Positions 1-64,000 of a DNA stretch of 64,000 nt are shown piece after piece. Within the stretch, counting starts at the first letter, position 1, and every line of letters starts with the position of its first letter. The notes under the pieces are model-generated. The model had not been told where the DNA came from, ran no database searches, and saw only the letters and a list, made by a program, of their open reading frames with translations. Source of the stretch: Verrucomicrobia bacterium CG1_02_43_26 (GTDB taxonomy: Bacteria > Verrucomicrobiota > Verrucomicrobiia > Opitutales > CG1-02-43-26); NCBI GenBank assembly GCA_001872735.1, contig MNWT01000005.1, positions 205,312-269,311 of the forward strand. Reading direction: 5' to 3'. Made by a program: the position numbers and the translations under genes.

Positions 1-230
1 ATAGCCGCAGGCGGCGATTTCAATATAAAAGAGAATGATCTGTCCGCATAAACGCTAATAACGACAGGAATAATAAGACCCGCTCTCTCTTTTGTCTTTG
101 CGTTAAATTCTTTACAGAACATCATAATGTTCACCCCAGCAGCACCAAGTGCTGGCCCTACGGGAGGAGCTGGATTTGCAGCGCCTGCAGGAAGCTGAAG
201 TTTGATTTGAGTAATTACTTTTTTTGCCAT
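1..230 (-). CDS. rplK: 50S ribosomal protein L11, N-terminal part (gene runs off the left edge of the window)
   Basis: Manual reverse-complement translation from ATG (cat at 228-230) gives [76 protein letters not shown]. This is the canonical L11 N-terminal signature. It lies immediately downstream of nusG, as in most bacteria. It is absent from the ORF track because it is open-ended. Confidence 0.92.
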
Positions 231-270
231 GACCGATTTCCTATATTGTACAATTATTTTTTTATAAAAA

Positions 271-846
271 CTATCCTTCTACCCGATCCACTTGCCAATA
301 CTCCAATTCAACAGGAGTAAAGCGACCAAAAATGGAAACGGATACTTTAAGCTTTCCGCGTTCTGGATCTATCTCATCGATACGACCCGTTAAATTCAAA
401 AATGGACCATCATTAATCTTAACCGTTTGCCCCATTTCATATTGAACCTTAGGTACTTCTTTGCCTTCAGCCTCACGTACTTGACTTAAAATACGATCAA
501 TTTCGTCCTCCTTTAAAGGAACTGGACGCTCTCCGCCCACAAAATTAATGACACCCTGTGTGTTTTTAACAAACAACCAAGGGGCTTGAAGAATTTTATT
601 ATCCTCGTCATACAACTTCATATGAATAAAGGCATACCCGGGATAAAACTTGCGAACACGACTGGATTTCTTACCAGCTTTAACTTCTGCAACTGTTTCC
701 GTTGGGACCAATACCTCCTTAATCCATTCATCCATTTTCTCGATTTCGATAAACTTATCCAAATACAGCTTTACTTTCCCCTCTTGATTGGAAAGGGTCT
801 GTATCGCGTACCATCGGTAATCATGAATTGATTGTATATTAGACAT
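271..846 (-). CDS. nusG: Transcription termination/antitermination factor NusG
   Basis: 191-aa ORF with an NGN domain (WYAIQT...) and a C-terminal KOW motif ([11 protein letters not shown]). It sits in conserved secE-nusG-rplK synteny. Confidence 0.95.
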
Positions 847-869
847 CTTTAAAATTCTCTAGCGAGTAG

Positions 870-1088
870 CTACCCCCAAATACCAAAACGGGCCCATGAG
901 GTGAACAATTGAACCACTTGAAATAATGAAAAATCTACCACGCTGACATAAACTCCTAAAACAGCGATACCGACTAGCACCACGATCGTAGAATCACGCA
1001 ATTCTTTGCGATTTGGCCAGGATGCTTTTTTGAGCTCCCCCACCATTTCGGACATGAATATTCTGGTGACTTTAAATGGATTTTTCAT
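870..1088 (-). CDS. secE: Preprotein translocase subunit SecE
   Basis: 72-aa ORF with a basic N-terminus (ELKKASWPNRKEL) and a single C-terminal TM helix. It lies between tRNA-Trp and nusG. The start could instead be the internal Met at 1055. Confidence 0.85.
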   Translation of the reverse strand: MKNPFKVTRIFMSEMVGELKKASWPNRKELRDSTIVVLVGIAVLGVYVSVVDFSLFQVVQLFTSWARFGIWG

Positions 1089-1096
1089 TTTTTTTA

Positions 1097-1172
<76 letters not shown>

Positions 1173-1274
1173 AAATTTTTGTAATTGTATTATTTTTTAT
1201 AAAGCCTCTGCATAACATTTAGCCGAGCCCCTTACGTAAAGAGCACTCGGCAAAAACGTTATATATTAAAGATA

Positions 1275-2465
<1,191 letters not shown>

Positions 2466-2507
2466 TTTCTCTGAAGATTTAAGTTTAAATATGTTTTTGT
2501 TTCTTAA

Positions 2508-2583
<76 letters not shown>

Positions 2584-2788
2584 CCACCTGAAATTTCCTT
2601 GGCTTGGTAGGGCTGTGAATGTAAGGTACTTAATTTGCAATTCTTTTAAAAGTACGTCAATACTAAAAATTAAAAATAATAGTGTTTTTTAAAAAAAAGC
2701 TATATAGGGAAGATATTATAACTCCTTTCCCCGATTTCCAGGCTCTTCAAGCTAAACCGAAATCTAACATAAAACCGCTCGAGGTCGA

Positions 2789-3406
2789 CTATCCAGCCGT
2801 ATCAGCTTGTGGCATTTTCCACAAAAAGCTCTGGTTTTTAATTAAAATCTCCTTTTCAGCGTCTAAAAACTCGATTTCCCAAGCTAAGGGAGGCTCGCCG
2901 TCCAACGGCATACTTTCCCCCGTTAGACCAACATAAAGTTCACGGGACATCCCTTGCCCTTCCGGCAAATCAAAGGAAATCGTCTGGGGATCCGGATTAT
3001 CACTTAATATATAATTAATTCTTAATTCGGTTCCTTTGGGCAAATCATTAACATTCCCGTTTAAACCTATTATAAAGTATAGACCTTCGCGCTCCTCTGA
3101 GTTTGTTCTTAATACTAAATGAAAACCCATATTCTCTTTGCCAGTAAAAAACTCCGATATCCTCAAAAAATCTTCCTCAGACATCTTTTCCCGGTAGACA
3201 TAACCCACATTCCAGTTCGCCTTCCCCAATCCGTTAGCACCAAAGAGCCCAGGGATAAGCAATGACAGCCCTAACCCCAGAATGATAAAATGTGCACTCC
3301 TGCGTAACACGCCAAATCTTCGCATCCTAGAAATTATTCCAGCCAAAGCTATATTTGTCAAGGCAGCTATGAATAATAGAGTCGTTAGTATTGATAGACA
3401 AATCAT
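2789..3406 (-). CDS. Hypothetical membrane protein (two N-terminal TM helices plus a soluble C-terminal domain)
   Basis: Long ORF. ATG at 3404-3406 is preferred over the TTG at 3415. TM segments are ICLSILTTLLFIAALTNIALAGII and HFIILGLGLSLLIPGLFGA. I recognise no family motif. It is divergent from the OMP array. Confidence 0.55.
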   Translation of the reverse strand: MICLSILTTLLFIAALTNIALAGIISRMRRFGVLRRSAHFIILGLGLSLLIPGLFGANGLGKANWNVGYVYREKMSEEDFLRISEFFTGKENMGFHLVLRTNSEEREGLYFIIGLNGNVNDLPKGTELRINYILSDNPDPQTISFDLPEGQGMSRELYVGLTGESMPLDGEPPLAWEIEFLDAEKEILIKNQSFLWKMPQADTAG

Positions 3407-3493
3407 TTGATCCAAAACAAGCCACCTTTTCCATCATTGACAAATTTCCTTTTAAAACGTCTAATATCTGGCTTTTCAACTAAAACTGCATAC

Positions 3494-4204
3494 ATGACTA
3501 AAAGAATAATAATATCGCTATTGGCGATTATAGCTGGAATCCTCACACAGGCGTCCGCAGAAGATGAGGCTATAGACAAAAGCAACTACTACATCAGTGC
3601 CTTCGGGGGAATTACCGCGAGAAACAATGTTAAAATAAACATGCCTCAATTTGGCGCTTCGCTTAACGATTCCACAAAAATAGGTGTGAGCGCAGGACTA
3701 GCAATCGGTTACGTCTTCGAGCAATTCCGTTTTGAAATAGAAGGCTCTTCCAGGGAAAACCGTGTCATGAAGAGCGACATGGACCTCGGAGATATTTTCT
3801 TGTTCATTATTCTCCCCTTCCCCTTTTTTCTTCCGGAAAAAGGAGCCGTCTCCTACGATTCCCTCATCCTGAATTGTTATTACGATATCCCCCTTGGCTA
3901 CGACTTCTCTCTTTATATCGGCGCGGGTGCGGGCATTTCCCAAGAAACCATTAAACAAACTATCCGCTTCCAGCAAGGCAGCACCTTAAGTTACGAAAGC
4001 ACAAGGCTTGTATTTGCCGGCCAAGCCATGGCGGGGCTTAGTTATGCCATCAATCAAAGCTGGACGATCTATACCGGATACAAGTTTTTCTTTGTCCCCG
4101 GTCACAACATCAAAGACATCCATGGCCCCAGTGCCACATCCAAAGCAAAGATTAAGAATGCGTTCATTGATAACATAGAGCTCGGGGTCCGTTATCGTTT
4201 CTAA
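3494..4204 (+). CDS. Outer-membrane beta-barrel protein, paralog 1 (OMP_b-brl / opacity-porin-like)
   Basis: Signal peptide MTKRIIISLLAIIAGILTQASA. It shares family blocks with paralogs 2-6 (GxAxGYVFEQFRFExEGS, NCYYDIP, YxGAGAG, GYKFF) and has a C-terminal RYRF beta-signal. ATG at 3494 is preferred over the track start at 3407. Confidence 0.8.
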   Translation: MTKRIIISLLAIIAGILTQASAEDEAIDKSNYYISAFGGITARNNVKINMPQFGASLNDSTKIGVSAGLAIGYVFEQFRFEIEGSSRENRVMKSDMDLGDIFLFIILPFPFFLPEKGAVSYDSLILNCYYDIPLGYDFSLYIGAGAGISQETIKQTIRFQQGSTLSYESTRLVFAGQAMAGLSYAINQSWTIYTGYKFFFVPGHNIKDIHGPSATSKAKIKNAFIDNIELGVRYRF

Positions 4205-4276
4205 GCTTTTTCTTACCACAAAGTAGACGTTTTTCTTTTCACATAAAAAGGAAGTAAAAATCTTTAAACAAAAATA

Positions 4277-4305
4277 TTGACACAACCAACAGAAAATCTA
4301 AGAAT
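4277..4305 (+). promoter_or_regulatory. Putative sigma70-type promoter for OMP paralog 2
   Basis: TTGACA (4277-4282), a 16-17 nt spacer, then TAAGAAT (4299-4305), about 40 nt upstream of the ATG at 4347. Confidence 0.35.
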
Positions 4306-4346
4306 GTCCCCTCAATTCATAAATTAACACAAACCTAAAGATAATT

Positions 4347-5018
4347 ATGAACAAAAAACTATTAACTATATTGATCGCAGCAGCTTCCTTCGTTGGTGGC
4401 CAAGCGTTCGCAGGTGATTCTGACTTCTACGTAGCCGGTTTCGGTAACGGTGGATGGCATAATGACTCCAGCATCAAAAACATTGGTGTAACAAACAAAA
4501 CTCAGTACAAGTTCGGCTTCGGCGGTGGTGTAGCAGTTGGCTATATCTTCGAACAAATCCGTTTCGAACTTGAAGGTTCATACCGTCAAAACGACATCAA
4601 GAAAAGCACTGTTACAGGTCTTACCCTTAATAAAGGTAAAGGCAATGTAAATTATGCTTCTTTGATGGCTAACGTTTACTACGATATTCCTGTTTCTGAA
4701 GACTTCTACGTTTACGTAGGTGCGGGTGCCGGTGTTGCTCAAGAGAAAATCAAGAACGACATGATTGCATCTCCTGCAACAACAATTGCTAACTACAGAA
4801 GCACAAGAACAGTGTTTGCATGGCAAGCAATGGTTGGTGTTGGTTACAATATCAATGAAGATGTTGCTATCTATGCTGGATATCGCTTATTCGCGGTTCC
4901 TTCACACAACATCAAGCGTTTCACAACAACAGCTGCGGGTGGTTCAATCAACTCCAAAGCTAAGATGAAGGACGCTTACATTAACAATCTTGAAATCGGT
5001 ATTCGTTACCGCTTCTAA
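4347..5018 (+). CDS. Outer-membrane beta-barrel protein, paralog 2
   Basis: Signal peptide MNKKLLTILIAAASFVGGQAFA. Alternating-hydrophobic beta-strand pattern, conserved blocks GGGVAVGYIFEQIRFELEGSYRQN, NVYYDIP and YVGAGAGVAQ, terminal RYRF. Confidence 0.88.
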   Translation: MNKKLLTILIAAASFVGGQAFAGDSDFYVAGFGNGGWHNDSSIKNIGVTNKTQYKFGFGGGVAVGYIFEQIRFELEGSYRQNDIKKSTVTGLTLNKGKGNVNYASLMANVYYDIPVSEDFYVYVGAGAGVAQEKIKNDMIASPATTIANYRSTRTVFAWQAMVGVGYNINEDVAIYAGYRLFAVPSHNIKRFTTTAAGGSINSKAKMKDAYINNLEIGIRYRF

Positions 5019-5073
5019 TTGTTAGTTGTTTTAAGCTAATTTACAACCCGCTTCATTTGAAGCGGGTTTTTTT
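5019..5073 (+). repeat. 55-nt 3'-UTR/terminator block, copy 1 (copy 2 at 5862-5916)
   Basis: TTGTTAGTTGTTTTAAGCTAATTTACAACCCGCTTCATTTGAAGCGGGTTTTTTT occurs identically right after the stop codons of paralogs 2 and 3. Confidence 0.95.
5045..5073 (+). terminator. Rho-independent terminator after OMP paralog 2
   Basis: AACCCGCTTCA-TT-TGAAGCGGGTT stem followed by a T7 run. Confidence 0.85.
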
Positions 5074-5097
5074 ATAAAAAAAATAAAGCGAAAAACA

Positions 5098-5127
5098 TTG
5101 ACCTTGTAGCGCAAAAGTAATTAAATA
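5098..5127 (+). promoter_or_regulatory. Putative sigma70-type promoter for OMP paralog 3
   Basis: TTGACC (5098-5103), a 17 nt spacer, then TTAAAT (5121-5126), about 40 nt upstream of the ATG at 5169. Confidence 0.35.
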
Positions 5128-5168
5128 TTGGCTCGTTTCATAAACAATAAACCTAACGATAATATATT

Positions 5169-5861
5169 ATGAATAAAAAACTACTAACAATACTAATAGC
5201 TGCAGCTTCCTTTATTGGCGGCCAAGCTTTCGCTGGTACTTCTGACTTCTACGTAGCCGGTTTCGGTAACGGCAGCTGGCACAATGATTCTAGCTTGAAA
5301 AATCTTAATCTTGCAGGCCTAAACACGCCTAACACAACCGAATACAAATTCGGCTTGGGTGGTGGTGTTGCCGTAGGTTATATCTTCGATCAAATCCGTT
5401 TTGAAATTGAAGGCGCATACCGTCAAAACAATATCAAGAAGACAACAGCATCTATTTTAGGCATCAATGTGCCTCTTAACAATGGCAAAGGTCATGTAAG
5501 CTACGCTTCCTTGATGGCTAACGTTTACTACGACATCCCTGTTTCTGAAGACTTCTATGTTTATGTAGGTGCTGGTGCAGGTGTTGCTCAAGAGAAAATC
5601 AAGAACGACATGGTTTCTCCTACAGTAGGAACAATTGCTAACTACAGAAGCACAAGAACTGTCTTCGCATGGCAAGCAATGGCGGGCGTCGGCTACAATA
5701 TCAATGAAGATGTTTCTATCTATGCTGGATATCGCTTATTCGCAGTTCCTTCACACAACGTAAAGAAGCTCACATTCGCTGGCACAGGAGTTACTTCCAA
5801 AGCTAAGATGAAGGATGCTTACATTAACAATCTTGAAATCGGTATTCGTTACCGCTTCTAG
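5169..5861 (+). CDS. Outer-membrane beta-barrel protein, paralog 3 (recent duplicate of paralog 2)
   Basis: The signal peptide and predicted beta-strand segments are near-identical to paralog 2. Differences cluster in the predicted loops. Terminal RYRF. Confidence 0.88.
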   Translation: MNKKLLTILIAAASFIGGQAFAGTSDFYVAGFGNGSWHNDSSLKNLNLAGLNTPNTTEYKFGLGGGVAVGYIFDQIRFEIEGAYRQNNIKKTTASILGINVPLNNGKGHVSYASLMANVYYDIPVSEDFYVYVGAGAGVAQEKIKNDMVSPTVGTIANYRSTRTVFAWQAMAGVGYNINEDVSIYAGYRLFAVPSHNVKKLTFAGTGVTSKAKMKDAYINNLEIGIRYRF

Positions 5862-5916
5862 TTGTTAGTTGTTTTAAGCTAATTTACAACCCGCTTCATT
5901 TGAAGCGGGTTTTTTT
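5862..5916 (+). repeat. 55-nt 3'-UTR/terminator block, copy 2
   Basis: Base-for-base identical to 5019-5073 by direct reading. Confidence 0.95.
5888..5916 (+). terminator. Rho-independent terminator after OMP paralog 3 (identical copy of 5045-5073)
   Basis: Same stem-loop plus T7 run. It is part of a 55-nt block identical to 5019-5073. Confidence 0.85.
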
Positions 5917-6057
5917 GTGCCTGTTTCGCTATCATATTTAATAACGTATAGGAGCTAAGGCAATGTTGAGTTGACAAGCTCTTGAAAAAACACCTGTATA
6001 GATGGTAGGATTAAATCCCTAAACCATTTCCTCAAAACCTCAGAACCGTTTATCAGC

Positions 6058-6711
6058 ATGAAAAAACTCTTATTCCTCACGCTCACCGCTGGAATTTTAT
6101 CAGCTCTTGGAATAAAGGCCTTCGCAGATGCCCAAACCGATTATTATTACGATGATATAAATTTAGTAGATCAAAACTTCTACGTAGCAGCCTCGGGTAG
6201 CGTTAACTTTCACGACAAAATCAAAACACGTGGGCAAACCCCTAACGTTTCATACCAATTTCAAACAGGTGCTGGCTTTCATGGTTCTGCAGGTATGCAT
6301 TTCTGGCAAAATTTCCGAGCTGAACTCGAGTTTTCATACTTAGCTCAAGCGCTAAATAAAGCAGGGGGTGTAAGCGCAAGTGGTCGCCTCGAATATATTA
6401 ATTTCCTGATCAACCTCTTCTACGACTACGAAATCGTCAACGGGCTAGACGTTTACTTCGGTGTTGGCGGCGGCTACTCTCTTGCCAGAATGTTTAGGGT
6501 GACAGGAGGCGCAGGCCCACGGGTTGGCAAAGGTGATGACAGTTTGTTTGCCGGGCAAGTTATGATCGGGCTGGCTCAAAATTTAAACGCAGAATGGAAC
6601 ATCTGGGGCGGCTACCGCTTATTAATGGCTACACGTCCAACTTTTAGCAACGTGCGCTTTACCAACCCATTTGTCCACATGGTGGAAATTGGCTTACGCT
6701 ATGATATATAA
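6058..6711 (+). CDS. Outer-membrane beta-barrel protein, paralog 4
   Basis: Signal peptide MKKLLFLTLTAGILSALGIKAFA. Family blocks FRAELEFSY, NLFYDY, YFGVGGGY and GGYRLL. The C-terminus is GLRYDI. Confidence 0.82.
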   Translation: MKKLLFLTLTAGILSALGIKAFADAQTDYYYDDINLVDQNFYVAASGSVNFHDKIKTRGQTPNVSYQFQTGAGFHGSAGMHFWQNFRAELEFSYLAQALNKAGGVSASGRLEYINFLINLFYDYEIVNGLDVYFGVGGGYSLARMFRVTGGAGPRVGKGDDSLFAGQVMIGLAQNLNAEWNIWGGYRLLMATRPTFSNVRFTNPFVHMVEIGLRYDI

Positions 6712-6735
6712 ACCAAGTTTTAGCCTATTTACCTT

Positions 6736-7449
6736 ATGAAAAAAATTTATATCCTGTGCGGGATTCTTTTATTTGCTTGCGGGACATTCCCACAAGCCTT
6801 TGCCAACGATTATTATTACGAATCCGGTGATCCTGCCTTTGATTCCCGACCTGAAGCTTTTCAAAACTGGTACATCGCGTTAACAGGGGCGTTTTCCCAG
6901 CAACAAGATATCAAAACTCGCAATCAATCCCCAAATGCAAAAATTCGATTCAGGACAGGCGAAGGGGGCACTTTTAGTTTAGGACGAATCATTCCTCAAT
7001 ACCCAAGTGTACGCGTTGCCGCAGAGGTCTCATATTTTTACAATAAAGCAGCTTGGGTAAAACCAGATGGGCTAGGTAAATTTACCGCCAAGGGCGCTGT
7101 GGGCTACCTAAATGGTTTTTTAAACGTTTATTATGATATTCAACCGGAAGCTTTTAAAGATTTTTCTGTATACCTCGGTGCCGGCATTGGGTATTCCTAT
7201 GCTATGATTAGCAATATCCGTAATAATACGCTAGGAACAGTGATTAGGGAATCCCAACGTGGTCTGGCCGCCGGCCAAGTGATGGCTGGCATTGGCTACG
7301 AATTCACCCCTTCATGGACCTTAATAGGCGGCTATCGCCTTATGTTTATGGAAAAACCTACTTTTCGCGGGCCAGCAGGAAGCCCCAATGTTAAATTGCA
7401 GCACCCTATCTTAAGTGTATTGGAAGTTGGCTTACGAATTAATATTTAA
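6736..7449 (+). CDS. Outer-membrane beta-barrel protein, paralog 5
   Basis: Signal peptide MKKIYILCGILLFACGTFPQAFA. Blocks NVYYDI, YLGAGIGYSY and GGYRLMF. The C-terminus is GLRINI. It lies 24 nt after paralog 4, so they are probably co-transcribed. Confidence 0.82.
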   Translation: MKKIYILCGILLFACGTFPQAFANDYYYESGDPAFDSRPEAFQNWYIALTGAFSQQQDIKTRNQSPNAKIRFRTGEGGTFSLGRIIPQYPSVRVAAEVSYFYNKAAWVKPDGLGKFTAKGAVGYLNGFLNVYYDIQPEAFKDFSVYLGAGIGYSYAMISNIRNNTLGTVIRESQRGLAAGQVMAGIGYEFTPSWTLIGGYRLMFMEKPTFRGPAGSPNVKLQHPILSVLEVGLRINI

Positions 7450-7598
7450 GCGGGAAAAAACAAAAAAATCATTTTCACAGAAATAACGTTTAAAAAATTA
7501 GAAAATCCGTTTGACATCTTTGAAATATACTTTTTAACTGACAATTAGACTATCCCCTACCAAGGGGTTTGTTAAAACCTAAAAAAAGACAAATTACT

Positions 7599-8285
7599 AT
7601 GAAAAAGAAAATTCTAACCCTATTCTTGGGTCTTTGCGCTAGTGCACTGACACTCGTAGGTGCTCAAAACTCTAACTCAAAAAGCAGCAGCAGCAACTCA
7701 TTCAATATTGATGGTTGGTACCTCGGTGCTTCCGGTTCTGTGGGTTTCCACTCAAACCAAAAGAGCAAAAGTACTCCCACAGGTGCAGCACGCGAAATCT
7801 CATTTAAAACTGGTGGCGGCGGTGCCGTTGCAGTTGGTTTGATGTTCATGGAAAACTTCCGTTTCGAACTCGAAGGTTCCTATCGCACAAACTCTGTTAA
7901 AAAAGCAAGCACCCCAACTACTGGTAAAGCAAATGCTTCCGGTAGCGTTGAGTATACCAGCTTATTAGTTAACGCAGCTTATGACATCCCTGCTTTTGAA
8001 AACGTTATCATCTCCCTCGGTGGTGGTCTTGGCTGGACATATGCTAAAATGGGTAACATCAACCGCGCAGGCGTACGTCTATTAAACAGCCGTGGCGACA
8101 ATGTTCTTGGCTGGCAGTTAATGGCTCAAATTGGTTACATGTTCCAAGAGCAATTCACGCTTTATGTTGGATACCGCTTATTCTCAACAACTCAGCCTCG
8201 CTATCGCAATCCTGCAGGCGGCCAGTTGAAGATGGAATCACCTTACCTACACAATATCGACTTTGGTGTAAGAATTCACCTCTAG
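7599..8285 (+). CDS. Outer-membrane beta-barrel protein, paralog 6
   Basis: Signal peptide MKKKILTLFLGLCASALTLVGA. Blocks FRFELEGSYRTN, NAAYDIP and VGYRLF. The C-terminus is GVRIHL. ATG at 7599 is preferred over the TTG at 7569. Confidence 0.85.
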   Translation: MKKKILTLFLGLCASALTLVGAQNSNSKSSSSNSFNIDGWYLGASGSVGFHSNQKSKSTPTGAAREISFKTGGGGAVAVGLMFMENFRFELEGSYRTNSVKKASTPTTGKANASGSVEYTSLLVNAAYDIPAFENVIISLGGGLGWTYAKMGNINRAGVRLLNSRGDNVLGWQLMAQIGYMFQEQFTLYVGYRLFSTTQPRYRNPAGGQLKMESPYLHNIDFGVRIHL

Positions 8286-8315
8286 TCTTATTGACCTGAT
8301 TTTTATCAGAACTTT

Positions 8316-8348
8316 AAACCCGTCAGAAATTTTTCTGGCGGGTTTTTT
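8316..8348 (+). terminator. Rho-independent terminator closing the OMP array
   Basis: AAACCCGTCAGA-loop-TCTGGCGGGTTT stem followed by a T-run. Confidence 0.8.
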
Positions 8349-8442
8349 CTTTTCTAGGGAAGATTAAATAATAAGCTGGAAATCTTTACTAGTGCCAGCT
8401 AGTATAAAAAATAAGGCTCCCAAAATTCCCCACTTTCCCCAA

Positions 8443-9507
8443 ATGTTTAAAGGCAAATCCATACTCGTAACCGGCGGCACCGGTTCTTTCGGTCGTCATT
8501 TTTGTGCTAAAGTACTCAAGATGGCTCCCTCGCGTGTGATTGTTTATTCCAGAGATGAGTTTAAACAACATGAAATGCAAGAAATGCCTACTTTCTATAA
8601 TAATAAGCGCATGCGGTATTTCTTAGGCGATATCAGAGATGCTGACAGATTAAAACGTGCCATGCAGGGAGTGGATATTGTTGTCCACGCAGCCGCGTTG
8701 AAGCAAGTTCCCGCAGCAGAGTATAATCCAAATGAATTTATTAAAACCAATGTTAACGGTGCCACAAACATCGTTGATGCCGCCCTGCACGCAAATGTGC
8801 CTAGAGTAATTGCGTTAAGCACAGATAAAGCAGTCAACCCGGTTAATCTCTACGGTGCGACTAAACTTTGCTCAGACAAGGTATTCATTGCCGGGAATAG
8901 TTATAGAGGCAATCAAAGCCCTACCCTTTTTTCTGTGGTACGATACGGCAATGTTATCGGTAGCAGAGGCAGCGTTATCCCGCTATTTATAAAACAAAGA
9001 GATCAAAAGCACCTGACCATTACGAATCCGGATATGACTCGTTTTTATATCACACTGGAAGAAGGCGTCCTATTTGTCATGAAGTGCCTCCAGAAAATGG
9101 TTGGGGGTGAACTATTTATCCCTAAATTACCTAGTTGCACACTGGGCGATATGGCACATGCCGTTGCACCCAATTCGAAGCAGAAGATCGTGGGGCTGAG
9201 ACCAGGAGAAAAGATGCACGAAACGCTCATTCCAAGCGATGAGGCTCACTTAACCATTGAATACAAGGACTACTATGTCATTCAACCTACGCTTCGTTTC
9301 TGGACAAAAAGCGCCCTCCCGAAAGGAGGGAAAAAGTGCCCTAGTAACTTCGCCTATACAAGCGATAATAATCCCGACCGATTGACTATTGCTGATATCA
9401 AAAAACACATACAACACTTTGAAAACTACTTGCCCCATAACGGCACATGGCAAAACGATTCTCCATCAATAATAAAGAAATCAGCCCGAAAGAAAGCCCT
9501 TTCCTGA
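8443..9507 (+). CDS. pseB: UDP-N-acetylglucosamine 4,6-dehydratase (inverting), PseB/FlaA1/CapD family
   Basis: MFKGKSILVTGGTGSFG Rossmann motif, YSRDEFKQ, HAAALKQVPAAEYNP, STDKAVNPVNLYGATK and VRYGNVIGSRGSVIP. These match the PseB family pattern as I remember it. ATG at 8443 is preferred over the GTG at 8392. The C-terminal tail overlaps the next gene. Confidence 0.85.
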   Translation: MFKGKSILVTGGTGSFGRHFCAKVLKMAPSRVIVYSRDEFKQHEMQEMPTFYNNKRMRYFLGDIRDADRLKRAMQGVDIVVHAAALKQVPAAEYNPNEFIKTNVNGATNIVDAALHANVPRVIALSTDKAVNPVNLYGATKLCSDKVFIAGNSYRGNQSPTLFSVVRYGNVIGSRGSVIPLFIKQRDQKHLTITNPDMTRFYITLEEGVLFVMKCLQKMVGGELFIPKLPSCTLGDMAHAVAPNSKQKIVGLRPGEKMHETLIPSDEAHLTIEYKDYYVIQPTLRFWTKSALPKGGKKCPSNFAYTSDNNPDRLTIADIKKHIQHFENYLPHNGTWQNDSPSIIKKSARKKALS

Positions 9508-10499
9508 TCGCTGAAATATCCGGCAATCATAAGCAGGATATTAAGCACGCAAAAAAATTAATCAAAGCAGCTGTCGATGCTGGGGCCGATGCCGTTAAGC
9601 TACAAACTTATACGCCGGACACGCTCACGTTACCGGTGGATGCGCCCGATTTTTACGAAAACAACACCCTCTGGAATGGAAGGCATTTGTACGATATGTA
9701 CCAAGAAGGCATGACTCCTTGGGAATGGCTCCCGGAGCTCAATCGATTCGCTCAAGAACTTGGTACTACGCTATTCAGCACTCCCTTCGATGAGACAGCA
9801 GTCGATTACTTAGAAAAGGCTATTAACCCCGTTCTATACAAAGTCGCATCACTTGAAATCAACCACCTGCCATTACTAAGGCATATTGGTAAAACCCAAA
9901 AACCCGTGCTCCTCAGTACTGGTATGGCTACCGAAAAAGAAATTCATGTGGCGATCGATACCCTTTATACGGCTGGAACGCCAAGCATCGTTCTCTTAAA
10001 ATGCGTCAGCGCCTATCCCGCGGATCCCACCGATTTTAATTTACGATCTATTCCAGCAATGGCCTCTAAATTCAATTGCCTCATCGGGCTCTCAGACCAT
10101 TCCCTGGGGAATGAAATTGCCATTAGCGCCATCACACTAGGTGCCTGCGTGATCGAAAAGCATATTGTTATGGATCGTAATGATGGCAGCCTAGATGCCG
10201 GTTTTGCATTAGAACCTGAAGAATTTAAACAACTGGCAAACGCTTTAAAACTGGTCTACAAAGCATTTGGAACGGATAAAATAGGCCCTACGCAGCAAGA
10301 AGAGTCTCGCCTACGCTTTCGCAGGTCCATCTTCGTCTCTCAAGACATTAAAAAAGATGAAGTATTTACCCCGCAAAACATAAAGATTATACGCCCCGCA
10401 ACTGGCTTGCACCCAATATTTTGGGAAAGTTTACTGGGTCAAAAAGCAAAACAAGATCTCCCTGCGGGAACTCCACTTACAAAAGCTCATTTGCCGTAA
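9447..10499 (+). CDS. pseI: Nonulosonic (pseudaminic/sialic-type) acid synthase, NeuB/PseI family
   Basis: PFLIAEISGNHKQD, GADAVKLQTY, a NeuB TIM-barrel pattern and a C-terminal SAF/antifreeze-like domain (IKIIRPATGLHP). The PseI assignment over NeuB/LegI rests only on adjacency to pseB. Confidence 0.8.
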   Translation: MAKRFSINNKEISPKESPFLIAEISGNHKQDIKHAKKLIKAAVDAGADAVKLQTYTPDTLTLPVDAPDFYENNTLWNGRHLYDMYQEGMTPWEWLPELNRFAQELGTTLFSTPFDETAVDYLEKAINPVLYKVASLEINHLPLLRHIGKTQKPVLLSTGMATEKEIHVAIDTLYTAGTPSIVLLKCVSAYPADPTDFNLRSIPAMASKFNCLIGLSDHSLGNEIAISAITLGACVIEKHIVMDRNDGSLDAGFALEPEEFKQLANALKLVYKAFGTDKIGPTQQEESRLRFRRSIFVSQDIKKDEVFTPQNIKIIRPATGLHPIFWESLLGQKAKQDLPAGTPLTKAHLP

Positions 10500-10513
10500 G
10501 CAGCTATTTTTCG

Positions 10514-10999
10514 CTATAGTTTACTGGTTAGCCAATCAACGCATCTATCCAAAGCTAATTCTTTGAGCCCGCTTTGAGGATGTTCATAGCGATGGTAATC
10601 CTTGAGTTTTAGCGCTAGGAAAAAGGATACGGTAAAATCGTTTTCCTTCATAACTTGCTCATAAACTTTCCTAGCAACCCCCACAGGATCGAGCTTCTTG
10701 CCTTTTGTTGTAGCTACTTCAATGAGCCGTTCTCTGATCTCCTTTTTTGCATAACTATTTCCCTTCTCAATTAAGAGCTTTGTCGATTCTTCATCAAACG
10801 TCTTTAAATAGCGAATTCCCTCAGTTAACAAATGATTACCTTTCCCGAACAGAACTGGCCGCACTCCTCCTACAGGGATCGTTAAATACTGTTCATAAGT
10901 TCCTAGTGCGCAATTTAATAAACAGAAGATTTTAATAAACTCCTGTTTGCCCAAAATTCTTGTGTACAAAGATGGGCATTTAACACTTATTGTCTTCAT
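10514..10999 (-). CDS. Hypothetical protein
   Basis: 161-aa ORF with no competing ORF and no recognisable motif. Confidence 0.5.
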   Translation of the reverse strand: MKTISVKCPSLYTRILGKQEFIKIFCLLNCALGTYEQYLTIPVGGVRPVLFGKGNHLLTEGIRYLKTFDEESTKLLIEKGNSYAKKEIRERLIEVATTKGKKLDPVGVARKVYEQVMKENDFTVSFFLALKLKDYHRYEHPQSGLKELALDRCVDWLTSKL

Positions 11000-11099
11000 A
11001 ATTGATCCATCTGTTAGGGGTTTTTCAGGGGTATTGGTTTGCCATTGAGGCCCACAGAACTAGATTGTATTTTCAAACGGTATTATGTAAAGTCTCTTT

Positions 11100-12185
11100 A
11101 TGGTAAAGAAAGCTGTAACAAAAAAACCTAAAACACCCGAATTCCTCATAGACCTCCTGAATGCCCGTTCCCCATCAGGTTATGAGCAAGAGGCTCAAGC
11201 AGTGATCGATAAATACGTCAAGCCCTCGGCTGACGTTTACGAAAAAGACACCATGGGCAACCGTTTCGCTACCTTAAACCCGAAGGGTAACCCCGTTGTC
11301 ATGTTCGCAGGGCATATGGATGAACTCGGATTAATGGTCCACTACATTGACGATAAGGGTTTTGTGTATTTTAATACCATCGGTGGCCATGACCTTTCTA
11401 TAATCTCGGGTAGACGTGTTCAAATTTTAACAAAAAACGGTACTATCCACGGCGTCACCGGCAAACGTGCTATCCACCTCATGACACCGGAAGACCGTAA
11501 AAAAGTTCCCCAACGTCATGAAATCTGGATTGACGTTGGCGCCCAGGACAAAAAAGAAGCCGAATCGCTTGTCGAGATCGGCGACCCTATTGTCTATGAT
11601 CATGGTTTCCAAATCCTTCGCAAATGTCGTGCAACAGCTCGCGCCTTTGACGATAAAGCAGGCTGCTTTGTTGTCTGCGAGACACTCAGAAGGCTTGCTC
11701 AAGAAAAAACTAAACTACAGGCGAAAATCGTCTCCGTAGCAACCACCCAGGAAGAAGTCGGCACCCGCGGCGCTATCCTCTCCGGTTATTCCGTTAACCC
11801 GGACATTGCCGTTGCCGTTGACGTAGGTCATGCGACAGATAGCCCAGATTGCGACAAACGCCAATTCGGCGAATTTTATTTGGGCAAAGGTCCCATTATC
11901 TGCCGTGGCGCAAATATTAACCCCTTTGTCTTCGAGCGCCTTGTCGCCGTTGCCAAAGCCAATAAAATCCCTTACCAAGTGGAAGCAGAACCGGGACCAA
12001 CCGGCACCGATGCCCGCTCTATTCAAATATCGAGACAAGGGGTAGCCACTGGGCTAGTCTCCATACCACTTCGCTACATGCATACGCCCAGTGAAGTAGT
12101 TGACCTCGAAGATGTTGAAAATGCAATCAAACTTCTTGTTGCTTTCTCTAAGTCTATCAAAAAGACCGACACTGGTATTTGGTAA
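11100..12185 (+). CDS. M42 family metallopeptidase (FrvX/CelM-like aminopeptidase)
   Basis: Motifs AGHMDELG, FDDKAGC, TTQEEVGTRGA and RYMHTPSE, typical of the M42 glutamyl aminopeptidase family. Confidence 0.85.
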   Translation: MVKKAVTKKPKTPEFLIDLLNARSPSGYEQEAQAVIDKYVKPSADVYEKDTMGNRFATLNPKGNPVVMFAGHMDELGLMVHYIDDKGFVYFNTIGGHDLSIISGRRVQILTKNGTIHGVTGKRAIHLMTPEDRKKVPQRHEIWIDVGAQDKKEAESLVEIGDPIVYDHGFQILRKCRATARAFDDKAGCFVVCETLRRLAQEKTKLQAKIVSVATTQEEVGTRGAILSGYSVNPDIAVAVDVGHATDSPDCDKRQFGEFYLGKGPIICRGANINPFVFERLVAVAKANKIPYQVEAEPGPTGTDARSIQISRQGVATGLVSIPLRYMHTPSEVVDLEDVENAIKLLVAFSKSIKKTDTGIW

Positions 12186-12250
12186 TTCGGCACGATTGCT
12201 TTGACAGTCAAATAAATCATTGTTAATCTTTCTTGAAAACAAGATTAACA

Positions 12251-13147
12251 ATGATTTATCTCATCACCGTCTCCCTCATTTGGGCCTTTTCATTCGGCTT
12301 AGTCAAAACAGGTCTATCTGGCCTGGATCCTCACTTTTTGGCATTTGGCAGAATCCTGTGCGCACTGCCGCTGTTTCTTCCCTTCTTAGTTGTTAAGTCC
12401 CTTAATCGATCGCTTACAATTCGCCTACTCCTCATCGGGGCAATGCAATATGGCGTGTGCTATTTAGCTTATCTATTTGCATTTCAATATCTAGACAGTC
12501 ATCAAGTAGCATTATTTGCCATTATGATGCCTCTTTATATCGTCTTTATAAACGGCATTTACGAGAGAAAATTCCCAAAGTACAGTCTTATCATGGCCAG
12601 TTTGGCTGTTTTGGGAGCAGGCATCATAAAATACGATGGTATGTCGTTTCAAAATCTTCTTACGGGATTCATTTGCATGCAAATAGCGAATATTTCATTC
12701 GCATTAGGGGAAATCCAATACCGCCGCCTGCGTCATCAAAACCCACATTTAGTGGATAGAGAAATTTATGCCATCGTCTTCACAGGCGCTTTAATCATAA
12801 CCGCAATTGCTACAACCGTTGCCGGAGACTGGTCAACCCTCTCAATGATGAGCGCTAAGCAAGTCATCATATTAGCCTTTCTAGGTGTTTTCGCCACAGG
12901 GCTTGGTTTCTTCTGGTGGAACAAAGGTGCTGTGGTTTCCAAAATCGCTACATTGGCTGTTTTTCATAATATCAAAGTGCCATTAGCGATTCTTTCCTCA
13001 CTGATTATCTTTGGCGAGCACACAGATTACGAGCGCCTTATTTTAGGCGGCTGCGTGATGTTTATCGCTGTCTATCTTTCGCAAAAAGGCTTCTCCTCCC
13101 TCTTACCAAATTCATTAAGAAAAAAAGAGCAACCGCTTAATCCCTAA
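12251..13147 (+). CDS. EamA/DMT-family transporter
   Basis: About 10 TM helices in two EamA-like halves. ATG at 12251 is preferred over the TTG at 12233. Confidence 0.75.
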   Translation: MIYLITVSLIWAFSFGLVKTGLSGLDPHFLAFGRILCALPLFLPFLVVKSLNRSLTIRLLLIGAMQYGVCYLAYLFAFQYLDSHQVALFAIMMPLYIVFINGIYERKFPKYSLIMASLAVLGAGIIKYDGMSFQNLLTGFICMQIANISFALGEIQYRRLRHQNPHLVDREIYAIVFTGALIITAIATTVAGDWSTLSMMSAKQVIILAFLGVFATGLGFFWWNKGAVVSKIATLAVFHNIKVPLAILSSLIIFGEHTDYERLILGGCVMFIAVYLSQKGFSSLLPNSLRKKEQPLNP

Positions 13148-13184
13148 ACGGCTGCTCTTTTTGAAATCATTCTGAGAAACTAAA

Positions 13185-13340
13185 TCACTCAGCAGGCTTT
13201 GTCTTACGAAGCCCCATAACGGAGTTCCCCTCAGACCACTGTCCACGCTCTTTTAAGAGCTTAATGCGGTCAAAACGTTTAAGCACGGTCTTCTTCTTTC
13301 CTGAACCGCCTCCTTGATTAAAACTTCTGTGTCGTGACAT
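13185..13340 (-). CDS. Small basic protein (51 aa)
   Basis: Manual translation gives MSRHRSFNQGGGSGKKKTVLKRFDRIKLLKERGQWSEGNSVMGLRKTKPAE. It is below the ORF-track length cut-off. It resembles the conserved 'small basic protein' family as I remember it (KRFxRxxLLxxRGQW...GLxKTKP). Confidence 0.6.
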   Translation of the reverse strand: MSRHRSFNQGGGSGKKKTVLKRFDRIKLLKERGQWSEGNSVMGLRKTKPAE

Positions 13341-13452
13341 AATAAATCTTCCTACAATTAAAATTTCAAATTTCTAGTAAAAGGAATAACCTTCCTGCGG
13401 TCAAGTATAAATCAATTTATTTCTAATATATTCCCTAAAACGAAGGATTTTT

Positions 13453-14589
13453 TCAATCCTCAAAGGTAATTTTGGCATTTTTAATCCAAGAACACTGCTT
13501 TGCAAAGGTTATACCAGCTTTCCCCATACGCTTACGTAACTCTGGTTGCTCAATTAAGCGCGTCAACATCTTGGATAACTCATCAACACCACCAACAGGG
13601 GCTAAAAAGCCGGTTTTGTTGTCTAAAACCGCATCGGAAACGCCTCCAGAATCATACCCTACAACGGGAAGTCCACTTGCCGAAGCTTCCAAATAACTTA
13701 GCCCAAAGCCCTCGATACTATTCTGGTAAGGAATACTGGCCATTACAAATATATCGGCCTCATGGTAGCAGCGGGGCAACGCTTCTTCAGGCACTTCACC
13801 CAAGTATGCTATGTTAATATGGTGCGTTTGGGCATATTGTTTGATTTGTTCGAAATAGGCTGCCTTAACAATAGGCCCGGCAATCTGGTAAACTACTTTT
13901 TCCTTTAACGCTGACGGCATAGCGTTAATTGCCTCCAGCACCTGCATTTGCCCTTTTCTGGGGTGCAGGCGTGCCACTGTCAGTAATTTTACCGTATTAC
14001 TCATTAAATGGGTGTCCCTAGGGGGTATCGGTACAAATTCGCTACGTAGAGCACCCGGGGCAACAACCGTTCTTCCGCTCGCTTCCGGAAAATAGTCGCA
14101 AAGGGTTTTTTCACAATACTTGGAAAACAAAAGAATTCTATCAGTATCCCGCAACAAACTTCGAAATAAGCATTTTAACAGCCTGCTTTTCCCAAAGCGT
14201 AAAATCTCACTGCCGTGCAGGATTAAAATTAATTTCTGTGGCTGGATACGTTTAAATAGCCTTAAATACATAAACGCTAAAATTGGTCCGGGCTCTGGCA
14301 AACACAGTACCCCTTTCGCAATTTTGTCTTTATAGCGCATCATTTCCCGCATAGTCACAATGCGGCAACCCCATCCATGGGTTCCTCTATTGTTCAAAGG
14401 CACAGTGCTATAGGGAAATAAGTGCGTTTTGAAAGCAGAATGCTTTGGAGCAAAAACGGTTACTTCTCGCCCAAAACCGGCTAGAGATTTGGCCATTTCT
14501 TGCACACAAATAGAAATTCCGGCTTTTTTAGGGAAAAACTCATGTGTAAAAATGTATATTGGCCTACTTTTCTGCTTTGCGGAAGACAC
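13453..14589 (-). CDS. Glycosyltransferase family 4 (GT-B fold)
   Basis: C-terminal EX7E-type motif IEGFGLSYLEASASGLPVV and a typical GT4 N-terminus (PIYIFTHEFFPKKAGI). Confidence 0.85.
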   Translation of the reverse strand: MSSAKQKSRPIYIFTHEFFPKKAGISICVQEMAKSLAGFGREVTVFAPKHSAFKTHLFPYSTVPLNNRGTHGWGCRIVTMREMMRYKDKIAKGVLCLPEPGPILAFMYLRLFKRIQPQKLILILHGSEILRFGKSRLLKCLFRSLLRDTDRILLFSKYCEKTLCDYFPEASGRTVVAPGALRSEFVPIPPRDTHLMSNTVKLLTVARLHPRKGQMQVLEAINAMPSALKEKVVYQIAGPIVKAAYFEQIKQYAQTHHINIAYLGEVPEEALPRCYHEADIFVMASIPYQNSIEGFGLSYLEASASGLPVVGYDSGGVSDAVLDNKTGFLAPVGGVDELSKMLTRLIEQPELRKRMGKAGITFAKQCSWIKNAKITFED

Positions 14590-14638
14590 GCAATAGAGTT
14601 TAATCTTAAGTTCGGCCTATAAGCAAGCCACATATTTT

Positions 14639-15457
14639 ATGTCCAAATTATCCAATTATTACACAAGGGCACTCGTCACGGGTGGAGGCTCCGGGCTCGG
14701 TAAAGCATTCGCGGATATGTTGCGCCATGAAGGCATAGAGGTTTGGATCACTTCCCGAGCTCCCGAAAAGTTGCCCAAAGATACTCCTTTCCATTGCTTG
14801 CAACTGGATTTATTAGATAACACTTCTCTAGACAAGCTTATCCAAAGAGTAAATTCTGATGAATTATCGTTCGATCTACTCATAAACAATGCAGGCGCAG
14901 GTTCATTTTATCCCTTTGAAGAATTTCCCAAACAAGAGATAGAGGATCAAGTTCAACTCCTGTGCACCGGCCCCATTCTGCTTACCCAAGCTTTTTACAA
15001 AAAAATGCTGGCTAACAAAAAGGGAACCATCGTAAATATCAGCTCGCTTGGCGGCATTTTCCCTATACCGTTGCTTTCCTTGTATAGTGGTGCTAAAAGC
15101 GCCCTCTCTACTTTTACCGGAAGTTTAATTCTGGAAGCAACAGGATCTGGCATCCATGTAGTCGACATCCAGCCGGGCGATTACCAGACTGCGTTTAACG
15201 ATGTCGCTCATAAAGATACATCTTTTTCGAATAAACATTTCCACAAGGCGTGGGCTGCCATAGAAAAACACAGACACGCAGCCCCCACTGCTGAACACGC
15301 GGCAAAAGCGCTTAGAAAAATATTGCTGAAGCAAAAAAGCGGCCAGTATGCGATTGGAGATCTTTTTCAGTCTAAAATCGGCCCCTGCCTCGCCAAAATT
15401 GCTCCTAGAAGCCTCGTCCTCTGGTTTTTAAAAAGGTATTACCATCTCAATACATGA
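14639..15457 (+). CDS. Short-chain dehydrogenase/reductase (classical SDR)
   Basis: TGGGSGLG cofactor motif, NNAG, and the catalytic YSGAKSA motif. Confidence 0.85.
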   Translation: MSKLSNYYTRALVTGGGSGLGKAFADMLRHEGIEVWITSRAPEKLPKDTPFHCLQLDLLDNTSLDKLIQRVNSDELSFDLLINNAGAGSFYPFEEFPKQEIEDQVQLLCTGPILLTQAFYKKMLANKKGTIVNISSLGGIFPIPLLSLYSGAKSALSTFTGSLILEATGSGIHVVDIQPGDYQTAFNDVAHKDTSFSNKHFHKAWAAIEKHRHAAPTAEHAAKALRKILLKQKSGQYAIGDLFQSKIGPCLAKIAPRSLVLWFLKRYYHLNT

Positions 15458-17646
15458 AAATCGTCATTTTACAAGATTACTTACGTTGCGGGGGCACGGA
15501 AAAACAAAGCGTCTTCCTGGTAAACCATTTAAATGAAGCTGGCTATGATGCCCTGCTAATCACACTCAGACCGGGTGGCCTACTCTGGGATGAGGTCAAA
15601 GATGAAAAGGTTTTTTCCTTACAAAAAGGGGATACCGGTTTCGATTGGTATGCTCCGAGATTATTTAAAACCATCAAAAAACTCTCACCGGATATCGTTA
15701 TCTGCATGGGGCGGATCGCAAACATGTATGGCAGCTTTGTGCAAAACCGTTTCCCTAAGCTTCATGTTATCAGCACATTGCGTACAGGAAAAAAGCTTTC
15801 TTGCCTCTACAAACGTTCTCTTAAAACGTCTAAAAGCATTTTAACGAATTGCCAATGGTGGAAAAACGACTTACTGAAACGTGGGTTTAATTCGAATAAA
15901 ATTGAGGTGATTCCCAATCCCATCGTTCTGTCGCAATCCATTTCTTTCTCAAGTGAAGATCGCTTAGAGCAGCGAAAAAAATTTGGAGCTAGTGAAGACA
16001 CTATCATTTTTATCTGCGTACAAGGGTTTCGCCCAGGCAAAAACCACGCAAAGCTCATTGAACATTTTGCTAAATTAGACAGAAAAGCAAATTGGCAGCT
16101 ATGGCTAGTGGGCGAAGGGGAGCAAAAAAGGGCCTGCGAGGTGATCGTCAACCAACTCGGCTTAGGAGACAAAATTCACTTCATGGGTTTTCAAAAGAAT
16201 CCTGCCCCGTATTACCAGGCTGCAGACGTTGCCGTTTCCACGTCTAAAGAAGACGCTTTCCCTAATTTCATCATAGAAGCGCAATCCCTCGGGCTGCCGA
16301 TTATCGCAGTCGATACGGTGGGCGTGCAGGAGGCTTTTATCCCGAACCAATCGGGTTTTCTGGTCTCCCATGATCGTCCTGAGGAATTCGTAAAATATCT
16401 GGAGCTCTTTTTGCAAAGCCCAAATCAAATTCAAAAAATGGGCGAAGTCGGTCGCATATATGCACAAGACCACTTTTCTCCTGATGTTATTAAAAAGCAA
16501 ATCGACCAATACTTCGAAATGCGCACCAAAAAGCATAAGGGTCGAGTCATCGTACTGGCCAGATGGCTCACCTATGGAGATGGCGTTTCCATTGATGCCT
16601 TGGGCACATATTATTCTTTGATAGACGCAGGGTATGATGCTCACATTTATGCAAACGAACGTCATTCTTCTTTGAAGCATGAGCCCATTAAAAGTTTTAA
16701 AGTGCTTCAAAAGCTGCCACTCACCGAAGACGACATTCTCATCTACCACTTCACTTCGGGATGGAACGAGGGCATAGCGTTTCTTAGGAAAACGCCTTGT
16801 AAGAAGGTGCTTCGCTATCATAACGTCACGCCCGCGGAGTTTTTTGAAGGCTATAGCGAAAGCCACACCAAGCGGTGCCGTGAGGGTCGCGCATTCTTGT
16901 CTGAACTATGCAAAATAGACTGGTATAGGGCTTGTACCCCATCTAACTACAATGCTAATGAGTTAATTAGCCACGGCCTAGATCCAAAAATCACACAAAC
17001 ACTGATCTCCTTCACGCCTGTAGACAGCTTGGTATCTCATATTAAAACAAGCTCAGATCCTCAGGAAAAATACCTCCCGGGTACACCGGTTAATATCCTT
17101 TCTGTCGGGCGAATATCGCCTCAAAAGAATCATGCAGATCTTATCCGCGCGTTCGCCTTTTATCATAAAGAGCATAATCCCAATAGCCAACTAACCCTTT
17201 TTGGGAAGCAAAATCGCTATCTCAAAAAATATGTGGAGGACTTAAATAACCTCGCCAAGGAACTAGAAGTAGACCATGCCTTGATCTGGATCAATGGCGG
17301 TTCAGACAATGTACTCCATCACGCCTACCAAAAAGCGCATATTTTTGCCAAAACGAGCAAACATGAAGGCCTTTGCGTCCCTTTAATTGAAGCAATGGCC
17401 GAACAAGTCCCCATAGTCGCCTTTGCCTATGCAGCCGTCCCAGAAACAGTAGGTGGCGCAGGGATGATCATCCCTGATAATGACCCTCATAAAATGGCAG
17501 AAGCCTTTCACCGCATCATAAATGACGAACATGAAAGGGCTATTCTTCTCAAAAACGCAGCTCTTCGCTATCAAGAGCACTTTCAGTCTTCTGCGATTAA
17601 GCTCCAATTCCTACAATTTATAAATAGCTTATCTCCAAATAGATGA
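15454..17646 (+). CDS. Fused tandem glycosyltransferase (two GT4 modules in one 730-aa protein)
   Basis: Two separate EX7E-type motifs, EDAFPNFIIEAQSLGLPII at about residue 265 and HEGLCVPLIEAMAEQVPIV at about residue 640. Each is preceded by a Rossmann-like half. The ATGA overlap with the SDR stop suggests translational coupling. Confidence 0.8.
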   Translation: MKIVILQDYLRCGGTEKQSVFLVNHLNEAGYDALLITLRPGGLLWDEVKDEKVFSLQKGDTGFDWYAPRLFKTIKKLSPDIVICMGRIANMYGSFVQNRFPKLHVISTLRTGKKLSCLYKRSLKTSKSILTNCQWWKNDLLKRGFNSNKIEVIPNPIVLSQSISFSSEDRLEQRKKFGASEDTIIFICVQGFRPGKNHAKLIEHFAKLDRKANWQLWLVGEGEQKRACEVIVNQLGLGDKIHFMGFQKNPAPYYQAADVAVSTSKEDAFPNFIIEAQSLGLPIIAVDTVGVQEAFIPNQSGFLVSHDRPEEFVKYLELFLQSPNQIQKMGEVGRIYAQDHFSPDVIKKQIDQYFEMRTKKHKGRVIVLARWLTYGDGVSIDALGTYYSLIDAGYDAHIYANERHSSLKHEPIKSFKVLQKLPLTEDDILIYHFTSGWNEGIAFLRKTPCKKVLRYHNVTPAEFFEGYSESHTKRCREGRAFLSELCKIDWYRACTPSNYNANELISHGLDPKITQTLISFTPVDSLVSHIKTSSDPQEKYLPGTPVNILSVGRISPQKNHADLIRAFAFYHKEHNPNSQLTLFGKQNRYLKKYVEDLNNLAKELEVDHALIWINGGSDNVLHHAYQKAHIFAKTSKHEGLCVPLIEAMAEQVPIVAFAYAAVPETVGGAGMIIPDNDPHKMAEAFHRIINDEHERAILLKNAALRYQEHFQSSAIKLQFLQFINSLSPNR

Positions 17647-17707
17647 CTTGCCAAACCCTTGTATATTTGATATAAATCTTAACCAAACATAATTTTTTAT
17701 TCATATA

Positions 17708-19048
17708 ATGCTTTCTCCCTTAAGAACATACTTTTTAATTCCTTGTATCGCCTTGTTACTCATGCTAGCAAAGGGCGTTGCTCAGGATATTGAAGCGGCG
17801 GCTCCTCAACTCCACTCCATCCTTTTACCCGAGCAGGCGTTCCCGGAACTCTCAGACATTTTAAGGAAAGCAGAAGAAAATGCTCCACAAATTCTAATCC
17901 GCTCCGAATTGGTTACTGAAGCGGAAGGAAATAAAAAGTCCATGGCTTCGCGAAAGCTCCCTCAGCTATCTGGGGGGTATCAAGTTCTCGCAATCATTCG
18001 AAAGCGTGATAATGAAGACAATTTTTCCAAAGCTCAATATGTACCCACGGGAAGCTTAACCCTTAGCCAAGCCCTTTACCACTGGGGCAGCATAGATGCG
18101 GAAAAGCGTATCGGCGAAATACAACACAAACTGAGTAAAATGGACTTTAACCAAGCGAAGGCTCACCTACTAAAGGAAATACGCCGGAGCTACTTGGAAA
18201 TCTATGCGCTCAACTTCAATAAACAGCTCGCGGAAGAAAAGTTAGAGCTTGCGCAAAAAAACTTAAAAGATGCGGAAGACAAGGCTGCCATGAAAATAGT
18301 ATCAGCCCATCAACTCGACATCGCCCGCATTCAATACAATGAAGCTCAATTCGAACTCGCCTATATTTCAAACAACTTAGAGAACGCTACTAGTTACTTT
18401 TGTGATTTAACAGGTGGGGAAAAACCTAATATGGGACAAAGCTTACCGCCCCAGAAACTAGCTCAAAGCATCTTGGATAAAAATCCACAACTCGACCCAA
18501 CGGACCTCTCTCCTCGCTATTATGCATTAGAGCAAGAGCTCGAAATCGAAAAGAACAATTTCATTCGCATTCACTCGGAACAGTTACCTAAATTAAATTT
18601 CCTCACCGGTGTTTTTGAAGACAATGTTGATAGCACGACAAGTGACAGTGGTGTTAGACGGGCCAATGTTTTTGCAGGCCTCGAAGTTCGATGGAATATT
18701 TTTGATGGTTTTCGTACCGAAGGCCAGCGAATCACCTCAAAAGCAAAGCAACGACGGATCAAACTCGAGCTCAAACAAGAACGCCAAAAGACCCTCAGGG
18801 AAACCTCTCATATCTTACGCGGGCTAGCCATCGAGCGTGATCACATCAAAATCCAAATGCAAAAATTGGCTCTCAATGAAAATCAACTCAACGCCCAACA
18901 AGATTTATTTGACCAAGGTATTATCCAATATACTGATTTCTTAAGCTCTAAGAGCAATCGCGATGCCGTAGAATATCAGCTGGCAAACCTCATTAGAGAA
19001 TACTTTAACCATGTAAACGAATTTCTTATCTATACTTCAAAAATATAA
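17708..19048 (+). CDS. TolC-family outer-membrane efflux protein
   Basis: Signal peptide and two repeated coiled-coil/beta halves. The TolC-like pattern includes (W)NIFDGFRTEGQ and a size of about 446 aa. Confidence 0.8.
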   Translation: MLSPLRTYFLIPCIALLLMLAKGVAQDIEAAAPQLHSILLPEQAFPELSDILRKAEENAPQILIRSELVTEAEGNKKSMASRKLPQLSGGYQVLAIIRKRDNEDNFSKAQYVPTGSLTLSQALYHWGSIDAEKRIGEIQHKLSKMDFNQAKAHLLKEIRRSYLEIYALNFNKQLAEEKLELAQKNLKDAEDKAAMKIVSAHQLDIARIQYNEAQFELAYISNNLENATSYFCDLTGGEKPNMGQSLPPQKLAQSILDKNPQLDPTDLSPRYYALEQELEIEKNNFIRIHSEQLPKLNFLTGVFEDNVDSTTSDSGVRRANVFAGLEVRWNIFDGFRTEGQRITSKAKQRRIKLELKQERQKTLRETSHILRGLAIERDHIKIQMQKLALNENQLNAQQDLFDQGIIQYTDFLSSKSNRDAVEYQLANLIREYFNHVNEFLIYTSKI

Positions 19049-19065
19049 ATTCATACACCACTACC

Positions 19066-20181
19066 ATGAAAAAATCATCTATTATAATCGTCACTTTATT
19101 ACTCGTACTTGGCATAGCTTATTACGCATTTAACTCGGCCACGCCTACCGCTAAAGTAGCTGCTGCCAAAATGGGCTCAGCTGTCAATGCCGTTCCCGGA
19201 AACGTTAAAGTTCTTGCTGCTATGGAAGCAGTCGTCAAAACACAAACTGCCGGCGATATCCAAGAGCTTCTCGCACCAAAAAACACGGGCTCGATTGAGG
19301 TCAAAAGCAATGATATCGTCGCTAAACTCGATACCTCCGAGCTCGACCGCGAAATCGAACATTTACAGCTACGCTACGAGGCTGCTCTAAAACGCCAAGA
19401 AATTGGCTCCCCTTACGAAGCTGAAAAAAGAAGCCTTGAGCAGGATATGCCGCGCGTAGAAACTTTATTCAAACATGGCCAACTTCCTGAAGCTGAATTC
19501 AATAAAAGAAAGCAAGACCTTGAACGCGTCACCCGTGTCTATGAAAATGATGACCTAAATCGCACTCTTGAAGTCGAGTTGCTCAAAAATGAACTCAATC
19601 GCCGCCTCTCGCAACGTGAAAAAATGATCGTGCGCTCTCCTATTGATGGGCTTTTGACGGAAAATTACTTCCTTCCAGGCGCTCACGTCTATGGAGGAGA
19701 ATCGCTCGCTAAGGTTATTTCAAAGGATAATATGATCGAGGTCAGCATCAACGAAGAGGACTTTCCTGGAATCAGCATCGGCCAAACCGTTTCGATCAAT
19801 TTTCTAGGCCACGGCAATAAACTAGTCTCCGGAAAGGTCACTTCATTACTGGCTACTGCAAATGCAGACACCAAGCGGCGGTCTGTCTTTGTTCAATTAA
19901 ATAGTGCCGAAGATCTGGCTCCCGGCATGACCGGACAGGCAAGCATCACTAAGGCAACCCATGATAACGTTGTCATCGTGCCCAGAAGCGCTCTCACAGG
20001 CAACTTTGTCTACGTAATTAATAAGGGCAAAGTAGAGCTACGTAAGATTGTTCCAGGGTTCATTGGTTTTGATAAAGTGGAAATCAAAGAAGGCCTTAAA
20101 TCGGGCGAAGTGGTTATCGTGGAGGACATTTTTAACTTCAGAAATGGCCAACGCGTCAAAACCCAAAAGATTTCAGGCTAA
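19066..20181 (+). CDS. HlyD/MacA-type periplasmic adaptor (membrane fusion protein)
   Basis: N-terminal TM anchor, a lipoyl/barrel-sandwich motif (IVRSPIDGLL), a coiled-coil hairpin and a C-terminal beta-barrel. Confidence 0.85.
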   Translation: MKKSSIIIVTLLLVLGIAYYAFNSATPTAKVAAAKMGSAVNAVPGNVKVLAAMEAVVKTQTAGDIQELLAPKNTGSIEVKSNDIVAKLDTSELDREIEHLQLRYEAALKRQEIGSPYEAEKRSLEQDMPRVETLFKHGQLPEAEFNKRKQDLERVTRVYENDDLNRTLEVELLKNELNRRLSQREKMIVRSPIDGLLTENYFLPGAHVYGGESLAKVISKDNMIEVSINEEDFPGISIGQTVSINFLGHGNKLVSGKVTSLLATANADTKRRSVFVQLNSAEDLAPGMTGQASITKATHDNVVIVPRSALTGNFVYVINKGKVELRKIVPGFIGFDKVEIKEGLKSGEVVIVEDIFNFRNGQRVKTQKISG

Positions 20182-20183
20182 GG

Positions 20184-21431
20184 ATGAAGACTAATTTATA
20201 CATCGCCTGGAGATTTATCACTTCAAAAAAACGCTCCATGATTCTCAGTCTCCTGGGGGTCGTATTCGGCGTTGGCTTTTTTATCGTAACACAGGCGCAA
20301 ACTTCCGGTTTTGAAAACTTTTTCATCAAAACAATCCTAAGTACTAACGGCGCTATCCGTATTGCCGAGCATTTCCAGTCTACCATTCAAAGTATCGCAA
20401 GTAATCCCGATGATCAGGATAATTTTCGAGTACCGGTAAACGAGGGCAAACAGTACATATATGGCATAGAGTATCCTCATATGCTAAAAGAGGAATTAAC
20501 AAATTACTCAGAAATTTCAGGCATTTCGGAAATCCTGGAGGGGAATGCTGATGCTAAAAGCGGCTTCCGCAATCAACCCGCTAAACTGATGGGTATCCGT
20601 CTGGAAGACCATGCAACTGTTTCCGACTTACCTCGTCAGGTCATTTTAGGAGATATCGCCGACTACGCTTCAGACAATAATAGTGTCCTCCTAGGCTCTC
20701 GCCTCGCAAAACGCCTCAATCTCACGGTAAACGATTACGTTTACCTCAATACCCACGGCCAAGAAAAAGCATACCGCGTCTCCGGCATCGTTGAAACGGG
20801 CATCTCAGATATCGATAAAGTTCGCGTCTACATGCACCTCTCAGAATCCCGTTCTTTATTAAAACAACCCTTTGGCGGTTCCATTTTTCAAATCAGTTTA
20901 TTTGATCCCAGCAAAGCTCCGCAAATTGCCGCACATATCGAATCCAGCTACCAACACCATGCCGCTAGCTGGCAAGAACGCGAGCAGGTCTGGCTAGACG
21001 TTTTCAAAGCCTTACGCGTCTCCGCAGGAATAACCGTGTTTACAATTATTCTTATCTCCGGTCTGGGCATCTTTAATACCTTGGTCATGATCGTTATGGA
21101 AAAGACCAAAGAGATCGCTATCCTCCGTTCCATGGGGTATACCAGAAAAGACATTTCCAGCATCTTCCTACTCCAGGGAGGGATCGTCCTCGTGGCTGGA
21201 ACTGTTCTAGGTTGGATCTTTGCAGCATTCGCAACCTACGGCATTTCAAAAATCCCGCTTCGCATTCGAGGCATATTTTCCACAGACAGCTTTGTTGTCC
21301 ACTGGAGCCTCTCCCATTATATCATGGCCAGTGTGCTTGCGCTCATTGTTGTCATCACTGCCAGCTACATACCGGCTCGTAGAGCAGCAAAACTAGAACC
21401 AGGCGACATCGTCAGAGGAACCAGCGCATGA
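20184..21431 (+). CDS. FtsX-like ABC transporter permease (MacB/LolC/DevC family)
   Basis: N-terminal YIAWRFITSKKRS followed by a TM helix, a large periplasmic domain, and a C-terminal FtsX 3-TM bundle (EIAILRSMGYTRKDI). Confidence 0.88.
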   Translation: MKTNLYIAWRFITSKKRSMILSLLGVVFGVGFFIVTQAQTSGFENFFIKTILSTNGAIRIAEHFQSTIQSIASNPDDQDNFRVPVNEGKQYIYGIEYPHMLKEELTNYSEISGISEILEGNADAKSGFRNQPAKLMGIRLEDHATVSDLPRQVILGDIADYASDNNSVLLGSRLAKRLNLTVNDYVYLNTHGQEKAYRVSGIVETGISDIDKVRVYMHLSESRSLLKQPFGGSIFQISLFDPSKAPQIAAHIESSYQHHAASWQEREQVWLDVFKALRVSAGITVFTIILISGLGIFNTLVMIVMEKTKEIAILRSMGYTRKDISSIFLLQGGIVLVAGTVLGWIFAAFATYGISKIPLRIRGIFSTDSFVVHWSLSHYIMASVLALIVVITASYIPARRAAKLEPGDIVRGTSA

Positions 21432-22123
21432 AAAAAGATCCTTCCAACTATACTATTTTACAAGCCAACAATATTCACCGCACGCTTGGCTCTGGTGAAA
21501 ACGCAAACCATATTCTAAGAGGAGTATCCATCTCTCTCGATTCCTCCAACGTCTACTCAATCGTTGGCCCTTCTGGTTGCGGTAAAAGTACTCTCCTCTA
21601 CCTCCTAGGCTTGTTAGACAAGCCTAATAGCGGCAACATTTTCTTAAACGGTCAAGAAATGCCCCTTGACCAAGATGAGCTCAAAACTAAAGCCAGAAAC
21701 GAAAACATCGGCTTTGTCTTCCAATTTCACTTCCTTTTACCCGAATTTACCGCTTTGGAAAATGTTCTCTTTCCGATGAAAAAACTTGGCAAGCTTTCCC
21801 ATACGGAAATGCTTGATCACGCCAATGATCTCCTCACCGAAGTAGGTCTGGGACAAAAAGCCCACCGTTTGGCAACCCAGCTTTCAGGGGGAGAGCAACA
21901 ACGAGTCGCCATCGCCCGCGCTTTAGCCAATTCTCCCAGGCTCATCTTAGCAGACGAACCCACGGGAAACCTCGATGCTAAAAACTCTAACCTCGCGTTC
22001 GATCTGTTATATCGGCTTGCTCACGAGCGAGATCAAGCCATCCTCATCGTCACCCACAATCCGGAAATCGCCAATGCGTGTGACCATACACTTCCAATGC
22101 AAGATGGTCAGTTTGTGCGGTAA
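21428..22123 (+). CDS. ABC transporter ATP-binding protein (MacB/LolD/DevA type)
   Basis: Walker [10 protein letters not shown], signature LSGGEQQR and Walker [13 protein letters not shown]. The ATGA overlap with the permease gene suggests coupling. Confidence 0.93.
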
Positions 22124-22143
22124 ACAATACACGTAAGTCTATT

Positions 22144-23115
22144 TTACGCAAAGCGAGTCATCTGCACCAATTGCTCATACCGCCGCGCTATTTCCACCGC
22201 ACCCATTTGCTCTAGGCGTTTGCAGAAAAAGTCCTCCACCGTCAAGCTTGCTACAATCGTCCCATAAGCCATCGCCTTCTTAATAGACGCAAAATCACGT
22301 TTATTAACAGCGGCCAAATACCCTAGCATTCCCCCTGCGAATGTATCTCCGGCTCCAGTAGGGTCTCTCAGCTCCGTTACCGGGTAGGAAGGTAAGGCAA
22401 AAACACCTTCAGGGTGAAACAAATAAGCTCCATGTTCGCCTTTTTTGATAATCGTCATGGGTACTCCCATAGCTAACATGGATTCACCTGCCCGAATCAA
22501 ATTCGCTTCTCCGGTCAACAGGGTCGCTTCGCGGTCATTGATCAAAAATAGGCTGATGTGCTGAATCAGCTCTGCTAACTCAGCTCGCTTGGTTTCTATC
22601 CAGAGATCTATTGTATCCGCAATCGTAAAGGTGCTCTTTTTAAACTGCTTTAAAACATGCAACTGTAATGCCGGCGCAATATTCCCAAGCATCGCATACT
22701 CCATCTCTGTGGTCGCTTCGGGCAAGGTTGGGTAATATCCCTCAAATGCATTCATGTTGATCTCTAGGGTTTCCCGAGAATTAAAGTCTTCGTGGTACTT
22801 GCCTTTCCAATGAAAGGAAATTCGGTCATTATCCACTTCAACGCCAGAAAGATCTATCCCGCGTCTCTCCAAAATCGCACGATCGCTTGCTGTAAAGTCA
22901 TTGCCAACAATCCCAACGATTCGCGTTTGTGTAAAATAACTCGCTGCCATCGCACCAAATGCTGCAGCGCCGCCTAGGACGTTGTCGATTCGATCATAGG
23001 GCGTAATAATATCATCATACGCGATTGAGCCGATCACGAGCACTTCTTTTGAGTTCACACCGGCTATAGGAAGTCTTTCCATTCCACTTAATAGGGGTTC
23101 CAATTGGGGTAACAT
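22144..23115 (-). CDS. PfkB-family carbohydrate/nucleoside kinase
   Basis: DPTGAGDTFAGG anion-hole motif and an N-terminal GG dipeptide motif (NVLGGAA). Confidence 0.85.
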   Translation of the reverse strand: MLPQLEPLLSGMERLPIAGVNSKEVLVIGSIAYDDIITPYDRIDNVLGGAAAFGAMAASYFTQTRIVGIVGNDFTASDRAILERRGIDLSGVEVDNDRISFHWKGKYHEDFNSRETLEINMNAFEGYYPTLPEATTEMEYAMLGNIAPALQLHVLKQFKKSTFTIADTIDLWIETKRAELAELIQHISLFLINDREATLLTGEANLIRAGESMLAMGVPMTIIKKGEHGAYLFHPEGVFALPSYPVTELRDPTGAGDTFAGGMLGYLAAVNKRDFASIKKAMAYGTIVASLTVEDFFCKRLEQMGAVEIARRYEQLVQMTRFA

Positions 23116-23126
23116 GTATTTATAAA

Positions 23127-23846
23127 TTAAGAATCAGACAGCATTTGTCTCAGAGCCATAGCTCGTCGCTGCCAAATACCGGCGTTGGGCATCTGCCCGA
23201 TAGAGACTAACCTCATCATACCAGCCTTGTCTTGACCGTCTTTCATTAACAACAGGGCTAAATGATAGGCTGCTTCAGCACGATATGCGCTCATCAAACG
23301 ATCATCGCTTACAATTTCTTCCAAAAGCATTCTGCCTTGCTCATCATTACCGGATAAAATAGTCGCCATTCCGATTCCTAGCCGCGCGCGGCCTGCGAGA
23401 AAGTTCTCCTTTAAGCCCGCTTTTGACTTTTGATACCAGGTCAGTGCATTTTTATAATCACCTTCGCTGTATGCGCTATCTGCAAATTCTAGCATCGTCA
23501 CTGCGGCTAAAATTTCATTTGGGTTGGCTTTTACAAAAGCCTCTTGCTGCGCTTTCGTTTTTGCGGCAACAAAGGCCTTCTGTACCTTTGACGCATGCCA
23601 GCTTTGGTATAAATTCACCCCAGGAATAGCCAATCCTAATAATACGACCACAACAATAACAGAAGTGATTAGGCGTTTGTTATTTTTGAGAAAAATCCAT
23701 AATTTATCCTCAAAAGAAGATTGTTGAAAAACACCTTCAATCACATTACCGGCGCTTTCGCCTTTGCTATGATGTTTCTTACCATGGGGAGCTTTATGAT
23801 CCTGAGTCATGTAAACCATTAGGCTAAAAAAGTTCTCATCGGTCAA
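23127..23846 (-). CDS. TPR-repeat membrane-anchored protein (YfgM-like architecture)
   Basis: Basic N-terminus, a single TM helix (LITSVIVVVVLLGLAIPGV), then TPR-like helices. The start is ambiguous: TTG at 23846, or ATG at 23819 or 23810. Confidence 0.6.
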   Translation of the reverse strand: MTDENFFSLMVYMTQDHKAPHGKKHHSKGESAGNVIEGVFQQSSFEDKLWIFLKNNKRLITSVIVVVVLLGLAIPGVNLYQSWHASKVQKAFVAAKTKAQQEAFVKANPNEILAAVTMLEFADSAYSEGDYKNALTWYQKSKAGLKENFLAGRARLGIGMATILSGNDEQGRMLLEEIVSDDRLMSAYRAEAAYHLALLLMKDGQDKAGMMRLVSIGQMPNAGIWQRRAMALRQMLSDS

Positions 23847-23908
23847 CTAAATACAGTGCTACCGCTTTACTTTTGCCAATAGGATTGAAAGTGGTCTCAA
23901 AGCTATAC

Positions 23909-25648
23909 TCACACAAGGTTTTCTTGAAGCATAAGATTCGTATTGCCGTTGCCCCCATTATTAGGTGTCGTTACTTGAGAGTTCGATTCTTGCATCATTT
24001 TCCGTAAGGCCTCTTGAAGGCTTGTGCTTTGGGTATTAGCTAACATTTGTTCTAAATCTTCAAGCCTTTCGTTGCGTTGTCTACGCTGAGGAAGCACCCA
24101 GCGTTTACGAACACACCAAACAATGACATCAATGGGAGCCCCTATAATCATTCCTATAACAGCCAGAATTACGCCTCCACCTAAGCTTTCTAGAGACTCC
24201 ACAAAAGCTTTTGCGGTCGCATCCGTAATATTACTATTAATTGTTGTAAATAAAGCCTTTATAACTGATCCCAAAACATATGTGCCAAGTAAAAACCCAC
24301 ACAAACCTCCTATTGCCGTAAATTTCCAGCCACTATTCCAAAGCCACTTAATAGCTCGAGTAACGAGCTCAGTTGGACTTGAAGGGGCGCTTGTGTTAGC
24401 CGTGTTATTATTTGCATTCTCAACATTCCCACCTTCTTGATTGGTTCCGGTTTCATTTTGCCCTCCACCCAGAACCTCGTCTATACTGGTACCGAAGTCA
24501 GACGTAAACCATCCACCAGCTCCATTGGTCTCTAATTTTCGGGATAGGCGTTTATTTTTCTTAATCAAATCAGCAATCAACGTCAACATCTCCTCACGCT
24601 CTTTTTCGTGTGGATCAACCTCTTCCTCTTCCCTAGGACTCTGAACTTTTTTTAATTCTTCAGAAACCCTTTTCTCCATTTTGTTTATAATCTCATGATT
24701 ACATTCCATCTGGCTTTTTGTTTTATTGCCACGTTGCTTCTTAAGATCTTCTTTTACTTCCTCAGTTGCACCTGTTAAAAACTCCACTAATTTTGTCTTC
24801 AAAAACTTGTCCACTTGATCTTCATCTAGAAGAACTTTTTTTTCATACTCCTCCCTTTCATCATTCTGATTTTCAATATCGCTCACTTCTATCGCCTTCT
24901 CATTACCTACCTCTGTCTTCTCCCTCTTGGTTGACAACCTCAAGATCTTTTCCTTTGTACGGCTTTCTAACTCAAGATCTTTAGTCTTTCGCATCTCTCT
25001 TGATTTCTTCAAGCTTCTTGCCTGCTTTACGAAATTATCTATCAATCTTTTTTGATTTTCTTCCAATTCCTTTTCTTTCGGTTTCTCCTCAATAATTATT
25101 TCCTCCTTTTTGATGGTATCGATAATTTTTTCTTCAACAATCTCTTCGTTAACGGATATGTTCTCTTCTTTCTTTTCTTCTTCAAGGTTGATCAATCTTT
25201 TTTCCTCTAGAATAGAGTCTTTGCGCTCCACTAACAAGTTTTCGTGATCATTCCCCCTGCCGTCAGGGGTATTTTTTCCTGAGCTTATTTTCTCCTCCTC
25301 TTCCACTATTTTCTTAGATACTTGGTTTACGACTTGCCCCAGAAGCTCCCACATATTTCGTTTAGATTCTTTCTCCTCTAAGCGTTCATTGCTTTCCTCA
25401 ACCTCCTCCGTCTTTACCTCTTTTATATCTAATAAATTTTCCTGGTTAGATCTAATATCAATAACGATCTCATTTATATTGTTATTTTTATCAAATTTCT
25501 GCTCTTTGATCTTGGGTGTATTAGGATCGTCTTTAACAATCGTCACGCCACTCTCGTTCTGCTTTAAATTTTCCTTTTTACTATTTTTCGTAGGAGTGTT
25601 TACGGGTGAATTCTTATTACTGCCAGTAGATTTCTTAAATATATTCAT
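23909..25648 (-). CDS. Lys/Glu-rich low-complexity protein with a C-terminal double-TM hairpin (hypothetical)
   Basis: Long uninterrupted ORF of about 580 aa. The first about 400 aa are E/K/N/I-rich and look like coiled coil. Then come a G/N/T-rich linker and two TM helices (FTAIGGLCGFLLGTYVLGSVI and GGVILAVIGMIIGAPIDVIVWCV). ATG at 25648 is preferred over the TTG at 25678. Confidence 0.7.
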   Translation of the reverse strand: MNIFKKSTGSNKNSPVNTPTKNSKKENLKQNESGVTIVKDDPNTPKIKEQKFDKNNNINEIVIDIRSNQENLLDIKEVKTEEVEESNERLEEKESKRNMWELLGQVVNQVSKKIVEEEEKISSGKNTPDGRGNDHENLLVERKDSILEEKRLINLEEEKKEENISVNEEIVEEKIIDTIKKEEIIIEEKPKEKELEENQKRLIDNFVKQARSLKKSREMRKTKDLELESRTKEKILRLSTKREKTEVGNEKAIEVSDIENQNDEREEYEKKVLLDEDQVDKFLKTKLVEFLTGATEEVKEDLKKQRGNKTKSQMECNHEIINKMEKRVSEELKKVQSPREEEEVDPHEKEREEMLTLIADLIKKNKRLSRKLETNGAGGWFTSDFGTSIDEVLGGGQNETGTNQEGGNVENANNNTANTSAPSSPTELVTRAIKWLWNSGWKFTAIGGLCGFLLGTYVLGSVIKALFTTINSNITDATAKAFVESLESLGGGVILAVIGMIIGAPIDVIVWCVRKRWVLPQRRQRNERLEDLEQMLANTQSTSLQEALRKMMQESNSQVTTPNNGGNGNTNLMLQENLV

Positions 25649-25940
25649 AAATCCGGGGTATTTTTGGGGTTCAATCAATCTTCAGAATCGAAGCTGATTC
25701 ATTTGGGGTACAAGACGTTATAAATAAATAATTTTTCTTAAACTAGCAAACGTTTCTTGAAATTCATGAGTTCACTCAAATAATAATCCGTATCATTTTT
25801 TGGTTCTAAAATGCGTATCTGTTTTTTGGATACTTTCTCCATTGATGCAAAACATCAACTATCATAAGCGCACGTAAACAGGGTTTACAATTAAAGCAAA
25901 AGTCATCTCAAAGACCCTCCATACACCCAAAAATCCGTAA

Positions 25941-25969
25941 TTGACCTCCACCCCCTAAGTAATTGTAAT
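25941..25969 (+). promoter_or_regulatory. Putative promoter of the folPBK operon
   Basis: TTGACC (25941-25946), a 17 nt spacer, then TGTAAT (25964-25969). Only 9 nt separate the -10 element from the folP ATG. Confidence 0.3.
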
Positions 25970-25978
25970 ATAACAGGT

Positions 25979-26806
25979 ATGGACAATCACACAGATCTCT
26001 TTTCTACTGCCCCCTACCAGATTATGGGCATCCTTAATGTTACCCCGGATTCTTTCTCTGATGGAGGCAAGTTCACAGATCCCTATCGCGCCTTAGAGCA
26101 CGCCAAAAGCATGGTCTTGGCCGGTGCCACAATCGTAGATATTGGAGGAGAATCTAGCAGACCCGACCACACACCTATCACCGAGACCGAAGAACTTAAA
26201 CGCGTCATCCCTATTATTGAGTGCCTGGTAAAACAAATTCGCATTCCAATATCCATAGACACTTGCAAATCAAATGTCGCTGATGCCGCCCTCAAAGGAG
26301 GCGCCAAGATAGTTAATGACATCTGGGGCTTCCAAAAAGACGCAAAAATGGCTCATGTTGCAGCTAAACACAATGCCAGAGTCATTCTCATGCACAATCA
26401 AGAAGGTACTTTCTATCCAGGAGATTTAATAGACTCCATAAAATGTTTCTTAAACAACTCTATCAAGATTGCGACTGATGCAGGCGTCCCTGAAAGTCAC
26501 ATCTGGCTAGATCCTGGGTTCGGTTTCGGCAAAGATCCGGATCAAAACATGGAACTCCTCGGTCGCCTCGATGAAATCGTAGCCATGGGTTATCCAGTCG
26601 TCCTGGGTACGTCGCGTAAGTCCACATTGAGTTCCTTACTTAATCTCCCCCCAAAAGAGCTTGCAAGCGCTACTGCAGCAACTACTGTCATGGGAATGGC
26701 TGCCGGCGCATCTATCTTTCGTGTCCATGACGTTAAAGATAACTACCGTGCCATGAAGGTTGCTGAAGCCATTTTAAAAAGAAAACAAGAACCGGTCCCG
26801 GCTTAA
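25979..26806 (+). CDS. folP: Dihydropteroate synthase
   Basis: IMGILNVTPDSFSDGG, DIGGESSRP and DPGFGFGK motifs. Confidence 0.95.
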   Translation: MDNHTDLFSTAPYQIMGILNVTPDSFSDGGKFTDPYRALEHAKSMVLAGATIVDIGGESSRPDHTPITETEELKRVIPIIECLVKQIRIPISIDTCKSNVADAALKGGAKIVNDIWGFQKDAKMAHVAAKHNARVILMHNQEGTFYPGDLIDSIKCFLNNSIKIATDAGVPESHIWLDPGFGFGKDPDQNMELLGRLDEIVAMGYPVVLGTSRKSTLSSLLNLPPKELASATAATTVMGMAAGASIFRVHDVKDNYRAMKVAEAILKRKQEPVPA

Positions 26807-26809
26807 AAG

Positions 26810-27169
26810 ATGGATGCGATTATCTTAAAAGGAATGACTTTTTTCGGCCACCACGGCTACTTCCCAGAAGAGCGCAAGCTTGGACAAAAGTTTATAGTTG
26901 ATCTTGAGCTTACGCTAAACCTCAAGCCCGCCGGAGAAAGCGATGATATCACCAAATCCGTCAATTACGCCGAGATATTCCAATTGATTAAAGAAACTGT
27001 AGAGCAAACCCAATTCCACCTTATCGAAGGGCTTGCAGAACACATTAGCACGCTTCTTTTAAAAAACTATTCCCTTATTCAGGAAATCGCCCTAACCATA
27101 ACAAAGCCCTCGGTAGCCATTCAGGGCATTTGTGAGTCAGCAGGCATCAGACTCAACAGAAAGCGATAA
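26810..27169 (+). CDS. folB: Dihydroneopterin aldolase
   Basis: 119 aa with GHHGYFPEERKLGQKF, typical of FolB. It lies between folP and folK. Confidence 0.9.
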   Translation: MDAIILKGMTFFGHHGYFPEERKLGQKFIVDLELTLNLKPAGESDDITKSVNYAEIFQLIKETVEQTQFHLIEGLAEHISTLLLKNYSLIQEIALTITKPSVAIQGICESAGIRLNRKR

Positions 27170-27594
27170 TGATGACGGAGGCTTATATTGCCCTCGGTAG
27201 CAACTTAGGCGACCGTAACGACTATTTAAACAAAGCTATTGGGCTCTTAGCAGAGACTGATGGCATCACCTTAAGGGCAACTTCGTCTTACCACGAAACA
27301 GAGCCTGTTGGCTATCTCGATCAGGGAATGTTTTTAAACGCTGTTGTGCTATTAGACACAACCCTTTCTCCTCACGAGCTTCTAGCTCGCTGCCAACAAA
27401 TAGAACAACGTTTAGGCAGAGAACGTCCTTTTCAGAACGCACCCAGAACCATCGATCTCGATATCCTTCTCTACGGCACGCTAGAAATGAACGGTGCCGA
27501 ACTCATCATCCCTCACCCTCGCATGATGGAGCGTTCCTTCGTACTCCTCCCGCTCAACGAAATCATGGTGACTCATAGCCTATACCTAGTGTGA
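27169..27594 (+). CDS. folK: 2-amino-4-hydroxy-6-hydroxymethyldihydropteridine pyrophosphokinase
   Basis: YIALGSNLGD, RTIDLDILLY and PHPRMMERSFVLLPL motifs. TAATG overlap with folB. Confidence 0.93.
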   Translation: MMTEAYIALGSNLGDRNDYLNKAIGLLAETDGITLRATSSYHETEPVGYLDQGMFLNAVVLLDTTLSPHELLARCQQIEQRLGRERPFQNAPRTIDLDILLYGTLEMNGAELIIPHPRMMERSFVLLPLNEIMVTHSLYLV

Positions 27595-27704
27595 TAATCG
27601 CATATTGTTGTAAAAATATTACATTATTTTCTTGTTTTTTACAGAAATTATTCATAACGTAAAAATAACCCCTAAAGCCATACTATAACCTCGCACAACA
27701 ACAA

Positions 27705-28697
27705 ATGAACAGAGGATGGTTTATGAATACACAACTGAGCAGGCTAAACTCTATGCCTATCCTTCGCAGAAGAGAAAGCATAGAAAAAACGATTGAAGAA
27801 AAAAAGGAAACCGTTTTTGAGGAAATCAAGAATGAAAAAAAAGAAACGCTGGATATTCCACTTTTGGATTTATCTTCCCTTAATAAAAAGCTTAATAAAA
27901 CTGGGCTCAAGGAAGGTGAATACCAAATCGTTATCTTAGATGAGCAATTAGAGGATCGCAAGGTGAGCAAAGAAGACAATCTTCTTGAACTGAAACGAGA
28001 TATCAAGAAATTGGTAACCAAAAGCAAGAGCGATTCGGCTTTAAAACGCAGATCCCTTCAAATTGAAAACAAAGAGCAACAAATAGTGAACAGGCTCTCT
28101 TTATCGCCAACGTCCATACGCATGCAGCTTAGTAATGGTAATGAAATCATCACTAAAGAAGTCATCTCCCACAATCAACCAATTATCATCAACATACTCA
28201 ATGAACATTCGTGCTCTTCAGGTAAATCCAGCAGAAGGGGATCAACAGATAGTAGCAGTAGTCGACCATCAATCGATTTTGATGAGATAAAAAGCATAAC
28301 AGATGGGGACGGCATAAACCTGCTCAGCAAAGGACCATCGGTTGTCGCAAGCTCGCTCAAGAACATTGCCGGATTCATGCCAAACTACGGCATCTTTATG
28401 GTTTCAGGGGGAACGCTTTGTTTCATCGTTGGATTGGGCGTGGGCGCTGCTGTCGGTGTCGCTGCAGAAGGTGTTGGCGTTGTACCCGGCATGGCAATTG
28501 GAGGCGCTAGCGGCCTCATTCTTGGTATTACAGGAGGCCTGGCGATCGATGTTGGAATTACGGTCACCAAAAAAATCATTAAACATGTAAAAAAACAACA
28601 GGCACTTAAACAACAAACCCAAAACAGGATTAAGAAGCAACCTTCTCTGGTAGAAAAAACGATTAGTCGAATACTCCCCAAAAAGGCTACTATTTAG
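27705..28697 (+). CDS. Lys/Glu/Ser-rich protein with a C-terminal glycine-zipper double-TM hairpin (hypothetical)
   Basis: 330-aa ORF. It has an E/K-rich N-terminus, a Ser-rich stretch (SSGKSSRRGSTDSSSSRPS), a bilobed hydrophobic segment (GIFMVSGGTLCFIVGLGVGAAVGVAAEGVGVVPGMAIGGASGLILGITGGLAIDVGITV) and a basic tail. Confidence 0.7.
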   Translation: MNRGWFMNTQLSRLNSMPILRRRESIEKTIEEKKETVFEEIKNEKKETLDIPLLDLSSLNKKLNKTGLKEGEYQIVILDEQLEDRKVSKEDNLLELKRDIKKLVTKSKSDSALKRRSLQIENKEQQIVNRLSLSPTSIRMQLSNGNEIITKEVISHNQPIIINILNEHSCSSGKSSRRGSTDSSSSRPSIDFDEIKSITDGDGINLLSKGPSVVASSLKNIAGFMPNYGIFMVSGGTLCFIVGLGVGAAVGVAAEGVGVVPGMAIGGASGLILGITGGLAIDVGITVTKKIIKHVKKQQALKQQTQNRIKKQPSLVEKTISRILPKKATI

Positions 28698-28721
28698 CAA
28701 CTTACAAATAGTTCGATCCCT

Positions 28722-28762
28722 AAAAGAGGCGATACAAACAGGCTTGTATCGCCTCTTTTTTT
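28722..28762 (+). terminator. Rho-independent terminator
   Basis: AGAGGCGATACAA-ACAGGC-TTGTATCGCCTCT stem followed by a T7 run. Confidence 0.85.
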
Positions 28763-28862
28763 ACAACGCACGCACTTTTTGTTTGTTTTTCAAACTATAA
28801 ATATTTAACTTAAACCCTAATCCCCTAACAAACCCTAACCTTAAAAAAAAGGAGATAAGCAT

Positions 28863-30173
28863 ATGTCTGATATTAAAACTGGCAGTAAAAACACTTCCCC
28901 CAATATATCACCGATTCTTAAAAAGGAAGAACTTGAGAATCTAGAGGGTATCTTTGATGAAAAAAAGGTAGAGTCGCAGAATTCCAGCACCAAGAAAACA
29001 CCTCGAAAACAGGGTGACCTGAACCTAAGCAATGAAAATCTTTTCAGCAAAGAAGTTTTCAATATCAGCTCTACTCTTTTAGAAAAAAATGATGAATTAA
29101 CCAAAAAGCTCGATGAAAAAACTAAAGAAGAGCTTCTCAAGAAAGAGACAAAGATCCTCAAGCTAAAAGACGAACTCAAAAAGAAGGACGACGAACTCAA
29201 AAGGAAGGACGACGAGGTCACTAAAGTAAAAGAGGAGCTTAATAACTCTCAATTAAGCGTAGAAGACGATGAAGAGGTGGGCGAACTCGCAAAAAATTAT
29301 ATTAAAAGAAAAGAAACCAAACTCGAAAACCTCACAAAGAATGGTGTACACGAATTTATAAAGAGTAAAATCAATACTTTGGGTAATAATCTTTTAAAGA
29401 GTCCACAGGAATTATTCGATGGGTTCGTAAAGGCTGCGGAACAGATCGTCAGTAAAGATCCTACGGATCTTACAAAAGTAGCAACTGAAATTGCAAAATC
29501 GCCTCTACTTACACCTGTTTTAGCAAAACTGGATCTTAATCCGGCAAAATTTGCTGAATTCTTTCTAGACAAGGTACAAAAGGACTTGAAGCAAGTTGAT
29601 GACGATTTCAAAGATGAAAAAAAGCCTGACTTTTCCAAAAAAGAACAAGTTGTTGATAAACTGATTGAAGTTTTTGCAGACAAAATGCTAGACACACTTT
29701 TAGGGTATGACGTAACGGAACGTGATCCGAGCTACAAAGCCGTAGTCAACATTCTGAAATTCAGCAAAGACTATGTGGGAAGCATCTTCTTGCCTTCATT
29801 GACCAATGAGACGACTAAGGATCTCTCTGAGCGTGCTGTAAAGGACCTTACGAGCTATCTTGGCCCTGTAGCACCGCTTGCGAGAATGGTCACTAGCTTC
29901 TTTAATACGGTTGCAGGCCCGTTCTTGCCTAAAACAAGCTGGTCCGGCTTACTAACGGGGGTGACCACAACGGCCGGTATCTATCTGGCCTACAGCAAGC
30001 CTTCCTTCCTGTTAGATACTATAACAACCTACTCTAAAAAGTATTCCGAAAACGTGGTCTATGGCGCCTTTGGCATTGTAGGAGCGGGATTGGGGTTCAC
30101 TGGGGAATGGTCTATTTACCTGGTTAGCCTGATGCTTGGCAAGCTCTTTGGTAATAAGGAAAAAATGGCTTAA
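28863..30173 (+). CDS. Lys/Glu-rich coiled-coil protein with C-terminal TM segments (hypothetical)
   Basis: 436-aa ORF preceded by a strong AAGGAGAT Shine-Dalgarno sequence. It has a K/E/D-rich N-terminus with a DELKKKD/DELKRKD repeat. The C-terminus has hydrophobic segments GLLTGVTTTAGIYLAY and VVYGAFGIVGAGLGFTGEWSIYLVSLMLGKLF. Confidence 0.7.
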   Translation: MSDIKTGSKNTSPNISPILKKEELENLEGIFDEKKVESQNSSTKKTPRKQGDLNLSNENLFSKEVFNISSTLLEKNDELTKKLDEKTKEELLKKETKILKLKDELKKKDDELKRKDDEVTKVKEELNNSQLSVEDDEEVGELAKNYIKRKETKLENLTKNGVHEFIKSKINTLGNNLLKSPQELFDGFVKAAEQIVSKDPTDLTKVATEIAKSPLLTPVLAKLDLNPAKFAEFFLDKVQKDLKQVDDDFKDEKKPDFSKKEQVVDKLIEVFADKMLDTLLGYDVTERDPSYKAVVNILKFSKDYVGSIFLPSLTNETTKDLSERAVKDLTSYLGPVAPLARMVTSFFNTVAGPFLPKTSWSGLLTGVTTTAGIYLAYSKPSFLLDTITTYSKKYSENVVYGAFGIVGAGLGFTGEWSIYLVSLMLGKLFGNKEKMA

Positions 30174-30195
30174 GACCGCTATTTAATCGGCTTTA

Positions 30196-30238
30196 ACGAC
30201 AAAAAGACCTTCCTCGGTGAGGAAGGTCTTTTTGTCGT
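30196..30238. terminator. Bidirectional-looking terminator hairpin 1 between convergent genes
   Basis: ACGACAAAAAGACCTTCCTC-GGTG-AGGAAGGTCTTTTTGTCGT is a perfect long stem with an internal A-run and T-run. Confidence 0.75.
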
Positions 30239-30243
30239 TATTA

Positions 30244-30279
30244 GGGCATAGTTTGTTCCAGGTGGAACAAACTATGCCC
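30244..30279. terminator. Perfect 17-bp inverted repeat (hairpin 2) between convergent genes
   Basis: GGGCATAGTTTGTTCCA-GG-TGGAACAAACTATGCCC. There is no flanking T-run, so the terminator function is uncertain. Confidence 0.45.
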
Positions 30280-30376
30280 TGAAAGAGTGAACATAAGATC
30301 ACCCCAGAAACAACCCTACGCCCTTATGCCTTTAGTAGAATTTTTACATAAAAAAACAAACAACTAGGTGTTTATT

Positions 30377-31027
30377 TTAAGCACCGTTAAACTTGGGTTT
30401 TTCCAGGTGCCTGATCGCATCCAAAATCTTGTCGGTTACAACTTGGTAGCGGTTTTCAGCATTTTTACCGGGATCATAATCTTTTGGGAAAAGGGGTTTT
30501 CCGTAGGCGATCGTGATATCTTGGTTAAAGTTAGGCAATTTATCGCCCTTGCGCCAGGCTTCGAAGGCTCCAAAAAAGCGGACAGGGACAACAGGCACTT
30601 GTGTGCGGCAAGCAATCATCCCGACACCACGTTTTCCAGGCTGCACTTGGCCATCCTTAGAGCGCGTTCCTTCAGGGAACAGCAAGATGCCATTACCGGA
30701 TTCCAGCACCTTAAACACACGTTTTAAAGCGCCCACATCCGAGTCTCCATCGCGGTCTACGGGGATCGCATGAAAGCGATTTAGTATCCAGGCCTTAAAG
30801 CGTGATGAGAAAAGGGTTTTGCGGGCAAAGAAATAGATCCGGCGCCTAAACTGGCTACCTGCCAGAAAGGGATCAAAATAACTCACGTGATTACAGGCTA
30901 AAATAAAAGGGCCCTCTTTGGGGACATTTTCCGCGCCCACGCTATCACAGCGGAACATGAGATTAAAGAGATTATAGGAAAGGGAATGGCCTATATCATA
31001 AATCGGATTGTAATCTTCAGCACTCAC
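30377..31027 (-). CDS. plsC: 1-acyl-sn-glycerol-3-phosphate acyltransferase
   Basis: HX4D motif (NHVSYFDP) and FPEGTRS motif. Confidence 0.88.
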   Translation of the reverse strand: MSAEDYNPIYDIGHSLSYNLFNLMFRCDSVGAENVPKEGPFILACNHVSYFDPFLAGSQFRRRIYFFARKTLFSSRFKAWILNRFHAIPVDRDGDSDVGALKRVFKVLESGNGILLFPEGTRSKDGQVQPGKRGVGMIACRTQVPVVPVRFFGAFEAWRKGDKLPNFNQDITIAYGKPLFPKDYDPGKNAENRYQVVTDKILDAIRHLEKPKFNGA

Positions 31028-31045
31028 AACAACTAGTAATCCTTT

Positions 31046-31735
31046 TTATGAACGAGATTCGCCTGCGGGGCAAAGGGCTCCATTGATAATTTCGCAGACT
31101 TTATCGACCACCTCTTCAAAACCGAGATGCGAAGTATCGATGCGAATAGCACCCTCCGGACAATTTGTAGGAGAGGCCGCGCGCGTAGAGTCCACGTGAT
31201 CGCGCTTTACGATGTGGTCCACCTTACCCTCAGCGGCTCTGCGTTGAACACGGGTTTCGATATCGGCCTCCAAGAAAAAGCGAAAATCAGCCTCTGGGAA
31301 AATAGCCGTACCGATGTCCCTACCCTCCATGACGAGCCCATTAAAACCAGCTTCCCTTGCAATGTGTTTTTGCTCCCTTTGAAAATCAAATAAATACTGC
31401 CGGATTCGAGGGATAGCAGCGACGGTAGAGACACGAGCATTCACCTCAGGCGTGCGCAATACAGAATCGGGAACAACCTCCCCATTGAAAGAAATATGAG
31501 CTGTTTCGCCCTCGATACTAGTCCCTAACTCCATACCATCAAAAAAGGCCGTTACCTTATTCCCTAAAGACAGATCAACGTTATTTTGAAGCAAATACCA
31601 CGTTAAGGCTCTATAATAGCAGCCTGTATCCACATGCATTAAATGAAAACGCTTAGCAAGCGCCCTAGAAGTCGTAGACTTTCCAGAAGCAGCGCCTCCA
31701 TCCATAGCGATAATGACAAAAGGTTTATTCCCCAT
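31046..31735 (-). CDS. cmk: Cytidylate kinase
   Basis: IAMDGGAASGKST P-loop, YRALTW and GRDIGT motifs. Confidence 0.92.
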   Translation of the reverse strand: MGNKPFVIIAMDGGAASGKSTTSRALAKRFHLMHVDTGCYYRALTWYLLQNNVDLSLGNKVTAFFDGMELGTSIEGETAHISFNGEVVPDSVLRTPEVNARVSTVAAIPRIRQYLFDFQREQKHIAREAGFNGLVMEGRDIGTAIFPEADFRFFLEADIETRVQRRAAEGKVDHIVKRDHVDSTRAASPTNCPEGAIRIDTSHLGFEEVVDKVCEIINGALCPAGESRS

Positions 31736-31740
31736 AGACC

Positions 31741-33066
31741 TTACTGAATACGCAAATTTTCCAAGATGTCAAAAAACTTCGGAAAAGTTTTTGAACAACA
31801 GCCCGGATCCTTGATAGTAATCCAAGAACTACCATCCCCATTAAAGTTATAAGAACCCAATACGGCAAAACTCATGGCGATGCGATGATCACCATGGGGA
31901 TCAATCACAGCCGGCTGTAGCGGCTTGGGATGAATTTCTAAAGTCGCTTCTGTTTCATGAACCTCCTGGCCAAGCTTTCTAAGCTCTTGTGCGACACACT
32001 TAACGCGATCACATTCCTGATGGCGCGTGTGGCCAATCCCGGTAATACACGAATACCCCTTCAATAAAGGAGCTATAGCGGCAAACGTTAAGAAAGTATC
32101 GGATATTTCACTAAAATTATGCTCCATGCCAATCATAGCGGTTTGGATTTTTTGCTGCACAACCCAAGAGTCTTCTGACATCTTCACTTCCAGCCCCAAA
32201 GATTTTATAAGATTCACAAAAGCGGCATCGCCCTGCTTCATCCGAGAAGACATCCCCGGAAAAATAATTCTACCGCCCACCAATAAGACAAGGGCAATAA
32301 AGTAACTGGCAGCGGTGGCATCCGGCTCTATCGCATACTCACCCCCCTTAAAAGAATAATGCCCATTACCTGAAAAATCGTACACGTTATCCGAGCTAGA
32401 AATTTGGCTTGAGTAACCAAACTCATGGATCATTTTCTCTGTTAACGTAATAAACGGCTTAGAAACAGCTTCTCCCGCTAATTGTATAGACAACGGCCCC
32501 TCGGCCAAAGGAGCTACCAGCATGAGCGCGGAAACAAATTGGCCACTGCGCGAAGCATCAATCTTAAGCTTTCCACCAGGCAAGCCGTTTGTTTGAATAG
32601 AAAAAGGGTAATAACCAACTTCCCCATCATAAGTAACCGAAATAGCGCCCGCAGACTCCAAAGCCCCTAACAAAGGGCTCATAGGACGTTTCGTCATCGC
32701 TTCACCCGCTGTCAACTTATAAGAGCCCCCCTTTTTCAAGGCTAATAAAGCAGGTATAAAGCGAGCAACAGTACCCCCATTGCCCACATTCACTTCTGCG
32801 GTTGAATGAGGGATATCGCCCCCTTGCCCATAAACCGTAACGGTTAAGTTTGCTTCATCGCGATCTACTTGAAAGCCGAGTTGCTCCAGGCAGTTCATCA
32901 TACCCACGGTGTCATCTGAAAACAAAACATTCTTGAGCCTTACAGGTCCGGCACAAAGCGCGGCCAACACAAGCGCTCTAGCCGTGATGCTTTTTGAGCC
33001 AGGCAAGCGCACGGTGCCTGATACAGCGGACTGAAAGGGGGTTATAGCGAGTTCGTTGTCGTTCAT
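31741..33066 (-). CDS. aroA: 3-phosphoshikimate 1-carboxyvinyltransferase (EPSP synthase)
   Basis: LPGSKSITARALVLAAL near the N-terminus and a size of about 441 aa from ATG at 33066. The track ORF (to 33264) is a spurious extension into tyrA. Confidence 0.93.
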   Translation of the reverse strand: MNDNELAITPFQSAVSGTVRLPGSKSITARALVLAALCAGPVRLKNVLFSDDTVGMMNCLEQLGFQVDRDEANLTVTVYGQGGDIPHSTAEVNVGNGGTVARFIPALLALKKGGSYKLTAGEAMTKRPMSPLLGALESAGAISVTYDGEVGYYPFSIQTNGLPGGKLKIDASRSGQFVSALMLVAPLAEGPLSIQLAGEAVSKPFITLTEKMIHEFGYSSQISSSDNVYDFSGNGHYSFKGGEYAIEPDATAASYFIALVLLVGGRIIFPGMSSRMKQGDAAFVNLIKSLGLEVKMSEDSWVVQQKIQTAMIGMEHNFSEISDTFLTFAAIAPLLKGYSCITGIGHTRHQECDRVKCVAQELRKLGQEVHETEATLEIHPKPLQPAVIDPHGDHRIAMSFAVLGSYNFNGDGSSWITIKDPGCCSKTFPKFFDILENLRIQ

Positions 33067-33076
33067 TAAGACAAAA

Positions 33077-33922
33077 TTATCTATCCAGATCTTTGCGAAA
33101 AATTTGCCCCGCTTCAAGAAGAACCTTGAAGGCGTCGAGATCGTTATTTTGTAATAATAAATCGGCCTGGGCAAGCTTTTCTTTAAACCCGACCAGTAGC
33201 TTTTGTATATTTTCTCGGTTTTCCTGAATGATAGGGATCCAGATATCCGGGTTACTTGCGGCAATTCTTGTTGTATCCCTTAACCCATTACCGGCATATT
33301 CGCCCCATTCAGAAGGAAGCGCATCTAATAAAAAAGCACTTAAAAGCGAGGCCACGCATTGAGGGAAATGGCTAACCCCAGCCACAATTTCATCATGCTC
33401 AACAGGATCCACCTCCACTAATTTCAAAGAAATCAGGCTCCAAAAGTCTTTTGCGACCTGGATACTATGCCTTTGAGCATGAGAGCTAGCGGTAATGAAA
33501 CACAGCTTGCCAATAAAAATGGCTTCATCCGATGCCATGATACCGGATTTCTCCGAACCGGCCATAGGATGGGCTCCGACAAAATTGCCGTTATCAAAAA
33601 TGCTATCAGCAATCTGACAAATTCGCTGCTTAGTGCTGCCGACATCCGTCACAAGGCAATGGGGAGTTATATGTGGCTGTATGCGCTTAAAGACAGATTC
33701 CATGTGATCAATCGGCACACAAACGACAACGACATCCACGTGACTAATGTCAGCAAAATCATTTTGCAAAACAGTACAGCCCAATTGCGCCATGCAGTAC
33801 TGATTGACCACTTCATCCTTATCCCAAGAAAAAACACGGATACGATGCTTGCGCAAAGCTCGTATGATTGATCCCCCCAAGAGACCACAGCCAATAACGG
33901 CAACGTTAGAAATGTCACTCAT
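33077..33922 (-). CDS. tyrA: Prephenate/arogenate dehydrogenase
   Basis: VAVIGCGLLGGS Rossmann motif and GAHPMAGSE catalytic-region motif. ATG at 33922 is preferred over the TTG at 33928. Confidence 0.88.
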   Translation of the reverse strand: MSDISNVAVIGCGLLGGSIIRALRKHRIRVFSWDKDEVVNQYCMAQLGCTVLQNDFADISHVDVVVVCVPIDHMESVFKRIQPHITPHCLVTDVGSTKQRICQIADSIFDNGNFVGAHPMAGSEKSGIMASDEAIFIGKLCFITASSHAQRHSIQVAKDFWSLISLKLVEVDPVEHDEIVAGVSHFPQCVASLLSAFLLDALPSEWGEYAGNGLRDTTRIAASNPDIWIPIIQENRENIQKLLVGFKEKLAQADLLLQNNDLDAFKVLLEAGQIFRKDLDR

Positions 33923-34202
33923 CTTCAAATTATCGAATTGGCAATCGCAGTAAATTGCACTTTCATATTACACATGTGCATTTCACTATCCATACAAAAA
34001 GTAAGGAAAAAGAACCAAGCGTTATTGGCGCTTCGGCTGACGATGGTTGCGTTTATTTTGACCCCGCTTGTTTTATTTTGGATTTTCTTGTAAAGGTAAA
34101 GGCAGCTTTCCATCAAATCTAACATTGCAAATTTGAACAAAATAGAACATACGTAACAACTGACATTCGTCACTCCCAAAAAACCCGCTTTTAAATAAAT
34201 AT

Positions 34203-35258
34203 ATGAACAAAACGATACTCATCATCCGAATATTATTCATGGCATTATGCGTATTCGGGGCTTGGCTTTTCTGGTACGCTAACCCTGACTTACAAGAATA
34301 CTTGGCGCTTAGCCTCTTTATAGGAGCGGCTATAGGCACATTAACGATTCTTATAGATGTGTTCATTAAAGGCTTTTCTGTGCGAGGGCTTACCGCAGTC
34401 GCATTTGGCATAGCAGTCGGCTCGCTAATAGCCTTTTTAATTACCTCATCCCCCCTATTCGACCAAGGCGACCCACAAACCCTTCATTTAAGCAGATTAG
34501 CTCTTTTCATCATCAGCGTGTACCTGGCAACCATTATTACGCTACGCGGCAAAGACGACTTCAATCTATTGATTCCTTATATTAAATTTGTTCCGCATAA
34601 CGTTGATGTCCCCCTCATAGTCCTCGACACCAGTATTCTGATTGACGGCCGGATTGTAAACATCTGCCAAAGCCGTTTTATAAGCTCCGCGATCGTTATT
34701 CCCAAGTTTGTTATCGAGGAATTGCACCGTGTTGCGGATTCCGGCGATACGCAGAAGCAAATCAAGGGGCGAAAAGGCCTTGAAGTGCTCAACAAGCTCA
34801 AGAACATGAACTACATTGACCTGCGAATACAAGACGTGGATGTAGATCAAGCCGAGCAAGTAGACTCCAAGCTCATTTATCTTTGCCAAACACTGAAAGC
34901 AAAGCTGATGACCACAGATTTTAATTTAGCTAAATTGGCGGAATTTCACGGTATTGCGTGGTTAAATTTAAACGCGCTGAGTAAAGCGCTAAACCCGGAC
35001 ATCAGCATAGGGCAATACCTTGATGTTGACCTGGTAAAAACCGGAAAAGAAGAACACCAAGGCGTAGGATACCTCTCTGATGGCTCTATGGTTGTGGTAA
35101 ACGAATCCGCTCAATTCATAGGAAAATCAGTCACAGCGGAAGTTATTAGCATCCTTCCCTCTGCCGGTGGCAAAATGATCTTTGCGCGTATTCATGCAGC
35201 CAGCAACCCCTCAAACGCAAACGGAACAAGTGCAACTGCCGGAATACCAGCATATTAA
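34203..35258 (+). CDS. PIN/TRAM-domain membrane protein (YacL-like)
   Basis: Four N-terminal TM helices, a PIN domain (LIVLDTSILIDGRI ... MTTDFNLAKLA) and a C-terminal TRAM-like beta domain. Confidence 0.8.
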   Translation: MNKTILIIRILFMALCVFGAWLFWYANPDLQEYLALSLFIGAAIGTLTILIDVFIKGFSVRGLTAVAFGIAVGSLIAFLITSSPLFDQGDPQTLHLSRLALFIISVYLATIITLRGKDDFNLLIPYIKFVPHNVDVPLIVLDTSILIDGRIVNICQSRFISSAIVIPKFVIEELHRVADSGDTQKQIKGRKGLEVLNKLKNMNYIDLRIQDVDVDQAEQVDSKLIYLCQTLKAKLMTTDFNLAKLAEFHGIAWLNLNALSKALNPDISIGQYLDVDLVKTGKEEHQGVGYLSDGSMVVVNESAQFIGKSVTAEVISILPSAGGKMIFARIHAASNPSNANGTSATAGIPAY

Positions 35259-35327
35259 GGGAAATAAACCCACCTTTAAAACGCCATATATTTCAATAAA
35301 AAAGCATCCATAAAATACATAATTTAG

Positions 35328-35356
35328 TTGGTTTTCGCATAAAACCGTGGTATATT
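35328..35356 (+). promoter_or_regulatory. Putative sigma70-type promoter of the pilin gene
   Basis: TTGGTT (35328-35333), a 17 nt spacer, then TATATT (35351-35356). This leaves an 80-nt leader containing (ACCCAA)x3 and no Shine-Dalgarno sequence. Confidence 0.35.
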
Positions 35357-35440
35357 TAGGTAAGAAGTGGAGCCGTAGGGATTACCCAATAGCTTCATAA
35401 ATCTATAGGAACCCAAACCCAAACCCAACAACCGAATATT

Positions 35441-35788
35441 ATGGATAATTCCAAATCAAAAAAGGGTTTTACCCTCGTTGAAATCATGATTGTCGTGGTC
35501 ATCATCGGTCTATTAGCCGCCATGGCCATTCCAGCATTCCAAAAAGTACGTCAAGAATCTCGTGAAAAAGCTATCACGAATAACTTGCGACAAGTGGCTT
35601 CAGCTGGTGCTCAATTCATATTGGACACTGGTGCCTCGCAAGTAGCTTATACTGCATTGACCCCAACATACTTCAATACGATCGCAGCTGTTGCTGGTGA
35701 ATCGTACACAGGTATCTCGGTTGATGAAGACGGTGGAACACTGACTGTAACCACAACCGGTGGTCAGTCTGTTTCATTTACGTACTAA
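35441..35788 (+). CDS. Prepilin-type N-terminal cleavage/methylation domain protein (type IV pilin or pseudopilin-like)
   Basis: MDNSKSKKG|FTLVEIMIVVVIIGLLAAMAIPAF is a class III signal with Gly-1, Phe+1 and Glu+5. It has a short 115-aa body and a Thr/Gly-rich C-terminus (GGTLTVTTTGGQSVSFTY). Confidence 0.9.
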   Translation: MDNSKSKKGFTLVEIMIVVVIIGLLAAMAIPAFQKVRQESREKAITNNLRQVASAGAQFILDTGASQVAYTALTPTYFNTIAAVAGESYTGISVDEDGGTLTVTTTGGQSVSFTY

Positions 35789-35807
35789 TCTAATTGACGA
35801 CTCTTGT

Positions 35808-35843
35808 AGACCGCTTGCTATAAAAGCGAGCGGTCTTTTTTTT
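35808..35843 (+). terminator. Rho-independent terminator/attenuator after the pilin gene
   Basis: AGACCGCTTGC-TATAAA-AGCGAGCGGTCT stem followed by a T8 run, only 11 nt before the next ATG. Confidence 0.8.
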
Positions 35844-35854
35844 GTTTAAAAATC

Positions 35855-37708
35855 ATGAAAAACTGGAAACCGGTTCTTGCGTTTGCTGTTATTGCAATTA
35901 TATCGCTCGTTGTAGGGCAATGGGCGTTTTCCCCACTTCAAGCCGTTACCTTCGTGAAATATGGGGGTTACTGGATCATGCTCGTCACGGCAGGTCTATT
36001 TTTCTATTTTCTCTATAAATGCCTCCTGCCCTACCTAAAAGATAAGCACTTTCGAACAAAAGCATTCTGGACTGAACCCAAGAACCTCCTCGTCTGCCTA
36101 TTGATTATATTTTGCTTTTTGTACATTCGCCTTCAAGAGAAAGTTGAATACAAAATAGTGATGGATGAACCCGTACTGGTGGCCACATCTATGTCCATGC
36201 ACCAAGATCGCATAGTCCAAGTGCCCAATAGAGCCCATACGATCGCCGGCACCTTTTATATATTGGACGGCTTTGTAGACAAACGCCCCTCTGCCTATCC
36301 CTTTTTTCTCTCCGTTATCCATGATTTTAGCGGTTTTCGCCCTGAAAATGCCTTTTATTTCAACCTCTTTCTCACCGGCTTGTTTCTCTTTTTGACTTAT
36401 CTAGTGGGCTTCAAACTGGCTTCGCGAACAGGAGGTGTGTTTGCCGTCCTATTATTTACCTTTTTACCGCTCTTTGTGCGTGCCTCTAATGGAGCTGGAT
36501 TTGAGGTTTTGAATATAGTCATGATCCTCGGGACTATGCTGATCGGGATGGAATACCTTAAGCGACCGACAAAGACTAACCTCAATGCGCTTTGCTTAAC
36601 CACGGTTATTTTAGCGCAAGTGCGCTATGAAAGCGTCATGTACATTGCGCCGGCTGGCTTGCTCATTCTCTATGCCTGGTGGCGAGAAAAGAAGATTACG
36701 ACCTCCTGGGGATTGATGATCACGCCTATTTTGCTCATCCCCTATCTATGGACGCACAAAGTGTTTGATCTCAACGATGGTCACTGGCAATTATGGGATC
36801 GTTCTTCAGCAACAAGCCCCTTTGGCTTTCAATACGCCTATCAAAACATCGGCCACGCCCTCAATTTCTTCCTTGATGCCGGCCTTGAAATGACAAATTC
36901 TTTGCCGATTGCCATTCTTGCCCTAGCATTTATCCCCTTCTTTATTTTGGTGGTCTACAAGCTCCTGAAGGCCAAAAAGCGCTTCCCGATTCCGCTGATC
37001 GTTCTGTGCTTTTTCTGCCTAGGCTTCGTGATGAATACACTTCTGATCATCTTCTATTTTTTTGGTCAACTGGACGATCCGATCATCCACCGCCTGGCAT
37101 TCCCAATGCTGATCCCTATGGTGTTTATCCCCATCTGGATGATTTACTCCTACACGACAAACCCCGCCTATCGGCAAACGTTTTCCTGGTTTATTTGTCT
37201 AGGGATACTTGTTTTCTGCGTGCCAAAAATTTCTGCTAAACACTATTCTCAGAATCAACTGCCCGTGGATCGCGTCAACTGGATGATCGATATCATCAAA
37301 AACTCGGAAATGGCCGGAAAACACTATTTTGTGCTCTCGGAGACCCCCTTTATATGGATCATGCACCGCGTAGACGCCATGAGCACCGCGTATGCGATAA
37401 AACGCAAGGATCGGGTATTGCATTATTTAAAACAAAAAGGGAACCCACCGGTATATGTTCAGCAGAGTCGGTTGTTAAATGCTCCGACCGGCACATACGT
37501 CTATGACGGCGGCTTCCTGAAGGCTAAAAAGAACTATGACCTCGATAACGATTTTGTACTAGAACCTTACAAAGATGAGCACATCTGGCCATTGAGGCAA
37601 ATTAGGTTCTATAAATTAGTCGATGTTAAAAATACTCCCCCTATGGATCTGCCTCAGCCCACGAACAATAAGGAGTATATGCGGCAGTGGATTGAAACCT
37701 TACCTTAA
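35855..37708 (+). CDS. GT-C fold integral-membrane glycosyltransferase (ArnT/PMT/TfpW-like, polyprenyl-phosphate-sugar dependent)
   Basis: 617 aa with at least 11 predicted TM helices and a soluble C-terminal domain of about 150 aa. An acidic DE motif (IVMDEPVLV, 36164-36169) lies in the first extracytoplasmic loop, as in GT-C enzymes. Confidence 0.7.
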   Translation: MKNWKPVLAFAVIAIISLVVGQWAFSPLQAVTFVKYGGYWIMLVTAGLFFYFLYKCLLPYLKDKHFRTKAFWTEPKNLLVCLLIIFCFLYIRLQEKVEYKIVMDEPVLVATSMSMHQDRIVQVPNRAHTIAGTFYILDGFVDKRPSAYPFFLSVIHDFSGFRPENAFYFNLFLTGLFLFLTYLVGFKLASRTGGVFAVLLFTFLPLFVRASNGAGFEVLNIVMILGTMLIGMEYLKRPTKTNLNALCLTTVILAQVRYESVMYIAPAGLLILYAWWREKKITTSWGLMITPILLIPYLWTHKVFDLNDGHWQLWDRSSATSPFGFQYAYQNIGHALNFFLDAGLEMTNSLPIAILALAFIPFFILVVYKLLKAKKRFPIPLIVLCFFCLGFVMNTLLIIFYFFGQLDDPIIHRLAFPMLIPMVFIPIWMIYSYTTNPAYRQTFSWFICLGILVFCVPKISAKHYSQNQLPVDRVNWMIDIIKNSEMAGKHYFVLSETPFIWIMHRVDAMSTAYAIKRKDRVLHYLKQKGNPPVYVQQSRLLNAPTGTYVYDGGFLKAKKNYDLDNDFVLEPYKDEHIWPLRQIRFYKLVDVKNTPPMDLPQPTNNKEYMRQWIETLP

Positions 37709-37739
37709 GGTGATTTTATTAGCGAGAATCGGATAGAAT

Positions 37740-37771
37740 AAAAAAGGCCCCACATAGTGTGAGGCCTTTTT
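37740..37771. terminator. Bidirectional terminator between convergent genes
   Basis: An A6 run, then the GGCCCCACA-TAG-TGTGAGGCC hairpin with one mismatch, then a T5 run. Confidence 0.7.
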
Positions 37772-37810
37772 GTTGCGAAAAAACAAGTTGATCGCGACTG
37801 TTTATTCAAA

Positions 37811-38206
37811 TTAGAAAAGCTTTCTCTTAAAAGCTGGGTTAGTATTATTCTGTTGGTTGGCTAGATGGGCTTGCCTATTTTCCAGATAAAGGCATTTTGA
37901 ATCTAGGTGCCGGGGTGTCGTTTCTTTGACCCGAGAAATACCGGTTAAATCAGGCTTTGGTGGAGCAAATTTAACAACTGGTTTTTTAACAGTTATCTTT
38001 TTTGTTATTTTCGAAGGTTTAGAGATCTTATTCTTTTGCTCTGTTTCATTAAGGTTTATCTTCAAGTTCTTTTTAAACAACTGGGAAATTTCCTCCTCAG
38101 TAATGTCCTTGATCTTGTCGCCCTTGTTTTCAGATTTATTATCTTTTTTATTCTGGATATTTTGGGAAGGAACATATCCACCACCAATGTTAATTTTATT
38201 ATTCAT
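37811..38206 (-). CDS. Lys/Asn-rich basic hypothetical protein
   Basis: 131-aa ORF in an AT-rich stretch, with no TM helix and no recognised motif. An alternative-frame ORF on the opposite strand makes the coding status less certain. Confidence 0.45.
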   Translation of the reverse strand: MNNKINIGGGYVPSQNIQNKKDNKSENKGDKIKDITEEEISQLFKKNLKINLNETEQKNKISKPSKITKKITVKKPVVKFAPPKPDLTGISRVKETTPRHLDSKCLYLENRQAHLANQQNNTNPAFKRKLF

Positions 38207-38458
38207 ATTTTTATAATAAGTTTACTTTAATTGACTCAATCGATATAAATTTTATACCAATTGAGGTAAATTGCCATAAAATACCTAAAAGAGCAATAGG
38301 AAAAATAAATAATTAACACTAAATTGCTAAATACTTCAAATTAACGGGGTTTTAAATGAAAATAATACAGATTTGGCTAATCTAAAAAACGTTATCCATG
38401 AATTTAATAGCCATCGATTAAACGTTTCTAGCGTAAGTCCTTTTGTAGCTGCAAAAAA

Positions 38459-39148
38459 TCAGCGAAAGAGGTTGTACTTTATGATCGCATAAATGGCACG
38501 GAAACCGTCTTTCCAATTGATTTTCTTGCCCTCTTGGTAGGTTCGCCCGGAATAACCGATACCGACTTCAAAGATGCGGCAGCCGCTTTTGGCTAATTTT
38601 GCGGTGATTTCAGGCTCAAAGCCAAAGCGGTTTTCCTCGAGCTTAATCTTCTGGATGATTTCACGGCGCACCATCTTGTAACACGTCTCCATGTCTGTTA
38701 GATTGATGTTGGTGAGCATGTTTGAGAAAAAGGTCAACAGCTTGTTACCGACCATGTGCCAAAAGAAGACGACCCGGTGGGGTTCTGCGCCGATAAAACG
38801 CGAACCAAAAACGGCATCTGCCTTACCCTCTTTTATCGGTTGGAGTAGTTTTGGGTACTCTTGAGGATCATATTCTAAATCCGCGTCTTGAACAATAATC
38901 ACATCGCCTTTTGCCTGAGCGATACCGGTTCGTAGCGCGGCTCCTTTGCCCTGATTAGTTTCATGGTAAAATTTGCAACAAAGCGGCATATCGATTTCAT
39001 TTTCTAAGATCTCACGCGTACCATCCGTGGAACCATCATCGACAACGATAATTTCCCGTAACGCCACAGGTGCGTTTGCTACGCGTTCCAAGAGCTGTTT
39101 AATCGTATCTTTTTCGTTATAGACGGGGACAACTACAGAAATATTCAT
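38459..39148 (-). CDS. GT2 polyprenol-phosphate glycosyltransferase (Dpm1/GtrB/ArnC-like)
   Basis: [31 protein letters not shown] (DXD) and [12 protein letters not shown] at 39148 is preferred over the track start at 39208. Confidence 0.88.
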
Positions 39149-39271
39149 GCCGAAAAGAGAAGGTGTAAATTCAAACGTAATTATAGAGAGCCACGCAAAG
39201 GAAAGCAATTACTAGATACGACCATATTTGAATTGTCAGCTTAAAAGTAAAATGAATATGATAACGAGATC

Positions 39272-39958
39272 ATGCTTTTTCGGCACAAGCTATTTATCCC
39301 CGGCCTGACTGCCGCCTTAGTCATCACTGCCGGCATTATTCTGTATTATTTTTTTGGCGCTGATTTAGATCCAGTGCGCGCCATTGAACAATTTTCCCGG
39401 CACTTATCGGCATTAGCAAAACTGCACCCTGCTTACTTAATCCTGGCGATCACAATTGCTCCCGCAGTGGGCATACCCGTTAGCCCCCTGTACATCCTTT
39501 CCGGCATTGCCTATGGTACGCAAGCAGGCATCATTTATTCCACAATTGGAGTAGCCCTTAATATTGCGCTTACCTATTGGGTTGCTAGACGATTCTTAAA
39601 CAAATTCATCCAAAGGCTTTTGACTCGCTTTAATTACAAAGTGCCCGAAGTGCCCAAAAAGCATCACTGGAAGATGGTTGTGGCCGTAAGAATCATGCCC
39701 GGGGTACCCCTTCCGGTACAAAATTACATACTTGGGCTAACAGCAATCCCCTTTTGGACGTATTTTACTTTTTCCTGGATCATACAATTCCTCTGGGTAA
39801 TTGGTTATGTAGTAACCGCAGGATCTATCTTCAAAGGGCATATGAAACTAGCTTTATTTGGCATCGCATTTATGATTGGAGTTGCTGTAATCTTACAACT
39901 CGTACGAAAGCGCTATGTCAAACTTAAGAAAGCCCAAATTGAAGACGATGGAGAGTGA
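39272..39958 (+). CDS. TVP38/TMEM64 (DedA-related) family membrane protein
   Basis: Five or six TM helices and the (R)xxPxxPxxxxNY-like motif RIMPGVPLPVQNYILG typical of this family. Confidence 0.75.
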   Translation: MLFRHKLFIPGLTAALVITAGIILYYFFGADLDPVRAIEQFSRHLSALAKLHPAYLILAITIAPAVGIPVSPLYILSGIAYGTQAGIIYSTIGVALNIALTYWVARRFLNKFIQRLLTRFNYKVPEVPKKHHWKMVVAVRIMPGVPLPVQNYILGLTAIPFWTYFTFSWIIQFLWVIGYVVTAGSIFKGHMKLALFGIAFMIGVAVILQLVRKRYVKLKKAQIEDDGE

Positions 39959-41138
39959 TCAGATTCTCTCTGTCTCTGATTTTAACGCGCGTGTAAAAAC
40001 AATCTTGGAAAACGAAATTCCGCCCTGTTGGGTTCGTGGGGAAGTTTCCAATTTACGACACCAATCCAGTGGGCATATTTATTTTTCATTAAAAGACGCT
40101 AATAGCCAGATCTCAGCGGTACTCTTTAAAGGCTATGCTGCCCAAATTTCGTTGCAACTAGCGGAAGGCATGCAAATTCTCGTCTTTGGAGAAATCAATG
40201 TCTATGAACCACGCGGGCAGTATCAACTCATCGCTCGATTTATTTTGGAAGACGGGCAAGGGCAATTGCAACTCGAGTTTAATCGCCTTAAAGAAAAGTT
40301 AGCCAACGAAGGTTTATTTGACACAGATAAAAAGAAAAGCCTCCCCCCTATCCCTCGCACAATCGGCTTTATAACCTCTCCTACAGGCGCGGCGATACGA
40401 GACTTCATAAGCATACTCAAACGACGTGGCTGGCAAGGCACCGTCATCATTTTCCCCTCTAACGTTCAAGGCACGAGTGCGGCCGCTGAAATGATCGAAC
40501 AGTTAAGAATCGCACAGGAGTTTAATAAGCTAGACCTGCTTGTAATCGGCCGAGGCGGCGGAAGCATCGAAGATCTATGGGCCTTTAATGAAGAGCCCTT
40601 AGTGCGGGCTGTTGCCGCGTGCACCCTTCCAATTATTTCTGCCGTGGGACATGAAATAGATTTTGTACTGACCGATTTTGCGGCAGACAAACGAGCAGAG
40701 ACTCCTTCCGCAGCCGCAGAGTTAATCTCATCCCTCTACCTGGATTGTGTTTCACGCGTTAATCATATCAAAAAAACACTACACCCATCTCGATTCTCCC
40801 CAATTTTAGAAAATTATGCGCTGAAGCTAGACGATAAAGAAAACAGACTCTATCAATCCCTCACGCAACGATTACGCGGAGCCAAGGATATGCTTAAAAG
40901 CGCGGAAAATCGATTAAGCGCAATCTCCCCCGCGCATAGCCTACGCGCCCACAACAAGCACGTAGAACAACTACACAAGCGATTAGAATCATGTAACCCG
41001 GCCAACATCCTCAATCGCGGGTATGCTTGGGTGCAAGGCAAAAACAAAGTTTTTATAGAAAACAAAGCATCCGCCCAAAAAGAAGCCGTTCTTACTATCA
41101 CCTTCAAAGACGGCCAAATTGAAGCCGAAAGATTATAA
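39948..41138 (+). CDS. xseA: Exodeoxyribonuclease VII large subunit
   Basis: LSVSDFNARVKTILE...VRGEVSNL OB-fold N-terminus, a catalytic core (GRGGGSIEDLWAFNEE ... SAVGHEIDF) and a coiled-coil C-terminus. ATG at 39948 is preferred over 39915. Confidence 0.92.
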   Translation: MESDQILSVSDFNARVKTILENEIPPCWVRGEVSNLRHQSSGHIYFSLKDANSQISAVLFKGYAAQISLQLAEGMQILVFGEINVYEPRGQYQLIARFILEDGQGQLQLEFNRLKEKLANEGLFDTDKKKSLPPIPRTIGFITSPTGAAIRDFISILKRRGWQGTVIIFPSNVQGTSAAAEMIEQLRIAQEFNKLDLLVIGRGGGSIEDLWAFNEEPLVRAVAACTLPIISAVGHEIDFVLTDFAADKRAETPSAAAELISSLYLDCVSRVNHIKKTLHPSRFSPILENYALKLDDKENRLYQSLTQRLRGAKDMLKSAENRLSAISPAHSLRAHNKHVEQLHKRLESCNPANILNRGYAWVQGKNKVFIENKASAQKEAVLTITFKDGQIEAERL

Positions 41139-41145
41139 GCGGGCT

Positions 41146-41706
41146 CTACACAATCCTGCTACAAGAAGCCTCAGCCGCAAGCAACTGCTGCTTCAGAGGA
41201 ACACCCCACGCATAGCCACCGATACCCGTTACCCCTAAAACGCGATGACACGGCACAATGACCGCAATGGAATTAGCACCCACGGCTCCACCAACGGCTC
41301 TAGCCCCATTATCGCAACCCAATTCTTTAGCAATATCGCCATAAGTTCTGGTCTCCCCCCGTGGGATGGCGAGCAGTGAACGCCAAACAGCCCTCTGAAA
41401 AGGCGTTCCGATTAATGCGAGCTTGGGCAACATGGTTGTTCGGCCTAAAATCGCATCTTCCAACAATCGGCTATAATCGGCCTTCATGGATTCAGCCATG
41501 GCCTCGCAGGCTACGCCCCAACGTTTCTGGGTATAGCGCATCACTTCAGATAAATCAGCCTGCTTCAATCCGATAACAAAACAAAGGGCATCTTCGAGCA
41601 CACCCACACCCCAGTAACCAAAGTCGTTGCGAACACACGCAACGGTAATCTTCGGCGACGGCGCGCCTTGTTTAAAAAAATCTTTTTCTAATTCAATAAC
41701 AGTCAT
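41146..41706 (-). CDS. ogt: Methylated-DNA--protein-cysteine methyltransferase
   Basis: Active-site PCHRV motif and an upstream FQRAVWRSLLAIPRGETRTYGDIA helix-turn-helix. ATG at 41706 is preferred. Confidence 0.9.
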   Translation of the reverse strand: MTVIELEKDFFKQGAPSPKITVACVRNDFGYWGVGVLEDALCFVIGLKQADLSEVMRYTQKRWGVACEAMAESMKADYSRLLEDAILGRTTMLPKLALIGTPFQRAVWRSLLAIPRGETRTYGDIAKELGCDNGARAVGGAVGANSIAVIVPCHRVLGVTGIGGYAWGVPLKQQLLAAEASCSRIV

Positions 41707-41827
41707 GGCTACAAAACTAGTGAACAAATTTTCATTGCTTTTTGCAACCAAATTTTTTACGCATTGAAGTAACACAACAAACAATCTAAAAACAATAGAA
41801 ACTCAAAAAAACAATCCTTAAACAAAT

Positions 41828-42940
41828 ATGGCACAACCAAAATCAAATCCATCTAGCAAAAAAAACTCCTCCTACGAGCGGTCATCCGACAACAAGACAC
41901 TGGAACTCGCCATGTCTGCTATCAACAAACAATTCGGCGATGGTGCCGTCATGCTCATGGGATCATCCTCAAAAATGCAGGTTTCTACTATTTCCACCGG
42001 CTCCGTAGCTATTGACTTAGCATTAGGCGTAGGCGGACTGCCACGCGGCCGCGTCTGTGAAGTTTTCGGCCCAGAATCTTCCGGAAAAACAACGTTTTGC
42101 CTAAGTGTTATCGCCGAAGCACAACGCAGAGGGGGCAATGTTGCCTTTATCGATGTAGAGCACGCCCTGGATCCCCGTTACGCAGGCCTGGTTGGTGTGG
42201 ACATCGCTAGCTTGATCGTTTCGCAGCCAAATTGCGGTGAAGACGCCTTAAACATTGCGGAAACCTTAATTCGTTCCGGCGAAATCGATGTCGTTGTCTT
42301 GGATTCCGTTGCTGCTTTGGTATCGCGCGCTGAACTTGATGGCCAAATGGGAGATGCTACAATCGGCCTACAAGCTCGCATGATGAGCCAAGCGATGCGC
42401 AGGTTAACGGCTACAATCAGCCAAACAAAATGCGTTTGTATCTTTACAAACCAAATTCGCGAAAAGATCGGCGTCATGTTCGGAAGCCCGGAAACCACTC
42501 CAGGCGGCCGTGCGCTCAAGTTTTTTGCGTCTATTCGCATTGACATACGCCGTATTGGAGCGATTAAAGAATCCAACGGTAAAGTAATTGGTAACCGTAC
42601 CCGCGTGAAGATTGTTAAAAACAAGGTTGCGCCTCCCTTCACCGAATGCGAATTCGACATTATGTACAATGAAGGCATTTCCAGAACAGGTTCTTTAGTC
42701 GACCTAGGATGCACCTACAAGATCATTGAAAAGAAAGGTGCCTGGTTCTCCTACAACGGCCAATTAATCGGCCAAGGGCGTGAAGCTGCGAAGCAACATA
42801 TTAAGGAAAACCCGGATATAGCTGAAGAAATCAGTAAGGCCATTATGAGCCAAGTTCAAGTTGCCGGAGGCATGTCTTTAGGCGGCAGTGATGAATCTTT
42901 TGCCGATAGCGAAGAAAAAGCTTTAGCCACAGCGGATTAA
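41828..42940 (+). CDS. recA: Recombinase A
   Basis: GPESSGKTT Walker [19 protein letters not shown] and [20 protein letters not shown]. Confidence 0.97.
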
Positions 42941-43021
42941 TTTGATAGATTATCCTTGTCTTCCCAAGTGCCTTATGCCCCATAGGGCACTTGGCATTTA
43001 CCGTTATTACCCAAAGAAATC

Positions 43022-43741
43022 ATGGAATGCACTCAGCAAAGCCAGCGAAAGGATCTATCGACGTGGAAGTTTCGCTTTAGGCAATTTAAGGCAATGATAT
43101 CAGACGATTTCGCGTTTTATAGCCGATTATCATTTTTAAAAAAGGAATTGTATCGTCTTTGGGTCTGCAGACGAAAAGGAGCCTTTCAACTAAATGCCGA
43201 TTTTTTTAGAGGCTCAAAAGACCCACGAGAGTCGAACGCCTATGGTGAAACTCCCTTAAGGGTAATGGATATTATAGCTCGTATTACAGGGCTTCATTCT
43301 GGTGATGTATTTTATGATTTGGGCTCATCTACCGGCAGGACTTCCTTTTTTTTAAACGAATTTTACGGCTGTAACGTTATTGGAATAGAGCTGAACTCGG
43401 AACTTTTCAACAATGCTAAAAAAGTTTTAAACAAATTTCCAAATCCCCGTGTAACGTTTCGCGAGGCAAACTATTTTGAAATTGATTATTCAGAGGCAAC
43501 CGTTGTTTATCTCTTCAGCACCTGTGTTACAGACATAGGCATGCTTGATTTTGCAAAGGCTCTTGCTACGGCTCGAAAGGGAACTAAAATTATTACTGTA
43601 TCCAAATCACTGATGAACCTTCAATGCAACCCGGATTCTGACGAAGCGAATGCTAAGATTTCTCAGTTTAAACTTTTAGCAGAAAAACTCCTTCCTTACA
43701 TCTTTGGGTATATTACTGTATATTTTCATGAAAAAATATAA
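43022..43741 (+). CDS. Class I SAM-dependent methyltransferase (substrate unknown)
   Basis: Motif I VFYDLGSSTGR and post-I acidic IGIELN. I cannot assign a subfamily. Confidence 0.65.
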   Translation: MECTQQSQRKDLSTWKFRFRQFKAMISDDFAFYSRLSFLKKELYRLWVCRRKGAFQLNADFFRGSKDPRESNAYGETPLRVMDIIARITGLHSGDVFYDLGSSTGRTSFFLNEFYGCNVIGIELNSELFNNAKKVLNKFPNPRVTFREANYFEIDYSEATVVYLFSTCVTDIGMLDFAKALATARKGTKIITVSKSLMNLQCNPDSDEANAKISQFKLLAEKLLPYIFGYITVYFHEKI

Positions 43742-43845
43742 TCCATTTAAAATATTGATTGTAAATGGAAACCCTCAAAGAAACGATTCAACGCATCAAA
43801 GGCTATTATTATTGGGGAAAAGCAACGGTTTACATACATGAAAAA

Positions 43846-45048
43846 CTATAAGCTGTCCTGAAATAAGTGGGCAATTTTTTCGGCATTTTTTACCGCGTCA
43901 AAATTCTCCTCCACCCACATGCGTGCTGCCTTAGCAATTTTTTGATAGGTTTGCTGGTCTTGCGCAAGCGTTTCTAGAGCACTTACCCAAGCGTCATCAT
44001 TATCATAATCATTTACAAGAAACCCATTTTCGCCGGTACGGATCACTTCCGGCAAAGCGGAAACGGTAGAAGCCACTACAGGAACTCCCTTAGCCATGGC
44101 TTCACCGACAACATTAGGAAAACCATCACGATCACCCGATTTTGCCACAACACCGGTAAACAAAAAGACATCCGCCCAATCCAGCATACTTTCCGTTTTA
44201 CTGTAACTGAGCCAACCCGGCATCTCAACCGACTGTGCTAAGCCTAGCGTGCGAATCTGGCTAACAAGCTCATCTCGCAAAGGGCCCTCGCCAATAATTT
44301 TAGCCTGAAAGGGAAGGCCCTTTTCTTTTAACGCTTTATAAATGAGCAATTGCCGAGCATAGCCCTTTTTCTCAACCAAGCGACCTACGGAGATAATTCG
44401 CAGCGGCGCATGGGCACCCTCTTCTACGGATTTAATCGACGGCATCGGCATCAAACCGCGTCGGATCATTTTAATTTTATCCGCAGCTATCCCTTTGGAC
44501 ACCATTTCCGTTTTAGCGACTAGCGTTGATGTATGCACAAAAGATGCCTCCTTTGCTTTTTCCGCAAGAAAGGCATCTCCACTGTATTCAAAAACATCAT
44601 ACGCATGTGCTCCCATCGAAAACGGTATATCCGTAAAACATTTGATAACCCAAGCGGCCATTGCGGGCATAGACGCCCATGCGGCATGAATATTCGTGTA
44701 GCCTTTCCGCTTGAAACAATGAGCGTACAGCAGTCCAAAAGCCGCGCCCAGAAGATTTTCACCAAAGTTCTCCCAGCCATGGCGTTTCTTAAAAAATAAG
44801 CGCTTAACAAATGCCCAAACGACAGCTGGCTTCTTAACACTCCAATAAGCCAGCAGAAAAGGAACGAACACCAACCAATATTTAGGAAACAAGCGAACGG
44901 GTTGTTCCTCAAAAGAACGCTCTCCGCCCCACAAGGAATAGATATCAAAATCAATTCCCAGCTCACGCATGCCCCGCACCTCTCGTTGAAGAAAGGTCTC
45001 CGAAGATTTAGGAAAAGTTGTGAAAATATACGCGACTTTTAGCTTCAT
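43846..45048 (-). CDS. Glycosyltransferase family 4
   Basis: EX7E-type motif RDGFPNVVGEAMAKGVPVV and an N-terminal MKLKVAYIFTTFP. The start at 45048 (or 45066) overlaps the 3' end of the upstream GT28 gene. Confidence 0.85.
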   Translation of the reverse strand: MKLKVAYIFTTFPKSSETFLQREVRGMRELGIDFDIYSLWGGERSFEEQPVRLFPKYWLVFVPFLLAYWSVKKPAVVWAFVKRLFFKKRHGWENFGENLLGAAFGLLYAHCFKRKGYTNIHAAWASMPAMAAWVIKCFTDIPFSMGAHAYDVFEYSGDAFLAEKAKEASFVHTSTLVAKTEMVSKGIAADKIKMIRRGLMPMPSIKSVEEGAHAPLRIISVGRLVEKKGYARQLLIYKALKEKGLPFQAKIIGEGPLRDELVSQIRTLGLAQSVEMPGWLSYSKTESMLDWADVFLFTGVVAKSGDRDGFPNVVGEAMAKGVPVVASTVSALPEVIRTGENGFLVNDYDNDDAWVSALETLAQDQQTYQKIAKAARMWVEENFDAVKNAEKIAHLFQDSL

Positions 45049-46225
45049 TGGCGGCTTCGTTTGCAAAACTCATTAACTTCCCAAAAAAGGCTTCAGGAGT
45101 GGGCTCGGCTTCCTTTAAGTCTCTAAAATTTTTCAACAACGCCTGGTAATCACTTCCCTTATCCTTCCAGGCTTCTATCAAGCGATCAAACTGCTTTATC
45201 GATGAAAAGATACGCGTTGCGTTATTCTTTTTGAAAAATTTAACGGTCACTTTCTCTTGGGGCATCATGCCGTTTAAGCGATTAAAAATAATCGGCGTGC
45301 CCAGAAAAAGGCATTTAGCAGCGGTGTTCCCCCCGCCTTTAGCAATCACAATATCGCTCGCTTGTATTAATTGACGCACCCTGGAGGAATGACCTTCTAA
45401 AAATAGTTCAAAATCGGAATGCTCTTGTTTCCATTTAGAAACTCGCTGGAAAGTGCTTTGGCTGCGACCACACACAACAACCGCTTGCACGGATTTCTTA
45501 TACTTATAGAGAACATTTAATAAAGGAAGGTGGTTATTCGCGCCGTTGCCACCTGTTGTCAAAAAAACGGTAAATTTTTCTCGGTCTAACCCAAGTTCAT
45601 TTTGCCGATAATCTTTCTTTCCATCCTCTTGCAATCGGTCTTCATGAACGCGAGGAGCAAATAAGCCTAAATATACACTGGAGCGTTCTTTAGGCGCGCC
45701 CAGTTTAAGGGCAAATTTTTGTGCCATGGCCGTTCTAGAGATATACCAGTCGGAAGATGAATTTACCCAGTTTATGCTAAAGCCGAATCCTCCGGAAAAT
45801 TCCCCACAATAGGTGACACATTTCACATGATCTTTTCCAAGAATTTTTCGAGCTAACTCAAAATAGCCTAGATTTAAGAAATCGTGGACGCTGATAATCA
45901 AGTGCGGCTTGAAGTCGCGAATCAATCCCTCAAAATATTTTTTCCCAACTAATATATTCCATCGCGCTAACTGCCCTACTATTTCTATAATAAACCAATA
46001 AATATAGTGCACAAAAGGGGCGTAGCGTTGAATAAAATTGTAAAAATCTACGCCGAAGTTACCGGTTGAAGACGCGTTTTCTAAAAAGTGCTCCACTTTA
46101 ACGTCCACGGCCTCACCATATAACTTCTGAAACCAATCACGCATTGCGTAAGCACGCGCATCATGCCCACTCCCGGTACTCGAAGTCAGGATCAAGACAC
46201 GTCTTGCTATTGGCTTGCTGTCCAC
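45008..46225 (-). CDS. MGDG-synthase/UgtP-like diacylglycerol glycosyltransferase (GT28 family)
   Basis: N-terminal VLILTSSTGSGHDARAYA, typical of the monogalactosyldiacylglycerol-synthase-like family, and a C-terminal GT-B half (KGGGNTAAKCLFLGTP). Confidence 0.75.
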   Translation of the reverse strand: MDSKPIARRVLILTSSTGSGHDARAYAMRDWFQKLYGEAVDVKVEHFLENASSTGNFGVDFYNFIQRYAPFVHYIYWFIIEIVGQLARWNILVGKKYFEGLIRDFKPHLIISVHDFLNLGYFELARKILGKDHVKCVTYCGEFSGGFGFSINWVNSSSDWYISRTAMAQKFALKLGAPKERSSVYLGLFAPRVHEDRLQEDGKKDYRQNELGLDREKFTVFLTTGGNGANNHLPLLNVLYKYKKSVQAVVVCGRSQSTFQRVSKWKQEHSDFELFLEGHSSRVRQLIQASDIVIAKGGGNTAAKCLFLGTPIIFNRLNGMMPQEKVTVKFFKKNNATRIFSSIKQFDRLIEAWKDKGSDYQALLKNFRDLKEAEPTPEAFFGKLMSFANEAANEAKSRVYFHNFS

Positions 46226-46233
46226 GATCCCAT

Positions 46234-47499
46234 TTAGCCGTTATATTGGCCAAAAATCAACCCAACATTCGCGCCGCCAAAGCCACTACTGTTAGCTAAA
46301 ACATAGCGAGGCGCCTTATCTTGGGTTTCTGTTATCACGTTGTAAGGCTTTGCCCTTTCGTCTAATTCTTCAATATTAGCGGATCCGGGAATAAATTTTT
46401 CTTTAATCGCTAACAAACTGAAGGCAGACTCCATGATACTCGCCAAGGATAGGCCATGTCCCGTCAATGCCTTAGTGCTACTAATAGCGGGTTGGTACTT
46501 TGCGTGAGGGAATATACCTTCAATTGCTTGCAATTCGGCTATATCACCAGGGAAAGTTCCTGTAGCGTGGGCATTAATGTAGTCTATATCTTTAGGATCT
46601 ACTCCGGAATACTTGAGTGCGTTGCTCATAGCATCATGCAGACCCTTTCCTTCAGGGTCCGGTTTAGCCGGGTGATAACCATCTGTGCCTTGGCCCCAGC
46701 CCATCATTTCGGCGTAAACATTGGCTCCTCTTGCCTTCGCAAGGCTCTCTTCTTCTAAAATGGCAACAACTGCGCCTCCGGTACCCACAAAACCGTCTCT
46801 ATTCTTATCAAAAGGACGTGATGCTTTATCCGGATTGGTTGAGGTGCTCAATACCCGCATAGACGCAAAAGGTAAAATATTAACGAGGGTACAATCTTCT
46901 CCCCCTACAACAATCATCCGATCTTGAAAACCTTGCTTAATTTGGTCGTATGCATGTCCTAATGCGTGGCCGGAAGAAGCACAAGCGGATGCAAATCCGA
47001 CGGACGAGCCGCGTATATGGTAACTTGCTGTTAAATTAAAGTTTAATGTGCCTACGATTCCTCCAATCATACTTGTTGGCGAACAACGCATCACACCTTT
47101 CTCAAACATTTTCCCGAGATGATTCCACATAACGTACGTGGAGCCAGAAGATGCCGTATATAAGCCAGTACGGGGGTTAGAAATCTCCTCTTCAGTCAAA
47201 CCGGCTTCTTTGAGCGCTTGGTTCATCGCATAATAAGAATAAAATACGTGAGGAGATAAACCACGCATCACGCTAAGAGGCAGTTTTAAATCGGGTGGGC
47301 CCGTCCAATCCTCCGGCTGAATCGAGCTTGTATTAAAACCCTTAATGGTTGCAGCCAATTTTACCGGTATATTATCTTTTTGAAATTCGGGAAACAGCTC
47401 TATGCCATGTCTTAATTCACGTAAATTCTTAAGTACGGTACCTTTATCATTACCAATACTGGTTACAAACCCTAATCCTGTTACAACAACCCGCCTCAT
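46234..47499 (-). CDS. Beta-ketoacyl-ACP synthase (KAS I/II type)
   Basis: Active-site Cys (ACASSGHAL) and the two His motifs (NAHATGT and LTGHGLS). C-terminal GFGGANV. Confidence 0.9.
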   Translation of the reverse strand: MRRVVVTGLGFVTSIGNDKGTVLKNLRELRHGIELFPEFQKDNIPVKLAATIKGFNTSSIQPEDWTGPPDLKLPLSVMRGLSPHVFYSYYAMNQALKEAGLTEEEISNPRTGLYTASSGSTYVMWNHLGKMFEKGVMRCSPTSMIGGIVGTLNFNLTASYHIRGSSVGFASACASSGHALGHAYDQIKQGFQDRMIVVGGEDCTLVNILPFASMRVLSTSTNPDKASRPFDKNRDGFVGTGGAVVAILEEESLAKARGANVYAEMMGWGQGTDGYHPAKPDPEGKGLHDAMSNALKYSGVDPKDIDYINAHATGTFPGDIAELQAIEGIFPHAKYQPAISSTKALTGHGLSLASIMESAFSLLAIKEKFIPGSANIEELDERAKPYNVITETQDKAPRYVLANSSGFGGANVGLIFGQYNG

Positions 47500-47500
47500 G

Positions 47501-47950
47501 TTACTTCAAAAAATCAAATGCTAATGTCAACCCCTCAACAGAGAGCACCTTCTCTCCATCCTTCCTAATATAACCATCAAAACGCATTAAAGGAGGACGT
47601 ACTCGTTTCAATTGTATTCTCATCTCTAATAAATCCCCTGGGCGACATACATTATGGCAGCTCAAGCGATCTGATGAGGTAAACATGACTCGTTTATTAT
47701 CCACCGGCATCGTTAATTCCGGTTGTTTTGTCGTCAATAAAAAGAGAACCGCAAGTTGCCCCAACGCTTCCATCATAATAGAAGCAGGGAATATCGGTTC
47801 CTCCTTAAAATGACCTTTTAAAAAATCTTCGCTTCCGGTAACTTGATAAAGCCCCGAAGCAGTCTTTTCCTCTAACGTAGCGCTATCTAAGAATAAAAAT
47901 GGCTCCTGATGGGGCAAAATAGATCGAATACGCGCTCTGTCCATTTCCAT
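47501..47950 (-). CDS. FabZ/FabA-like 3-hydroxyacyl-ACP dehydratase (hot-dog fold)
   Basis: ILPHQEPFLFLD and GHFKEEPIFPASIMMEALGQ motifs. 1-nt gap to the KAS gene. Confidence 0.85.
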   Translation of the reverse strand: MEMDRARIRSILPHQEPFLFLDSATLEEKTASGLYQVTGSEDFLKGHFKEEPIFPASIMMEALGQLAVLFLLTTKQPELTMPVDNKRVMFTSSDRLSCHNVCRPGDLLEMRIQLKRVRPPLMRFDGYIRKDGEKVLSVEGLTLAFDFLK

Positions 47951-47958
47951 AAAGCACT

Positions 47959-48339
47959 TTACGCTGACCCCTTAATTTTCTGGCTAATATAATCCTTCAC
48001 ATCTTTAACGGATTGCAGGCCACGAAGTTCTTCATCAGGAATGGATAATTTCAAAGTCTCTTCGATTGTCATCACAATTTCGACCATTATCAGAGAATCT
48101 ACCCCTAGGTCATCAATCATGCGAAGATCGTCGCAATCTTCTACTTGCAGCTTGGATCGCATTTCCGGCTCTAAAAATCGCTCAATGATGCCTAGAACTA
48201 TCTTAGGCGCCTCCTTAGGGTCTCGTGTCCGGCGATAATGCACAGCAGCTTCTATAATCTCGGGTCTGCAACGTTTGAGAGATTCCCTTAAATCAGCCTC
48301 AGCTTCAGGCGTAAAAGTGTTATCAGAAATAGAACTCAT
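47959..48339 (-). CDS. Acyl carrier protein with an N-terminal extension of about 45 aa
   Basis: Phosphopantetheine attachment motif DDLGVDSLIMVEIV in the C-terminal half. It is the first gene of the ACP, dehydratase, KAS, GT28, GT4 string. Confidence 0.8.
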   Translation of the reverse strand: MSSISDNTFTPEAEADLRESLKRCRPEIIEAAVHYRRTRDPKEAPKIVLGIIERFLEPEMRSKLQVEDCDDLRMIDDLGVDSLIMVEIVMTIEETLKLSIPDEELRGLQSVKDVKDYISQKIKGSA

Positions 48340-48467
48340 AAACTGATATAAATATCAGATTTTCACGATTTGTAAATAATAAAAATCCGTAGAAATAGAA
48401 CTCCCCCATCGCGCTTCTGTTAAACCAATAGGCACAGGGCATATTTCCTTTACTATCTTTATTAATT

Positions 48468-48490
48468 TTATTGAAATCCAGTCTCAATAA
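48468..48490. promoter_or_regulatory. Inverted repeat overlapping a putative feoA promoter (candidate metalloregulator operator)
   Basis: TTATTGA-N9-TCAATAA. It overlaps TTGAAA (48471-48476), a 17 nt spacer, then ATAATA, about 30 nt upstream of feoA. Confidence 0.3.
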
Positions 48491-48527
48491 ACCATAATAA
48501 CTCCAAGATCATTCTATATATATCAAT

Positions 48528-48761
48528 ATGGCTATCCTAAAAACAATAACCGAGTTAAACCCTGGAGACAAAGGAACGATTGAAGCGATCGACCCGGCCT
48601 GCAGTTTAATGACTCGCCTTCAAGAATTAGGTCTACTCCCTGGCACCCCCTTTGAATTCATCCGCCGCGCCCCTTGGGGGGATCCCTTGGAAATCAAGGT
48701 ACGGGGATCCCATTTATGCCTGCGTAAAGACGAGGCTTCTTTCATCTCAGTAAGCATTTAG
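48528..48761 (+). CDS. feoA: Ferrous iron transport protein A
   Basis: 77-aa SH3-like FeoA pattern (LNPGDKGTI ... LGLLPGTPFEFIRRAPWGDPLEI), directly upstream of feoB. Confidence 0.9.
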   Translation: MAILKTITELNPGDKGTIEAIDPACSLMTRLQELGLLPGTPFEFIRRAPWGDPLEIKVRGSHLCLRKDEASFISVSI

Positions 48762-48778
48762 CACCTGCTTCTTTATCC

Positions 48779-50911
48779 ATGTTTCCCGCATTTTTAGAAA
48801 ACAAGCAGATCGGCAAAAAGCAACAAAACAGTCAGCTGCCGCCTAAGAAAAATCCTGTCTACGCACTTGTAGGGAACCCGAATTCGGGAAAAACAACGAT
48901 TTTCAATCAACTCACAGGGTTGAGGCAAAAGGTTGCCAATTACTCAGGGGTCACCGTTGAGAAAAAAACAGGTATCTGTTTCTCTCAGCATGGCCAGCCC
49001 ATGGAGATTATAGACCTCCCGGGCGCCCATAGCCTAATGGCAAACTCACCTGATGAAGCGATTCTTAAGAATGTGCTCTTGGGAAGGCGGCCTAATACAC
49101 CAAAACCAGATCGCGTGATATGTGTTGTTGATGCCTCTCACTTAGAGCGCCATTTATACCTCGCTAGCCAAGTAGCAGAACTTGGGCTACCGATGATCCT
49201 GGTTGTAAATATGATGGATGTGGCGCAACGCCAGGGTAAAGAAATTAATATCGCCCATCTAGAAAAGGCCTTTGGCATACCGGTCATCCCCACGGAAGCG
49301 CATAAGAATAATGGCATTATTGCGCTAAAGGTGGCCATGAGCCGCAGTAAAATCCCTCAGCCCAACTGGAACATTGATCTTCCTAAACCAATAGCGGAAG
49401 CGGTTCTGAGCATCCAGTCGACATTGGTAGAAAAAGTCGGCCAAGATATTCGCCTAGCCAGGGGCCAAGCGCTCATGATGTTGACAGAAGACCCTAACAT
49501 CAAAGACGAATCCATCGAAACCTACCACATCGTCAAGGGCTGCCAGGAACACTTAAACCGCGCCCTACCGAACTGGAGCACGCTGATTATAGAATCGAGA
49601 TACAAGGCCATTAATGCACTTCTCCCGCACGCGGTTAAAAAGCAAGATCGCCCGATACGCCTCTTTTCTGAACGAATTGATAATTTTATCCTTCACCCGG
49701 CTTGGGGCTGGTTGGTCTTTGCGGTCGTCATGTCGAGCATCTTTTGGAGCATTTTCAGCATCGCAGAATACCCAAAGGCGCTGATAGAAACCTTTTTCCA
49801 ATACCTATCTGCTACCGCCAATAACATACTCCCGGACGGACCGATTAAAGGGCTGATTGCAGACGGAATTATTGTGGGCGTGGGGAACATCGTGGTCTTC
49901 CTGCCCCAAATCATGATCCTTTTCTTTTTTATAGGGTTATTAGAGTCTAGCGGTTACTTGCCACGAGCGGCTTTTCTGTTAGACAAGGTCATGCGGCGGG
50001 TCGGATTGCAGGGCAAGTCCTTCATCCCGTTGCTCAGTTCATTTGCCTGTGCCATACCGGGAATCATGGCAACGAGAACCATCGCCTCCACTCAAGAACG
50101 CCTGGCAACAATACTGGTTGCTCCGTGGATGAGTTGTTCCGCTCGCTTGCCGGTTTATTTACTCATGATCGGCACGCTTTTCCCCAACAAGGAAGCCTCC
50201 GCGGGCATGAAGGCTTTGATTCTCTTTCTTTTCTATATGCTGGGCATCGCGGCTGCGTTTGTTTTTGCCTGGATTTTCAGAAAAACGCTCCTTAAGGGAA
50301 AATCCGGCACTTCCTTTATAGAACTGCCACCCTATCGTCTCCCCTCGATTAAGAACACTTTTATCGATATGCTAGACCGCGGCTTTGTTTTTCTTAAAAA
50401 TGCCGGCACGGTCATCCTCCCCCTTTCTATTCTGCTTTGGTTTTTGGTATCTTACCCGAATGCCCATTTTCAGGAACAAGATACGACACCCATACAACTT
50501 GCCCAAAGCTATGCAGGCAAAATAGGCAAGGCGATCGAGCCTGTCATACAGCCGCTTGGCTTTGATTGGAAAATCGGCGTAGGCTTGGTGGCCTCTTTTG
50601 CTGCCCGCGAGGTATTTGTCAGCACCATGGCCATCCTGTATAACGCCGAAAATGTACAAGAAGACCACCTGCCTGAAGTTTTGCAAAAGCAAAAAAATGC
50701 CACCGGCATGCCCATCTATACACCATTGACCTCCATGAGTGTTATGATTTTCTTTGTATTCGCCATGCAGTGCATGAGCACCCTTGGAATCGTAAGAAGA
50801 GAAACGAATAGCTGGAAATGGCCTGCGTTCCAATTCTTCTTTATGACCGGCTTTGCCTACCTGGCATCTTTAATCGTATACCAAGGAGGCCTCTGGATTA
50901 ACCAGCTGTAG
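48779..50911 (+). CDS. feoB: Ferrous iron transporter FeoB
   Basis: N-terminal G-domain (GNPNSGKTTIFNQLTG and DLPG) and a polytopic membrane domain with two gate motifs. Confidence 0.95.
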   Translation: MFPAFLENKQIGKKQQNSQLPPKKNPVYALVGNPNSGKTTIFNQLTGLRQKVANYSGVTVEKKTGICFSQHGQPMEIIDLPGAHSLMANSPDEAILKNVLLGRRPNTPKPDRVICVVDASHLERHLYLASQVAELGLPMILVVNMMDVAQRQGKEINIAHLEKAFGIPVIPTEAHKNNGIIALKVAMSRSKIPQPNWNIDLPKPIAEAVLSIQSTLVEKVGQDIRLARGQALMMLTEDPNIKDESIETYHIVKGCQEHLNRALPNWSTLIIESRYKAINALLPHAVKKQDRPIRLFSERIDNFILHPAWGWLVFAVVMSSIFWSIFSIAEYPKALIETFFQYLSATANNILPDGPIKGLIADGIIVGVGNIVVFLPQIMILFFFIGLLESSGYLPRAAFLLDKVMRRVGLQGKSFIPLLSSFACAIPGIMATRTIASTQERLATILVAPWMSCSARLPVYLLMIGTLFPNKEASAGMKALILFLFYMLGIAAAFVFAWIFRKTLLKGKSGTSFIELPPYRLPSIKNTFIDMLDRGFVFLKNAGTVILPLSILLWFLVSYPNAHFQEQDTTPIQLAQSYAGKIGKAIEPVIQPLGFDWKIGVGLVASFAAREVFVSTMAILYNAENVQEDHLPEVLQKQKNATGMPIYTPLTSMSVMIFFVFAMQCMSTLGIVRRETNSWKWPAFQFFFMTGFAYLASLIVYQGGLWINQL

Positions 50912-50916
50912 TTGTT

Positions 50917-51072
50917 ATGATAGATCAGTATTTCCAACATGTCATCGTGATCTCGCTTGTCGGGCTGGCGCTTTTCACCCTTATACAAAGAAGGCGAAAG
51001 AAAAAGATTGGTTGCCTGATGAAAACAAACGCCTGCAAATGCAAGCCGCCTATTTTGAAAGATAAGGCATAA
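50917..51072 (+). CDS. FeoB-associated Cys-rich small membrane protein (51 aa)
   Basis: Manual translation gives MIDQYFQHVIVISLVGLALFTLIQRRRKKKIGCLMKTNACKCKPPILKDKA: one TM helix, a basic patch and a CxxxxxCxC tail. It starts 6 nt after the feoB stop and is below the ORF-track cut-off. Confidence 0.6.
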   Translation: MIDQYFQHVIVISLVGLALFTLIQRRRKKKIGCLMKTNACKCKPPILKDKA

Positions 51073-51083
51073 GGAAACCAGGC

Positions 51084-51395
51084 TTATTTCCCGTTATCGT
51101 TTGCGGAAGCTTCCCAAAAGACGACATGCTCTGGCTTTACTATATGGGACAGATGATCAAGGGCGGGTTTCACTTTATCCTCGTGATCAAAAAACTCGAT
51201 TGCGATCGGCAAATCTAGCGACAAATCAATCCAGGAGGAGGTATGTTCCCCCATCTCTCCGTAGCCTTGTATGGCTCGAAAAACAGATATCCCTCGCACT
51301 TTAACATCATCCTTCAGGTATTTAATAACCGTTTTGACGGCTTCTTCTGCCTCTGTTAAATAAATGCGTACCATGATAACTTTTACTTTCTTCAT
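51084..51395 (-). CDS. DUF190 (UPF0166, PII-like) protein commonly linked to crcB
   Basis: MVRIYLTEAE ... GISVFRAIQGYG pattern. ATG at 51395 forms an ATGA overlap with the crcB stop. Confidence 0.8.
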   Translation of the reverse strand: MKKVKVIMVRIYLTEAEEAVKTVIKYLKDDVKVRGISVFRAIQGYGEMGEHTSSWIDLSLDLPIAIEFFDHEDKVKPALDHLSHIVKPEHVVFWEASANDNGK

Positions 51396-51793
51396 ATTTG
51401 CCGTCCTAAAATAACGCCTGCCCAAGCTGCGGCTACGCACAAAACAACACTTAATACAATATTAAGCATTGCCCCTAAATAGCTACCAGACTCGATCAAG
51501 CCGATTGTTTCAATTGAAAACGAGGAAAAAGTAGTATAGCCGCCTAAAAAACCGATTAACAGCAATGGCCGGAAAATTTGATGCATTCCACTAAACCGAT
51601 CAAAAATAACAACAAACAAAAAGCCCATAATTAACGAGCCGCTCACGTTAACGACAAGCGTACCAATCGGAAATTGTTTTCCAAAAATCCAATGAGAAAA
51701 ATTTGATATCCAGTAACGAGCAACCCCGCCCAGGCCACAGCCTATAAATATAAGCAAACTGACGCTCGAAAATATATCGTTCAAACTGCGCAT
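51392..51793 (-). CDS. crcB: Fluoride ion channel CrcB/Fluc
   Basis: Four TM helices with GGVARY and GFLGGYTTFSSF motifs. ATG at 51793 is preferred over the TTG at 51811. Confidence 0.9.
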   Translation of the reverse strand: MRSLNDIFSSVSLLIFIGCGLGGVARYWISNFSHWIFGKQFPIGTLVVNVSGSLIMGFLFVVIFDRFSGMHQIFRPLLLIGFLGGYTTFSSFSIETIGLIESGSYLGAMLNIVLSVVLCVAAAWAGVILGRQI

Positions 51794-51887
51794 ATTGTAA
51801 TAATGCTTCAAGGGGATAAAAACTCCCTTTATTGATATCCCCAGGCTTCTTCTAAGTCAATGCATTACCGATTACAACTGGCCAGGC

Positions 51888-52994
51888 CTACATTCGCGTC
51901 TTCATTTTCATGATACGCTCGTATGCTTCATCAATGCGTGATTTAGGAATATCCCCTTTCTCCACGAGATTGTAAACAAGGGCAATCGCTTCGGCGGTTT
52001 GGTCTTTACCGTGATGGTTTGCCAAGATAAACACGTCTACACCCGCATTGATACCGTTTTTCAAAGCTGTCCTAAAATCATACAAATCCGCAATGGCGCC
52101 CATAGTCATGTCATCTGAAATGACAGCGCCTTGAAATCCGATATCATCTCGCAATATACCCCCAATCATTTTTTTAGAAAGGGTCGCTGGCACAACAGAT
52201 GGCTCGCCTGCCATTGTGAGGATGGTTGTATTATCTAAATTCCGGTTAACCACGTGCCCGACCATTACCAAATCGGAGTAACCAGAGCCCACTAGCTGGC
52301 GATAGGGCTCGAGTTCCTCCGCCTGCCAAGTATAAGTTACATCTGTTAACCCATTATGAGAATCTGTAGTTGCGCTACCATGACCAGGGAAATGCTTCAA
52401 ACTCGTCAATATACGTTTCTCTTGAAATGCTTTTATAAACGCCTTGGCCTGGCTAGCAACAACGTTTGGATCTTTAGAAAAACTTCTTCCTAAGCCACCA
52501 ATTGCAGGAGAAACAGGGTTTACGTCCAAATCCACAACGGGAGCGAAGTTCATATTAAAGCCATACTCTTCAAGCAAGGCCGCTAATTCTTGAGCATATT
52601 CGTAGGTAAACTGCGGGTCATTCAGCTCGCCAAGTGCCTTGGCCATAATTACGCGGTGCTTAAACCCTTGGCGTGGGGATAAGCGATCCACCCAACCGCC
52701 TTCCACATCAATGGCCAGCAAGAGCGTTGGGTTATGTTCTTTGGCATACGCTTTTATATCTGTCGTTAATTGCTTCAGTTGTCCGGGGTCATTAATATTA
52801 CGACCCTCTAGGGCAAAGAAGATTAATCCCCCTACTTTTTGCTCTTTAATGGCTTTAGCTACGAGGCTGCCCTCAGAGAACGATCCGCCATCAAAGCCTA
52901 CAATAAACATCTGGGCGATCTTTTCAGACAGCTCATCCGCGTTTAGCATTCCACAAAAAAGAGCAATCGACAACAGGGCTGCAATAAATTTCAT
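51888..52994 (-). CDS. Glycoside hydrolase family 3 (NagZ-like beta-N-acetylhexosaminidase), secreted or periplasmic
   Basis: Signal peptide MKFIAALLSIALFCGMLNA, plus KHFPGHG and DVEGG motifs. ATG at 52994 is preferred over 53072. Confidence 0.85.
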   Translation of the reverse strand: MKFIAALLSIALFCGMLNADELSEKIAQMFIVGFDGGSFSEGSLVAKAIKEQKVGGLIFFALEGRNINDPGQLKQLTTDIKAYAKEHNPTLLLAIDVEGGWVDRLSPRQGFKHRVIMAKALGELNDPQFTYEYAQELAALLEEYGFNMNFAPVVDLDVNPVSPAIGGLGRSFSKDPNVVASQAKAFIKAFQEKRILTSLKHFPGHGSATTDSHNGLTDVTYTWQAEELEPYRQLVGSGYSDLVMVGHVVNRNLDNTTILTMAGEPSVVPATLSKKMIGGILRDDIGFQGAVISDDMTMGAIADLYDFRTALKNGINAGVDVFILANHHGKDQTAEAIALVYNLVEKGDIPKSRIDEAYERIMKMKTRM

Positions 52995-53112
52995 GCTAAT
53001 ACCCTGCCACAGGCTAAAAGGGAATCCAAGCAGATTCGAAGGAGCTGGGCCCCCAAAATTCAATTGACTCATCCCACCAAATATAAGACATTTACCTTTC
53101 TTTAAACGGCTT

Positions 53113-53187
53113 GCTCCCGTAGTTCAATGGATAGAACGTTGGCCTCCGAAGCTGAAAATCTGGGTTCGAGTCCCGGCGGGAGCACCA
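53113..53187 (+). tRNA. trnR: tRNA-Arg (anticodon CCG)
   Basis: GCTCCCGTAGTTCAATGGATAGAACGTTGGCCTCCGAAGCTGAAAATCTGGGTTCGAGTCCCGGCGGGAGCACCA. The acceptor stem GCTCCCG/CGGGAGC pairs perfectly, the anticodon loop is CT-CCG-AA, and CCA is encoded. Confidence 0.9.
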
Positions 53188-53604
53188 TTAGCCGAATAGC
53201 CAACAGAACCCCACGGCGTAAACAAAGCCTAAGAGCAACCCCGCCGCCACCTCCAGTGGCTTGTGCCCAATAGATTCTCTTAACGGCTTGTCCTCTCCCC
53301 CCAGTTTCCCAAAAGTCAGTTTATTCAGCACACTGGCCTGTTTACCTATATTCTTACGTAAACTCAACGCATCCATCACAACAATAAACAGCATCGTAGC
53401 TGCGATGCCCGCCATCGGCGTATTAAAGCCATCTTTTAGCCCTATGTAGAAAAAGATCGATCCGACAATTGCGCTATGGTTACTGGGCATCCCCCCATAG
53501 CCAATATATTTCCAAGCGAGCTCCTTGTATTTAATGGTATTAATCGAAAATTTTACTATGCCTGTCAAAAACCAGGCCACTAAGGGGATTAACCAATAAT
53601 ACAT
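53188..53604 (-). CDS. Divergent PAP2-family membrane phosphatase (DUF212-type)
   Basis: GGMPSNHSA motif characteristic of the divergent PAP2 family and four TM helices. The stop codon abuts the 3' end of tRNA-Arg. Confidence 0.75.
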   Translation of the reverse strand: MYYWLIPLVAWFLTGIVKFSINTIKYKELAWKYIGYGGMPSNHSAIVGSIFFYIGLKDGFNTPMAGIAATMLFIVVMDALSLRKNIGKQASVLNKLTFGKLGGEDKPLRESIGHKPLEVAAGLLLGFVYAVGFCWLFG

Positions 53605-53616
53605 AATCGCTTTCTC

Positions 53617-54489
53617 CTAATATAACGTTGTTGATAAATTAAACCACTCGATCACAAAATAAGACACTAACCACAGGGCAATCGCCACCTGCATTTTCCA
53701 ATCTTTCATTAAGATCACTTCCGGCTCCTCTCCTTTTTCTAACACCATTACCAGTCGCTTGTAATGGGCAATCGCAAAAAATACAATAGGTATTGTGATG
53801 ATCAACAGGCTACTTTTATCCGATTCTATCGTAAACAGGGCATAGGATATAATGGCCATGTTAGCCGTTCCATTTAACAGAGATCTTAAGAAGGGCATGG
53901 AATAATAATCCAACACAGGCCGTTGATCGAATTTCTTTGTATTGCACAGCTCTGAATACCGTTTTGCGAATACCAAAAACAGCGCCAGGAAGAAAGTACA
54001 CACTAATATCCAAGCTGTCGGGAATTGGCCGATAACGTATATACCGGCTAACAAACGAAAGATAAAACCAAAGGCAATAGACATGCAGTCTACAATCGCC
54101 CAGTGTTTTAGCCAAAAAGTGTATAGAATATTATTGAGCGCATACAAAAGCACAGCCCAAAACACAACCGATCCCAAATAACACGCTCCCCATATAGAGA
54201 GCCCAAACAAAACAATGCCTAATCCTAATGCGTTAGGGACAGGAACCGCCCCTCGCGCAATCGGCCTAAATTGCTTTTTAGGGTGCGCTCTATCTTTTTC
54301 ACGGTCAATAATATCGTTTAACACATAGAGCGATGACGATAGCCCGCAGAACACAATGAACAAGAAGGTGCTCAACACCCAAGCGTTTAGATTCTCTAGA
54401 CCTCTAATACCAAAGAACAAACCGGCATAGCAAAATAAATTCTTGCTCCACTGCTGTGGCCTGAGGAGGATTATGTAATCTTTTATCAT
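53617..54489 (-). CDS. UbiA-superfamily prenyltransferase, polyprenyl-phosphate phosphoribosyltransferase-like (DPPR-synthase-like)
   Basis: LNDIIDREKDRAHPKKQFRPIARG (NDxxDxxxD followed by HPxKxxRPIAxG) and 8-9 TM helices. The motif resembles decaprenyl-phosphate phosphoribosyltransferase as I recall it. Confidence 0.7.
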   Translation of the reverse strand: MIKDYIILLRPQQWSKNLFCYAGLFFGIRGLENLNAWVLSTFLFIVFCGLSSSLYVLNDIIDREKDRAHPKKQFRPIARGAVPVPNALGLGIVLFGLSIWGACYLGSVVFWAVLLYALNNILYTFWLKHWAIVDCMSIAFGFIFRLLAGIYVIGQFPTAWILVCTFFLALFLVFAKRYSELCNTKKFDQRPVLDYYSMPFLRSLLNGTANMAIISYALFTIESDKSSLLIITIPIVFFAIAHYKRLVMVLEKGEEPEVILMKDWKMQVAIALWLVSYFVIEWFNLSTTLY

Positions 54490-54495
54490 GCTTCG

Positions 54496-55524
54496 TTAAG
54501 ATATTTTCTTTAATAGCCCCAAAATTTTCTGCTTAACCACGCTTCTATGCGGGCTCTTGCCTGTCGTCTCAAACACTTCTTGGGGGTGTTCTAAAAACCA
54601 GTCATAGCTTTCTCGCAACATCCGCTCATTGGAATAGGCTGGCTTCCAACCCATGTACAACAAGGGTTTTACGTCAAAATAAAAGGGCTTATGATAGGTT
54701 AGGTAATGCCAGGGTGCTAATGGAGACATATTAATCACATCAAGCAGCTTAAGCGCCCCCATAGCCAGGCAAGTTGGAATGCTCACGATGGTGGAAGTGG
54801 ATTTCGCGTACTGGATCAAGTTTGCCAGATCTCCTCGCAGTGAGCCGTATTCTGCCGCCCCCACGTTATAAATCCCTGGTTGTTCTTTGGATAGCGCCAA
54901 CATGTAAAAATCCATTAAATCATGCGCGTGCACAAATTGGAAACCGCCTGTTCCCGGGCCTATGATATAGATTTTTCTATTATCGCGTATCCAATCAAAC
55001 AGGATCTCGAAAATGCCCAGTCTGCCTTCCCCTAAAATGGTGCGCGGGCGAATTACGATTAAGGGCAGGTTATTTTTCTCACAAATTTCTCGCACGGCAA
55101 GCTCTCCGGCCAATTTGCCTTTGCCGTAAATTTCCACGGGGCGGTAAGGGGTGTCATTCGTCACGGGGCAAACGTTGGGGGCACCAAAAATCGCACTGGA
55201 ACTCGTATGTATGAAGGCCTTTACCTTACTTTCCACAGCAACCTCGGCGGCTATACGTGTTCCGTTAACATTTACATCCCAAAATTTGTCTCCAGATTTG
55301 GTCAAGGGAACGAGGGCCACGGTGTGGTGAACGATGTCTATCCCCTCCATCGCTTTTTTTACGCCCGCTCTATTTCTTATATCGCATTCAATGTACTCGA
55401 TTTCAGCAGGTCGATCTTTGTCTTCCCAGACATCCAAGACGCGTACCTGCTCGCCCTTTTCAAGCAAACGCTTAGCAATCAAATTACCTAAAAAACCGGA
55501 ACCGCCTGTTACCAAATGTCGCAT
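54496..55524 (-). CDS. NAD-dependent epimerase/dehydratase (extended SDR)
   Basis: VTGGSGFLG Rossmann motif and catalytic YGKGKLAGE (YxxxK). ATG at 55524 is preferred. Confidence 0.85.
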   Translation of the reverse strand: MRHLVTGGSGFLGNLIAKRLLEKGEQVRVLDVWEDKDRPAEIEYIECDIRNRAGVKKAMEGIDIVHHTVALVPLTKSGDKFWDVNVNGTRIAAEVAVESKVKAFIHTSSSAIFGAPNVCPVTNDTPYRPVEIYGKGKLAGELAVREICEKNNLPLIVIRPRTILGEGRLGIFEILFDWIRDNRKIYIIGPGTGGFQFVHAHDLMDFYMLALSKEQPGIYNVGAAEYGSLRGDLANLIQYAKSTSTIVSIPTCLAMGALKLLDVINMSPLAPWHYLTYHKPFYFDVKPLLYMGWKPAYSNERMLRESYDWFLEHPQEVFETTGKSPHRSVVKQKILGLLKKIS

Positions 55525-55528
55525 TATA

Positions 55529-56603
55529 TTACTGGAAGGTAGAAGCAAATTGCCCGCTATCTTGCATCCATTTCAAGCTACGGCGCATCCCTTCTTTCAA
55601 ATCAACCTTAGGTGCGTAGCCGAGTTCCTTTTTGGCTTTTTCGACAGAGCAGGCTATATTTTTGTTCATTTCTGATAACACATGTATCTTTTGATGGTAA
55701 AGGCCAACTGTTTGCAGTAACCGATCAACCATCAGCGCCACTTCGCTGGCTACCCCAGGCAATCGCATGCGTTTGTGCGCGCAGGTCTGCCCAAACTCTT
55801 TCTCCAAAAGGTTTTCAACGGTATCGACAATCTCGTTCATCGTATAAGGTCGCTCATCTGCGATCCAATAAATCTGACCGTTCGCTTTTTCACTCAAAGC
55901 AGCCAAGATAAGGCCTTGGCAGAGGTTTTCAATATAAGACATCGAGCGTAGGTTGTCGCCTGATCCCACAATGGGTGCCTTACCATCGCATATCATTTTA
56001 AAAAACAAGGACTGCCTTTGAGGTTGATAGGGGCCATAAAACCAGGTTCCTCTTACAATAACCGTCTCTAGCTTTCCTGCTTTCTGAACCCCAATGATGT
56101 ACTCTTCCATCTCCCGCTTTGCGCGACCGTAATGCATATACGGACGATACGGTGCGTTTTCATCAAATAAACACGTTTTATTCGAATTGCAGCCTACAGG
56201 GGAATTAGATGACATTGTCACCACGCGTTTCAATTTACACTTTTCCGCCGCCTTGTGGATATTTTTTGTGCATTCCACGTTCACGGTATAGAGATCTTGT
56301 ATGCGCTTTGGGTGAATTAACCCCGCCAGATGGAATAAAATGCTCCCCTCTGCGCCAGAGCAAAAAAGCTCACAATCATCCTTATCCCTTAAGTCGCCAT
56401 AAAAATACTCCACCTGAGGGAAATTTCTCCTTCAAGGCATCTACCTTTAAACCACGCTCAATAAAGGCACGTATCTTCAAATCTTTATTGAGCCCGCTTA
56501 AGGACTCCACTTCTGGGATTCCGTTAACGAGGGCATTCAGCAAACCATGCCCCAGCCAGCCAGACGCTCCCGTCACTAACACTAAATTATTGGGGAAATT
56601 CAT
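55529..56603 (-). pseudogene. NAD-dependent epimerase/dehydratase interrupted by a single-nucleotide frameshift
   Basis: ORF 56382-56603 carries the Rossmann N-terminus (LVTGASGWLGHG). ORF 55529-56413 carries the remainder, including YGRAKREME (YxxxK). The frames overlap at 56384-56431. Removing one base from the A3T3C3 run (56418-56426) restores ...KEKFPQVEYFYGDLRD... Confidence 0.75.
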
Positions 56604-56787
56604 TTAAAGATGTAATTTTTTATATTGGGGATAACAAATTCAAAGCGCCAATCTAGCTTTCTCCCGCTCTAAAGGCAACTTTTTTCATCCTACACATTAG
56701 CTCTTCGAGCACAACGAGACCAGAGCTGAGAGTTGTCCGCCAAAGATTCAACAACGTAATCGCTCCCCAAATAGCGATAAAACGTTT

Positions 56788-57315
56788 CTACAAGTAATCA
56801 ACGCTGCTGGCATCAATAAGCGCTTCTGTATCCTCGTCTGAGAGCATTTTCTCTACATCCAGTAAAATTGTTTCATGATTCTCCTCTTTGGCAATTCCCA
56901 CCACATAGTGGCTATGCTGGTGCTCCATCGGTAAATCCAAATGTTCGATATCTTCTTTGTTGATATGCGAAACAATACTCACAGCATCCACTAATAACCC
57001 GGCCAACACCAGGTTGTCTTCGCTCATTTTCTCTACTACTATAATGGTAGATTCGGCTGGAGAGCGCTCTGGCTTATGCATGCGAGCCCGTAGATCATAG
57101 ACAGGAATCACTTTCCCCCTTAAGTTAATAATACCCTTTATATAATCACGCGTCTCGGGTATTTGGGTAATAGTCTGCCGTCCAATGATTTCCTTTACCT
57201 TTAAAATACTGATCCCATAACTCACTTGATCAACACGGAAAATGAGGTACTTGTTTCCCGCTGATCTTTTTTCAGAAAGCACGGAAGGCTCTGTAGTAAC
57301 ATGGGTTCTGCGCAT
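56788..57315 (-). CDS. cheW: Chemotaxis coupling protein CheW (solitary)
   Basis: YLIFRVDQVSYGISILKVKEI ... INLRGKVIPVYDLR, the CheW-like domain pattern. Confidence 0.85.
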   Translation of the reverse strand: MRRTHVTTEPSVLSEKRSAGNKYLIFRVDQVSYGISILKVKEIIGRQTITQIPETRDYIKGIINLRGKVIPVYDLRARMHKPERSPAESTIIVVEKMSEDNLVLAGLLVDAVSIVSHINKEDIEHLDLPMEHQHSHYVVGIAKEENHETILLDVEKMLSDEDTEALIDASSVDYL

Positions 57316-57489
57316 ACATTCAAAGGGGGTTAACGAATTCTATTCAAATAGTAAACAACAACTTACACTGATGCAACCCCATACCATTCAGATGCTTCAC
57401 CAAAGAGCTCAGCAAGGTTCACACTATTATGTACTGGTATTTTCAATCGCTGACTTGTAAAATAAAAACCAATAACCCCTTGTAAATAA

Positions 57490-58458
57490 ATGAATTCCGA
57501 AAAGTTGACTTTTGGCGTAATAGGCCTAGGCAATATCGGTGGCTTTTATGGAGCTAAACTTCAAAACGCTGGCTATTCAGTCACCTTTTTTGAAGAATAC
57601 CACTACAAAGCCATTGAAAAAGAAAAGGTCCTTTCTGTAAAATCTCCTCAGGGTGATTTTCAAGTAGAACCGATTCATCTAACGAATGACTTAGCACAAA
57701 TGCCTAAATGTGATTATGTTTTATTGACACTCAAAAGCCCTCAATTGGACAATAGTAGCATTTTATCCCAACTGCCTTCTTTTCTAAAACCAAATGGTGC
57801 TGTTCTCGTTATGCAAAACGGTTTTGGCACTGAAGAGAAAATTGAAAAATACATTAAACCAAGCCAAATCATCACCGCAGTCCCCTTTATAATCGTTCAG
57901 AGAACTTCCCCAAACCGCATCATGCACCTAGACTACGGGCTCATTTCCCTTGCCGACTATACCGTAAGCAACGAACCTGCAGGTATTAGCCCTCGACTGG
58001 AAAAACTCGAATCTATCCTTAAAAGCGCTGACATTGAATGCTCACTCGAGGAGGACTACCAAACCGTCCGTTGGCAAAAACTGCTATGGTACATCCCCTT
58101 TAACGCCCTTGCAGTTGTCCTCAACGCCAATTCCAAACAACTACTGACCAACGCAAATAGCTGTACCATGATTAACGAATTGATGCTGGAAATCGTTGCC
58201 GCGGCAAAATCCCAAGGCAGAGATATCTCCGAAGAGCTCGTTAACCAATGGATGCGTAGCACGCAACATATGGAGCCCTATCCTACCAGTATGAAAACAG
58301 ATTTTGACTTAAAGCGCCCACTGGAAATTGAATCCTTAATAAAAGAACCCATCAGGCGTGCCAAAAGTCAAGGAGTCACTCTCCCCAAGATGGAATTTCT
58401 GTACAGCCAGCTTAAGTTCATAGAAGAACATTCTCTGGCCTTTGGGCAACTGGTTTAA
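57490..58458 (+). CDS. panE: 2-dehydropantoate 2-reductase family protein (ApbA/PanE)
   Basis: N-terminal GLGNIGGFYGAKL Rossmann motif and a C-terminal ApbA_C-like pattern (KTDFDLKRPLEIESL). Confidence 0.75.
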   Translation: MNSEKLTFGVIGLGNIGGFYGAKLQNAGYSVTFFEEYHYKAIEKEKVLSVKSPQGDFQVEPIHLTNDLAQMPKCDYVLLTLKSPQLDNSSILSQLPSFLKPNGAVLVMQNGFGTEEKIEKYIKPSQIITAVPFIIVQRTSPNRIMHLDYGLISLADYTVSNEPAGISPRLEKLESILKSADIECSLEEDYQTVRWQKLLWYIPFNALAVVLNANSKQLLTNANSCTMINELMLEIVAAAKSQGRDISEELVNQWMRSTQHMEPYPTSMKTDFDLKRPLEIESLIKEPIRRAKSQGVTLPKMEFLYSQLKFIEEHSLAFGQLV

Positions 58459-58589
58459 CGCAAACAGGCTATACTGTATCCCTTTAGTATCTCTTTCATG
58501 CGCAAGTTGATATCAAAAGATGAATTATGCTACTTTAAACTCGTCAATAACTTGTTTTTGTGAAAAATAGTTTAGATTAAGTCAGCGCC

Positions 58590-60284
58590 ATGACCAAAAG
58601 ACTATCTATACCAATCTACTTAGTAACGATATTTTTCTTCGCTATTTTCTTCCTTTGGCCAATATGTCAAGTGCTCACCGGTGCGTTCTACGACATCGAT
58701 GGGAAATTCACATTCGCCTTCATACAGGAAGTCTTTAAAAATGAAGTTTACGTGGAGGGGCTTCGCAACGCTTTAGGCATCGCATTTTTCTCCACCCTCT
58801 TCGCCTTACTGATAGCGCTCCCATTAGCCCGTTTAGCGGATAAATACGACTTCCCCGGCAAACGCTTTTTCATGGCACTTGTTTTGCTGCCTATCATGCT
58901 CCCGCCTTTCGTGGGCGCAATTGGCATCAGACAGCTACTAAGCCCCTACGGCTCTGTTAATGTCATCCTACAAAAGATAGGACTCCTGGCCCCCCATGAG
59001 TACATCAACTGGCTGGGCGAAGGTCAATTCTGGGGCATCATCATCGTAAACGCCCTTAGTCTTTATCCCATCCTTTATTTAAATGCAGTTGCCTCCCTGG
59101 CTAATGTTGACCCCGCGTTGGAAGAAGCTGCCCAAAATCTTGGCTGCCATCGTTTTCGCAAATTCTTTAAAATCACCCTCCCGTTAATTCGCCCGGGTCT
59201 CTTTGCGGGATGCACCATTGTCTTCATCTGGTCGTTCACCGAACTGGGTGTTCCGCTTATATTTGACTACAGTCGCGTCACATCTGTACAAATTTTTCAC
59301 GGCCTTAAAAACCTAGGCAACGACCCTTTCCCTTACGCCCTTGTTGTCGTCTTATTCATGCTTTCCCTTATGGTATACGCTATGGGCAAAGGTCTATTCG
59401 GCCGAAATCCATTCACGATGATGGCCAAAGCCAATCAGGCGAAATCCACACAATTTCTTGGCCCTTGGGGAAAACTGTGGTGCTTCTTAGCATTTAGCAC
59501 AGTCATCTTTTTTGCGCTCCTGCCGCATATTTCTGTGATCTTGATTTCGTTTTCATCAGACTGGTATCAATCCATCCTCCCCTCTAGCTGGACGCTCGGT
59601 AATTATGAAATTGCCCTGGGCAGCCACTACACGCTGCCTTCCATCAAGAACAGTTTATTCTACTCGGGTTGCGCAACATTACTAAACGTTTTTCTGGGCA
59701 TCGGTATCGCCTTCGTAATCGTAAGATCAAAGCTCCCGGGCCGCAATATACTTGATGCCGTAGCAATGCTCCCGCTCACAGTACCGGGTATCGTCATGGC
59801 ATTCGGCTATCTTGCCATGAGCCAAGAGGGTAACTTTTTCTCTTTCCTTAATCCGGTTGAAAACCCTACCGCACTCCTGATTATAGCTTACGCTGTCCGC
59901 AAACTTCCGTTCATGGTGCGCTCTGCCATATCCGGTCTTCAGCAAATCAGTAGCACGTACGAGGAAGCCGCCCAAAACCTCGGTTGCTCCCCTTTAAAAT
60001 CGAGCGTCAAGATTACCATCCCACTTATCCTTGCCAACCTCATGGCCGGTGGCTTGTTGGTCTTCTCCCAAACAATGCTCGAAGTATCCGACTCTCTTAT
60101 TCTGGCTCAAAAGCAGCAATTTTACCCGATCACAAAAGCCATTTACGTGCTCATGAATTTGCTCGGCGATGGGCCTTTCATTGCTTGCGCATTAGGCGTG
60201 TGGGCAATGGCTTTTCTTGCCGTCACTATCGTGGGCGCTTCCTTACTCTTAGGGAAGAACCTCGGCTCCATCTTCAAGGTTTAA
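58590..60284 (+). CDS. ABC transporter permease with two fused transmembrane domains (iron(III)/thiamine-type FbpB/ThiP-like)
   Basis: Two copies of the EAA-loop region (LEEAAQNLGCHRFRKFFKITLPL and YEEAAQNLGCSPLKSSVKITIPL) and about 12 TM helices. Confidence 0.8.
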   Translation: MTKRLSIPIYLVTIFFFAIFFLWPICQVLTGAFYDIDGKFTFAFIQEVFKNEVYVEGLRNALGIAFFSTLFALLIALPLARLADKYDFPGKRFFMALVLLPIMLPPFVGAIGIRQLLSPYGSVNVILQKIGLLAPHEYINWLGEGQFWGIIIVNALSLYPILYLNAVASLANVDPALEEAAQNLGCHRFRKFFKITLPLIRPGLFAGCTIVFIWSFTELGVPLIFDYSRVTSVQIFHGLKNLGNDPFPYALVVVLFMLSLMVYAMGKGLFGRNPFTMMAKANQAKSTQFLGPWGKLWCFLAFSTVIFFALLPHISVILISFSSDWYQSILPSSWTLGNYEIALGSHYTLPSIKNSLFYSGCATLLNVFLGIGIAFVIVRSKLPGRNILDAVAMLPLTVPGIVMAFGYLAMSQEGNFFSFLNPVENPTALLIIAYAVRKLPFMVRSAISGLQQISSTYEEAAQNLGCSPLKSSVKITIPLILANLMAGGLLVFSQTMLEVSDSLILAQKQQFYPITKAIYVLMNLLGDGPFIACALGVWAMAFLAVTIVGASLLLGKNLGSIFKV

Positions 60285-60293
60285 CAACAGTAA

Positions 60294-60887
60294 CTACGCT
60301 TCAACGCGAGCCATAGCAGCAACGGTCACCCGCTGGGCAACAATTTCAGCTCGGATATTCCCAGGCGCAAATCGATAGGCTTTCAGAGCCACTTTTTGCG
60401 CATTTTCCACATGGCCACTTGCAAGCCACGCCTCTGCTAAATCCAACAAACCTTCCACATGAGATGGCTCTTGATCGCACACGGTCTCATAAAGATGTAA
60501 TGCCGTTGTCTTCAAGCCAAGCATCTGGGCAAGCTTGCCTAAACGTCTGGTGTAATAAAGATTTTCAGGAAAAGCATCTCTCAAGCGCTCCAGTACAGCT
60601 AACGCCTTATAGGGCTTCTTTTTCCAAAAAAGCAGAAACCAGCCCCAATGCGTTACACCAACCAGTTTATCCCGCCATCGACGGGTAACTCCTTTTTGCG
60701 ATAATTGTTTTTCGCGAGCTTCTTCTAGCAACACACGCAAAGCTAAGCACCCGGGCTCTTTGGATAATAAGAAGTGGAGCGTCTCTATCGCGTAATCATA
60801 ATCTTTCGTTAAAAGGGCTTTCTTCGCACGAGCGGCGAAATCCTGCAACAGTGAATCAAGAGCTTCTATTTCAACCTCTTCTACCAT
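60294..60887 (-). CDS. TPR-like helical repeat hypothetical protein
   Basis: 197-aa ORF with helical-repeat character (A/L-rich 34-residue periodicity). No specific family recognised. Confidence 0.55.
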   Translation of the reverse strand: MVEEVEIEALDSLLQDFAARAKKALLTKDYDYAIETLHFLLSKEPGCLALRVLLEEAREKQLSQKGVTRRWRDKLVGVTHWGWFLLFWKKKPYKALAVLERLRDAFPENLYYTRRLGKLAQMLGLKTTALHLYETVCDQEPSHVEGLLDLAEAWLASGHVENAQKVALKAYRFAPGNIRAEIVAQRVTVAAMARVEA

Positions 60888-60892
60888 GGTAC

Positions 60893-62236
60893 CTACAAAT
60901 TAAAATCCGATTGAATCGCATCTAACAACGATTGCATTGCTTGATTAACGCTTTGTTCATCTTGCCCTTCCACAAGTAACCTTAGCTTGGGCTCTGTTCC
61001 CGAATAGCGGATGAGAAGTCGACCTTCTTGGCCAAAGAAGTTTTCCCATTTAGCACGAGCTTGATTGAGCGCCTCTAGCGTCTCCAAGGGCTTTTTTTCC
61101 GCAACAACAACGGCTGCTGCTTTATGCGGGAAAAGGGGTATTTCACACGCTAACTGACTCACGCTTTTACGCTTGTCTCGCATAATACTCATAAACATCA
61201 ATGCCGCAAATAGACTATCCCCGCTCATGCAATGGCCAAAAAAGATCAAGTGCCCAGAGCTCTCTCCGCCAAAATCGGCTTTCAGTTCAAGCATCTTGTA
61301 AGCAACATTTCTATCCCCCACATCTACACGGGCGACCCTTCCTCCTGCTTTTCTAATCGCTTTATCTAGGCCTAAATTACTTTGTACCGTTGTCACAAGC
61401 GTTTTGCTCCCCGGGCTTTCCATATCGATCAAATACTTGGAAATCACACCCATGACAACTTCCCCGGGCACCACGTCCCCATGTTCATCGCATATTAATA
61501 GCCGATCCCCATCCCCATCATGCGCGATCCCGATATCCGCACTGTGCTCCATCACCGCCGATCGACAATGCTGGGGAAACTCACTTCCCACACAATCATT
61601 TATATTATTGCCATCTGGCTGATCTCCGATTGCTATAACCTCTGCGCCAAAGGAGCGCATCACCTCGGGGCTGATCCCTGCCATCGCTCCGTTCGCCGCA
61701 TCTACAACAATTTTTAAGTTGTGAAAATAAGTACTAGAAAACAAGCTAAGAAAGGTCTTTGCGTATAAGTCTGCTCCATCCAATGATTGGATCTCGCCAT
61801 CACCTGATATTACAGGCACTTCAATTGCCCCTAACCTCTCTTCAATTGCACGTTCTTCTTCGCGAGACAGCTTCATCCCGCTTTTATTAAAGAATTTTAA
61901 TCCGTTATCACTCGCCGGATTATGCGATGCAGTGATCATGACCCCCATGTCCGCATCTAGCCCGTCTACCAATAAAGATACTCCCGGTGTCGGCAACACA
62001 CCCAAACGAACGATCTCGACTCGATCTCCTGCTAACCCATAAATAAAGTGGTTCTCTATTTCTTGCCCTGAAGCTCGGGTGTCACGCCCTATAATGACTT
62101 TTACTTTCTCCCCCTCACTGCGTTCTTTTACAAAATGCTTAATCGCCACTCCAAGCTTTTTGACAAAAGCTTCCGTAAAGAAGGTTGATCCATATCGCCC
62201 TCTTATTCCATCTGTTCCAAAATAATCCAGATTCAT
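60893..62236 (-). CDS. glmM: Phosphoglucosamine mutase
   Basis: FGTDGIRG, active-site ITASHNPASDNG, and metal-binding HDGDGDR. Confidence 0.95.
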   Translation of the reverse strand: MNLDYFGTDGIRGRYGSTFFTEAFVKKLGVAIKHFVKERSEGEKVKVIIGRDTRASGQEIENHFIYGLAGDRVEIVRLGVLPTPGVSLLVDGLDADMGVMITASHNPASDNGLKFFNKSGMKLSREEERAIEERLGAIEVPVISGDGEIQSLDGADLYAKTFLSLFSSTYFHNLKIVVDAANGAMAGISPEVMRSFGAEVIAIGDQPDGNNINDCVGSEFPQHCRSAVMEHSADIGIAHDGDGDRLLICDEHGDVVPGEVVMGVISKYLIDMESPGSKTLVTTVQSNLGLDKAIRKAGGRVARVDVGDRNVAYKMLELKADFGGESSGHLIFFGHCMSGDSLFAALMFMSIMRDKRKSVSQLACEIPLFPHKAAAVVVAEKKPLETLEALNQARAKWENFFGQEGRLLIRYSGTEPKLRLLVEGQDEQSVNQAMQSLLDAIQSDFNL

Positions 62237-62242
62237 AACGGT

Positions 62243-63340
62243 TTATGATTTGTGTAGAGGTGGCTTTTTGATCTGCAGAGGCAGTCTGGTTCCCCTAATA
62301 TCAACACACAGATCTTGGCTAGCGGCATACGCTTTTTTAATCAATGCGCTTCCTATGGCTTTGCCGATCATGGGGGAAAAACTTCCGGAAAGCACGCGCC
62401 CAACAAGCTCATCTCCGGAAAACACTTCCGCTCCTTCCCGTGCTATGCGGCGATCATCTAAAATGTAAAAGACAACGGTCTGGGTTACCCCTGCGTTCAA
62501 ATTTTGCGTTTCTAAGGCCATGCGGCCAATAAAATCATTTTTCTTACCCCATTTAATGACCCATTCTAAGCCCGCTTCAAGAGGGCCAACGGTCTCGCTG
62601 ATCTCATGTCCGTAGAGAGGATAACCAGCTTCAAGCCTTAAACTATCCCGTGCGCCTAATCCTGCTAAAATCAACCCCAAGGATTTACCTTTTTCATAAA
62701 TGAGTTCGGCAAGCATACCTCCTTCATCCCAGGGGCAATAGAGCTCAAAGCCGTCCTCTCCCGTATAACCGGTACGGCTCACCAATACTTCTATTCCATC
62801 TATTTCCACTTTCTCCACATGGAATCGTTTCAAGTGCTTCCATTCCTTACTCGTAACTGCTTCCAAAATTGCTTGTGCCTTCGGCCCCTGTAAGGCCAAC
62901 AAGGCGTATTCCAGGGACACATCTTTTATAAGGCAATCGAAAGAAACACTCTGGTCAAGCATCCAAATAATGTCTTTCTGCGCATTGGAGGCATTTAAGC
63001 ATACCATGTATTCTGCGATATTGAGGCACGTTACAATCACATCATCAATGACTTCCCCGTTTTCATTGCACATTAACGAGTATACTGCTTTTCCAGGCTT
63101 AAGGTTGCTGATAGCATTCGTCATAATATAGTCTAAAAACATCCCGGCCTGCGAACCTCGCACCAGGACTTCGCCCATATGGCTTACGTCAAATAACCCG
63201 GCTTGTTCACGCACTCCTTTATGTTCTTCAATAATAGAGGTATATTGTACCGGCATCTGCCAACCGGCAAAAGGAACAAATCTTGCCCCGTGTCGTTCAT
63301 GAAATTCATGTAAGGGAGTTTTACTAAGGGTCTCAGTCAT
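62243..63340 (-). CDS. gcvT: Glycine cleavage system aminomethyltransferase T
   Basis: TPLHEFHERHGARFVPFAGWQMPVQY, FDVSHMG and RTGYTGEDGFE motifs. Confidence 0.95.
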   Translation of the reverse strand: MTETLSKTPLHEFHERHGARFVPFAGWQMPVQYTSIIEEHKGVREQAGLFDVSHMGEVLVRGSQAGMFLDYIMTNAISNLKPGKAVYSLMCNENGEVIDDVIVTCLNIAEYMVCLNASNAQKDIIWMLDQSVSFDCLIKDVSLEYALLALQGPKAQAILEAVTSKEWKHLKRFHVEKVEIDGIEVLVSRTGYTGEDGFELYCPWDEGGMLAELIYEKGKSLGLILAGLGARDSLRLEAGYPLYGHEISETVGPLEAGLEWVIKWGKKNDFIGRMALETQNLNAGVTQTVVFYILDDRRIAREGAEVFSGDELVGRVLSGSFSPMIGKAIGSALIKKAYAASQDLCVDIRGTRLPLQIKKPPLHKS

Positions 63341-63444
63341 GTTTTATCTTGAAGATGGGATCGTTTAAGCCAATAATAAAGCATATAAATATGAATTACG
63401 GAAATCATTTTTTCCCATCAACATGCATTTTTTTGTAAAATAAA

Positions 63445-64000
63445 ATGTTAAATCTTGTCATTGCCATCGTTTGCACTATTAGCATCTCTGCATTCTGTTC
63501 TCTCCTCGAAGCGATCACGCTGAGTGCGTCTGCCGCAGACATCGAAGACTTAAAACGAACGAATCCTGTTCGTGGAAAAAAAATGTACCATTATAAAAAG
63601 GACATAGAAGAGACCAGCTCTGCCATTCTTGCCCTTAACACCATTGCCAATACTTTAGGTGCTGTCCTCGTTGGGGGTCTAGCCACCCAGATCTTTGGTG
63701 ACGATAGTTTACTATACTTCTCCATCGGTATGTCTTTAGGTATTTTGCTCTTTTCAGAAATTATCCCCAAGAACATAGGCGTCATTTACCGCCATGGCCT
63801 TCTGGATTTTGCTGTCCCGGCAATTCGCCTGGTGCGATTGGTTATGCTGCCGATTTCAAGGGCCTGTAAACTAGCGGTGCGTTTATTGGTGCCGGGCAAA
63901 AACATCATGCACACCTCCGACAAGGAAATCATTCTCTTAGCGGATAAAAGTACGCTTGAAGGAACGATGTCACCAACAGAGAGAGCTCTCATTACTAACG
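63445..64000 (+). CDS. CNNM/DUF21-domain (TlyC/CorC hemolysin-family) membrane protein, N-terminal part (runs off the right edge of the window)
   Basis: Manual translation from ATG at 63445 gives MLNLVIAIVCTISISAFCSLLEAITLSAS...AILALNTIANTLGAVLVGG...FSEIIPKNIG..., the DUF21 pattern. It is open-ended, so it is absent from the ORF track. Confidence 0.8.
   Translation, partial: MLNLVIAIVCTISISAFCSLLEAITLSASAADIEDLKRTNPVRGKKMYHYKKDIEETSSAILALNTIANTLGAVLVGGLATQIFGDDSLLYFSIGMSLGILLFSEIIPKNIGVIYRHGLLDFAVPAIRLVRLVMLPISRACKLAVRLLVPGKNIMHTSDKEIILLADKSTLEGTMSPTERALITN

Follow-up and report, generated by a model that had tools for sequence, protein, structure and literature searches.

A phosphoribosyltransferase-like gene cassette with paired extended SDRs in a groundwater Verrucomicrobia genome, and its possible role in making a lipid-linked pentofuranose

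Layout of the cassette and the SDR1 frameshift

The DNA analysed here (the window, 64 kb) comes from a groundwater Verrucomicrobia genome. Its open reading frames and their translations revealed a cassette of four co-directional genes on the minus strand, with the following features.

53113..53187, plus strand: tRNA-Arg(CCG), convergent, 3′ boundary of the cassette (ARAGORN; Rfam tRNA, 63.8 bits)
53188..53604, minus strand: DUF212 / divergent PAP2-family membrane protein, 138 aa (Pfam PF02681)
53617..54489, minus strand: putative UbiA-superfamily polyprenyl-phosphate 5-phosphoribosyltransferase (PPPRS/DPPRS type), 290 aa (Pfam, NCBIfam, PDB, fold)
54496..55524, minus strand: SDR2, extended short-chain dehydrogenase/epimerase, 342 aa from ATG, intact (Pfam and motifs)
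55529..56413, minus strand: SDR1, C-terminal 294 codons with the catalytic SSNS...YGRAK part (ORF listing and translation)
56382..56603, minus strand: SDR1, N-terminal 73 codons with the Rossmann motif TGASGWLG and a premature TAA at the end (ORF listing)
56415..56417, minus strand: SDR1 frameshift site, +1 nt in the window (DNA alignments to L085-L088)
56604..56787, minus strand: upstream intergenic region, 184 nt, presumed promoter region of the cassette (from gene layout only)

An earlier note on this DNA had described a tightly packed four-gene operon ending at tRNA-Arg. This was confirmed in part: the gene layout and the Pfam classes stood, but the SDR1 reading frame and the PAP2 and SDR subtypes did not. 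Counting from 53188-53604 up to 55529-56603, neighbouring genes are 12, 6 and 4 nt apart, and the last stop codon abuts the convergent tRNA. A promoter and terminator scan performed no better than shuffles, and no Rfam elements were found in the 184-nt upstream region.

All four genes are present, but SDR1 (55529-56603) is frameshifted, its N-terminal 73 and C-terminal 294 codons lying in different frames. The window carries one extra base: it has CCCTCAGGTGGAG at the place where four sibling assemblies (L085-L088, 99.7% identical) have CCCCGGGTGGAA, and in these siblings SDR1 is an intact 357-aa protein. SDR1 is a pseudogene in the window, and sibling strains keep the intact gene. Among public assemblies, the allele giving the 73-aa fragment was found on 13 contigs and the intact allele on 14+3. 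When 4.4 kb of the window was aligned with the sibling, 13 of the 14 differences fell inside SDR1; SDR2 and the DUF212 gene were identical, and the UbiA gene differed by one substitution. Only one of the 11 substitutions 3′ of the shift is non-synonymous, and the differences being mostly synonymous, the gene appears to have been under selection until recently.

The UbiA-type protein and its DUF212 neighbour

The string NDIIDREKDRAHPKKQFRPIARG, read earlier as resembling the signature of an Rv3806c-type phosphoribosyltransferase (PRTase), does occur in the translated UbiA protein. The protein matches Pfam UbiA (E=9e-24), and its best four NCBIfam models are all PRTase types, namely NF008977 (198.9 bits, below the equivalog cut-off of 234 bits), NF008978 (183.7 bits), the HAD-UbiA fusion model NF006088 (147.9 bits) and NF008976 (128 bits), while the best prenyltransferase models scored 53 bits or less. 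It matched the Rv3806c structure (PDB 8j8j) over its full length (E=2e-31). Eleven of the 14 PRPP, Mg and 5′-phosphate ligands of Rv3806c are identical (R22, K28, Y70, N73, D74, D77, D81, K87, R90, Y138 and K143), with Q135 changed to N and Y157 to F, and the ligand positions are invariant or almost so throughout the protein's clade. According to the Rv3806c paper, the 5′-phosphate and pyrophosphate ligands are not conserved in UbiA prenyltransferases. In a Foldseek search with the AF2 model (pLDDT 93), the best hit was again 8j8j (TM 0.86), compared with 0.76 for AfUbiA. Profiles, structural match, ligand residues and fold thus agree with the Rv3806c-type assignment of the earlier note, and the prediction that this is a PRPP-dependent polyprenyl-phosphate phosphoribosyltransferase is well supported. 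That it is an ordinary aromatic prenyltransferase (UbiA/MenA/CyoE, for quinone or heme) in a coincidental neighbourhood is extremely improbable and effectively refuted, since, despite its Pfam UbiA membership and the JGI auto-annotation of its homologues as '4-hydroxybenzoate polyprenyltransferase', the heme o synthase (44 bits), UbiA (23) and MqnP (18) models score far under the 199 bits of the PRTase model, the 5′-phosphate and pyrophosphate ligands are kept, and the fold is nearer to 8j8j than to any prenyltransferase.

The adjacent gene product, previously called PAP2-type, does belong to the PAP2 family, but to its divergent DUF212 branch ('Divergent PAP2 family', PF02681, E=9e-33) rather than to classical PAP2. 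K17, P39-S40-x-H42, D77, R82, H113 and E117 are invariant and common to two other PRTase-adjacent DUF212 proteins. The same adjacency occurs in Pirellula (L079) and on a Marivivens plasmid (L093; the best plasmid match, 45% identity), so that DUF212 adjoins a PRTase in three unrelated lineages, the window included. Comparison with Rv3807c aligned only the motif H-x-P-x-[DE]-V-x-x-G (E=0.057); the protein is not its orthologue, the relation being limited to that one motif. We know of no characterised member of DUF212. Its PAP2-like motifs and its recurrent place beside PRTases make the protein a candidate polyprenyl-phospho-ribose 5′-phosphatase.

The SDR pair and its gene neighbourhoods

Both SDRs match Pfam Epimerase/3Beta_HSD (for SDR2, E=2e-38 and 4e-27, respectively). 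SDR2 carries the motifs TGGSGFLG, TSSS and YGKGK, and its closest solved structures are 8rdg, NSDHL (6jkg) and GalE. The SDR1 family alignment has a mean column identity of 68%, and the C-terminal part of SDR1 is 62-63% identical to the GMC-adjacent SDR in two related loci (L001, L003). The two SDRs of the earlier note are therefore there, as extended GalE/3β-HSD-like enzymes, but the likeness it drew to DprE2 fails, since DprE2 is of the classical type; no DprE2 model is among their listed NCBIfam matches. Their best family-level likeness is to HpnA, OleD, SdmB and 3β-HSD/NSDHL, although these matches are all far under cut-off (HpnA, for example, at 99 versus 368 bits). Both open directly with the Rossmann motif and should therefore lack a signal peptide and be cytoplasmic.

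At least 21 independent loci, in genomes of several phyla, show the order SDR1-SDR2-UbiA, which is more than chance, and a reverse search from SDR1 found it again. The pair accompanies a PRTase-type UbiA in cyanobacteria, planctomycetes, verrucomicrobia and rhizobial symbiosis plasmids (the pNGR234a y4n cluster), with orthologues in Planktothrix, Lyngbya, Microcoleaceae, Singulisphaera, other Planctomycetota, Verrucomicrobiales and unclassified MAGs; SDR2 orthologues with 40-65% identity adjoin UbiA-PRTase genes in many loci. Because this synteny is conserved across phyla, the phosphatase-like and SDR genes plausibly belong to the same pathway as UbiA. Among the 34 SDR1 loci of at least 10 kb in the reverse search, SDR2 was present in 33, GMC in 26 and UbiA-PRTase in 20. 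SDR1 and SDR2 are an obligate duo. The remaining 14 loci (about 40%) have no PRTase within 9 kb and several adjoin Lnt; the pair is therefore not tied exclusively to PRTase products.

In most related loci SDR1 has an FAD-dependent GMC oxidoreductase beside it, accompanied by a small partner protein. This weakens the earlier argument that the lack of an FAD enzyme in the operon implies an all-SDR route: the GMC oxidoreductase, though no homologue of DprE1, could be its analogue. The window, L042 and L094 are GMC-less. Related loci also carry SMR/EamA-type flippase candidates, separate or fused HAD phosphatases and a large polytopic membrane protein, which in L042 and L094 is PMT_2/GT-C-like and lies within the cassette or next to it. 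The 64-kb window has no gene for a GMC oxidoreductase, for a flippase candidate of the SMR type or for a related large polytopic membrane protein; a search of it for a GT-C homologous to the cassette-associated membrane proteins gave no match, and no flippase gene lies next to the cassette.

The y4nG-y4nM cluster of pNGR234a has orthologues of both SDRs (SDR1 48% and SDR2 41% identity) and a PRTase-type UbiA, here a different, HAD-fused one. Together with its cyanobacterial and planctomycete counterparts, it differs from the window in adding a GMC oxidoreductase, a partner of 119-125 aa, an SMR transporter, a polytopic membrane protein of 550-780 aa and a HAD phosphatase, whereas the window has the four-gene core only, with DUF212 instead of HAD. 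Full-text literature searches on the y4n gene names found no relevant paper, and these clusters appear uncharacterised.

A possible pentofuranose donor pathway

We consider it reasonably likely that the cassette makes a polyprenyl-phosphate-linked pentofuranose donor at the cytoplasmic face in four steps. In the first, which is well supported, the UbiA-type enzyme would move 5-phosphoribose from PRPP onto polyprenyl phosphate, presumably undecaprenyl phosphate. The DUF212 protein, taking the role that HAD or Rv3807c-type phosphatases have elsewhere, may then strip the 5′-phosphate, as its recurrent adjacency and PAP2-like motifs suggest. The tight cross-phylum co-occurrence of the two extended SDRs points to an NAD(P)-dependent oxidation and reduction of the lipid-linked ribofuranose at C2 and/or C3, which would yield the configuration of Araf, Xylf or a double epimer. 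Finally, the donor would be flipped across the membrane and serve a GT-C glycosyltransferase on the periplasmic side. Since SDR1 is frameshifted, the epimerisation step is probably truncated or altered in the window strain. The lipid-linked pentofuranose reading of the earlier note is thus supported in part, by the PRTase, the plausibly shared pathway and a precedent for SDR epimerisation; the idea is less new than the note made it, as PRTase-based pentofuranose systems outside Actinobacteria have already been described.

That precedent is Citrobacter youngae O1/O2, where ORF15 is a PRP-PPPRS, ORF13 an SDR epimerase, ORF14 an ArnEF-like flippase and ORF12 a GT-C/GT136 (Kelly et al. 2024, PMC11127046). 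In the O2 system the GalE-like ORF13 converts the Ribf donor to Xylf, and without it the glycan carries Ribf (PMC11127046). Shared with the cassette are a PRPP-dependent UbiA-type PRTase, in which the NDxxDxxxD and R/E loop residues are the same, and, as candidates here, a dedicated 5′-phosphatase and a cytoplasmic GalE-like SDR altering the pentose; a small transporter of SMR/EamA type and a GT-C are found in relatives of the cassette, too. In contrast, C. youngae has a fused HAD domain rather than a separate DUF212 membrane protein, and one SDR rather than two co-conserved extended SDRs; most relatives of the cassette add the GMC oxidoreductase and its small partner, and the cassette itself lacks an adjacent flippase or GT-C and lies outside any O-antigen locus. 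The mycobacterial decaprenyl-phospho-arabinose pathway (Rv3806c, Rv3807c, DprE1/DprE2) has a homologous first enzyme (29-32% identity, with the same ligand residues and fold) and the order proposed here, PRPP transfer, 5′-dephosphorylation and redox epimerisation of lipid-linked ribofuranose. However, the window has no DprE1 (FAD_binding_4-type) gene and no Emb/Aft arabinosyltransferases, DprE2 is a classical rather than an extended SDR, Rv3807c-type PAP2 stands in place of DUF212, and the lipid is C50 rather than, presumably, C55.

A possible but doubtful variant, by analogy with the C. youngae O2/O1 pair, is that SDR2 alone inverts C3, so that the product is polyprenyl-P-xylofuranose, or plain ribofuranose in the frameshifted strain. 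ORF13 (TGxxGxxG, YxxxK) acts alone, its loss leaves a Ribf-decorated glycan, and SDR2 has ORF13-type motifs and GalE-type relatives; SDR1 is inactivated while its three neighbours are nearly unchanged from the sibling. Yet the near-obligatory co-occurrence of the SDRs argues that SDR2 does not normally act solo, and the mostly synonymous changes in SDR1 argue for selection until recently.

Still less likely is a DprE1-independent polyprenyl-P-D-arabinofuranose, with one SDR oxidising C2′ and the other reducing the 2′-keto intermediate, that feeds the GT-C at 35855, as the earlier note had suggested. The co-occurrence of the SDRs in 33 of 34 loci would fit an oxidase/reductase couple, and cassettes without GMC exist (window, L042, L094). 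P. aeruginosa PA7/Pa5196 (PsPA7_6245-6249 and TfpW), a Gram-negative as well, has a PRTase-based route to a pentofuranose donor; there a GT-C encoded immediately 3′ of pilA uses D-Araf from an unlinked cluster, and the window shares the pilin-then-GT-C layout. However, PA7 has true DprE1/DprE2 homologues and a GtrA-like protein, whereas both window SDRs are extended, there is nothing to favour C2 over C3, the one SDR characterised in such a system gives the C3 epimer Xylf, most relatives have the GMC oxidoreductase beside SDR1, and SDR1 is broken in the window. The GT-C at 35855 is part of a module of pilin, GT-C, GT2 and VTT genes, conserved in other Verrucomicrobia, which lies 15 kb from the cassette and has its own donor-synthase candidate, the GT2 at 38459; no co-occurrence of this module with the cassette was found. 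Given the P. aeruginosa arrangement, the link is therefore unsupported rather than excluded.

It is quite improbable that the SDRs, with the GMC of relatives, act on another lipid (a polyprenol, a hopanoid-like or other isoprenoid alcohol, or another polyprenyl-P-sugar) and are only loosely tied to the PRTase. The SDRs do most resemble lipid-acting SDRs, GMC enzymes include sterol oxidases, and there are the PRTase-less loci, several beside Lnt; but the lipid-SDR matches fall far under cut-off, the pair occurs with PRTases of two subtypes, one standalone and one fused to HAD, and has flippase-like and GT-C-like genes interspersed, and in the window the gaps of 4-6 nt point to co-translation with the PRTase gene.

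Returning to the pentofuranose donor, the most likely role of the cassette is to make, from PRPP, a five-carbon sugar linked to a membrane lipid, which would serve to decorate surface molecules. Within the "three-component pentofuranose" systems (Kelly 2024) it is best placed in an uncharacterised branch, as a minimal member that has partly decayed.

The cassette and its broken SDR1 gene

The cassette consists of four closely packed frames on the minus strand, separated by 12, 6 and 4 nt, which together with the adjoining tRNA gene have the following layout in the window.

53113-53187, plus strand (opposite to the cassette): tRNA-Arg(CCG), touching the final stop codon of the cassette
53188-53604, minus strand: DUF212 'Divergent PAP2 family' protein, 138 aa (Pfam PF02681, E=9e-33)
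53617-54489, minus strand: UbiA protein, 290 aa (Pfam UbiA, E=9e-24)
54496-55524, minus strand: SDR2, 342 aa (Pfam Epimerase/3Beta_HSD; the ATG start is the one chosen in the sibling annotations)
55529-56603, minus strand: SDR1, an SDR-like gene, split (Pfam Epimerase/3Beta_HSD)
56382-56603, minus strand: N-terminal part of SDR1, codons 1-73, with the Rossmann motif TGASGWLG, ending at TAA
55529-56413, minus strand: the other 294 codons of SDR1, in a different frame from the N-terminal part

An earlier note had described these genes as a four-gene operon ending exactly at the tRNA gene. The packing and the end point stand, the tRNA directly abutting the last stop codon, but the observation is only partly confirmed because one of the four genes, SDR1, is broken in the window. 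When we scanned positions 52900-57500 for promoters and terminators, the counts were no better than those of shuffled sequences, and the scan therefore gives no evidence on the operon boundaries. An Rfam scan, in which a PRPP riboswitch upstream was also sought, found the tRNA as its sole element.

In four sibling assemblies (L085-L088), which have the same gene order as the window and 99.7% identity to it across 4.4 kb, SDR1 is intact and encodes 357 aa. The frameshift lies where the window reads CCCTCAGGTGGAG and the siblings read CCCCGGGTGGAA, the window having one additional base. It is probably a real strain variant, since both alleles recur among public assemblies (the 73-aa fragment in 13 contigs, the intact protein in 14+3). 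Only one of the 11 substitutions found 3' of the shift alters an amino acid, and SDR1 thus appears to have been under purifying selection until recently. As many as 13 of the 14 differences between window and sibling in the 4.4 kb fall within this gene, making it a hotspot of strain divergence (window 55529-56603 compared with 10001-11074 of L085). These differences are nearly all synonymous, the exceptions being the 1-nt insertion and E74K, a pattern that suggests either a recent inactivation or a recombined segment.

Assignment of the cassette proteins

The UbiA protein had been proposed to be a polyprenyl-phosphate 5-phosphoribosyltransferase (PRTase) of the type of mycobacterial Rv3806c, and this proposal was borne out. 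Its best NCBIfam matches were three models for decaprenyl-phosphate phosphoribosyltransferase (199, 184 and 128 bits) and a HAD-UbiA fusion model (148 bits), as against 44 bits for heme o synthase, 23 for UbiA and 18 for MqnP. The scores fall below the curated equivalog cut-offs (198.9 against 234 bits for NF008977, 183.7 against 207 bits for NF008978), and we therefore filed the protein as PRTase-type and not as a decaprenyl-specific equivalog. In the PDB, the sole strong sequence match was Rv3806c itself (8j8j, E=2e-31), over the full length. An AlphaFold (AF2) model built with 26 homologues as input (pLDDT 93) has the polytopic UbiA-superfamily fold, which comprises about nine transmembrane (TM) helices and a cytoplasmic cap, and comes nearest to the solved PRTase; the top Foldseek matches were 8j8j (TM 0.86, rmsd 2.7 Å) and 8j8k (TM 0.83), while prenyltransferases gave at most 0.76, the value of the Archaeoglobus UbiA homologue.

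The ligand-binding residues point the same way. In Rv3806c, N73 and D77 of the NDxxDxxxD motif bind Mg2+ and ribose, R22, K87, R90, K143 and Y138 bind the pyrophosphate, and K28 and Y70 bind the 5'-phosphate, the latter two showing no conservation in UbiA prenyltransferases (PMC10994848). Identical residues occur in the window protein at R22, K28, Y70, N73, D74, D77, D81, K87, R90, Y138 and K143, those with a role named above being R10, K16, Y55, N58, D62, K72, R75, Y123 and K128 in its own numbering. Q135 is replaced by N and Y157 by F (F is also found in some mycobacteria), and K208 is unaligned. The ligand positions are conserved across the UbiA clade, in which the equivalents of K28 and Y70 are near-invariant. 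On the strength of the NCBIfam ranking, the 8j8j match, the conserved ligands and the similarity of fold, the protein is very probably a PRPP-using enzyme of the PRTase type that would catalyze the first step of the pathway. On the same scores, residues and fold match we rejected an aromatic prenyltransferase, and the protein does not group with the quinone or heme prenyltransferases.

The gene downstream of UbiA had been read as one for a PAP2-type phosphatase. Its product matches PF02681 and not PF01569, and it is not an orthologue of Rv3807c, because only one short motif aligns: hhalign against a Rv3807c-type PAP2 protein of Tsukamurella aligned 17 columns, in the H-x-P-x-[DE]-V-x-x-G region only (E=0.057). 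We did not find any relevant report of a characterized function for a DUF212/YuiD member in the literature searched, nor a relative of solved structure in the PDB-level comparison, and the single-sequence AF2 model (pLDDT 57) was too poor for use. In two unrelated loci, one in a Pirellula MAG (L079) and one on a Marivivens plasmid (L093), a DUF212 gene lies directly 3' of the gene for a PRTase-type UbiA protein, which with the window makes three independent adjacencies. Among just seven plasmid matches to the window protein, the one from Marivivens ranks first (45% identity). All three PRTase-linked DUF212 proteins share K17, P39-S40-N-H42 (P-S-x-H42), D77, R82 and H113-x3-E117, invariant residues that resemble divergent versions of the catalytic motifs of the PAP2 superfamily (KxxxxxxRP, PSGH and SRxxxxxHxxxD). 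The window protein is a candidate, and on balance a probable one, for a non-orthologous replacement of the HAD or PAP2 5'-phosphatases of other systems.

On the plasmid of Marivivens sp. JLT3646 (L093, 127153-129939), genes for an EamA transporter, a GT4, the PRTase and the divergent PAP2 protein follow one another, preceded by a gene for a 740-aa hypothetical protein, within a GDP-mannose/GT polysaccharide locus with glycosyltransferases. This is apparently an epimerase-free, three-component system using DUF212, perhaps for ribofuranose.

SDR1 (357 aa in the intact allele) and SDR2 (342 aa) are both extended SDRs (PF01370/PF01073). Both have the TGxxGxxG and YxxxK motifs expected of an auxiliary cytoplasmic SDR epimerase (TGASGWLG and YGRAK in SDR1, TGGSGFLG and YGKGK in SDR2) and keep the Ser motif. 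Neither has a signal peptide, and both are taken to be cytoplasmic because they begin directly with the Rossmann fold. The nearest characterized relatives are GalE, NSDHL and 8rdg for SDR2, and dTDP-glucose dehydratases (the best PDB matches) and WbpP for SDR1, all with scores far under the family cut-offs. Neither of the two is DprE2-like, DprE2 being a classical SDR: no DprE2 model was among the NCBIfam matches listed for the cassette SDRs, and SDR2 gave only a marginal N-terminal match to adh_short (E=7e-4). RmlB-type 4,6-dehydratases carry an Asp-Glu pair after the catalytic Ser/Thr, and we rejected such chemistry for SDR1 because the pair is missing there (SSNSPVG). We lean slightly towards the view that the SDRs modify a lipid-linked pentose.

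A conserved neighborhood and its FAD-dependent GMC oxidoreductase

Homologues of the UbiA protein with 40-53% identity are found in Oscillatoriales cyanobacteria, Planctomycetota, Verrucomicrobiales, Brocadiaceae and various MAGs. When ORFs from 80 genome loci were clustered, members of the subclade of the window UbiA were usually flanked by orthologues of both SDRs (SDR1 with 56-64% and SDR2 with 40-65% identity), and at least 21 loci carried both. An FAD-dependent GMC oxidoreductase gene adjoins SDR1 in 23 loci, a gene for a 119-125-aa protein lies ahead of the GMC gene in 18, and a small Multi_Drug_Res/EamA transporter gene adjoins UbiA in 26. HAD hydrolases and large polytopic membrane proteins (9-14 predicted TM segments) are also common, and many related loci hold an SMR-like transporter and a GT-C. 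In two loci (L042 and L094) GMC is absent, as in the window, and the SDR1-SDR2-UbiA unit has a PMT_2-type GT-C gene next to it or within it.

In a reverse search starting from SDR1, restricted to loci of at least 10 kb (n=34), SDR2 was present in 33, GMC in 26 and a PRTase-type UbiA in 20. The two SDRs thus form an obligate pair that is often but not exclusively linked to a PRTase. Several PRTase-less pairs adjoin Lnt (apolipoprotein N-acyltransferase); in four metagenome loci (L116, L142, L149 and L162) SDR1-SDR2 is directly followed by Lnt, and PRTase and GMC are absent within 9 kb.

The 119-125-aa protein is encoded by a separate gene in cyanobacterial loci (L001 8899-9258, L003 1137-1505). 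In Pedosphaera and other Verrucomicrobiota, GMC proteins of about 610-620 aa (P0361, P0400, P0353, P0333 and P0388) are N-terminal fusions with it, and this Rosetta-stone pattern suggests that GMC and the small protein form one enzyme.

A full version of the cassette is found around y4nJ on pNGR234a, the symbiosis plasmid of Sinorhizobium fredii NGR234 (L091, NC_000914.2 299625-307690). Besides y4nJ itself, which encodes the GMC oxidoreductase, it has genes for an SDR2-like protein (41% identity), an SMR transporter, a small protein, a membrane protein of 658 aa, an SDR1-like protein (48% identity) and a 489-aa HAD-UbiA fusion. The SDR pair therefore travels with two different PRTase subtypes. 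Our literature search found nothing relevant on the function of the y4n genes. Mesorhizobium and Rhizobium symbiosis plasmids carry GMC homologues of similar identity.

The absence of a DprE1 homologue near the cassette, as proposed earlier, was confirmed. For about 5.4-64 kb of the window we combined the precomputed Pfam annotation of identical sibling contigs with direct scans, and found no FAD_binding_4 or GMC protein among the genes of that region. Searches by tblastn with GMC probes were negative, and the Tsukamurella FAD-binding oxidoreductase encoded beside DPPRS (GlcD-like in appearance), used as a DprE1 probe, gave zero matches. A GMC profile search says little about this organism: the best 120 of its more than 4,500 matches included no Crystal Geyser Verrucomicrobia.

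Known pentofuranose pathways and the pilin locus

In Gram-negative bacteria, undecaprenyl-P-ribofuranose is made by a PRP-PPPRS fusion, flipped by an ArnEF-like transporter and then added by a GT-C; a single GalE-like SDR, ORF13 of Citrobacter youngae O2, converts the donor to xylofuranose, its C3 epimer, systems for arabinofuranose rely on homologues of DprE1/DprE2, and the authors expected more cases among glycans as yet unknown (Kelly et al. 2024, PMC11127046). Like these systems, the window cassette has a PPPRS, and its SDRs share the epimerase motifs, their likeness to ORF13 being one of motifs. However, its candidate phosphatase belongs to a different, uncharacterized family (DUF212), and neither the small flippase (ArnEF/SMR-like) nor the GT-C that are encoded with the synthase in those systems adjoins the cassette in the window. 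From the mycobacterial DPA pathway it differs in having no DprE1-type FAD oxidase, no DprE2-type classical SDR and no Rv3807c-type PAP2. Compared with the known PRTase pathways as a whole, the cassette starts from the same enzyme and follows the same general logic, but it stands apart in its phosphatase family, in its two co-conserved extended SDRs (with GMC in most relatives) and in lacking an adjoining flippase and GT-C. Of the interpretation given in the earlier note, a PRTase-based pathway to a lipid-linked pentofuranose is supported, but not a DprE-like or arabinose-specific route, nor the link to the pilin.

That link would make the cassette product the donor for the GT-C encoded at 35855, which belongs to the following module.

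35441-39958: genes for a prepilin-like protein (N_methyl; 35441-35788), a 617-aa GT-C-like protein, a 131-aa low-complexity protein, a 229-aa GT2 and a VTT/DedA protein

The 617-aa protein, encoded 3' of the prepilin-like gene and with about 10 TM segments, has hundreds of homologues of about 622 aa among the Verrucomicrobia, Opitutae included, and roughly half of these match PMT_2. The pilin-GT-C pair recurs in the two other Verrucomicrobia genomes examined, followed by further PMT_2 proteins; in the closer of them (L090) the 229-aa GT2 and VTT genes known from the window follow as well. A candidate polyprenyl-P-sugar synthase is thus part of the module itself, whose distribution is far wider than that of the cassette. 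No ORF of the window resembles the SMR or large membrane proteins associated with the cassette elsewhere; in phmmer searches the latter had zero matches to window ORFs and zero to each other. Judged by gene order, the pilin-GT-C-GT2-VTT module looks like a lineage-wide unit for pilin or pseudopilin glycosylation. For the glycosylation of its pilin, P. aeruginosa produces D-Araf by means of homologues of Rv3806c, Rv3807c and DprE1/E2, and by analogy with its unlinked donor genes it is conceivable, though unsupported by the findings here, that the cassette feeds the pilin GT-C.

Two further loci of the window deserve mention. A separate glycan-synthesis region (8392-17646) encodes a PseB/Polysacc_synt_2-like SDR, a NeuB-type nonulosonic acid synthase, an EamA transporter, a GT1, a classical adh_short SDR and a 730-aa double GT4/GT1 protein. 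On the minus strand, 43846-48339 encodes an ACP (PP-binding), a FabA-like dehydratase with a weak ApeI-like match, a ketoacyl synthase and two proteins of about 405 aa without a Pfam match, and may be a specialized lipid or aryl-polyene-like locus.

What is new here is the conserved SDR pair, with or without GMC, as a module shared by several phyla and also carried by rhizobial symbiosis plasmids, and the recurrent pairing of PRTase with DUF212. Taken together, SDR1 and SDR2, with GMC and its small partner in most lineages, could be a widespread, unstudied tailoring module that converts polyprenyl-P-ribofuranose into a pentofuranose undocumented in bacterial glycans, with DUF212 as the missing 5'-phosphatase, although we regard this combined reading as speculative and rather unlikely. 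If it were true, the product could be, for example, D-lyxofuranose (C2 and C3 inverted) or a keto-pentofuranose, a first function would be assigned to the DUF212 family, and there would be a new lipid-linked sugar donor in Verrucomicrobia, filamentous cyanobacteria, planctomycetes and rhizobial symbiosis plasmids.

The window cassette is a lead and not a discovery, because this copy, from an uncultured groundwater bacterium, is reduced and has one of its genes broken. Lipid-linked pentofuranose donors derived from PRPP were long regarded as particular to mycobacteria, in whose cell wall they are drug targets, and only recently have they been demonstrated to be a general bacterial strategy. Together with its numerous relatives, the cassette points to a further, uncharacterized branch, marked by a pair of extended SDRs, joined or not by a GMC flavoprotein, and by DUF212 as the candidate phosphatase, which occurs in ecologically important groups as well as on rhizobial symbiosis plasmids. 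Its elucidation may yield the function of a DUF family, a hitherto unknown surface glycan perhaps relevant to symbiosis, and new enzymes for glycoengineering.
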